DNA of 64,000 nt. Origin: the human T2T-CHM13v2.0 reference genome, Homo sapiens. This document shows, one piece after another, positions 1-64,000 of this stretch. How positions within the stretch are numbered: position 1 is the first letter of the stretch; each line of letters begins with the position of its first letter. A program made the position numbers and the translations under genes. The stretch lies in the NCBI RefSeq assembly GCF_009914755.1, contig NC_060926.1; one strand, given 5' to 3'. Under the pieces are notes generated by a model. The model was not told the DNA's origin, did no database searches, and saw only the letters and a list, made by a program, of their open reading frames with translations.

Positions 1-143
<143 letters not shown>

Positions 144-707
144 TCAGGCTATTAATTCTATTTACCACCGAAATAGGCAAAACAAACACAACGTAACTGC
201 ATATTTTCTTTTTAAAGAAATGTGCAGACAATAAAAATGGTTCACAGCCTCGGGTCAAACAAAATGCAGGCCACGTGAGAAAAGTGAGCAACCATGATCG
301 GTTAGGAAGAGCTAATTAGGAAGCGCTTTTTCTTAAAACATGTGCCGAACTCCATGGAGGTTTCTTATTTCTAAATAAAATACATTATGTCAATCTTGTT
401 AGACCTTGCTAGTAGTTCTTATTGGCACAAATTATTGTTAGGGAAGTATATTTAGAGTATACAAAATATCAAATTTACTCACAAAAAATGCAAATTAAAA
501 GTAAGCAAGAAATAATATTTTTCAAATTTAAATCCAGAAAAAAGTCCATACAATTATGAATGTGTTTCATGTGTGAGTTTGTGTGGAAACAGAACTCTCC
601 CATGCTGGCAGTGGGAGCACACCCTGGCCCAGCCCACCTGCAGGGACGTGGCCGTGCATACTGACACTGAAGATGTGCACACTCTATTGCCCAGAAATGA
701 CCCTGCC

Positions 708-3058
<2,351 letters not shown>

Positions 3059-3142
3059 ATATATATATTCTGCTAGAAACTTAATCCATAGATATTTTTA
3101 CAAGCACATAAAATGTCATATGTCCAAATAAATTTTTGTTTG

Positions 3143-3440
3143 GGTCAGACGTGGTGGCTCATGCCTGTAATCCCAGCACTTTGAGAGGCTGAGGTGGGCA
3201 ATCGCCTGATGTCAGGAATTCGAGACCAGCCTGGCCAACATGGCGAAACCCTGCCTCTACTAAAAATACAAAAATTAGCCAGTATGGTGGTGCACACCTG
3301 TAGTCCCAGCTACTCGGCAGGTTGAGGCAGGAGAATCACTTGAACCAGGGAGTCAGAGGTTGCAGTGAGCTGAGATCTTACCACTGCACTCCAGCCTGGG
3401 CAACAGCGAGACTCTGTCTAAATAAATAAATAAATAAATA
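3143..3440 (+). mobile_element. Alu (AluS-like)
   Basis: Full dimer, (AAAT)n tail, TSD-like aaataa(a)tttttgtttg on both sides. Confidence 0.93.
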
Positions 3441-3476
3441 ATTTTTGTTTGTTTTCCTTTTGCCCTGTTGTTTCTT

Positions 3477-3784
3477 CAGGTCAACCATCCTTATCTGCCA
3501 TGCTAAAATTCAGAAAGCTCCAAAAATCATTATTTTTTCATAACTTATTTGTTTGCAAAACTGGATCTAGCTAGCATAAGACTACCTATAGTCTTTATGC
3601 TACTTTCTGTGAATATCCATACAGTTTGCTATAGGATATTAATACATTGATTACAGGGCTCTGCTGACAGTCTAAACTGGTATGTGGATTTTACACTATG
3701 CTACCCTTCTGAAAATTTCCCCAAGTTTCTGGATATCAAAAGACATCTGGCCCAAAGGCTTTTGAATAAATAACACACAACTGT
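3477..3784. mobile_element. TcMar-Tigger non-autonomous element (Tigger4/MER46-like)
   Basis: Ends caggtcaaccatccttatctg... and ...catctggcccaaaggcttttgaataa...caactg resemble Tigger4-family TIRs (from recall). Confidence 0.55.
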
Positions 3785-5342
3785 GATAGCTAAAGATTTG
3801 GAAAAAAATCTAAACTCACTCCAAAAGAGAACTTGTTAAATAAATTATGGTGCATTTAGATCATGGAATTCTATGCAGCTATACAAAGAAAGAGAGTAAG
3901 AAACCTCATGTATTAAAAGTGAAAGACTAGAAAGATTTCTAAGATATCATCTAAGAAAAATCACTTGCCTCAAATATGCTTACATTTTTTTGTATATAGA
4001 TAGGAAAGAAACTACTAAGCATTTTGGGAAGAGGGGAAGGGAATAGGAGTTGAGCGGATGACGAAAAGAGCCAGGAGGAAGACTTTCTACCTTTTTTATA
4101 TATGTTAATATGTAAGCTGTGTTAATCAAATATTTAAGTATAAATTATAAAAAATACAGAAATGACATTTAATATTAGTATTTCTATCAGAATAACAAAC
4201 TGGAAACCATGAAGCTACTCACAGAAGTACGAACACCAAAGTCAAAGTCGGCCTTGAGGGCATCTGCAGACCCTTATAACTTAAATTTAGCCTTAAGAGC
4301 CTCATGTGATACAGAAGACAAGACACAGATCAACACAGGCCCATGAAGAGAAGTCCACCAGAAAACTGAACAGCAGCTGCATCCCCACAGTGCTGTGCCC
4401 TCGGCATGAGAAAGAACTAACTTCAAAACCTGCCTGCCCCACCCAGGGAACAGTGCCCAGTAGAAGAGAGAAATAAATCTCATTTAAGTGTTGTTCACCA
4501 AAATCCGGTCCTCACGTGAACTTGCTGCCCAACTCCCCCCACATCAGGCAGAAGGAAGGTGATCCCCGACAGAAGAGCTGAGATAAACAAAGGAAGGACA
4601 AAGGAAGTGGGAACCACATGGATGCATCCAGACAAACACTGGGAGAACAAAATAATAATGTTTATAGGTTTAAAAAAAAAACAGAACCAAGCACATCAAC
4701 TCAGAGGGATGAACGCACGTTAGAGGGGAAGGTTATACTAACTTTAGGCTTTGGCAATTTAAGAATGCATTTAAAATTTTCTAGGCTAACCATTAAAAGA
4801 ACAGAAATGGGCACATAGTGTCCAAACAAGTAGTGGGGAGCAAATATGAAAAATAATTATTTCCAACTAAAGCAAGAAACATAGAAAAGTTTGGACAAAC
4901 AGTTCAGAATAAGAGCTAGAATTTATAAATCTCATATTGTTAACTACAATAAACATATTTAAATGGATTAACTTTAAGAAAAACTTAGGATTTTTTTTTT
5001 AAATTTCTAGCTCTATGTTATTTATATTAAACATCTCAAATATATGCACATGGAAAGGCTCGGAGAAAAATGGTGGGAAAAGACACACCTGCCAATACGA
5101 ATCAAGTAGAAGCTGCTGTATTTATCTTACAACAAATTTACCTTGAAGCAAAAAGCACTGATAGAGATAGAAGTGTTACTGATCAAAAATGTAATTCATC
5201 AGAAAGATAAAAATTGCAAACTTTTTATATGCTCCTAATCACAGAGCTTCAGGATACTGGGTGCGATATGCCCCTTTGTGTCTCACAGAGACCTACACGT
5301 CACTCTATTCCTATTACTATATATTATTACCATAGTCCGTGA

Positions 5343-5680
5343 CAGCAGTTGGCCATTTTTTTCTGTAAAGGGCCAGATTGGTCCTGTTTTAAGTTTTGAA
5401 GGCCACACAGGTTTTGTTGCTACTACTCAACTCTGCCATGGTAGCATACAAGCAGCCATAGACATTGTGCAGAAGAATGGGTGTGGTCATGCTCCAAGAA
5501 AACTTAATCATAGACAATGACGCCTGAATTTCCTCTAGCTGTCATGTGGTCATAAGATATTGTTCTTCTTTTAAAAGTTTTGATCATTTAAAATTGTAGA
5601 AAAGTATTCTCAGTTCATAGACCTTAGGAAAAACAGGCAGTAGGCAGGTGTGGACTGCAGGCTGCAGTGTGTCAGCCTAG
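5343..5680 (+). mobile_element. MER58B-like hAT-Charlie DNA transposon
   Basis: ttttctgtaaagggccagat...ctactcaactctgccat...gcagccatagaca diagnostic stretches. Confidence 0.75.
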
Positions 5681-7128
5681 GCTTCTGGGCTTCTCAGGGC
5701 TGGTTCCCCCATGCTGCAGTGACTCCCTGTGCACCGGATGGCGGGAGACTCTTCATGTGTATCTGAGGGAGCTACACCCACATGCTCAGACTAGTATACT
5801 AAATAGGGCTGCTGTTCCTGAGAAAGACACAACAATTCAGATCAAAAGGAGTGAAATTTGGAACTCTCAAGCCATAAAGAGCTGGCTAAATATTCCTGTC
5901 TAGGAATCAATCAACCTATGAACATAGTAACTCTCCTAAGTAGTTCATTACTCATAATCCATAGTTATTCTCCTTTGTCTATAACATATACTTAACAGTA
6001 CTACATAACTTTTTCTCCCTATTTTGTGGATTTTTTAATTCCTTAAAAATACAGCCCATGCTCCTTCTATGAGCAGCGGCTGTGTCTTAACTTCTCTGCA
6101 CAGGCCCACAGCATTCTGAATTTGGAAAGATGCTAAATGTCTTGTGCTAAACATGTGGAACGTTGTTTGATTAAGGGCTTTGATTCAGCAGTACTATATC
6201 CTTGGGCTTTCCTTTGAATGGAAATGTGATAGCCAGGAATTCTCAGTCACTGATAACTGTTGATTGTGTCTATGCTGGGATGTACTAGGTGCTGCAGAGA
6301 CCAGGCCAATTAAGGAGCTGGGATTTAAACAAGAAACACCAAAACCACTTACATTGCCAAACAAAAGGTTTTATAACCATAATGGCCTGAAATACAAAAT
6401 ACCAGGGAAGCAGCAACCCTGGCATGATTTGTGGCTGAAGCTAAAGGCAGCCAGAAGGTTTCAGAGAGGAAGTTACACCTGCAGCCTCCCTGGGTAAGGG
6501 CTCCGACTCTACCGGCTTCTGCACAGGACGACAGGCAGACCCGTCCAGAGGCATGAACTGATCTGTATCATTTCCCAGAGCCATGGTGGGTACACCCAAT
6601 GCCTCAATCCGCTGTTCTTCAAGGGCCCAGCTCCTCTTCTGAGCAATGGCCATGGATAACACAGGTGGATCAGAGCAGAGTTTGCAACCTGATGGGGCCC
6701 AGATGGATGAGAGGCCACAGCTGGACTTGATGCGGCTGAGACAGTTTTTAAATGTTTTAAATTTAGGTGCCATTATCTTAAACATGAAAATATTGGATAA
6801 AAATCTAGATTTGTGGTTTCTTTTACATAATCCAAGCCCTTAGCAAAATAGAGACCTCGTTACCACATGGCAACAGCTGGCTGTGGCTGAGTAGCTGTCC
6901 CTTCAGATGGCGCCTGGGGGGTGGGGTCGGTGGGTCAGGGTGTGGCAAGGCCCTCTCTCAATGGGCTGGGCTCACAGCATGGACTGCCCCGGCTGTGTGG
7001 ACTATGAGTGTGTCCCCAGATGAGGGGCTAACTGGGGACCACAGCACCGCTCATGGATCATCTACGACCCTGCGCTTAGAAAGCTTTCTGAGCCAACCCT
7101 GGTACTGGAGCTTCAACTTCAGACTTCA

Positions 7129-7449
<321 letters not shown>

Positions 7450-7794
7450 TCACCCATCCCCAGCACAGGGGTTTCCAGCCCTGCAGCAGGCACAACTTGT
7501 GCGAGGAACAGCTCACCTTCCAGGGTCTCCTCCTTCCTGGCAGCCCTGACCTAACAGGCAATTCTGAAAAGGGGACCGTGTATTTGCACATCTCATTCAC
7601 TCAGGTACTTATCCTTAGTATTCACGTGTTCAATCTATCTACATGTTTTAAAGTGTTTCTAATTCCAAAGGAGAAAGCAATGAACAAAACGGAAAAAATT
7701 CCAAGGAAACATTTTCTTTCGTTTCTGGTGAATTAACTAAAAAGGGTAGAAACATTTTTACATTACTAAAAGCCAGAGATGTATCTATGTGTAT

Positions 7795-7945
7795 TTTATT
7801 TTTTTATTTTAGAGACAGAGTCTCACTCTGCAGCCCAGGCTGGAGCGCAGCGGTATAACCATTGCTCACTGCAGCCTCAGCTTCCTGGGCTTAAGCGCTC
7901 CTCCTGCCTCGGGCTCCGAAAGTGCTGGGATTGCAGGTGTGCGCC
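7795..7945 (-). mobile_element. Alu monomer (FLAM/AluJ-type)
   Basis: Single Alu arm in reverse, gagacagagtctcactctg...aaagtgctgggattgcagg. Confidence 0.8.
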
Positions 7946-10508
7946 AGACCTCTCTATCTGTATTTTAACAAACAGTGCCTGCAAGCTGCTGGTTGGCCTC
8001 CCTCTGGGATCTGGGAGGAACCTGTGGCACTGCACCACGAAGAGGCCAGGACACAGGTGACCCCACCTTTGCATGGCTTGGCCAGTCCTCGGGCAGCAAG
8101 GACCTCCCCTGGGGCCATGCTGCATCACACACACTTCGGGCAGCCAAGAAAAGCTGCAACCTTTACCCCAACGCTCAGTCCTGCCGCCTCTCACCCTCAC
8201 CCCACCTGTAACTTCACTTTAGTTCCCTTTATGCAGAAGCAGGTGAAGAGGAGAGAGGTGACATTGGATGCCACTGAGATCCCAGTCTATGGCAAGTGTG
8301 AGGACAGAGTAAGAACAGCCAGGCACGGAGCCCTCTGAGAATGCAGACGGGCCTACAGAGAACTCCTACTTGCAGATCACCAAGACAGACAAGACCTCTG
8401 TGAAACAGAAACCCACTTCCTCAGTGCACGAGATTCATCACCTTCCACGCGAGTTTCCTAAGGAGCCTGTGCAGCCTGGACCAAGCTGGGTCGCTCATGC
8501 AGGAGGAGCAGCACCAGCACTGTGCAAAAGCACTTCCCCATGACCGCCCTCAGAAACCTGCCAGCGCGCAGCCAAACCGTCGGGAACACTCGAAAGACCA
8601 ACGCCCACCTTCTCCCAAATCTTCCTCATGCTCTCCTCGCCTGGCACCAATCCCCCAACTTGCAATCTGTCCTTACCCACAGGGATTGCTGGATGGAAGC
8701 AATGTCAGCTTAGGCCCCATAAACAAGACTCTCTCTGATGTGGCCCAATCCCCCCCACCAGAAACACGGCGAGCCAGCAGGTGAGGGTGGCCTGCAGGTG
8801 ACTCTGGATGTTAGGTAAGGCCAGCCGGCAGGTGAGACTCGAGCTGGTGGAGGGCAGAGCCCAGCACAGGTCACCAGGCCTCAGGGCTTTGGCTCTAGCT
8901 CTGCCATATTTAGCTGTGAGATTTCAACTGCGGGCATCAATTTTTTCGTATATAAAATGTAGGTGTGATGGACTGGGGCCAAATTTATGCTTCCCTGACT
9001 TTTAAATGCACACAACATAATACTGCAGAATTCCTCCAGTGTTCTCTGGATTTTAAATCTCATCAACTTGGGAGCCATCCAAGACAAAAGCTGTGAAGAG
9101 AGTGACTGCACCTTACAGGCTCCTTGTCCGGCACTGCAGCCAAGGTCAATATGACTTTTCAGTCATGAGGATAACAAAATCTAGAGCTGGAACAAACCTC
9201 CCATGTCCTCTTCAGCATGAACACATCTTCCCATTCTGTTCCTGACCACTGGGGATGGCCAGCTCCCTGCTCCTGTCCATCTCTTCTATAAACACCACCT
9301 TGCCCGAGAGCCAAGCCCAGCCCGGTTTGCCTCTGGAGTCTGGAACAATGACTCAGTTTGTGCCTCATCACAGTTTGAGCCCGAGTATCAAACAATGACT
9401 CAGTTTGAGCCCGAGTATCACAGGGCTCACATCTCAGACGCATCCCTCTTGCTGCCTCATGACTAAACATGGCCAGAGAGGAGCAGCGCAGGAGTGCTGG
9501 GGCTGGGCCGGCAGGAGGAGCTCCTTCAGAAGCTGTCCTCACGCAGGCAGATGGGAGAAGGTAGGACATGGTGGCTTTACTTCAGGATTTTCTTTTAAGG
9601 ATTCCTTTCAAAAGGTCACTTTGAAAGTGCTCCACTCCAACTTAGGACCCTCAGTGATTTGGCCCCAGGTGCCTTCCGGCAATCTGACCTCATTCCCACC
9701 TAGGCCTCTCTGCCCCTGCACCCGGGTCCTGCCCCACCCACCCCCCTTGCACGCCTTTCACCTCCTCCCATCTCTCCCCCTAGACTCCATCACTCCTTAA
9801 CCAACACAGCCCCAGCTCACAAACCCCAGCAGGGCAGGGGTGCTCCCCACACCTGGCTCACAGGTGGGGCTCGCTGCCAGGACGCATGTAATGGTCAGCG
9901 GTAGGACTTCCCTCCGTCACCCTGACAGCCGCAGCCAGGGCCGTCTTAGCCTTAACAGGTCCACAGCATGTTTGTGGACACAAGAGAAGACTTCCTTTGT
10001 TTGGGAGACAAGTTAGATCCACACGGGAGCTGAGCGAACCTGTGTCAGCAGCTGCATGGCGCTCCAGGCTCCTGAGGACGCCGTCCCAGCAGAGGTCAGG
10101 GCCCCTCCCGCACCCACTCAGGTTGGTCACAATGCCCCAGGTCAAGGCTGCCAACAACAGTGACCAGAGCAAACAGGCTGCTGCCAGACGTCAGCAGGCA
10201 GGGAGAGAACAACCAGCATGCTCTCCCTCCCTCCCACCGGGAAGGGCCGCAGTGACGCGTTGCCCAGCCAGGGCACCCCTGTGCTGCCCAGGAGAGAGTG
10301 GGGAAGGGGCCCCAGCCTGGCAGAAACGTCGTCACACCCCCTGCCATGTAAGACCGGAAAAGGAGCAGAAATAGTTTCTCCTTTGTACTTTTCCCTACGT
10401 GGAGGAGGAAAAGTGGACGTGGGCCTTGGTGGGGAGTGAGGTGTGGTTTGGGTGTCTGAGTGTAACTCCGAGAGATGCACAGGGGCATTTCTGTTTGGCC
10501 CCAACTCA

Positions 10509-10661
<153 letters not shown>

Positions 10662-12657
10662 CTAAACCATGACATGAAAATAAATGACAACACACGCTGA
10701 GTTCTCTGTGTCCAAAAGGAAACCACAGATGCCCAAAGGTGTAATTCAGCCACAAACATCCCCCACAAAAGTGCCAGACTGGCTTCTCTACAGCCCCGTC
10801 TATGGTGCGGATCTACATGATGTCTATGCCTCAGGGTGCCATGTTCTGAGCACCCTAGAGACAGGCTGGCTCAGAGTTGGGCAGACAGCCCCAAATGACA
10901 GCCTTCGGCGTCCCCTCGAGGCCCTCTGGGAAAGCCAAACACCTGTGCGGAGTGGATACGCCACGGGTCGCTATTTTCACTGAAGAAAAGACAAAAAATA
11001 GTACTCTGTAGCTAAAGCGTCCCTGAAAGAATAAGCCTCTAAAAGCACAGGCAGGTGGCAGACACCACAGCTGGAGCAACTCCCAGCCTCCCTCCTCCAC
11101 AGCTGCCCCGCCCTTCACCCTCCACCCTGGGCAAGGGGAGAATGGCCTCTCCTGCCTCCTGCGTGCCCGTGACTCCACATGGCTTCCGAGGGCCATCCAA
11201 GGGCCACCCGAGGGCTGACGGCTCCCAGGCCTTCCTCGAGGGCTGACGGCTCCCAGGCTCCCGTCCCTGGTGGCTGCTCCGGAGCTCCAGGCCCACACAG
11301 GGAGCGGCCTTCTCTAAGGCTCCCCTCAGCAGCCATGAGGGAACCACACCAAGGGCAGGCCTAGGCTTCCATCTCTGCCTCGTCACCTCAGTGTGCGAAT
11401 CTGTCTCCATGTACATTCTGTGAGCATCACGAGAAGAAAAACACAACCACACACAGGTGTGTACAAGTGAGTGCCTGCAGTGGGGCGGACACAAGCACGG
11501 GTACGAGTGTGTGTGTGTGTGCAGCGGAGACGGCTCTGCTCAGTGCTGCCATTCTGCCCGGCAACCAAAACCAAGGCCCTCGACCCAACTTGGGGCTGTC
11601 AGCAAGGGCTCCTCCAGGATTGCCTCCTTCCGTCTCCCCAGCATTGCACAGCCCGGGTCAGGAGGCTGGGGCGGCTCTGCCCAGCCCTCCCTGTGCTCCC
11701 GTCACTCTGGGAACCGTGCCTCCTCTTCTCTCTCCTCTGCAGCACTAGAGCCCTTGGCTTCACAGAGGTTCTCACCACTCAGGCCTTACCCGGCCTCCCT
11801 GCCTCCCTCACACACTCCCCGATTCCCTCTCCCGAGGGCTGCCAGAAAGCTCCTTCTAGAATATAAACATCATCCCAACGTTCCGTAAACCCTCCCATGG
11901 CTCCCCATCACCACAAAATCAAAATAAGCTTTCGCTGCTTTCTTCATTATTTAGGCTGCACAACCCTGCAGACACCCTAAAACCCACCTAACTGTACACC
12001 TGAACGGGGTGAATTGTCTGGCACGGGAACAATGCCTCGATAAAGCTATTATAAAAAACAAGAATAATCACTGACAGCCAAATTGGAGTAAGGAGTAAAA
12101 GTATGACAAAGTCTCCAAGGGCACAACCTCAGCACTGTGATTACGGAAGGCCATGAGTCGGTTTCTTGGAAAACCATCTGGAATGAACACCCATAGGAGC
12201 ATCAGCGAAAACGACAGGGCCTCGGCTGATTCACAGGTTCTCGCACAGCTCAGCAGAGCTGCCAAGCTGGGCAACACAGGTCCCTGGGCCCCCCTGAGCA
12301 CCGAGGGCCCTCCCTTCAGGGACGCAGGTGGGGCAGCTCCTTCCACTGAGGGCCGTTTCTGGGAGCTGTTGACAGCCAGTGCCCTGCGGAGCTGAGGGCG
12401 GAGTCTGGGTCCGGGGTGGGGAAGCAGCGCAGGCAGGCGGCTGCACAGGGGTCTGGGCCTCTCTTGCTCCCCAGGCTAGAAACCTGAGTGGTGCAGTACC
12501 CCCAGCCACCAGGCCGGCGCTCAGTTCTAACTGCCCCTGACATAGCTCCAGCAAGAACTGAGCTAGAAGAAACTTAAAAAAAAAAACTGTGTATTTTTGT
12601 CGTATTACAAAACCATCACACAGGGAGATCCTTTCACCTTACCAAAATAAACAGCCG

Positions 12658-14363
<1,706 letters not shown>

Positions 14364-14639
14364 TCAGGGAGTGATGTCGAGACACACACATCACCAGGAA
14401 GAGCCCAGGGGTGCACAGTGCCCCTCAAGGCACTAACCGTAGAGGCGTGAGTAGCATAGGGCTTGTGCACACCCAGGCATCGGGTGTCGAGCTCAAGGCG
14501 AGGGAGTGTGCCAGCGGCACAGGTCAGGGAAGTTTGTGAAGGAGACCAGGTGGGAGCCACTCACAGAAATCAGTAACATGAAAACCACAGCCACAAAACC
14601 ACCACTGTCACTCAACGCCCATCATCACGGGCAGGACAG

Positions 14640-15268
14640 TTCTACATCATCTCCCTCCGGCCTGAGGCTTCCCAGGCAGTGTGGGAAGGGGGGCTGCATC
14701 TCCTGGCTGGGGTTCACACCTAAGTTTCCTGAGGTCCAAGCTGACCTGGAAAGTTTCTAGTGAGTGGCACATCCTGTCCCAACAAGGGGAACACGGGCAG
14801 GATGTGCCTGCACCCTGGGAAAAGTGTTGTCTCCGCACACGGGGAAGAAGTTGTCTGGGGGACAGAGGAGTTCCAGGTAGCAAACACAGGCTACAGGGCA
14901 AGGGTTGGAAGAGGCTGGCAGCTGGATGTGAGACAGCCAGGTGGGAAGGGGTCCCCAGGCCCCTCCAGCCGGCCTGTGCACTGGGAGGGGTGCACACTGG
15001 GGTGGAGCCCACAGAGGTTTGTGCCATTTGCGGCGGGGAGAAGCCTGGCCCTCCTCTTCCTGGGTGGAATTCAATCTGTGAGGCAGGAAGCCCATGGCAG
15101 GAAACACACTATCTTGCTTTGCTGAGGGTCTCTATTTCCCTTTTTTTTTTCCTTTTTGCCCAATAAATCCCATTTTTCTCACTCTTCAAATAGTCTGCGA
15201 GCCTAAATTTTTGTGGCCATGTAACAAGGACCCCATCTTTCGCTGAACTAGGGAAAAGTCCTGCAACA
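14640..15268 (+). mobile_element. ERV1-class solo LTR (MER50/MER4-group-like); 5' boundary uncertain
   Basis: AATAAA near 15162 and typical U5 end caaggaccccatctttcgctgaactagggaaaagtcctgcaaca. Confidence 0.6.
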
Positions 15269-16475
15269 GACGTGCTCACTATTAACCCTCAATGAGGTGG
15301 CCCCAGGGCACCCCCGAGATGGGGATGGGATCCCGAGAGGTGCTCACCAGGGCGGCAGCGTGAGGGCATCTCTAGGGGCCGACGCTGGCTCCAGGAGGGG
15401 AAGGGGAGGCTACACCTCCCATCCGAGGTTCTCCCAGACATGAGCCCAGAGGCGACAGGAACACAGAACTGGCCTCACGACCAGAATCACCCTTTCCCCC
15501 GTGAGCAGGTGCACAGCTCTCAGGTGAGGAGGCTGTGAGGGGGACAGTGTCAGCCACGTGCCCAGGGTACCCAACCTGTGCCCACAGCTGAAGGTCAGTA
15601 CAGGACCACAGGCACATGCAAGACCCAGATGGTCATAGTCAGGTATGTGGCATCTGGCCAGTCGGTCCTGGTGGAGCGAGCTGCTCAGGGCACCCAAGGA
15701 AGCATAGGACCCCCAACCTTCATCTGCTCTGAAGCAGAGAGGGCTATTCAGGAGGTCTAGAGAGGTGGGGCAGCTGGCGTGGCCTCCTCCGCCTGGGGCC
15801 CCTCAGGGATGTGAGGTTAGAGACTGCTCCGAGCAGACAGCAGCCAGGACACAGCGTGCTCTCTTGATGCAGCTCTGTAAATCTATCACAGAATCTCAAT
15901 CTGGGGTTGTAGTGTTTGAGCAACTTTAGTAAAGTGAGCAAACAGGAGAGGGGGACCTTGCCAGACACCCAGAGAGAGGCTGAGAACAGAGAGAAGGCAG
16001 CTGTCAGCATAATCCAGGCTGTTACCAGTCTGCCCTAAACTTGTCTTGGCTACTTTCTAGAGCATTTATCTGGTGATTTCTTTCTCCTCTCTGTTATCTA
16101 TCAAATATGGAAGTATTCATCCCATCTTCCTACCCAGGATGTAGTTTTTAGTTTGGCTTGTGGTATTTTTATCCTAAAGGAAAAAAAAAATCACATATAG
16201 TTCTGAAGGTCTATGTTTTACTCCACTTTATTTCACTGAAGAGATAAAACAAATCACATAAGACCACTCTGGAGTTAGGCTTGTCTCTTGGCATTTTCTG
16301 TTTCTTTCTAGGTCTAGTTTACTGAATACACTCAGTAATATCTAACCGAAACTAACGGTTTCAAGACCATGAAGGAAAACACAAAATGAATGTCACAACT
16401 TTCTCCACCAGTCCTAAAATGCCTTAATTATAAGAAATAGCTCAGTATAAGCAAAAAGTATATTTGGAAGCCTTA

Positions 16476-16914
<439 letters not shown>

Positions 16915-16930
16915 TTAAATCGTCTTTAAT

Positions 16931-17285
<355 letters not shown>

Positions 17286-17301
17286 TTAACTACTTGCCAC
17301 A

Positions 17302-17447
17302 TTGTCTGAGCCACATGTTTTTCATTTTGCTCTCTAATGGATTCAATCCACCCTCCATATATTCTCATTCTTTCTTGTCTGAGCCACATGTTTTTCATTT
17401 TGCTCTCTAATGGATTCAATCCACCCTCCATATATTCTCATTCTTTC
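17302..17447. repeat. Perfect 73-bp tandem duplication
   Basis: ttgtctgagccacatg...tattctcattctttc at 17302-17374 and 17375-17447. Confidence 0.95.
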
Positions 17448-17558
17448 AGAATCAGATTGTTATCAACATTTCACAATACTTGAAAAAGAACCAGGTGAAT
17501 AGATAACAGAGAGAAAGAAGGCTTTGCAGCAAAGAAAACACAAAAGGTTTTATACTCA

Positions 17559-17705
<147 letters not shown>

Positions 17706-17982
17706 TCAAATATATATCAGCTTTAAAAAAATCTCAGTGATTACATTTATTTAATACAAATGAATCTGAAAACAAAAGAAATGGTTTTTTTTTCCTGTTT
17801 TATCAACACTCTCAATTAAAGAGAAAATTATAAGTCCTATTTCCAAATTGTTAGACTAGAAATATGGATTTTATATTGAAACAGTTTTCAGGTGTTTGGT
17901 AGATATTGACCTTAATCTAACCAAGCCAGTGACTGAGGCTTGGGCTCTGTGAATGGAAAGGCAAGGAACAACACACAACTCA

Positions 17983-18093
<111 letters not shown>

Positions 18094-21000
18094 TTATTTT
18101 CTTAGATCCAGATTTTTGCCCAAATTTTTTTCCTAGTCATTTCAAATTCAGATATCAATAGATAGCTCACTCACTAGACTTCCTACATTGTATGAACAAT
18201 ACATAAAATTATCAAATGATTCCATAAATACAACTGAACACTAGGCACAGATGTCCACCCTAGTGACTGGATAAGGGCGAGGGAGGCCTAGAGGTGCTCA
18301 CTGAGGTCCTTGACACCGCGTGAGAAGGGCAGTGCTGGCCTGGCCTGACTCGGCCATTTTCACTTCCAAAATATATGGAAAAAAGCAAAAATCAAAAGGA
18401 TAACTTTAATGATAGCACATACATAAATAGGTGAATACCTTCCCTCAAATCTTTTAACTCGTGTATAAATTTGGCAGGGGCATCATCATATACTTTGACA
18501 CAGAGTATATTATCAGATACAAAGATATCCTTCAAGACCACAAAGGAAACACAAAAAGAATGTCACACAACTTTCTCCATCAGTCCTGAAGCATTAAATA
18601 AGAGACCATCTTTCCTCGGGTGTCGTTGATTGTACAGAATACCCAGTGTTTCTATTTCTTTCCATTTACCATACTTCAACAATTTATACCTTTTGATATA
18701 ACTCATTCTTTCTAATTTTTCCTGAATACGAAATTTCTCATTTTGAAAAGTGGGTTTTTTCCTCTTAAGTCAAACACAAAGTCAGTCTTCTCCCTGGGGT
18801 GCTCTGCTGGGAGACCCCTCCTGCCCACTCAGGTGTCCCCTGCAACCAGCACACATTTTCAGTGACTACTTCTTCAGGAGGCCAAAATGAGCAAAGAAGC
18901 AGCATGCCAGCGTTCACAGGTCTTCATAACTCCACAGAAAGGAGGACTCCTCAGAACGCACGCCTGAGAATCAGGTCTGTGGACATCCTGAGATCACCGT
19001 CACCACCAGGGCACCAGAGTGCGGCTGCCAGGGCCCGCCCCGTCCCGGGGCCAGCTCCCCAGGCAGCACCCACACAGGCCACACTGAGTCTCTGCGGACA
19101 CCTGCAGCCGGAGGGCCCCCAAACGCAGACCATCCCTGCCCCTTGCCCCGGGACAGGTCTGTGCTCAGCACTCCGCGCACGAATGGGAAACGTGAGGGAA
19201 GGAAAAACTGGAGCAGGAAGACAAGGAAAACCGCCGTGGGCGAGCATGACGGGCGGGCACCTGACGCGCGGGTCCCGAGGAAGGCCGAACCCGACAGAAT
19301 CCCTGGAGCCTCGTCTCTGCCAGGCAGTGTGCTGACAGGGCGCCTGTGGTTTTCTGGGGTCCTTGGCCTTTCACAGCCCATGGCAGCTGGGGACCGATGT
19401 AAGACCCAGGCACCACCACGGCACAGTGGCTGTGAGCTGCTCAGCGAGGCTTCAGTGCAGGCAGGCAGGGGTGGAGTCCCCCAAGCAAAGCCCAGAAGGA
19501 TGAGGAGGTACTGACCGAGGGAAGGAAAGGGGGTATTTCAAGCCCCACGGAGAGCGATGGGTGTAAAAATCCCTCCACCCAGACTGCAATGCAGGTTGGC
19601 CAGGGGGACGGCTGAGTGGGTGGGACTTGGCACCTGCTGCACAGGTGCTACGGGAAATGACGGCCCAGGGTGCACAGGATCTTAGAGAGGCTGGGGCCCC
19701 AGGCAGCCTGGGGTGTCCTCCACCCCTCCCTGAACAATTGAGGAAACAGGACCAAAGACAGGAAATGGCTCCCCAAGTATACTGAGGTCATCATTGAATT
19801 CAAACGCATGTTTCCTGACTGGCCAGGTGTGTTTTCTGACCTGTGTCCACAGCTTCCCAAAGAGCCTTCTTTCTGGATCAGGGACACTCAGATCCCCCTG
19901 GACTGCATCCGGGCTCCCGGGCATTCCTGCATTCCGGTCTCCCAGTGTCACCAGGAATGCATGTTTTCAATAGCTCTGGGCTGTAGAGCCGATCCGGGGA
20001 AGGGGTGCAGTTCGCCAGGGTCAGGCACAAGCCACCCTCCCTGGACATACAGCCCTTTGCCCAAGTCTCTCACTGAGGTCTGGTGGACTCGCTTATCCCC
20101 TCCCCAACAGCTCCCTGCCCGAGGGCGGGGCTCGGGCTGCCCTCAGGCTCACTGTACAGCGTTTAACGAATGGAACCCAAGCTGCAGCACCAGAGACCCC
20201 AGCTCACCTAACCCTGGGTGCTAAAGGCAGCCTGGCCAGCTCAAGAAGCCCTCCCCATCATCCAAAATTTCAGCAAACATCTACTTGGTGATTCACAGAT
20301 GCCCTTCCTCATTCAGCCTCGTTTCTCCCCTGACTTGCCCTTTCCTTCCTTAAAAATAACACTGGACTCACCCAGCACAAAGCCAGATGAGGATTTTCCG
20401 ATCCACTCAGGATGGAAGAACTGTTTGCTATGAAGATTTGCTCGCCCCCACTGAGTGAAACGCTTGTTGGATATGAGAACTTGCTCCTTTGCAAGCTCTC
20501 CCTACATCTGGGTGTTCCCTGGATACGTCCATGTGTTTCTGCAATGAGCTGCACTGTCCTTCTCTGTAGAGACAGACCTCCTCCCAAATCTACCCACGCC
20601 CTGTCCACGCTCACTTGAATCAACACACACTTTCGGAAACATGAGCACCGTGGGTCCTCAGGATGCACAATCCCAGAGTGGTCTCCCCCCTGCACCGCTT
20701 GGCCTCAAACTCTCTGACAACATCGCTGTGTCCAGTGAGCCAGTGACCCGTGACCACGGATCAGCAGCTGTGGCAGGAGGACGTCACGCTGCGTCACAGC
20801 AAACAGCTGCTTTCATCCACATTCCTAAAACCGTGACAAATTGCAGCTCCTCAGGAATGGGCTCAGTTTGCCGAGTGAAAGGTGACTGGCCGAGCAAACA
20901 AACCAGGACAAATCCTCCTTTTTACCAGGACATTGTAATGAAAAATCAACACGCTGACTTCACAGCAAAGTACGACTTCACGTTGGCCAAAGAAACTAAG

Positions 21001-21534
21001 AGCGTTTCATGACACACTGCATACACTAACTAGAACTACAAGGGAAAGAAAGGTTTTCTCCAAAATAATGTCACCACAATTGAAGAAATTCAGCTTCATG
21101 TGTTCACAGTCATAAGGAGGAACAGTGAACGAGGCAAAGAGCCCTCTCCTCCCCGGGCACCCTGGATATTTCCCCTGTGAAGGATGCCTTGATCGGACTT
21201 GGGCGCCTGCCTGTCTCTCCTCTAAGTTGTGACAGGGATTCCATCGATATTACTGTCCTTGGTGTCAGGAAAGCATGGCCCAGGGCCTGGTGCCGCCGTA
21301 AGGAAACCAGGGATACGTCCTGAGGGGTGGGTGGAGGGCTGGCTGGGTGGAAGGCGGGGCGGAGGGCAAATGACTCGCCCATCCCTGTTTTTCCGTCATC
21401 ATGCACGTACTCCCCGCACCTCAGGTAGCATAGTCATGCATCATGCAAACAGCTAGCTCACTCCACTGGTCCCTACAAGAGGAAAACAGCCAGACGGCAT
21501 CCAAGAACTAAAGCACGAAGAGAAGGGGCACTTA

Positions 21535-21651
<117 letters not shown>

Positions 21652-22179
21652 TCAAACTTCAGACGGAAAAGAAGAATTAAATTGACACATGGAGACAGTT
21701 TTACAATTAATGACTGTATTAGAATGCAAACAAACCATCTGCACGGTGAGTACAGTGCCTCTCCCAAGGGCTTCCCTTCCCTCAGATCTCAAGGGGGCTA
21801 AAAGCAACCGGTGCCAACTGAAGGTGATCAAACCACTGCGACGGGTTTTTCAGGCAACTCACAGACCTTAGACTATGGCTAATGAATTGCTGACAATACA
21901 TTTGCTTCAAAGCCTGAAGAAGATAAAAACCATTTTCCACAGGCATGTATAATGCATTGGCTGTAAGATTCTATAACTGATACTGATACATCTCCAAAAT
22001 ACCTAGAAATAATTTGGGGAGTGGACAATATGAAGACCGAATGCACCTTGAATAACTCACCCCTAGAATCCCATTCTTAGAAAACAGAAGCAACAGAGGC
22101 ATACTGGAAGAGCCACACAATTGGCCTGGCTCTTGTCTTTGTGTAAAATGGTGGAAAATCTCAATAGGAGAATCCTATT

Positions 22180-22363
22180 TCCTAACATGTGAACTTGGAA
22201 TGCCAGCGTCCATAAATGAAGCTCTGCTGGAACACGCCCACACTCGCTCACTCCGCACCATCTGGGGCTGCGCTGGCGCTGTGTGGCCGAGCTGAGTGGT
22301 CCCAGTAGAGACTGCGCAGCTCACAGAGGACTGGTCCTGCACAGAAAACACTTGCCAAGCCTG
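22180..22363 (-). mobile_element. MER58-like DNA transposon relic
   Basis: ataaatgaagctctgctggaacacgcccacactcg...cacagaaaacacttgccaagcctg. Confidence 0.55.
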
Positions 22364-23331
22364 ATGGAGGATGAAAATTTCCACACCAAAGTATCACAAT
22401 TCCAAAAAGAGCCACAAAACCATGCGCATTGTGCCCACCCATCTCGGACATGACTCGCCTTCAGCCAGCTTGCCTCACAACACAGCTCTAGGCCAGCAGC
22501 TTGGGGGACCCCAAGAAGGCTGTGAATCTGTGTCTGTGCCCAGACATGGGGAGCCCTGCCACTACCGTTTCTTAGAATCCCTGGGCTCCATCTCTGACAT
22601 AGGCAGATGGGCAAGTCAAAATCCACGCTTTTCCTACTTTTCAAATTCAGGCAGACACGTCTCTTCAAAATTGATTACTTATGCCTGGGTTTCACCTACT
22701 CGTTCCACTAAATAACCAACATTTTTTGTCTTAATGCTTATAATATTATATAATTCATATCCAGAAGGGCCGAGTGTTTGATTGTAACTTAATTAATAAT
22801 GTCTGGTGCAGGATCCAGTTTAACAGGACCAGCCCTGCTAACCTTATTTCTTACAACCCATCTAAGTGGCTCTCACGTCCTCCCTCCCTGCGAATTTGCA
22901 GAGCTGACCTCATAAAGAGTTACAAGCCTTAACACGAACCACCCAGAACTCCCCAGCGACCGAGAGCCCAGTGCCCGCAGCAGAGGCCTGGCAAGGCTGT
23001 TACTTCTCTAGGCCGCATACGTGGGAATCCTTGAACTTCCACGTAATGACTGGGCCTCAGTTTCCTCTTCTCTAAAATGGACAGAAGTTGTTGAAATTAA
23101 TGTGTGTGTATATATATAAAGCTCTTACAATATGGCCCCTGCACACATTAACCATTGTTCACATGGGAGTTGTTACTATACTTCTACAGAAGGCAAGTTT
23201 AAATGTAATTTTCTGTGCCCATTTATTTAAAAAGAAAAACAAAAACAAAGTATCAATGAGAACATCGCTTTAGACCCATTTTAAAAAATGAAAGGGAATC
23301 TTTTTAAAGAATACACAGGACAACTGAATCA

Positions 23332-23703
<372 letters not shown>

Positions 23704-24864
23704 GGGTGAGTATTGACCATAATAATAAATTGTGATTTTCTACTTCATCATAGAGTTGACCCTTGAATGAGTCCTAACTGTCTCAAGAAATAATTTCATT
23801 AAGCAATGTGAACTAAAGGGAAGGCTTATGCCTTACTAGAAGTAATTGGAGTTCCAAGAAATAAGAACTACTCAACCTCTACAAGTATAGTTTGGTACTG
23901 ACTCAATATAGAAGGCTGAAATAATGAATAAATTTCAGGAGAGCTCTTAAGCATATAGGTTGTACACAGGTGAAATCACAGCATTTAACTCTCACACAGT
24001 TTCCTAAATCAGCACTTATCAAATGTACTCCACCAATGAGAGCTGAGAAGCGGAGGCTGCAGCTGCTGGGTGAAAGGGTCCCCGGGCCTCTCTGGACAGC
24101 TTCCCTCCACTGCCCTGGTCTTTAGTCCGTTTCTGAGTCATGACCCACGGCCCCTTCACCACTGGCCTGTGCTTCTTCCACCCCAGTGATCTGTGTCCTC
24201 CACCACCAGGGACACCGCAGTTTGTTACCGAGGGAGAGAGGGAAGAGTTTGGAGTGTGGGCGCTCAGAGCCGGCTGTGCAGCAGATGAGGTCGGAAGAGG
24301 GTTATTGAAAAGAGATCAGTGAAAACAGAGCATCCCCAACAACTCCACTTTGAACGTGTTTGCTGAGTGCATACTAAGTTGCTCTTAATAATTCAAAACC
24401 AGTGACAAAAAATGAAATAAAATATTAAAAAACCTGTTAAACCTATTAAACACACATATACACACACAAGGAATGCTGGCTATCAGCTGACTGGATCTAC
24501 TTTCCAGGAAACAAAAGCCCTCTTCTGGAACTTGCACAACATTCAAAATACCAAAAAAAAAAAAAAAAAAAAAAAGGGTAAATAAACAAATAAAAGGCCT
24601 GCCTCTCATTTTAGAAATAGAAATGTGGGACCAGGCTTCATCATGTTTATATGAAATTAAAAATTAACATCCTATGCCACAATGATGGAGGGAAAAAGGA
24701 TGTATGTAACACTGACAAATATCGCACAGAGGGAATATATTTTAATAAACAGAGTTAAAGGTAGCTCTGTAATTAACAGTCACAGACACAGCTAGAATCA
24801 AAACAGATTTCAGAGTATACATCAACAATAACAAGACGACTTTGTTTTAAAAATCAAAATAACT

Positions 24865-25013
24865 ACAGCATTAGCACAAATACCTAATGCATGTGGAGTG
24901 TAAAACCTAGATGACGGGTTGATGGGTGCAGCAAAGCACCATGGCACGTGTACCCCTATGTAACAAACCTGCACGTTCTGCACAGGTATCCCAGAACTTA
25001 AAGTAAAATAAAA
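24865..25013 (+). mobile_element. Severely truncated L1PA7/8-like 3' end with 16-bp TSD
   Basis: L1 3'UTR terminus flanked by aaaaatcaaaataact at 24849-24864 and 25014-25029. Confidence 0.9.
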
Positions 25014-25831
25014 AAAAATCAAAATAACTTAAACATGTTTAGGTTCACATATGATAAAAATTTCCAACAAAAATGGCTGAAATAATTTTTATTAAAAATA
25101 GCTCTCTTTGGAAAGTGACTAAGTCTTAAAAGAATACTCTTCTAAAAGCACACGACACACACTTCGTCACCTTTCCAATTTTATAGCAAGTATGTGTGTG
25201 ACTGAGACTAAACCAGTACTTCCCAGGAAGCTCATTTTCTAAACTGCAAAACTGATCTCAACGAGCAGAAGATATGTTAAATGAAAATAAATCGATTAAA
25301 ATCAGTTTTTAAAAGTGAAATAAAATTTAACTGCACAAAAGTAAGAGGTGAAATCACTTAGCGGGAGACAGGAAAATCTGCAGGAATTAGTGACACTCCA
25401 CCGGGGTTAGTTATTTCGAGTTTACATGTCACCTGCAGCTGGCAAGGCGACCGGAAACTATTTTGATAGCTGATTTCTGCAACACACCCGTCAGCTGTTC
25501 ATATCGGCAACTCACTGGGTCATCACTTTCCCCTCTGGAAGCATCACCATCATTTCCAGAGCGATTTTCAGAGGCTGTGCATTTTCATTTTATGCAATCC
25601 ACTTTACTAAGGCTTAGTGATGAAACACTAAAAATCACATAATGTAGCACTTTATATCACTGACAAGCTATTTTAATAATCCCAGCTAAATGTTTACTCA
25701 CCTTCTCAAAATAAAACCTCATTTAAATGAATATATTTACAATAATTCATAAGCAGCACGAAATTTAGCTCTATTTTTAAGTAATCTAGATACCATAAGC
25801 TTTTAGGTTAAAGAACTGATCATTAACTTAC

Positions 25832-25903
25832 AGATATTTTAAATTTTCCAAGTCTTCAAATGCTCCACTAGGTATCCTCTTGATCTGATTATTATTGAGA
25901 AGC
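25832..25903 (-). CDS. PXDN: PXDN exon 3 (LRR, 72 bp)
   Basis: catag|G CTT CTC AAT AAT...AAA TAT CT|gtaagt; [23 protein letters not shown]. Confidence 0.97.
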
Positions 25904-26963
25904 CTATGAAAGAGAGTCGATAAGAATTTTAAAAAACAACAGAAAACAAACTTCGAAGTTGTGTTAAAACATTCCGACAGCCTTGGAAAAGGTCACATTG
26001 ACAATTCAGTTACAGCCTCGCCATCAACATTCAACGAACGCTGAACCCGCAGGACAAAACACAGCTTTCGCGTTTAACCATCATGAAGAAAACGTTGCTG
26101 AGCAATGGTGTCCGTACCACTCCACAGTTACTACCTTTTGATACAGCAGAGAAAAAATTCCTTCTCTCCTATAGAAGGGAGTTTGTATCTTTATCCTGCT
26201 GTCTCTTAGATTTTCTATTTTAGCCAGGACTGTGGCCAGTGCTAAGGCAGTCATGGTGGGAGGGTGGTCCGGGTGGACAGACGTGCCAGGAAAGGTGGGC
26301 CCTGTGGCCCGTGCTCCATTCGAGCGCACAGACAAGGGCCTGGGGTGAGAGACCCCGGGCCACTTGCCCTCCAGGGTCAACAGTGGATAGGCGGCCCAGA
26401 CAGTCCCACAGTCCCCATGACCCTGCTCTTACACCGTTGTGCTCAGTCCTGGTGCAGAAAGGAACCAGCTTCCACTGCACTGGGCGTGTCCTGCAGAGCC
26501 TGAGGTCTGCACAGCAACGCTGGACTTGGCCCTGCCTGCTCCCTCCAGGCATCATGGGACTGCCTTGAACCCTCACTTAAGTCCACTCCACACTCAGAAG
26601 AAGCACTGTCCTGCTCAATCTTGCCACGGAGGAGGTGCAGGAACACAGAGGTCAGCCTGACCCAGCAAGGACTGAGTGATTCTAGAGCAAGTGACCCACA
26701 TGAAGGCCAGGGACAAGCTTAGCGGTCAGCATGGGTCCCAATCAACATGCCACAGACAGGCACACAGCCATGAGACGAGAAACACAGTGGCCACAGTCCT
26801 GGCATTCACAGTCCTGGCATTCAGGGGCATTTTCCAGCCTCACTTTCCTGCTCCACTTTTCCCCACCCAAGCCCACTGATTGTGGATGATGAGTTCTACC
26901 TACAGATAAACAATGTAATGATTTCTATTTTTCTATTAGTTTCCAATAGAATATTTCCACTCA

Positions 26964-27077
<114 letters not shown>

Positions 27078-29165
27078 CTACAAACATCGCTACACATTTG
27101 CTGCTCTTAGTTTCAAAATGGTGACAATGCATTTAAAATATTAAACCACCCAGTTCACTCCTTCAATGAATCTTCTTTTTCACTGAGGCTAGTAAGTGTA
27201 TGAATATGTGTCTGAATGGTGGAACACCAGTAACCCATTACAGAATTTCTAAAAACAGTAATTATGGGGAGAAAAATTACATAAACTACCTAAGCACCCT
27301 ATCTCTGGCAACCCACTGGAAAATGTCGTGTCGATAAGTCTTAGGATAATAAACACAGGTTAGGTTTGATGACATTCAAGAAGAGAGTCACGCCACCTGT
27401 GCAACTGAGTAAACACCTTAGAGTTTACTCCAGTGATTTCCTGAGCTGGAATTAGGCTCTTCCTTAGTCAACGACCTAAACTGCTACCTTCATGAGATTT
27501 AAACTGAATGTTTCAAAACCACAAAAGTGAATTCAGCACGCTAACTGGGAAAATAGGCTTTCTCACATATGGGTTTTACCCTAATGGTTCCAAACAGGCA
27601 TTTTCAGTAAAGTTAAATGTCCACTGTTAAGGCAGTTATTTATTCATATTTCGGGGGTGGAGAGAGGATCCGAATAGCCCATGAGAGACCAGAGAGTACG
27701 CCAGAATCGACACAGAGACTGAATCTGGTGCTGGAAAGAGAAACACTTCAATTCCTGCTAATCTGATGCTCAGGCAGAGCAAGCTGGGAGGCCCCAACCA
27801 CGGAGGCCACGGGCCTGGGGGCAGCACAGGCAGCCAGGTCAGAGGCCTGAAGGCAGCGATGGGAAGTGCAGACATGCAGAGGCGTCGGCTCTACCCTTGC
27901 AGACAGCCCATCCCAGCTTGAATTAAAACTATAAATTGAACAGGTATAGAAACCACTGAAAAATAAACAGAAAGACCAATTTCTTTATCAAATACTCTTA
28001 GAAAAATTAAATTCCTTAATCATAGGTCCAATCTCTTTTAATATCGTCCAGTAGGGATCGGTACGGGTTGAACTGTGTCTCCCCGAAATCCACATGTTGA
28101 AATGCTCAGCCCCAGTGCCTCAGGTGTTTGGTCATTAGGGTATCATAGGTAAGGTCAGGGCATTAGGGTATGATAACATAAAATGTTTATAACCTTCTAA
28201 GGAATCTGATTATCCTATGCCAATGTAATCACTGTCAGTAGTTTGTAGAATTGGTTCTAGTTCATGGTTCAATAAGATACTTCAAAAAAAGTATCTGTGT
28301 CACTGACAGCAACAGCATCCAGCCTAGATGTCAGTGAATGAAATGTGTCCCTCCCAGCGCCGCCCCTGTGCTGTGGGTCAAGTTCTCCTGGAGGAGAAGG
28401 GGAAGGCGGCCCCCCTCTGCCCACCTGGCCCTCCTGGCCATCATTCCACGCCGTGCCCTCGCACCCGGGTTCGCTTTCCTCAGTGATACCCACTGTCCAC
28501 CAACAGTCTCCTCACACGCACCCTCCCCCTGCACCGCCATGCTCCCCTCTAAACAGATGAGATTTTAATTTACATTCATATTCAGAATATCACTAGTGGC
28601 TCCACGGACTCTCCACGTAGGAGCTGCTGAAAGTCAGAAGCATCGAAACTGGGAGGCGGTGCTGGAGGAAGACACGGGAGGGGAAAGCAGCCATCCAGGA
28701 TGCCCACTCACTCCATACGGAAGACACAGATCAAGTACAGATAAGGAGAGAATTCTGACCAGCTGCAATTTCAGGATAAACAAACAATTGCAAAGAAGCT
28801 CCCGTACCTGAGACACAGCAAGCTGAGGGGCTTCCCAGCATTTGAACAGGTAAGAAAGGCTGTCCCGGAAGGCCGAGCCACGCATCACAGCTTAGAGCAA
28901 AAATCAACTCTGACCACATCTGATCCAGAAACCAAGCTGCTCCTCCAGAGCAGAGGATGGAGTGAGCCCCACTTATTCTGGCTCCTCATTCCCCGTGGGA
29001 ACCCACACGCAAGCCACAGAGGAGGCAGCGGCAACAGCGTGGAAGCTGGAAAGCAAGATGTGGACTTGGCTCCTGGAGCCTGGGAAGACAGCAGGAAGAG
29101 CCACAAAACCACCTTCCTGACATGCAGGCCTTTCCCCAGATCTGAAGTCGGTGCCACCAAAACCT

Positions 29166-29950
29166 CTAGAGTGAAGGACAGAGAGGTGCTGTCCCATCCA
29201 CAGGCCCCTGTGCCCTGCTGGACAGAGAGGTGCTGTCCCATCCACAAGTCCCTGTGCCCTGGGTCTGAGCACCTGAGAGGTGGCCTAGAGTGATGGACAG
29301 AGAGGTGCTGTCCCATCCACAGGCCCCTGTGCCCTGCTGGACACAGAGGTGCTGTCCCATCCACAGGCCCCTGTGCCCTGCTGGACAGAGAGGTGCTGTC
29401 CCATTCACAGGCCCCTGTGCCCTGCTGGACAGAGAGGTGCTGTCCCATTCACAGGCCCCTGTGCCCTGCTGGACAGAGAGGTGCTGTCCCATCCACAGGC
29501 CCCTGTGCCCTGCTGGACAGAGAGGTGCTGTCCCATCCACAAGCCCCTATGCCCTGGGTCTGAGCACCTGAGAGGTGGCCTAGAGTGATGGACAGAGAGG
29601 TGCTGTCCCATCCACAGGCCCCTGTGCCCTGCTGGACAGAGAGGTGCTGTCCCATCCACAGGCCCCTGTGCCCTGCTGGACAGAGAGGTGCTGTCCCATC
29701 CACAGGCCCCTGTGCCCTGCTGGACAGAGAGGTGCTGTCCCATTCACAGGCCCCTGTGCCCTGCTGGACAGAGAGGTGCTGTCCCATCCACAGGCCCCTG
29801 TGCCCTGCTGGACAGAGAGGTGCTGTCCCATCCACAAGCCCCTATGCCCTGGGTCTGAGCACCTGAGAGGTGGCCTAGAGTGATGGACAGAGAGGTGCTG
29901 TCCCATCCACAGGCCCCTGTGCCCTGTGTCTGAACACCTGAGAGGTAGCC
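29166..29950. repeat. 44-bp minisatellite with 295-bp higher-order repeat
   Basis: Unit ggacagagaggtgctgtcccatccacaggcccctgtgccctgct, about 15 copies; linker gggtctgagcacctgagaggtggcctagagtgat at 29261, 29556 and 29851. Confidence 0.97.
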
Positions 29951-30924
29951 AGTGTTGAGTAAAAGTGCAAAACTCACACTGGACCTCAAGGACTTCCTAC
30001 AAACAAACAGAACATAAATATATCTTCGATAAAATTTTATATTGAGTGCATGCTGAAACATGTACAAGTTTGGCATGCAGAGTACAATAAAACATTTTTA
30101 AAATTAACTGTTTATTTCTAGTTTTTTCACAAAGTGACCAGAAAATGTTAAATTACATAAGTAGTTCTCATCACATTTCTGTGGATGGCACTGGTCTAGG
30201 TTAAGGGGATCATTTCACAACCTGCTCACAGCAGTTAGACCTCCCACCATGCTCTAAGGCAGAGCACCAAAAAAGACTTCTACTATGAAGAGGGTAAAAC
30301 AAACGGTCCCCTTTACTGCAAAGGGGGTTATCTTAGAAGACAAAGTGAAACCATAAAAAAAGAACCAAACTGAAATTCTAGAACTGAAAAATATAATAGC
30401 TGAAATGAAAAGCTCATTGCATGGACTTAACATATTGAATACTGCAGAGGGGAGAGGACTTGGGAGCTACTCAACATTAGAAATGATCTAATCTGAGGAA
30501 CAGAGATGAAGAAACACTCATACACCAATAGTTATACCACACATATTCATCTGCATGTGTGTGTGTTTACATTTTCTGTCTGATACCACAGCACATGAAA
30601 GGAGCTAGAAAGATTGTCACCAAACCGGACCGTGTGTTTGGGATGGGCTGACTTACAACACAGCTACATCTGCACACGTGTTACTGGAGGGGACTTGCAG
30701 CTGCCTCAGAAACCCTCCTGCTCCAGAGCAACAGAAAGGGCAGAGGGTCCAGGTTCTTGTGGCTCCATCCCTGAGAGACAAGCTCAGGGCAAGAAGACAC
30801 CACAGACACAAGAAGCCAACGTTCGTTTCAAATATGAACCCCAACTTCAAGGTCACGAAGACAAATACAAGGGCTGATTTTTGCCTGAATCATTTCTCAC
30901 TTGCGAGATTCTAGAGAGCTCAGG

Positions 30925-31090
30925 AGGGGTCTGTTCCACAGCACCAGTGCTTGGGAGCCTGTTAGAAAAGCAAATTCTGGGCCCCACCCCAAATCTCCAG
31001 AATCAGAAACTCTGGGAGTGGTTCCCAGTAACGTGGGTTCAAATAAGATTTCCAGGTGATTCTAAGCAAGGTAAAGTTTGGAAGTCATTG
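30925..31090. mobile_element. MER5A-like DNA transposon
   Basis: tgttagaaaagcaaattctgggccccacccc...gaatcagaaactctggg...ccaggtgattct. Confidence 0.75.
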
Positions 31091-33327
31091 TTCTTCGGGA
31101 ATGCTGAAGATATAATGCAAATACACACTATGTATATTTTTAAGTGTGCGTGTGAGGAGATATAGGAAAAGCATTTGCACACACAGGCGAACTCATAAAC
31201 ACTAGTAGCAGGCATTTGCTTGTTTCCTCTGCATTTCCACGTCTGATCCTTAGCTTACTGGTCATCATTGACATAAAGCTTACAATAAATGTAAAGCTAA
31301 ACTCTCCAATTAAAAAGTACTTAAATTTAAGTGCCACATGTAAGTGCTCCCCACTTTACAATTTTTAAAATAAGCTTTGCACATGTCTGGGCAGAACAAG
31401 ACTGTGGGGAGGCATTTGATCCCTGCATTATGCACCTACATATGACTCAACAGCTTGACAAACAGAATTATTATTTTAACAATCATAATAAATAGTTCCA
31501 CAAATAATCCTAACGGGGGGGAAAAACTTCCCCCAAATTTTAAAGATTGAAAGAGCACTTCAACAAGCCTTCCTTGGCTCTTCCCTGGGGCTCCGTGCTC
31601 CCACCCCGTCCTCCTGCAGTGACGTCTCCCCAGGGGGCTGAGGGTACTGGAGAGGGACCCTGGCAGATGTGGCGGCGTGGTCCTAGCTGTGTGCCACATG
31701 CCAATGAGTGGACCACTGGGTCACCTGCCCTCCGCAGCTGCAGGACCATTCTCCCAACAAGCAAGGGGCTCTGGCACGCCCTCTATGAAGTAAGTTGGCA
31801 TGATGAGCATGGAGACAGATTGTAGAAAGTTCTGGGAAACCTATAAGTGGCGTGATTACTAAAGCAAGTGGAACACAGATGAACACTGAGGGCTAACATC
31901 AGGCAGGGCATCCATGAACTCTTGCTGAAGCCAAGGCCAAAGCCCCAGGAGACTGCGATAAAAACGCCACACCCCTGCCTGGGTAAGCGTGAGGGGTGCA
32001 TCCCTTCTAAAGCCTGGGGCCCTAAACCATAAAGCACCAATGACAGTAAGCAGCGGTGAACAAGGTCACAGAAGGACGACAAGTTTGTGTGTGAAAAGTC
32101 CTTCATAAACAGCAAAACTCTGTAAATATCCATTGTGAACATCCCCTGCAATTCCAGTGGGTCTTATCAGCTCATTCACTGAGCACACAAAGCATGGATC
32201 TGAGGCAACCTCTGAGCTAGGCAGCAGCACCTGCACTTGGAGAAGATCGGTGCATACAGGGAACCCTCGAGAGCTCCCAGAAATGATAACTGTAGGGCAA
32301 GGTCACCCCCTACTTCAGAGTAACAAAGGCACGTCCTGGGGAAATGGTCGAGCACACTAAGGCACAGCACATGAAGGTGGCTGACTGAGGGAAGGGAGGA
32401 GAGAATGAGATCCAGGTTAGAAGAAATCCCTTTCCTGGACAAATCGGAATTTAGAAACTAAGAAAGATCAGGTAATTTGTCTAAAGTCAGTCAGTCTGTA
32501 AGTGGCAGAACTAGAAATGCAATTAGAGTCGGCCCAGGGCTCTTTTCTCAGCATTAAAATTGCTCTCATTGAAGGCATTTCAAGAGGTTAATCCTCCCTG
32601 GTAGAATTCACCAGACTCTTCCACTTACATTCAAGAGTTCTCCCAAGTGTTAGAGCAGAGCCGCTGCCTCTGACCTACTTAGGGAACGTCGACGCCAACA
32701 CAAGCCCTCTCAAGTTCAAAGAGAAGACTGCAATAACTATTAAGCATGAACTATGAATTTTTCAATTTACAGTCTCAAAAACAGAACACAGATTCATTTA
32801 CATTTTACATTTAAAAAGCAAGTGAACTTCAAGTCAAGGAGTTTTAGGGTAGTTTTTGTGTTTCCTTTTGTTTTGCTGTAATGTTTCCATTATTCTCAAA
32901 TCTTAATGTACTAAAAATCCTACCAGAAAAAAAAAATGTCAAGAATTGTAGTGTTTGGAACGAAACATCAAAGTACAGGTTTACACTCAATATCAAAATC
33001 ACAAGTCACTGCAGAACCACAGAATAGTTGAAGGTTAGAACTAAAAGGAAGCTTGGAGATCCAAGTTTTAATCTAATTCCCTCCAGGGACTTTTGCCATT
33101 AGATTCCCTTTCACAGTAAACTAAAATGCACAGACCACTTGGTAATGCTTAATTTAATCATGCCAAAGTTATGAATTCTAAAAAGCGGTCACTAAAGATT
33201 ATGTTATAAAGTTTATTCTAATACCTTCCATAATACTGATTTTTAAAATAAAACAATCTTGACTTTTCCCATACGCAAGTCTCAGATGTGTTTGAATTCA
33301 TTTTTAAATATAGAAAATTAAGAATTT

Positions 33328-33736
<409 letters not shown>

Positions 33737-33935
33737 TCAGGTGAGAGCATTGAAATGTAAGAAGTTACTCTCATGATGTGATGGGAACTCTTGCCTTTTG
33801 TTTCTTCTTGCACTAGTCATGTAAGATAGGCCTATGTTTCTAACTAATAAGAGCCAGGGGTTACCTGCAAATATTCCCCACAAGCTATGCATTGCAGAGG
33901 TGAATTGTCTTTTTCTCAATATATTTTTATTATGA

Positions 33936-34347
<412 letters not shown>

Positions 34348-34519
34348 TAAAAATTATCTTGAAGCTAATGGCAGAAATATCATTTTAAGCTCCTCATTAA
34401 GGTACAGGATTTCAACTCGAATGTGCCTTCCTGAAGTAAATCACGGCGATGATGTTGTGGTTCTTTGTCATTCGTGTTGCTCAGCAGTGAGAACACACAG
34501 GATACAGCAACACAACCAA

Positions 34520-34810
<291 letters not shown>

Positions 34811-35596
34811 TTAGACTGTGCTGCTTCAGAGAGGCAAATATGCAAAGTGCTTTACTGATTTTAAAGGTTGGAATTATAACCGATGCCACACGCCCTCTCC
34901 CAGGATGAATACAGGACAGAAGCCACCACCTGGCCCCGCTGGGAAAGGCGGGAGGCTGAGTCCTATCTCCCCGTCCCAGTCTTGCTGAAAGTGGGAGGCT
35001 GGGGGAGTTTGAAAAGCTGCATCCCAAAGCCAGGCCATGTGGTTTTCCATTAACATTTGCCTGACCTAAAATCGCTTCAGTGCTTCCTACTAAGGACTGC
35101 CTTTCATCACTGAAGCAACACTCAGAGCTTGTGTTCCGAGAGTCACAGATGGCAGTGCTTTACCACAGGGGTGAGTACATCCATGCACTTGGGGTGAATG
35201 TCAGGAAGTCTCACGTGGCCCACTGAAGTCTGTGAAGGATTAGGACTTCATAATGTACTCGCTTCTGTACTTAACATATGTGACCTGAGCCACTCGTGCA
35301 GGCGGCCACAGTGACATGAAGGGCACGGACGAGTTTCAAGCCTGCACACCGGCAGTCGCAGGAGAAATGGGTGCCCAGAGTGGAGGGCAAGGGTGTATTT
35401 TGGAGGAAGAGTGGGTAGGACCACTGAGGTGGGAAACCTCAGGATGCCCCTTACTTCCCCTGCGGGTGAAGGGGAGCCGCAGAGAAGCGGGCTCAAGGTG
35501 GGAGGTGCGGAATGGGGTGGGGGACGCAGGATGGGGTCAGGGGTGTCCAGCTGCCTGGGTCCAGTGGTAGTGCTCATGGCTCCCTGAGCCCCCACG

Positions 35597-35955
35597 GCTG
35601 CAGACTGAGCGTTCGCACCCCGTCAAATTTGTGCTAAGACCTAATCCCCAAGGGATGGTGTTGGGAGGTGGGGCCTCTGGGAGGTGAGGAGGCTATGACG
35701 GTGGTGCCCCCAGGGTGGGATGACTGCCCTTATGAAAGAACCCCGACAGCGGTCTTGTCCTGTCCACAATGTGAGAGGACACGAGGAGAAGGTCCCTTCT
35801 CTGAACCCGGGTGGCCCTCAGCAGACACCCAATTGGCTGGTGCTTGATCTTGGACTTCCAGCCTCCAGAGCTGCAGGGGTGAATTGGTAACTGCTGCTGT
35901 GTTTACAGGCTGCCCCGCCTATGGCTCCTCAGAGACGCCTGAACGGAGTAAGACA
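35597..35955 (+). mobile_element. MaLR LTR (MLT1A-like)
   Basis: ctaatccccaa...ggaggtggggcct...gcccttat...ttgatcttggacttccagcctccaga...taagaca. Confidence 0.75.
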
Positions 35956-36458
35956 TAACACGCCCACTAATACCATTAATGAGATCAAATTACGTTAGTC
36001 AGGACCTGCCTGGCCCTCAGCTAAAGAAACCTGGCCTCAATCCTTTGGCTGTGAGGGTCATTTCTTGTGGGATCCTGGAGTATCGCAAATACCTGAAGGC
36101 AGAAGGAGCAGAGGAGGCTTGAGTGGAGTGAAGATCTATCTTGGCTTCCAGGCAACGGGAATTGCGGTCCTGCCCATCCTCTCCCCCTGCCAGGTGCCAC
36201 CCCCCCAACCCCGGCACAGTGTCCCCTGTCACCGAGGCTTCCTCCAGGACGCAGGGAATAGCCTCAGCCTGGGGCAGGCCCCACCAGGGCTGCATGGACG
36301 GGGCAAGGAGCTGCTCTAAGAGAGAAGAGGAGACAGAGGCTGACTCTCCCACATGTCACAGATGCCACCCCAGTGACATGTGTGAACCCCAAATATCTCA
36401 GACAGGTCTCGGCCAATTTAGAAAGTTTGTTTTGCCAAGGTCGAGGACATGCCCATGA

Positions 36459-36794
<336 letters not shown>

Positions 36795-36871
36795 TTGGTT
36801 TTATACATTTTAGGGAGGCACGAGACATCAATCAATATATGTAAGATGAATTTAGTTCAGTCTAGAAAGGC

Positions 36872-38645
36872 GGGACAACTCCAGGTGAAGGGGGGGACAA
36901 CTCCAGGTGAAGGGGGGACAGCTCCAGGTGAAGGGGGGGCAGCTCCAGGTGAAGGGAGGGCAGCTCCAGGTGAAGGGGGGCAACTCCAGGTGAAGGGGGG
37001 ACAACTCCAGGTGAAGGGGGGACAGCTCCAGGTGAAGGGGGGACAGCTCCAGGTGAAGGAGGGACAACTCCAGGTGAAGCGGGGGACAACTCCAGGTGAA
37101 AGAGGGACAACTCCAGGTGAAGGGGGGAGCAACTCCTGGTGAAGGGGGGGCAACTCCAGGTGAAGGTAGGGGACAACTCCAGGTGAAGGGGGGCAACTCC
37201 AGGTGAAGGGGGGGGCAACTCCAGGTGAAGGAGGGCAACTCCAGGTGAAGGTAGGGGACAACTCCAGGTGAAGGGGGGCAACTCCAGGTGAAGGGAGGGC
37301 AACTCCAGGTGAAGGGGGGGACAGCTCCAGGTGAAGTGGGGGACAGCTCCAGGTGAAGGAGGGACAACTCCAGGTGAAGGAGGGACAACTCCAGGTGAAG
37401 CGGGGGACAACTCCCGGTGAAGGAGAGACAACTCCAGGTGAAGGGGGGGCAACTCCAGGTGAAGGGGGGGCAACTCCAGGTGAAGGGGGGGCAACTCCAG
37501 GTGAAGGGGGGACAACTCCAGGTGAAGGGGGGACAGCTCCAGGTGAAGGGGGGGCAGCTCCAGGTGAAGGTGGGGGACAACTCCAGGTGAAGGGGGGGCA
37601 ACTCCAGGTGAAGGGAGGGCAACTCCAGGTGAAGGGAGGGCAACTCCAGGTGAAGGGGGGCAACTCCAGGTGAAGGGGGGGACAGCTCCAGGTGAAGCGG
37701 GGGACAGCTCCAGGTGAAGCGGGGGACAGCTCCAGGTGAAGGAAGGACAACTCCAGGTGAAGCGGGGGACAACTCCAGGTGAAGGGGGGGCAACTCCAGG
37801 TGAAGGGGGGGGCAACTCCAGGTGAAGGAGGGCAACTCCAGGTGAAGGTAGGGGACAACTCCAGGTGAAGGGGGGCAACTCCAGGTGAAGGGGGGGGCAA
37901 CTCCAGGTGAAGGGGGGGACAACTCCAGGTGAAGGTGGGGGACAACTCCAGGTGAAGGGGGGCAACTCCAGGTGAAGGGAGGGCAACTCCAGGTGAAGGG
38001 GGGCAACTCCAGGTGAAGGGAGGGCAACTCCAGGTGAAGGGGGGACAGCTCCAGGTGAAGGGGGGCAACTCCAGGTGAAGGGGGGGCAACTCCAGGTGAA
38101 GGAGGGCAACTCCAGGTGAAGGTGGGGGACAACTCCAGGTGAAGGGAGGGCAACTCCAGGTGAAGGGGGGCAACTCCAGGTGAAGGGGGGGCAACTCCAG
38201 GTGAAGGGGGGCAACTCCAGGTGAAGGGGGGGACAGCTCCAGGAGAAGCGGGGGACAGCTCCAGGTGAAGGAAGGACAACTCCAGGTGAAGCGGGGGACA
38301 ACTCCAGGTGAAAGAGGGACAACTCCAGGTGAAGGGGGGGCAACTCCAGGTGAAGGGGGGGGCAACTCCAGGTGAAGGAGGGCAACTCCAGGTGAAGGTA
38401 GGGGACAACTCCAGGTGAAGGGGGGCAACTCCAGGTGAAGGGGGGGGCAACTCCAGGTGAAGGAGGGCAACTCCAGGTGAAGGTGGGGGACAACTCCAGG
38501 TGAAGGGGGGCAACTCCAGGTGAAGGGAGGGCAACTCCAGGTGAAGGGGGGACAGCTCCAGGTGAAGGGGGGCAGCTCCAGGTAAAGGGGGGGACAACTC
38601 CAGGTGAAGGGGGGGCAGCTCCAGGTGAAGGGGGGGCAACTCCAA
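36872..38645. repeat. ~21-22-bp G-rich VNTR, roughly 80 units
   Basis: ca(a/g)ctccaggtgaa followed by a variable G run; copy number estimated as length divided by unit size. Confidence 0.98.
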
Positions 38646-39312
38646 GAGGGGAGGGAGCTTCCAGGTCACAGGTAGATAAGAGACAAATGGCTGCACTGTC
38701 TTGAGTTTCTGATGATCTTTTCCAAGGGATGCAGTCAGATATGCATGTCTCGGTGAGCAGAGGGTGGCTTTGAATACAATGGGAGGCAGCTTTGCCTTGA
38801 GCAGTTCCCAGCTTGACTCTTCCCTTTAACTTAGTGATTTGGGGGTCCCAAGACTTACTTTCTTTTCATACAAGTCTTGGGGAGCAACCATTATCACATG
38901 ACATTAATAAGAGCAGATGATGCATCATCCGTCAGTGTATTCTGAGGATGTAATGAGAGGATGCACACACGAGCTAGTTAGTAACCAACTAAAAATTAAC
39001 TGAAGTTACAGAAAAAAAGACAACAGTACTAAGAGCTCAACCCTGATGTCGCCCGGCACTGCCCATCACGTGAGAGCCGTGAGAGCAGAGGGCACGTCTG
39101 CACACATCCCAGTGCCCTGGGCCTCCCCGGAGCCGTGAGAGCAGAGCATGTCTGCACACATCCCAGGGGCCCTGGGCCTCCCCTGAGGGAGAGGCAGACC
39201 GGCTCAGTTCACTCCCAAACCCACATGACCCACTGAAGACACTCCCTCCATGAAGGCTGGGGTTGGGAGGGGTGAATGTAGGAGGCAGCCATGTGCCACT
39301 CCCCATGAGCCC

Positions 39313-39835
39313 AGATGCAGGGTGCGGCTCCCCACGACCTGGGATGCAGGGTGCAGGGTGCAGCTCCCCATGACCTGGGACACAGGGTGCAGGATGCAGC
39401 TCCCCATGACCTGGGATGCAGGGTGCAGCTGCCCACGACCTGGGACACAGGGTGCAGGGTGCGGCTCCCCACGACCTGGGATGCAGGGTACAGAGTGCAG
39501 CTGCCCACGACCTGGGACGCAGAGTGCAGGATGCAGCTCCCCATGACCTGGAACGCAGGGTGCAGGGTGCGGCTCCCCACGACCTGGGACGCAGGGTGCA
39601 GGGTGCAGCTCCCTGTGACCTGGGACGCAGGGTGCAGAGTGCAGGGTGCAGCTCCCCGTGACCTGGGATGCAGGGTGCAGGGTGCAGCTCCCCACAACCT
39701 GGGATGCAGGTGCGGCTGCCCATGACCTGGGACACAGGATGCAGGGTGCAGCTCCCCACGACCTGGGATGCAGGTGCGGCTGCCTATGACCTGGGACGCA
39801 GGGTGCAGGGCACGGCTGCCCACGACCTGGGACGC
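39313..39835. repeat. 36-bp minisatellite with 7-bp modular indels, about 15 units
   Basis: gggtgcagggtgcagctccccatgacctgggatgca; periods 28/29, 36 and 43. Confidence 0.95.
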
Positions 39836-40384
39836 GTGGAGTGTCACCAGCCCTTTTGGAGAGTTTCCCGCGTGGAGTGTGGGGCTACAAGGAGCAGTTC
39901 TCCGTCCATTACGGCCTCCCCCAGGCACTCCAGGCCCTGCCGCTCAGGCATCCATGTGGCTTGGACACCGTCAAGGCTACTGGCTTCTCTGATCCAGCTT
40001 CTTCAGGGTCTCCAGACCTCAGTCAGAGCGAGAACTTGGATCCGACTGGATGCCAGATTCAAGTTCTACCCTGCCCTCCGATTCCTGGGCTCTCAAACCC
40101 AGAGACCGTCCCAGCGTCTCTGACCTTCAGTGAGAGTTAGGAGCTCCCGGGTTATTCTATGAAATTGGGAGCTGGTCTGTCCAGCACCTAAAGATCTATC
40201 TGGGAGGGTGGGGCTTCCCTGTCCCACTGGCAGCCTGGTATTCACTGGGTCACAGTCCTGCCTCCATGTGATATCAAGTCCTCCAGGGAGCAAGTGCAGT
40301 AACAACTGTTTAAGTCACAAATCGGACACGGTCTCACTGCAAGCCACAGAATCTTACATCCTGCTGGCATTGCCAGAAGCCAGT

Positions 40385-41216
40385 CACCTGCCCCACTAAT
40401 AATACAACCTGAGAGCACGCTGCAGTGTTCACCAATCAGCTCTAAGCATCACCTGCCCCACTAATAATACAATCTGAGAGCACGCTTCAGTGTTCACCAA
40501 TCAGCTCTAAACATCACCTGCCCCACTAATAATACAATCTGAGAGCACGCTTCAGTGTTCACCAATCAGCTCTAAGCATCGCCTGCCCCACTAATAATAC
40601 AATCTGAGAGCATGCTTCAGTGTTCACCAATCAGCTCTAAGCATCGCCTGCCCCACTAATAATACAACCTGAGAGCACGCTGCAGTGTTCACCAATCAGC
40701 TCTAAGCATCACCTGCCCCACTAATAATACAATCCGAGAGCACACTTCAGTGATCACCAATCAGCTCTAAGCATTGCCTGCCCCACTAATAATACAATCC
40801 GAGAGCACGCTTCACTGTTCACCAATCAGCTCTAAGCATCACCTGCCCCACTAATAATACAATCCGAGAGCACGCTTCACTGTTCACCAATCAGCTCTAA
40901 GCATCACCTGCCCCACTAATAATACAATCTGAGAGCATGCTTCAGTGTTCAGCGATCAGCTCTAAACATCACCTGCCCCACTAATTATACAATCTAAGAG
41001 CACGCTGCAGTGCTCACCAATCAGCTCTAAGCATCACCTGCCCCACTAATAATACAATCTGAGAGCACGCTTCAGTGTTCAGCGATCAGCTCTAAACATC
41101 ACCTGCCCCACTAATTATACAATCTAAGAGCACGCTGCAGTGTTCACCAATCAGCTCTAAGCATCACCTGCCCCACTAATAATACAATCTGAGAGCATGC
41201 TGCATTGCTCATCAAT
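40385..41216. repeat. 65-bp minisatellite, about 12.8 units
   Basis: cacctgccccactaataatacaatctgagagcacgcttcagtgttcaccaatcagctctaagcat; unit starts 40385, 40450 ... 41165. Confidence 0.98.
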
Positions 41217-43444
41217 CCCAGATGCCTCATCCACGCCTTCTGAACATCAAACTGTCAAATCGAAGTAATCAGAAAGAAATTATGATTTAATTGTGATATG
41301 TCTGACTTTTGTGTAAATAATCAACCCACACTTTTCACCCAAATTTTTGGAAGCACGAGGTTGCCAAAAGTCTTCCAAAAATGGAACAAAAGAAATCCCT
41401 GCGGAGGGGCTATCAGCTGTCAAAGACGCAATAACTACACAGAAGAGGACAAAAAAGGGGAAGACATTTCCCTGCACAAGGCAGGGAATGAACACACTCT
41501 GGGTTCTTCATTAAAACTTGGTGCAGAGGAGGGATTCGTACCAAGGTGCCGAAAGCGACGATCTGCAGATATCCTTCCCCTAGCAGCATGCCGGTGACTG
41601 TCTAAAGGGAAGAAGAATCACCATTTAAGAGGAGCCCATTTAGGATCTACGTTTTACCACACTTACGTCAGCACCCTAAGGGCTAAAGAGGAACTCTTAA
41701 GGCACTGGAAAGTTACACAAAGCGAGAGAACGGAAACCAAACGCAGGCAATCCTCAGCGGAGCTCTTCTCCAGCTGGAACAATGAGCTTTGTCCCGAGAA
41801 CAAGGGGGGCACGCCCAGGCCTGGAAGCTGCAGGATGAATGGGACTTCTCAAGTTATCCTCCCACCTCCCCGCCAAGTAAACCCGGGAGCTGGTGTTTGT
41901 TTTGGAGCTGGCCTTGCTGGAGCTGAGATCGTGGGGCTGGGCTGGCTGTCGGCATGTGCCCTGGCGCAGGCCCAGGTCTCATCACGCACCCTCTGTCCCT
42001 GCCATTGTTCTGCAATTAGTTAAGAGGGGGAAACATGCTTCTTACAACCCAGCAGGACGCTTTAGCCGACAAAGCTCCTGGATTTAAAAGAGGTTCGCCC
42101 TTTCATGTTCCAGCAGCTCCTCTTTGGTCTGGGCCTGGAGTTTGCCCCTGAGGCCCCCTGTGGATGGACTGAAGGGCTTTGCTCAATCCCACCCAAACAC
42201 CAAGAACCCAGTCAGCCTCCGCCCTTCGCAGGAAGCCTCTTCCTGACTAGAATGACAAAAGTCATAAGAAGCCCAAGTGATTCTCAATCCTCCTTTACAG
42301 AGGCAGAAACAGAGGCCGGGGAGGTTCCGCCCTGACCCACGATGGCAGAGGAAGGGGAGAGGGGTCCCTGATGCAGTCACGCACCCAGAACCCCCGACTC
42401 GCCCCGCAAGGAAGAAACAGTGAGAGCTCCCTGAGCTGCCCTCACCTCCAGGCCATGGTGTGACGGAACCTCCTCTCCCAGGCATCTGAGTTGCACGGGC
42501 ACTGGGCACGCCCAGTTCATAGAAACGGGGACATCTTTTATGGTATCGATTTGGATCACCTCACTTCCTGTATGAGACACAAATCACCAAGAGCATGTGG
42601 AGTCTGGTGTGCCCGGCTGGGTTTGTTAAGAACCTCTCTACGTGTACAGGTTTTATCAAGTACAGTTTTTTTAAGGAGTCACTGATGATGCAGAATGCTG
42701 GCTCCAAAACACAGTCCTGCAGCGCCCTTGACCATGGTGTTGTCTGATTTCACAGACAGCACGGTGACAGGCATGATCTGCTGAGGCTGCCAGTTCACCG
42801 CGGAAGGGAGCTGGTGGCCGGTCTTCCCCACGGGAGCCAGGCTCCGTCTGGTCCCTGCGCCCTGGCTCTGATCCCACCCGTGGAACTGCAAAGAATATCC
42901 CAGCCCCTGTGCTCGCCGCTCACTCATTGGTACTAGCGACACATCTGCAGTTCATGGGCAATGCTGACCACAGGTGTGGGGACCACGAGCACTGCTGTTC
43001 GGTGAGGAGGAGGCCAGGCACCAGCAGGTGACCACGGCGCTCGCTGCAGTGAAAGGCTCAGGAGGAGGCCCGGGAGTAGCTATGGCTGCAGAGTCAGAGA
43101 GGGCCCCAGAGTGCGGGTGCTTGATCTGACAAGGGCAGGGTGTGTGGTGTTTGCTGAATGGACACTGTGCACGGCCCCACAGAAGACAGGGTGAGGAAAG
43201 GACCTCTAACGGAAGCCACAGCGGGGCTGGGGTGCAGCGGGGCTGGGGTGCAGCAGGGCTGGGGTGCAGCATGCCTAAGGGACAGCCGGAGCCAGCTTGG
43301 AGCTTCCCTTTCTTTATCTCAAACACTCTGAAGGTTCCAAAGTCAGGGCCATTGAACAAGATGCGCTCCTGACTGCGCTCCCACTCCGCACCTGCCCGGC
43401 CCCAGGAGGCCGGCAAGGCGGCTCCCATCGGTCCTCCCGCTGTC

Positions 43445-43768
43445 ACCCCGACGCGGTGGTGTTATCAGGAGGGGAGGCTTTGGAGGCCACGCACTTTAGA
43501 TGAGGTCCTGAGAACAAGCCCCATCATGAGATTCGTGTCCTTCTAGGAAGAGGAAGCAACCCAGAGAGCGTGTTTCTCTTTCTCCACCATGTGAGGACAC
43601 AGAGAGATGCCATCATCTGCAGACCTGCAAGAGGCCCTCACCAGAACCCAACTCTGCTGGCATCTTTGATCTCAGACTTCCAGCCTCCACCACTGTGAGA
43701 AAATAAATCTGTGATTCAAGCTGCCCCATCCATGGTGTTTGTGGGGCTGCCCAGGCTGCCCAATGCAA
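43445..43768 (+). mobile_element. MaLR LTR (MLT1A/B-like)
   Basis: ccatgtgaggacacag...gaggccctcaccagaa...gatctcagacttccagcctcca...tgtgagaaaataaat. Confidence 0.8.
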
Positions 43769-44221
43769 ACAGCACACACTGTCTCCAAGCCCTTCCCGCC
43801 ACCCAGCCCACCAGAGGAGCACACGCAGCTGCGGAGAGGAGAACATCTGGGTTCCTCCAGTTTTGCACTATTATAAATAGCCCTGCAATGACAAGCTTTC
43901 GGTACATCCCATCTGTGATGCGTGTTAATATACTTATGAAACAGGTTCCTAGAAATGGCACTGCTGTGTCAAAGGAGACACACGCCGAAGAACAGCTGCC
44001 GTCTGCTGCTCACTTGGTAGGTGTGGGCCACGTCTATAAATACAGGTGTTGCCCAAGCCTGAAGGTCAGGAACTTGCTCAAGTCTGACCGTAGCACATGG
44101 ATCTACAAACACCCAGACCCAGGCCGCTGGGGGCTCAGCGTTTCTGGGGGACAGCTGGAGACAGCAGCACACGGTGGTGGTATTAGGAGGTGTGAAGCCT
44201 TTGGAGGTGACACATGTTAGA

Positions 44222-45357
44222 TGAGCACCCGTTCCACCAGCATCCACTTTCCACCAGCACCCACTCTCCACTAGCACCCACTCTCCACCAGGACCCACTC
44301 TACGAACACCCACCCCACCAGCACCCACTCTCCACCAGCACCCTCTCCACTAGCACCCTCTCCACCAGCACCCACTCTCCACCAGCACCCACTCTATGAA
44401 CACCCACTCTCCACCAGCACCCGCTCTACCAGCACCCACTCTATGAACACCCACTCTCCACCAGCACCCACTCCACCAGCACCCTCTCCACCAGCACCCA
44501 CTCCACCAGCACCCACTCCACCAGCACCCACTCTCCACCAGCACCCACTCCACCAGCACCCACTCCACCAGCACCCACTCTCCACCAGCACCTGCTCCAC
44601 CAGCACCCACTCTCCACCAGCACCCACTCCACCAGCACCCACTCTATGAACACCCGCTCCACCAGTACCCACTCTCCACCAGCACCCGCTCTCCACCAGC
44701 ACCCGCTCCACCAGTACCCACTCTCCACCAGCACCCGCTCCACCAGCATCCACTCTACCAGCACCCGCTCCACAAGCACCCACTCTCCACCAGCACCCAC
44801 TCTCCACTAGCACCCACTCCACCAGCACCCACTCTCCACCAGCACCCACTCTCCACCAGCACCCGCTCCACCAGCACCCACTCTCCACCAGCACCCGCTC
44901 CACCAGCACCCGCTCCACCAGCACCCACTCTCCACCAGCACCCACTCCACCAGCATCCGCTCTACCAGCACCCGCTCCACCAGCACCCACTCTCCACCAG
45001 CACCCACTCTCCACCAGCACCCGCTCCACCAGCACCCTCTCCACCAGCACCCGCTCCACCAGCATCCACTCTACCAGCACCCGCTCCACAAGCACCCACT
45101 CTCCACCAGCACCCACTCTCCACTAGCACCCACTCCACCAGCACCCACTCTCCACCAGCACCTGCTCCACCAGCACCCGCTCCACCAGCACCCACTCTCC
45201 ACCAGCACCCACTCCACCAGCATCCACTCCACCAGCACCCACTCTCCACCAGCATCCACTCTCCACCAGCACCCACTCTCCACCAGCACCCACTCTCCAC
45301 CAGCACCCGCTCCACCAGCACCCACTCCACCAGCACCCACTCTCCACCAGCACCTGC
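44222..45357. repeat. 15/17-bp C-rich minisatellite
   Basis: ccaccagcaccc(a/g)ct(ct) repeated over about 1.1 kb. Confidence 0.97.
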
Positions 45358-46354
45358 CGAACCACTAGGCTGAATAAAAGGAGGGCCACCTGCAGGATCC
45401 ACTGGGGGAAGGCAAGTGCTGGTGGAGGCTCTCTGGTGGTGATGACGCCCCTAAACAGCCAGCTCCCACTGCATTTGGGAGCCACGAACCAAATCCTCAC
45501 TCAGGTCTGTGGAGATCTCAGCTCCCTATAAATAGGGGCCTGGACTTGTAACTGCTCTCTCAGGAGGCAGGAGGCTGACCCAGGAGGTCCTCCTCATCCA
45601 AAGCTCTGCTTCACTCAACCAGCGGCTCCCATCTCAGCTTCCCAAGACAAGATGTCAGGTTAACACAACTCTCAAGTAATCATCCAGTAAATTATTTTAA
45701 AATTCTTGTCAATGAAAATGTTGAGGAATATATATTGATCAAGATCAACGAGGGTAAAAAAAAGCCATTTTTTCTCTCCAATTAATATAGACTCAGAAAA
45801 GAAGGAACTGAGATAATACTAAAAGCATAGGACAGAAAGCTATTTACAAAGAAGACTGGGAAGTAAATCAAAGTACTGACAAATTGAAAGGAAGAACTAC
45901 ATTATAATTTTTATTACGATTTTAGGTTTCTGAGTTTAATCAGCAAATGTAAAAATGCAGTCATAATATTTAAATATTAGGCTTCTCTGGGATTTAATGA
46001 CAATATCATTTTCTTCTTAAGGTGATGTTTCACTTTTTTGTAATGCATCATGTCTTAAAATAATCATAACAGTAAACCTTGTTTTACTGGGTTCAACTTT
46101 TTATAATCAGCCTATAGAGAGACTGTGGAAGACAACTGTTTGGAGGGTCAAGTTGAAATGTCAGGAGCCTGGTTCATGTCAGATCACATAACCAACAAAA
46201 TTCCAAACAGGCAGAAAGGGGAGAAGAGTGGAAATCTAAATTTGCTAAATTCCTCTTCTTCCCAGCAGCGAATCCCCAGGGACGGCCTGAAGTAGAGGAG
46301 GTCACACATGGCGGCCTTGTGGTGGAAAAGCGGCCAGCAGCAGAACTAAAATGA

Positions 46355-46729
<375 letters not shown>

Positions 46730-49523
46730 TAAAAAGAATACTCCTTTAATTAAAAGTAAATGAATGAGTCACACAGGTGGCCCCTGGTTCCTAGACCTGG
46801 TGATCTTGGGGCCCGAGTCCCCAAGCCGCTGCACAAGGCCCCTGCCACCCTCCCACCTCTCTCGCGTCACAAGCAGGGCCCTCAGGATTCAGACACGCTC
46901 CCCAGAGCCTTGCAGAGCGAGATCTAAAGCAACTCTAATTTTCTGCACCAACGATCAATTACCGCAGAAGAAAGAAGGCTGAGCCTCTCCCTGCTACAGT
47001 TTTGTGCTGTGGTAACTCAGCCTGGCCTCCGGGCTTCCATCCCTGCGAAAAGAAGCAGGTGGATCTGACAGGAGGCACCCAGGAAATCTGCGGCTCAGAG
47101 GTCTTCCTGCCTCCAGTCCAAAGCAAAATCCCCACCTGGAAAACCCATTCCAGACTCCTGCGGGTGACTGCAGGCTGGGGAGGAGTAGAAGGGGCACCTG
47201 CCTCTGACAGGAGAGCCCTGGGGGCCGCCTCTCCCCACTGGCCGCTCCAGCACCAGAGGCTGTCTCCCTCATAGCCCAGGGTGGCCGCATAGGGGCTGTA
47301 CCTCCAAATGGACCCCGGGTGGGCGGGAGCCTCGGTCCCCCCGAATGCTCGTGTGCTCCTGGTCCTTGCAGCCACTGCAGTGCCTCCGGAGCATGGGGGC
47401 ACAGACTGAGGGGCGCACCTGAGGCCCCGGGCCCCTGAGAGGTAAGAGGTGGGCAGCCAGGCAACCCAATGCAGCCTGCTGCAGAGCACTGCATCTCCCC
47501 GTAAGTGTCCTGGGGTGTTCACTGACCCCATTTTTTTGGTATTGCTTAAAAAGAGACATGAGAAGAGAACTTAAGAGTGCCTCAGCAGGCAGGAAGGAGC
47601 TCCCAGAGCCAGGAAGGCACAGGCTCCCAGGCTCTCCTGTGCGGGCCAGGCACGTGGGTCTCAAGGGACAGTGAAGTTTCATGTCACCCTGAAACATGGC
47701 CCAGCCTGGGCAACCTACGATAATATTGGCACTGGCGGCTTTGGAAATGGCCTTCGGATAAACAGCTTCAAGAAAGCGCATCCGTCACCTTTGGTGACTT
47801 CCCCGCCACAACACCCATCCACATCCAGGATACTGTTTTTTTCAACTACCTCATTTATTGCTCTTACATCTGCACTTGATTACTATGGATTTACACGTCA
47901 CACCCGCAGCACCCTTGCGTAGGTAGTTGAGGGGTCAACCCCAGCCCAGGTCAAGCCCTCCAAAACCCCAGGAGCCACTCTTGGGAAGGTTCCCCTGTCC
48001 CCCGATGGTCCGGCACCCTGGCCCACTCGCTCCCATGCCTTTGAGAGGAGATCAGGTCTTGCCTCTGCCAAGAAGATGGGGCTACTGTGGGAGCAGGGAC
48101 CCTGCCAGTTACACTTCCTAGAACTTCCAACCCCTTCCTCATCACCACCAATCCTCGCCCAGCAATGACCGCGGGTCCACGCTCAGGGAAATGCCCCTCC
48201 CACAGCAGGCCCAGTGCGTGCATTCCCTGAAAGGCCAGGTGGGGACATCTTTGCTTGAGGTGCAGATCCTGGCCTTGCAGCTCCTGAATTCTGTCTCTGC
48301 AGCAGGAATGCGGCCACAGAAGAGGCGACCCGGTGGCTGTGGCCAAGCTCCGATAAGCTTTTATTTATGGTGCTGAAATTCCAATTTCATAAAATGTCCA
48401 CAGCATGAAATATTTACTCTTCTTTTGATTTTTTTCAGACATTTAGAAATGCAAAGTGCATAGCTCTTGGGCCGGACAAACCAGGCCTGGGTCAGATGGG
48501 GCCCCTGGCCAAGGGCACAGGAAGTAGGGGGTCCCTCTCCAGGCTCTGGGAGCCTGGCCTGGCGCCCTGTCTTGCTCACCCTGTCCCAGATTAACCTATG
48601 TCTAGCATTTATCTTTTGGGAGCATCAGGTTTTAGGCGACATATGAACACGCCACCCATTAATACAAAGCCCCCTCCCCCCATCCCCGGCTTACAAATAA
48701 ACAATACAAATCTGTTTGTTCATGCATATACAGTTTACTCTTTGGGAAAAATAATCCAAAACTTCTTCCATGGGTGTTAAAAAATAAAATCAGTATTTTT
48801 CCTGCCTTCCAGTCAGAAAAACTTGGCCAGTTTTGCGTTCCTGAAAACTTCTTCCAAGGCCATTTCATTCTGCCCCAGAAAGACCCTGCTCCGGGGTTAA
48901 GGGCAAGGACAGTGGGGTCATGAGAGGGGAAAGAGCCGACGGTCATCTGCTAAAGAACCAGGCACGTGAAACAACTGCAGGAACTCCACATTTCCCGCTA
49001 AGTATGTCCGGGAAAATACTGCAGGCCGTCATCTGTCTAATTAGAAACAGCCACAAAAACAGCGACGGAGCGGGAGCCAATTCCCAGCAGAATCATGCAA
49101 ATGAAATCCCAGATGAAGAGAAGGGGGAACTCAACTCAGCTTCTGCTGAGAAACTGTAAACGCCTTCCTGTTATGAAAACAGGACACAGGTGCAAATAAG
49201 GGGCTGTATCTTCTAACTCAAGGAACACGCCACGGTGCCGGGCGGGTGTCGTCCCCAGCATCCCAGAAGCACCACAGCAAGTCAGCCACAGGTTGGCTGG
49301 CTCTCTGGTGGAGCCTGGTCTCCAGCCCTGGCTTGCAGCAGCCGAACAAGCTGCAGATGGAAACAGCCAGGGAAATGCAGAGTGGACCACTTTCCAGGCT
49401 CTGAGCACAGAGACCAGAGCGGCAGGTAACTCATGGAAAGGCCTCACCTCCCTGCCCAGCCCAACCTCTGCAGGATGAATATCTTCCATACTCAGGGTTA
49501 AGGTACTTGCCCGGGAAAACCAA

Positions 49524-49652
49524 AATGTGTGCGTATGACACAGACATAGTTTTTTCCAGCAAACAATACAGCCCTCACCCAGCTGCCCAATGTGTGCGTA
49601 TGACACAGACATAGTTTTTTCCAGGCAAACAATATAGCCCTCACCCAGCTGC
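49524..49652. repeat. 65-bp tandem duplication, near-perfect
   Basis: aatgtgtgcgtatgacacagacatagttttttccag...ccctcacccagctgc at 49524 and 49589. Confidence 0.9.
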
Positions 49653-49816
49653 TCCAAGCAAGTGTTGGTCTTTTCTAATTTGACGGCAGGTGGTGGAGTG
49701 TTGGCCAAAGACAAGGCAACAGGCAGGCCTGGGGTAGAGTCCACCTGTGCCACCTGACTGGCTGTGGCTTCCTGGACAGATGCCTGGGCCTCTCTGAGCC
49801 TCAGTGTACGTATCTA

Positions 49817-50278
<462 letters not shown>

Positions 50279-51371
50279 CTACCTGGGGCAAGGGGTTGGC
50301 ATGGAGGCCCAGTGTGCAGCATCCTCCTCGGAAAGAGACGGGCACCTGCAATCACGTGGTGGGGCCCACAGTGAGGTCCTGTCTGGGGCCTTATGCCCTG
50401 GTGGTACCTCTCACGCCCTCCCAGCCCCTTCTCCATCAGTACAGGGGTAACCGCTCCAGACACACCTGTTTGACCCCAAGGACAAACATGAGGGGCTGGA
50501 AAATGATGAAAGGAAGCCCAGTTCCACTCCTTCATTTCACACCACATGGACAGGTTCAGATAAGTGGGTCCCTGTGCCTAAAGTCACACAGCCCAACAGG
50601 GGCAGAAAAAGAAGGCGTCACTAGCCTTGCCCCCATCCAGCCCCATGTCCCCAAAACCCTGCTCTCTGACCCACTCTCAACAGCCCCTTGGTAAGCACGA
50701 TCTCTGCTGCGCTCAACACTCCCCATTTTTAACTTGGCTAAGGTCTGTATACTGATGGGAAGACAAATCTGATGTAACACAGCCATCGATCTTAAAATGC
50801 TAAGGCCTCCCCAAATCTGACGTCTAGAAACGCTGGCCATGAGAAAGCTCCCTCACTATCCTCTTGGCTGAGGCCACTCCTGAGAAAAAAAGCCTGCTTG
50901 GCTGGTGAATTCTTGGCCTTCCCCTAACAATAGATTAATGCCTAAACTGGCTGGTGGAAAGTCTGACGGGAACAGAGATTCCGCTGCTGTCTGTCCACTA
51001 TTCAAGGCCTCTTTGTTCTCGGTTCTGCGGATCAGTCCAAATGCCTCTCGCCCGGGGCTATCTGATTCAACTGGGCTCAGCAGCTTTTCCTGACTGGTAA
51101 CCACACAACCAGGAAACAATGGGTCCACACACAAACGGAAAAGACTTCACACACCCCTGAATCTTTGTAAACTCCTATTGACAAAAGAAAAACTTGCAAC
51201 AATAGACTCACCTAATTTACCTAATAGATGAAAAGAATCAGGTCACCAAATTGTTGATGCGGGAAACTTATTTATAGAAGGTCTTCTAATAAATGCAGAC
51301 AGAATCACAAAATAGCTGATCCTGAGCCTGGAACCACATGGACTACTCTACTGACCTGCAGCACAGACATC

Positions 51372-52324
51372 CTCTACTAACCTACCCTACTAACCTACTC
51401 CACTAACCGACCACCCAAAGCTACTCTACTAACCAACTACCCAAACCTGCTCTACTAACCTACTCTGCTAAGCGACCACCCAAAGCTATTCTGCTAACCA
51501 ACTACCCAAACCTGCTCTACCCACTAACCGACCACCCAAGGCTATTCTACTAACCACCTACCCAAACCTGCCCTACCCACTAACCGACCACCCAAAGCTA
51601 TTCTACTAACCAACTACCCAAACCTGCTCTACCCACTAACCGACCACCCAAAGCTATTCGACTAACCAACTACCCAAACCTGCCCTACCCACTAACCGAC
51701 CACCCAAAGCTATTCTACTAACCAACTACCCAAACCTGCTCTACTAACCTACTCCACTAACCGACCACCCAAAGCTACTCTACTAACCAACTACCCAACC
51801 ACTCTACTAACCTACTCTGCTAACCGACCACCCAAAGCTACTCTACTAACCTACTACGCAAACCTACTCTACTCACCTATTCCACTAACCTACCACCCAA
51901 AACTACTCTACTAACCTACTACGCAAACCTACTCTACTCACCTATTCCACTAACCTACCACCCAACTCTACTAACCTACTCCACTAACCTAAAACTCAAA
52001 CCTACTCCACTAATCTACCACCCAAAGCTACTCTATTAACCTACTCTACTAACTTACCACCCAAACCTACTCTATTAACGTATGTCACTAACCTACCACC
52101 TAAACTTACTCTACTAACCTACTCTAACTTACCACCCAAACCTACTCTTTTAACCTACTCCACTAACCTACCACTCAAACCTACTCCATTAACCTACTAC
52201 CCGAAGCTACTCTACTAACTTACTCCACTGACCTACCACCCAAACCTACTTTATTAACCTATGCCACTAACTTACCACCCTAACCTACTCTTTTAACCTA
52301 CTCCACTAACCTACCACCCAAACC
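51372..52324. repeat. C/A-rich minisatellite built from 13-14-bp subunits (56-65-bp higher-order period)
   Basis: ctactctactaac / gaccacccaaag / ctacccaaac modules. Confidence 0.95.
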
Positions 52325-53452
52325 TGCCACAGGGCAGCACACACGGGGTGACACAGAGCAGCAAACACGGGGTGACGCGGGCAGGGCGTGTGTGGTCCCT
52401 TTACGGCTGCTGGATCTCCAGGCCTTTCTAGGCATCCTTTCTCTGGTGATGTCCAGTCCTCTGGTTGAGCCTGGTCTCCAGCTCTGGCCTGCCACAGCCA
52501 AACAGGCTGAGGAAGAAATGGCCAGGGCAGGGCAAGGCAGAGCGGGCAGCTCCCAGCACCTGCCACCAGCAACTTGCCACAACTCCAGCCCAAAGAGGGG
52601 TTCTTATGGCCGTGGAGGAAGCCCAGCCCCGAAGACCATACCTCGCAGATGGCATGTGAGGGGCACACCCAGGACACGCTGACAGCCACGCAAGGTCCCT
52701 GCAAAGGCAAACACCGGGCACAGCAGCCGAGCTGAGACGCCAGGGGCCAGGGGCTGGCTGCACTGGCGCAGTCATGGCTCCTTAGACGAGCGAGCCAGCC
52801 TGGGGCCCTGCGGCCATGCCTCCCACCTGAGTTACTCGGAAGGGGGCTTGCTCCACACCTTCTCACACCACCTGCTCCCCGTGTGGGAACAGAGCCAGGG
52901 GAGGCAGCCACCCACCTTCACCCCTCAGCCACAGCCTGGCAATCCCCTAAGAGGACACCCCATGGAGAAAGGCCCTCCCCAGGCAGCAGCCGGCAGCACC
53001 CAACCCAGCCAGGCTCTGTCCCAGGCCCTCCTGGGTCTGTGCCCCTGCTCAGGGTCCTCTCCCCAGCACGAATCCTTACATAAACCACACAAAGCCTGTG
53101 TGCCTTGAGGGTACATGGAACCTAAGAGGGGACACTGGCCTTGCAGGAGGCATCGAACTCCTCGCCGGTCCCCGCCGACCTGCCTGCTTGGCTCCCTAGC
53201 ACCCCTGTGCCTCTAACAGCGGCCTCCAGGGCCTCTCTGGATTCTCACCACAGTCCTCCAGTTTCAGCCCCCACGGCCAGCTGTTAATCCCTGAACATTT
53301 TCAAGTTCAAGTTCTCAGGAGACAGCACTGGCTGGGCTAAGCCTGACCATCAGTGACTAGCACATGGACCACTGTCCTGGGTCAGGCGCCCACCCGGTTC
53401 CAACCAGCTGCGGTCCAGGAGGACCAGGTCATGTGACACACATCGTGAACAC

Positions 53453-53510
53453 TGGATTGGTCAGGGTTCTCCAGAGAAATGGAGACCACAGGATGTGTGT
53501 ACATGCGTGC

Positions 53511-53555
<45 letters not shown>

Positions 53556-54497
53556 GAGAGAGGGAGGGAGATTCAGAGAGAGAGGGAGGGAGGGATGCAG
53601 AGAGGGAGAGAGAGAGAGGGAGGGATGCAGAGAGAGGGAGATGCACAGAGAGAGGGAGGGATGCAGAGAGAGAGGGAGGGGAGGGATGTAGAGAGAGAGA
53701 GAGAGAGGGAGGGATGCAGAGAGAGAGAGAGGGAGGGAGGGATGCAGAGAGAGAGGGAGGGAGGGATGCAGAGAGAGAGGGAGGGAAGAATGCAGAGAGA
53801 GAGAGAGGGAGGGAGGGATGCAGAGAGAGAGAGATGCACAGAGAGAGGGAGGGATGCAGAGAGAGGGAGGGATGCAGAGAGAGAGAGAGGGAGGGAGGGA
53901 TGCAGAGAGAGAGAGAGAGAGGGAGGGATGCAGAGAGAGAGAGAGGGAGGGAGGGATGCAGAGAGAGAGAGATGCACAGAGAGAGGGAGGGATGCAGAGA
54001 GAGAGAGAGGGAGGGAGGGATGCAGAGAGAGAGAGAGAGAGGGAGGGATGCAGAGAGAGAGAGAGGGAGGGAGGGATGCAGAGAGAGAGAGATGCACAGA
54101 GAGAGGGAGGGATGCAGAGAGAGGGAGGGATGCAGAGAGAGAGGGAGGGGAGGGATGCAGAGAGAGAGATGCACAGAGAGAGGGAGGGATGCAGAGAGAG
54201 AGGTGGGGTTGAAGGTGAGAAGAGAGGCAGAAGGGAGGTGTATTTTAAGGAGCTGGCTGAGATGGTGGTGGCTTGGCAAGTCCAGAGTCTGCAGGGAGTG
54301 CCTCGCTCCACGCCTTCTCACACCACCTGCTCCAGACCAGAGCCTGGGGAGGCAGCCGACCACCTTTGCCTCTCAGATACAGCTCTCTCTGCATCTCTTT
54401 CTCTCTCTCTGCATCTCTTTCTCTCTCTCTGCATCTCTTTCTCTCTCTCTGCATCTCTTTCTCTCTGCATCTCTTTCTCTCTCTCTCTGCATCTCTT

Positions 54498-54533
<36 letters not shown>

Positions 54534-54979
54534 ACGTACACATATCCTGTGGTTTCCATTTCTCTGGAGAACCCTGACCAACCCAGTGTTCGCAATGTGT
54601 GTCACATGACCTGGTCCTCCCGGACCGCAGCTGGTTGGACCTGGGTGGGCGCCTGACCCAGGACAGCAGTCCTCATGCTGGCCGCTTACTGATGCTACAG
54701 CCCCGGGGAAGCATGGTAGCTGCAGCTCCAGTCCAAAAGCCGCCTCTGCTGGTGGAATTCCCTCCTGCTCCGGGGAGGTCAGCCTTTATTCCGTTAAGGC
54801 CTTCAACTAACTGGACGAGGTCCACCCACACCACAGAGGACAGTCGGCTCTACTCAAAGTCTCCAGATTTAAATGTTACTGTCCTCTAAAAACCCCTTCA
54901 CAGAAACATCCAGAATAATGTCTCAGCACATATCTGGGTGCAGTGGCCCAGCCAAGTCGACATAAAATTCAGCATCACA
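53453..54979 (-). mobile_element. MLT2-type (ERVL) solo LTR with expanded internal simple repeat and a templated insertion
   Basis: tggattggtcagggttctccagagaaa...tattttaaggagctggct...aaggccttcaact...ggcccagccaagtcgacataaaattcagcatcaca. Confidence 0.85.
53512..54202. repeat. (TG)n followed by ~650-bp polypurine (GA)n/GGGAGGGATGCA repeat
   Basis: Direct inspection. Confidence 0.97.
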
Positions 54980-55336
54980 GGCAGGCAGGCAGCGTGGCTG
55001 AGGATGGGGCTCCTTCACTTAGAAGGTGCAAATGTGGCAGGCAGCTGAGATGAAGCCAACTTAGAAGTGTCAGAATTCAAACAACTGAACGGGAATAGTT
55101 TCAACAACGGTACGGGTTAATTGAGGTGGTTCCTGTTCAGAAAGACCCAGTGTGCTCTTTGAGTTGAGCAAAACAAATGGATGAATCATGTTAATCCCAC
55201 TGGGCATTCATCCAGGATTCAGCCAACCAGCAGGCAGGAAGCCCCTCTTCACAAACCAAGCCCAGGAAGTAACTGACTCCAGGCTCTAGTGAAACAGATT
55301 GAGTTTTGCTTGTTGCTTTTCTAAAAGCCTCAAATT

Positions 55337-55620
55337 GGCCGGGTGCGGTGGCTCACGCCTGTAATCCCAGCACTTTGGGAGGCCGAGGCAGGCGGATCAC
55401 GAGGTCAGGAGATCAAGACCATACTGGCTAACACAGTGAAACCCCGTCTCTACTAAAAATTAGCCGGGCTTGGTGGCGAGCGCCTGTAGTCCCAGCTACT
55501 TGGGAGACTGAGGCAGGAGAATGGCGTGAACCCAGGAGGTGGAGCTTGCAGTGCCACTGCACTCCAGCCTGGGAGACAGAGAGAGACTCCGTCTCAAAAT
55601 AAATAAATAAATAAATAAAT
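55337..55620 (+). mobile_element. Alu (AluY-like) with two small internal deletions
   Basis: gatcacgaggtcaggagatc, tggcgtgaaccc, ggagcttgcagtg diagnostics; TSD aaaagcctcaaat. Confidence 0.92.
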
Positions 55621-56696
55621 AAAAGCCTCAAATCAGGCTGTGCTTTAATGACCTCCACTGAGGAAATGAATCATAAAATGGAATCAAGAAATATTTATAC
55701 CAAATAGTTACTAAGAGACTCAAAGGGGATCTAACCTAGGGGAATTCCCACATACACATCACTTGTTAGGAAGGCGAGAAAGGCAAGCCAAGCTGATGAG
55801 TGAATGAGGAAACGCTTTTTAAAGTGCTAAATAAGACAGTTTTATAAATGAGAAAATACCACAAGACAGAGTTAAGCGAGAAATAATGAACCCGAGAGGT
55901 GTTGACAATGGATGGGCTGAAGATGAACTATCAGGAAGTTTCTGAGCGAGCGGACACAAAATAGAACATGTAAGAAGAATAAAATTAAGCCAAAGCAGTC
56001 CCTCTTGAAAGCTCTCCACGTGGACGTCTTCACTTTACCTCAGGTTATTCCGGTCAGCAGCCAGCATGGCCGTTCCCTCACCCCAGGACTGTGATGCTGA
56101 CGCAGTCTCCTCTCTCGGCACTGAGTCCTCAGAGTCCTGGTGGCTTGGCAGTCCCTCTCCCATGAGAAATTGAGAACAGGAGAATCTCAACGCAGAATCC
56201 ATTGCGTGCAATGCATGGGTTATCCCAGCATCCAGATTCTAGCTGGCTGTGATCCTCAGAAGAACTGGGAACATATTCACCCAAATCACTTTCTTTGGAG
56301 CTTTATTTTCTCAATAACCAGTTGAAAAAGACTGCTAGACACAGAACTCTGAGGAACTTCCCAGCAAAGGAGGCTTCTCTAACCTCCCCTCAAAAAATAT
56401 AAGAAAGTTGTATTTTAAAATCAGTGCATTCTGAACTTAGGAGAAAAGAGGTGTGCGTCTACAGGTGGGGCTCCTTCCACAGCTATCTCCTTCTCTATAA
56501 CCCTCTAGCTAGGCTTCCAACACTATTCTTAAAATATGGGAGGGGGGTACGAGGAAGCAGGGACAGGGCTGTGGCTCCAGGGGCACAGTGTTGCAGGGCA
56601 CGGTGTGCCTCACAGCCTGACCCCTTCTGGACCACAAGCACCTGACAGCCTGCTGCTGTCACCACTGTGGGACACTTCACAGTGATTCCAGTAGTG

Positions 56697-57540
56697 AGGG
56701 ATGGATGGATGGGTGAATGGGTGGGTAGCTAGATGGAGAGATGTATGTGTGGATGGATGGATGCACGCATCATGGATGGATAGATAGGTGGGTGATTATG
56801 GATGAATGGACAGATGGATGGACTAATGAATGGACAGATGAATGAATGGATTAATGGATGGATGGATGAATAGATGGATGAGTGGTTATGGATGAATGGA
56901 CAGATGGACTAATGAATGGATACATTGATGGATGGCTGACTGGAAAATGGATGAGTAGTTATGGATGAATGGACAGATGGATGAATGAATTAATGAATGG
57001 AAGAAAGAATAGATGGATGAGTGGTTATGAATCAATGAACAGATAGATGGACTAATGAATGGAAAGGTGAATGAATGAATGCATTAATGGATGGATAGCT
57101 GGAGGGATGGATGATGAATAAATGGATGTGTGGTTATGGATGAATGGAAAGATGGATAAACTAATGAATGAATAGATGAATGAATGTATTAATGGGTGGG
57201 TGGATGACTGGATAAATAGATGGATGAGTGGTTATGGATGAATGGACAGATGGATGAACTAATAAATGGGCAGATGGATGAATGAGTAAATTAATGGATA
57301 GATAGAAGAATAGATGGTTGAGTTGTTATGGATGAATGGACAGATGGATGGACTAATGAACGGATGGATGGATGGATTAATGGATGGATAAATGGATAGG
57401 TGGTTATGGATGGACAGACAGATGGACTAATAAATGAATAGATGGATGAATGAATGGATTAATGGATGGATGGATGGATGGATGGATGAATGGATGGATG
57501 AAAGGGGGGTTATGGATGGATGGGTAAACGTGAATGGATA
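56697..57540. repeat. Degenerate (TGGA)n/(TGAA)n simple repeat
   Basis: Direct inspection. Confidence 0.95.
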
Positions 57541-58114
57541 GGGTGACATGGGCACTGATCCAGGAAAATTATACAATGAAAAAAACATGCACAAGAAAAC
57601 AAATGTTCAAGACTAACATCAGCCGCCTGTTGCCATGCCAATACAAACATCCCACGTTTGAGTAAGTTACAATCATGAGTAACTGTATCTGCTTTAATTG
57701 ATATTTTAAAAGTTAAAAGTGTTGCTCTGCTGGTTATAGATTTTTAGAAATATTTGCTTCATGCCAGGATGCAACAAGTTTCATCTTATTCCCAAAAGGA
57801 AGCTTGGCTATGACTAGGAAAAGGAGCATAAATTTAATGACAAGGACTTCAGATAAACTGCAGCCTTTGTTTTCCACTGCTGAAACACAGACACTGTCGC
57901 ATTTTGTCTCCAAAGCCATGTTTCTTTCCCACAACAATTCTCAATGAAGAAATCTTCCTGCCTGAAAGTTGTTATAGTCTTATTTTTGTCCCCACAGAAA
58001 AATATTAATCTAAGAGTTTCAATCCGTGCTAAGTCAAAATTTTTCCATCTCTACCAACATCAGCCTTATATTTTATTTAAAGTAAGTCTGAATTTCCGTT
58101 TTTTTTTTTTTTTT

Positions 58115-58394
58115 GGTCAGAAAGCAATATTTAATAGAGACTTACACAGAAAATATCCTTTTTATAGTAGGTTCTTTTGACAAAACATGTAGAGTTGGTC
58201 ACATCTCAGACTTTCTTGTGAAACTTGTGACCACTGAGGAGGTTAGATAAGCATCTTTATGAGTGTTTATCTATGCTGCAGTTTAAAGATCTTGCTGCAG
58301 AACACCTTGGTATGGAGGAGTCAAACATTGATCATCATGGTGGTTTTGCTTCAAGACGGCACCACTCTGCCATTCAACAGACTGCTCTCCTACA
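58115..58394 (-). mobile_element. LTR fragment (LTR47-like, tentative) truncated at its poly(A) site
   Basis: Starts TGTAGG on minus; TATAAAAA near 58159-58166, then ATTAAA 15 nt before the poly(A) tail. Confidence 0.55.
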
Positions 58395-59069
58395 AAGAGA
58401 CGACCCTTTCCTCATTGTGTATTCTTGGCACCCTTGTTGAAAGTTAGTTGATCATCTATGCCTGAGTTCATTTCTGGGCTCTGTATTCTGTTTGTTTGGC
58501 CAATTTGTCTGTTTTTATTCCAGTACTATAATGTTTTAATTATTATAACTTTGTAATATAATTTGAAATCAGGAAGTGTAATGCCTCATATTTTGTTCTC
58601 CTTTCTTAAGATTGCTTTGGCTGTTTGGAGTCATTTGTGGTTCCATGCAAATTTTATAGGATTGCTTTAATTCTGTTTCTGTGAAGAATGCTACTGGAAT
58701 TGTAACAAGAATTGCATTGAATGTAAAGATCACTTTGGGTTGTGTAGATAGTTAAACAATATTAAGTCTTCTAATCCATGAGCACAAGATAATGCTCCAT
58801 CCATTTGTTTCTTCAGTCTTTTCCCATCAATGTTTTATAGTTTTTAGCATTCAGTTATTGCATCTCCTTGGTTAATTTATTCCTAATTATTTTATTCTTT
58901 TTGATGCTATCATAACAGATTGTTTTCTTGATTCCCTTTTTGGATAATTTGCTGTTGGTTTAAAGAAATGCTACTGACTTTTGTATGTTGATTTTGTATC
59001 CTGCAACTTTACTAAATTTATTAGTTCTAATAGTTTTTAATGGAATCTTTAGGATTTTCTATATATAGG
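58395..59069 (-). mobile_element. Old L1M ORF2 fragment (transduced)
   Basis: Reverse complement reads tatatagaaaatcctaaagattcc...aaagttgcaggatacaaaatcaacatacaaaagtcagtagc. Confidence 0.85.
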
Positions 59070-59074
59070 AATGA

Positions 59075-60384
<1,310 letters not shown>

Positions 60385-60619
60385 AAAAATGTCTATTCAA
60401 GTCCTTTGCCCATTTCAGCAAGCTTGTTTGTTTTTTGTTTGTTTTACTGAGCTGTATGAGTTCCTTACATGTTTTAGATGCTAACCCCTTATCAGATAAA
60501 TAGTTTGCAAATATTTATCTCCCAACCTATAGGGTGCCTTTTCATCTTGTTGATTATTTCCTTGGCTGTACAGAGCTTTTACTTTAATGTAGTCCTACTT
60601 GTTTATTTATTTTTGCTTT
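60385..60619 (-). mobile_element. Old L1M ORF2 fragment (transduced, in the inverted segment)
   Basis: aaatgtctattcaagtcctttgcccattt...cccttatcagata...tttgcaaatattt. Confidence 0.85.
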
Positions 60620-61719
60620 TGAATTTCCGTTTTTATTGTCCGTAATTCTTAGCAAAGACTTAACATAGATCTATGTGAGTATGACACTTTAGAAATCGAG
60701 AATTGCTTTTTAAAAAATAAAGACAGGGCTTTGGGAAGGGAAGGGCACACTCACGGATCATGTCCTGGACCCCCGGAAGGCAGAAAGTGTTGTCTCAAAA
60801 GGGAAAATCAGATGTTTCTTAAACACATAGGTCTGGTCGGTTAGACAAAATTGCCATTCTCAAATGCAGTGAACACTCTGCTTCCTTGTAATTTCCTGTT
60901 TGCATCCAAGTATCTGCTTCAACTAAAGTCAGCATATCAAGTAACCGCTGACGCTGACCAAGCCCTGCGAGCACACACAGCCCACCCTCCACCCGGAGAA
61001 CCGCCACCGCCCCGTCACAGCCATCCCAAGTCCCTCCTGCTCCCTCCTCCTGAGCCTTGGACCAGCGGCTGCCCCTCCTTCAGACAAAGTTCTTTGGCCT
61101 CATATTTCAGTTTATCGCACTTAAATGTGCAGGATTCCATGCAAGCCGTAACGTAATAAGTAGCATCCATTGCAAGAGCAGCTACTGTGCTTGGCTGTGC
61201 GCTAGGAGGTTTGCACGCACAGCCTTCCTCACTCCTCAGGACCCCTACAGATGGGGAAGCCGAGGCTTCAAGGGGTGCGGTCACGTCCTCAAGGGAGCAC
61301 ATCCGGAAAGCACAGACCAGGACCCCAGCTCAAGGCTGGCACATGCCCTGCACCTGCTGCCAGCTCCACCACGCAGGTGCATTTTTCCTCAGCCCTCAGT
61401 TAGGCAGCCTTCCCATCCCCCTCAAGAACAGTCTCCACCGTGTCACACCACAGGTCAGTGGAGTCCAACCCCCTGCCCACCAGACCCCCTGTGAGTCAAT
61501 CGCCGAGAGCCAGCTGAGTTCATCTCCATCCCCAGCACCTGCCAGCAGGGCCTCCACGTGGCGTGTTCTTTCTGACTTCCTAATAGTATAATTAAATATA
61601 ACAACTTTAGAGTTGATCTAGTCTGAAAGGCAAGATATTTTCTCCCCTAAATAAGATTGGTTAAGGACTGCTAAACTGTTCACTGTCTTGTGCTATTCTG
61701 CACAAGACTGTCCTGTTCC

Positions 61720-62024
61720 TTCTTTTGTTCTCTCTTCTTTGAGACAGGGTCTGGCTCTATTGCCCAGGCTTGAGTGCAGTGATGCAATCACAGCTCACTG
61801 CAGCCTTAACCTCCGAGGCTCAAGCAATCCTCCTGCCTCAGCCTCCAAGTGAGTAGCCAGGACTACAGGCGTATACCACCATGTGCAGCTAATTTTTGTA
61901 TTTTTTGTAGAGACGGGTCTCGCCATTTTGCCCAGGCTGGTCTCTAAATCCCGAGCTCAAGAGATCCATCCGCCTCAGCCTCCCAAAGTGCTGGGATTAC
62001 AAGCGTGAGCCACTGCACCCAGCC
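61720..62024 (-). mobile_element. Alu (AluJ-like)
   Basis: gagacagggtct...cacagctcactgcagcc; TSD actgtcctgttc. Confidence 0.92.
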
Positions 62025-62177
62025 AACTGTCCTGTTCTCAACAACTAATGTAAACCCTGCAGCACAGATTCCGAGGCCGGTTTCGCTTGAGGCGGTCACA
62101 CGGCAAGGGCACCTGCTGGCAGGGTCCCTGGGCCCTCAGCACAGAGCCTCTCTCTAGGAGCTACCAGCCGGAGAATA

Positions 62178-62745
62178 CAGTCCCTCCGCATTATTTGCAG
62201 ATTCCAAATTTGTGACTTCACCTCGAAAATCAGTACTTGGAGCACCTCCGCCATTATCTGCGGACAGGCGCAGAATGGGGAAAAATCGGAGTCACCTGAT
62301 ACCCAGGTCCACAGCTGAGCTGGTAAAGCTGACAACGGCCCTCTTGTTTCCACTCTCCTGCCGTAAACAGGGTCTTTTTCAAGGTCTATTTAGGGCCACG
62401 CATTTCACACTTTTTGTGCTTTTGTTGGTGATTTTGCTATTTAAAACGGCCCCAAAGCACAGTGTTGCCGTTCTGGCTGTGCTGCCCTCACGAGGAACAG
62501 GTGTGGTGGAGAAGCTCCACTCAGGAATGGGGGACAGTGTTCCCGGCCACAGCTCGTTAACAATGTCAGTGAATCAACAATGTACAGAAACAAAGTGTCC
62601 TTCAACAGGAATGCACGCGAAACAGGAGGATTTGAAAAAACTTTTGTGGCCACAGATATAGCCCTGCGAGTCCTCTAGAAGCGAGACAGGCCGAGCCCTC
62701 TTTTATTCAGCATTCTGGGGCTCTGCAGAACAGGACCACCATGGC
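62178..62745 (+). mobile_element. MER82-like TcMar-Tigger element
   Basis: cattatttgcagattcc...ggtctatttagggccacg...tttgtgcttttgttggtgattttgctatttaaaacggcccc. Confidence 0.7.
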
Positions 62746-63344
62746 TAACCAGGCTCCGCCCCGGGGAACAGCAGGCAGGGCGCTGGGCTGGCTGCTCTGT
62801 GAGCTCCTCCCAGTGCGGGCCCGGTGTGACTATGGGTCTGGTAAGAACAGCTGACTGTGAGGCAGAGACCAAACAAGACACAGACAAGCCACACGGTGCG
62901 AACTGTCAGAACCTGGGATAAAGACAGAGCTGGCAAATAAACATACATGACAGGCACAAACGCTAGATGGTTTGGCTCTCAGGGCATACCGAAAATCAAA
63001 CCATTTGCAGAAAAAACAAATTGTAAGAATCAAAATGCAGTCACTCAGCAAAGAAACATGAGCACTTACACAGGCTGTATTTCCACCATCCCGGGGTCAG
63101 AGACGGTGCCTTCAGCCCCTGACCCTCCCTTCAGCCCTCCCTCCTGACCCATTACAGGCTCCCCAACGAAGGTGCATTCTATATTAGTCCTGTAGTAAGT
63201 CAGTCACCACTGCTCAGCTACAGAGAACATCCATCCGCAGGATAATATGAACAGGGGCCAGGAAGAAAACACAACAGGGAAAGCCCACCGTAGGCCAACC
63301 ACCATCCCTGGTGCAGATCAAAACCTCCCAGAATGTTCCTACAG

Positions 63345-63511
63345 CAGGGTGGGGGAGGGGGGTGAGGGATAAAAGTCTACACGTTGGATACAGTGTACAC
63401 CACTCGGGTGATGGGTGCACCCAAATCTCAGAATTCACCACTAAAGAACTTATTCATGTAACCAAACACCACCTGTTCCCCAAAAATCTACTGAAATTTT
63501 TTTTAAAAAAA
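63345..63511 (+). mobile_element. Old primate L1 3' end fragment (L1PA15/16 or L1PB-like)
   Basis: cactcgggtgatgggtgcacccaaatctcagaattcaccactaaagaacttattcatgtaaccaaacaccacctgttcccc. Confidence 0.85.
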
Positions 63512-64000
63512 GATTTCTCTAGAAATGTGCCGTAAAAACAATCTAGACAGACACACACAAAAATGCATGCAATCACATTTTGGAAATATTGTTTGCAGGA
63601 GCAGAAAAGTAGAAACAAAGAAATGACCCATAATAAAAATTCTGTTAGGCAGATTTGGTCATTTCAAACAAATACTGTGTGGTCATTAACAATGATGATG
63701 GAGGCCTCTAATTATTGAACAGACACACAATCATAATATATTCCCAGATTTTAAAACCATACAAAGTGCATTATAGAGCAGAACATGTATCATGACCCAA
63801 TTTTTGAAAATAGATACATGACAGATAAATATTAACAGGTAGACAAATACTGCTACGTACTACACACGCCTGAATGCTTCTGTGTGTGTGCATCTGAGAA
63901 CAAAGCCCAGCTAATGTTTCTCCTGAATGACAGCAATGTGAGTAATTTGTTTCATTTTGTTCCTGTTTATTTTTAAATTTTTCTAACATGAACATGTGTA

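What the first reader, a model, noticed from the sequence alone, without database searches (positions are those of the whole stretch)
51409..51834. Natural 8x GLI-site array inside an intron-1 minisatellite
Seen: eight exact GACCACCCA 9-mers on the same strand, starting at 51409, 51474, 51530, 51586, 51642, 51698, 51763 and 51826 (spacing 56-65 bp). Several TACCACCCA near-matches follow up to about 52320. Each G is part of a CpG. Established: GACCACCCA is the optimal GLI1-3 (Hedgehog effector) site, and multimerised GLI sites are the design of standard Hedgehog reporters; ZIC and GLIS factors bind related sequences. Inference: a single T>G change in a TACCACCCA subunit was amplified in the younger, homogeneous 56-bp block. 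This makes a candidate copy-number-variable, possibly methylation-gated, Hedgehog-responsive enhancer for PXDN.
Basis: partly seen in the sequence, partly recalled or inferred. Interest (0 to 1): 0.75.

Follow-up and report, generated by a model that had tools for sequence, protein, structure and literature searches.

The report
Minisatellite that copied one GLI motif
Eight perfect matches to the binding word of the Hedgehog-pathway GLI proteins do sit in a repeat inside the human peroxidasin gene, but they are likely copies of one chance base change spread by repeat expansion, the genome holds several equal or larger arrays, and nothing found shows that this one controls the gene.

Summary
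The eight GACCACCCA sites are real, at the stated places. They are one subunit variant of a single-copy, roughly 1-kb subtelomeric minisatellite (51343-52325; 13-bp subunits in 56/65-bp higher-order units). Non-motif changes were amplified with the G in the same block, so the eight sites count as one event, not eight. Such arrays are not special. Fifteen loci genome-wide have three or more spaced exact sites, and nine others have 8-30. GLI triples (52) are fewer than for 6 of 7 same-composition control 9-mers. Against: poor 3' flank, no cofactor consensus in the array, and GLI's measured methylation sensitivity lies at other positions. Published GLI clusters validate about 23% of the time and can repress. 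The PXDN expression-linked VNTR rows seen concern another repeat. Occupancy, polymorphism and conservation could not be tested. Verdict: likely a neutral motif-bearing minisatellite; real Hedgehog enhancer about 10%.

The parts
51343..52325 (+). Single-copy C/A-rich minisatellite: 13-bp subunits of two types (A ends CTACT/CCACT, B ends CCCA), higher-order periods 26, 39, 56, 65
   Evidence: TRF rows 51343-52325; subunit parse; only one genomic match, the locus itself
51405..51886 (+). Younger-looking block of eight higher-order units (65,56,56,56,56,65,63,65 bp), each starting with the G-variant B subunit
   Evidence: mean pairwise identity 0.92; block-specific non-motif variants CCAACTACCC 6 of 6 and AACCTGC 6 of 6 inside the block
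51470..51693 (+). Four 56-bp units (likely a 9-bp deletion derivative of the 65-bp unit)
51409..51417 (+). GLI consensus 9-mer 1
51474..51482 (+). GLI consensus 9-mer 2
51530..51538 (+). GLI consensus 9-mer 3 (only one with AG 3' flank)
51586..51594 (+). GLI consensus 9-mer 4
51642..51650 (+). GLI consensus 9-mer 5
51698..51706 (+). GLI consensus 9-mer 6
51763..51771 (+). GLI consensus 9-mer 7
51826..51834 (+). GLI consensus 9-mer 8
51887..52325 (+). Older-looking, more diverged block with seven TACCACCCA near-matches
   Evidence: mean identity 0.86 over the six complete T units
27037..64000 (-). The array is about 24 kb from the exon at 26965-27036 and about 26 kb from the gene's 5' end at 78655
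   Evidence: hub annotation supplied with the finding; not checked outside the window

Best explanation
This is a subtelomeric minisatellite in which one base change likely created a GLI consensus word by chance and tandem duplication likely copied it eight times, and it probably has no measurable role in PXDN control. Shown: the repeat anatomy, the block structure, the co-amplified non-motif variants and the genome-wide census. Inferred: T-to-G polarity; expansion by unequal exchange or slippage; absence of selection and of function. The DNA would probably bind GLI when naked or on a plasmid with GLI1 overexpressed; that alone would not make it an enhancer in the chromosome.
For: All 8 sites occupy the same position of the same subunit. 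Two variants unrelated to the motif are confined to the same block, 6 of 6 each. GLI triples spaced 30-60 bp give 52 matches at 11 loci, against 174, 2, 75, 144, 150, 64 and 68 for seven same-composition 9-mers. Pairs give 94 vs 306 reversed; short-gap triples give 38 vs 148. Eight of 11 other fetched arrays hold 8-30 exact sites, and a C23/C24 array holds more than 8. 13 of 15 loci lie within 5 Mb of a contig end, where VNTRs are enriched 7.1-fold (PMC7608644). 184 9-mers in this window reach the same copy number. The 3' flank matches the extended GLI1 optimum at 1-2 of 7 bases, and 0 of 8 sites have the helpful C at position 14. There is no SOX, FOX, E-box, TCF, AP1, TEAD or ETS consensus inside the array (patterns recalled). 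About 86-91% of motif-bearing GLI ChIP peaks have one site, and AC/ACC/C-rich k-mers carry negative weight (PMC4765071). Cluster-based prediction validated 4 of 17 in fly sequence (PMC4692483). Three optimal sites out of context do not activate in the fly wing (PMC4887206). A consensus site at TGM3 is neither bound nor needed (PMC2830928).
Against: The exact 12-mers CGACCACCCAAA and CGACCACCCAAG are 'medium confidence' in vivo GLI motifs, while no CTACCACCCA 12-mer is listed. All 8 CpGs are intact. With 5 singleton changes in 283 other bases, a rough model expects 1.4-4.2 losses if they were methylated in the germ line (P of none 0.24-0.01). This may point to low methylation, though homogenisation also explains it, and 2 of the 5 singletons look like subunit conversions. 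It is the only one of 12 arrays compared whose sites sit in a 5' CpG. Lack of enrichment genome-wide does not exclude co-option at one locus: intronic VNTR enhancers exist (CDH2, SIRT3). The cluster study excluded repeats, so its 23% does not cover this case. The left flank has SOX/TCF/FOX-like words. No chromatin or binding data were seen.
Confidence: 0.72

Rival explanations
1. The array is bound by GLI, ZIC or GLIS proteins in some cells and acts as a repressor-favouring element or a passive binding sink, not as an activator.
For: Eight in vivo-type motifs. Multiple high-affinity sites favour cooperative GLI repressors (PMC3472688; PMC4887206). Intact CpGs.
Against: No occupancy data. The cooperative examples are mostly fly enhancers, or closely spaced pairs next to other activator sites. 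The spacing here is 56-65 bp, with no cofactor consensus inside. ZIC/GLIS recognition of related words is recalled, not tested.
Confidence: 0.14
2. One reading: a Hedgehog-responsive intronic enhancer of PXDN whose strength depends on repeat number and CpG methylation.
For: Exact consensus x8. Multimerised consensus sites are the usual GLI reporter design (PMC2830928). Two-site optimisation raised Gli1 response in mammalian cells (PMC4887206). Precedent in the CDH2 intron-1 VNTR.
Against: No enrichment of such arrays. The PXDN eVNTR rows seen (2 of 3) name hg38 chr2:1,751,727-1,751,786, upstream of the gene and about 33 kb from this array by my offset estimate. The known methyl-sensitive GLI1 positions have no CpG here. 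No PXDN-Hedgehog link in the 13 listed papers (listing only; one checked by passage). Polymorphism not shown.
Confidence: 0.1
3. Any effect comes from the G-rich transcribed strand (G-quadruplex, R-loop or RNA-binding sites in the pre-mRNA) and not from GLI.
For: Strong strand skew (GC skew -0.81 in 51501-52000); PXDN's sense strand is the G-rich one; G4Hunter minimum -1.52.
Against: Only 35 of 959 windows pass 1.2, and there is no canonical four-G3-tract motif with loops of 1-7.
Confidence: 0.04

Closest known systems
Human subtelomeric minisatellites / VNTRs (Linthorst 2020, PMC7608644; Lu 2021, PMC8275641)
   Same: Tandem units over 10 bp, about 1 kb long, single locus, within 5 Mb of a chromosome end, interspersed unit variants in blocks.
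   Different: Length variation between people is not shown; GC is about 46%, below the >60% class most enriched in subtelomeres.
Motif-carrying intronic VNTR enhancers: CDH2 intron 1 (PMC12064536), SIRT3 intron 5 (as reviewed in PMC12776774)
   Same: A transcription-factor word multiplied by tandem expansion in an intron; in SIRT3 a single base inside the unit switches the motif.
   Different: Those have binding and reporter evidence, and CDH2 interleaves several factors' sites; here there is only a motif match for one family.
Synthetic multimerised GLI reporters
   Same: Several same-strand consensus sites in a row.
   Different: Reporters sit on a minimal promoter in plasmid DNA; this is about 26 kb from the promoter in a C-rich repeat. 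Lorberbaum 2016 (PMC4887206) states that no generic multimer response element had been found in nature.
Natural GLI enhancers (ptc/PTCH1, Foxa2, FST, TGM3)
   Same: Contain the consensus or near-consensus 9-mer.
   Different: Usually one or a few sites, often sub-optimal, with cofactor sites; PTCH1 carries the conserved extended 3' consensus that this array lacks.
Other exact-GLI minisatellites found here (L009-L019; C23/C24 about 0.2 Mb)
   Same: 4-30 exact sites in tandem repeats, mostly near chromosome ends.
   Different: Unrelated unit sequences; none of the 11 fetched has the 5' CpG; several have better 3' flanks or more sites.

Membership tests
Minisatellite | Head-to-tail units of about 10-60 bp | tested here: met
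   13-bp subunits, 56/65-bp higher-order units
Minisatellite | Locus-specific rather than dispersed family | tested here: met
   One match for the 1101-bp query and 8 of 8 matches of a 17-mer at this locus; the DNA search warns that it skips simple repeats
VNTR | Copy number differs between haplotypes | tested here: inconclusive
   The Lu 2021 table read jumps from chr2:1.266 Mb to 4.963 Mb; no second human assembly available
GLI-responsive enhancer | GLI motif with the critical C at positions 4 and 6 | tested here: met
   8 exact consensus sites; positions 4 and 6 critical
GLI-responsive enhancer | 12-mer seen in in vivo GLI ChIP motif library | tested here: met
   CGACCACCCAAA and CGACCACCCAAG medium confidence
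GLI-responsive enhancer | High-affinity 3' extension or C at position 14 (helpful, not required) | tested here: not met
   1-2 of 7 bases; 0 of 8 with C14
GLI-responsive enhancer | Cofactor sites (SOX, FOX, E-box, TCF) near the GLI sites | tested here: inconclusive
   None inside the 983-bp array; several short consensus words in the 500-bp flanks, no chance control run
GLI-responsive enhancer | GLI occupancy in cells | not testable with these tools
   No ChIP/CUT&RUN tracks available
GLI-responsive enhancer | Open chromatin or enhancer marks | tested here: inconclusive
   Search of the hESC H3K4me1 peak file of PMC6084406 did not reach chr2 rows; 9 RefSeq elements of the window are not listed in the hub table
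GLI-responsive enhancer | Site-dependent response to Hedgehog in a reporter, and effect on the target gene | not testable with these tools
   Needs experiment; literature search gave no PXDN-Hedgehog paper by listing
GLI-responsive enhancer | Conservation of sites across mammals | not testable with these tools
   No relatives of this genome are held
Expression-linked VNTR (eVNTR) | Repeat length or motif dose associated with expression | tested here: inconclusive
   9 repeats tested for PXDN; the 2 of 3 rows seen name another repeat; whether this array was among the 9 is unknown
Methylation-gated GLI site | CpG at a position where methylation alters GLI binding | tested here: inconclusive
   Measured effect is at positions 10-14, where the array has no CpG; the -1/+1 CpG is not covered in the passages read

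The most novel reading that the evidence does not exclude
A recent minisatellite expansion built a natural multimerised Hedgehog response element in PXDN: an unmethylated 8x GLI array whose copy number tunes peroxidasin (basement-membrane cross-linking) expression. It would be the first of about 15 unstudied GLI-motif minisatellites in the human genome to act as a signalling-responsive, polymorphic enhancer or silencer.
Probability: 0.08. Interest if true: 0.7.

Novelty: new member of a known kind. Interest (0 to 1): 0.2.

Why it matters
As it stands it is an ordinary case of a repeat multiplying a motif. It shows why motif clusters in minisatellites need a repeat-aware null. The one reusable product is a short list of about 15 human minisatellites with repeated exact GLI sites, a class that a published cluster screen deliberately left out and that can be tested together against GLI binding data. 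If this array proved functional, it would be a natural counterpart of the synthetic GLI reporter and would link Hedgehog to PXDN through a possibly variable element.

Tried and rejected
Shuffle significance: rejected as the test, since repeats violate it; replaced by the within-window 9-mer count and genome-wide permuted motifs. One control (75 matches) shares 8 bases with the GLI word and is not independent; without it GLI is still below 5 of 6. Counts are overlapping matches, not loci, and vary widely (2-174), so they show no enrichment but do not show depletion. Dispersed family or paralog: none. Telomere-derived repeat: one CCCTAA only, rejected. Helical phasing of sites: spacings are 5.3-6.2 turns, not constant, rejected. 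Selection from CpG retention: borderline and model-dependent, not accepted. hESC enhancer overlap: searches of PMC6084406 supplements gave no PXDN text and did not reach chr2 rows; its main enhancer table mmc3 was too large to read. VNTR length variation: region missing from the table read; the full locus list (MOESM5) was too large to read and may bear on it. Papers sought but not held: methyl-SELEX survey, two VNTR papers, two GLI enhancer papers, the ZEB1 tandem-repeat paper. Earlier scan findings were not available.

Full report
Observation. The eight exact GACCACCCA 9-mers are at the stated coordinates, all on +, and are the only ones in the window. Seven TACCACCCA follow at 51891-52312. 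Each G follows a C. Shuffles never reach eight (0 of 100), but the sites lie in a tandem repeat, so this null overstates the case. In this window 184 different 9-mers reach eight copies within 500 bp, 0.14% of 9-mer space on both strands. A toy calculation gives about even odds that a list of 500 motif words would hit one of them.

Anatomy. The repeat spans 51343-52325 and parses into 13-bp subunits of two types. The GLI word is bases 5-13 of a type-B subunit. T is base 5 in 48 of 62 parsed subunits, G in 8 and A in 6. The G occurs only in 51405-51886, in eight units of 65, 56, 56, 56, 56, 65, 63 and 65 bp. Their mean identity is 0.92, against 0.86 among the six complete T units. The last G unit is 97% identical to the first T unit. 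Two variants that have nothing to do with the motif are confined to the same block, 6 of 6 each. I infer one T-to-G change carried along by block expansion, with the 56-bp unit arising later by a 9-bp loss. The array has no paralog. By the hub annotation it lies about 24 kb from the nearest exon and 26 kb from the 5' end of PXDN.

Is it special? Three exact sites spaced 30-60 bp give 52 matches at 11 loci. Shorter spacing adds four loci, counting C23 and C24 as one. Of 11 other arrays fetched, eight have 8-30 sites and six have eight or more in 500 bp. The C23 array has 13 by my reading of the rows. Seven same-composition 9-mers give 174, 2, 75, 144, 150, 64 and 68 matches; one of them overlaps the GLI word and is not independent. 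Pairs give 94 vs 306, and short triples 38 vs 148. These are overlapping matches and scatter widely, so they show no enrichment, nothing more. Thirteen of the 15 loci lie within 5 Mb of a contig end (lengths; lengths of C2 and C22 recalled), which is the distribution of VNTRs (PMC7608644, passages).

Quality of the sites. In favour: both 12-mers present are 'medium confidence' entries in a library built from four mouse GLI ChIP sets, and no CTACCACCCA 12-mer is listed (PMC4765071 supplement 1, rows seen). Against: the 3' flank matches the extended GLI1 optimum at 1-2 of 7 bases and no site has C at position 14 (PMC5694663 and PMC2830928, passages). No recalled SOX, FOX, E-box, TCF, AP1, TEAD or ETS consensus lies in the array, though several lie in the flanks (no chance control).

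What clusters of GLI sites do. About 86-91% of motif-bearing GLI peaks have one site, and AC, ACC and C-rich k-mers weigh against enhancer calls (PMC4765071, passages). Density-based prediction validated 4 of 17 fly regions, and repeats were excluded as out of scope (PMC4692483, passages). Three optimal sites alone do not activate in the fly wing, optimal sites can repress, and the authors knew of no natural generic multimer element; optimising two sites did raise the Gli1 response in mammalian cells (PMC4887206, passages; PMC3472688, passages). At human TGM3 a consensus site is unbound and dispensable (PMC2830928, section 6). A plasmid reporter with excess GLI1 would therefore probably respond and would prove little.

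Methylation. GLI1's measured sensitivity is at two CpGs in positions 10-14. The array has none there; its CpG straddles -1/+1, which the passages I read do not cover. It is the only one of 12 arrays with that CpG. All eight are intact. A rough model with 5 singleton changes in 283 bases expects 1.4-4.2 losses if methylated, P of none 0.24-0.01. Two of the five look like conversions from neighbouring subunits, which weakens this. It remains the one loose end and may mean low germ-line methylation or recent homogenisation.

Link to PXDN. A search for PXDN with Hedgehog and GLI1 listed 13 papers, each with 1-2 mentions of PXDN and none on the link by title or abstract start (listing; one checked by passage). 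PXDN with VNTR listed 3, PXDN with tandem repeats and long-read 2, and VNTR, enhancer, binding and GLI 5; none is on this element by listing. These searches cover an open-access library only. In Lu 2021 (PMC8275641, supplement rows) nine repeats were tested for PXDN. The 2 of 3 rows seen name hg38 chr2:1,751,727-1,751,786. Gene-end offsets put this array near hg38 1,717,500-1,718,800 (my estimate), so it is another repeat. The length table has no rows for chr2:1.27-4.96 Mb, so polymorphism is open. Enhancer marks could not be checked, and nine RefSeq elements of the window are not listed in the hub table; one could overlap.

Comparison. It is a minisatellite by tested features; 'VNTR' is unproven. 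It looks like the motif-bearing intronic repeats of CDH2 (PMC12064536, abstract and passages) and SIRT3 (review PMC12776774, passages), but those have binding or reporter data. It meets the sequence criteria for GLI sites, and none of the functional criteria for an enhancer could be tested.

Verdict. Neutral hitchhiking 0.72; bound repressor element or sink 0.14; Hedgehog enhancer 0.10; strand-structure effect 0.04. Interest 0.2. The same intron holds a repeat with 79 CAGGTG E-boxes. This shows how common such arrays are here, and it may be the better lead.

Noticed in passing
window 36867-38644: 21-bp minisatellite (about 84 copies, 89% matches) with 79 CAGGTG E-boxes on one strand. CAGGTG is the ZEB1 word; tandem repeats with clustered ZEB1 motifs are a published class (cited in PMC12064536). 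Its end overlaps the RefSeq enhancer at 38493-39096. That SNAI1 binds this word and regulates PXDN is recalled, not checked. A stronger motif-repeat candidate than the GLI array.
   Followed up: partly
window 40384-41217: 65-bp repeat, 12.8 copies, with 10 CACCTG E-boxes (opposite strand to the 21-bp array).
   Followed up: no
window 29166-29950: 44-bp repeat with a near-perfect 295-bp higher-order duplication (99%), overlapping the RefSeq enhancer 28817-29557; no CpG in 785 bp.
   Followed up: no
window 44224-45354: 15/16-bp C-rich repeat with 3 GAACACCCA, the 3A GLI variant listed as functional at HNF3beta and FST.
   Followed up: no
L009 (G000:C5:1993500-1997000): 63-bp repeat with 13 exact GLI sites, all followed by the same CAATGAT flank.
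   Followed up: partly
L011 (G000:C8:425800-429300); G000:C23:200027-200479 and C24:206042-206754: Largest exact-GLI arrays seen: 30 sites on C8; about 13 on C23 and 20 on C24 in the same 37-bp repeat. This is a copy-number difference between the two contigs of one assembly.
   Followed up: partly
outside window, hg38 chr2:1,751,727-1,751,786: Published PXDN expression-linked repeat upstream of the gene (adipose p about 1e-13, skin p about 2e-6).
   Followed up: no
window 17302-17447: Perfect 73-bp tandem duplication just before the exon at 17560-17631.
   Followed up: no
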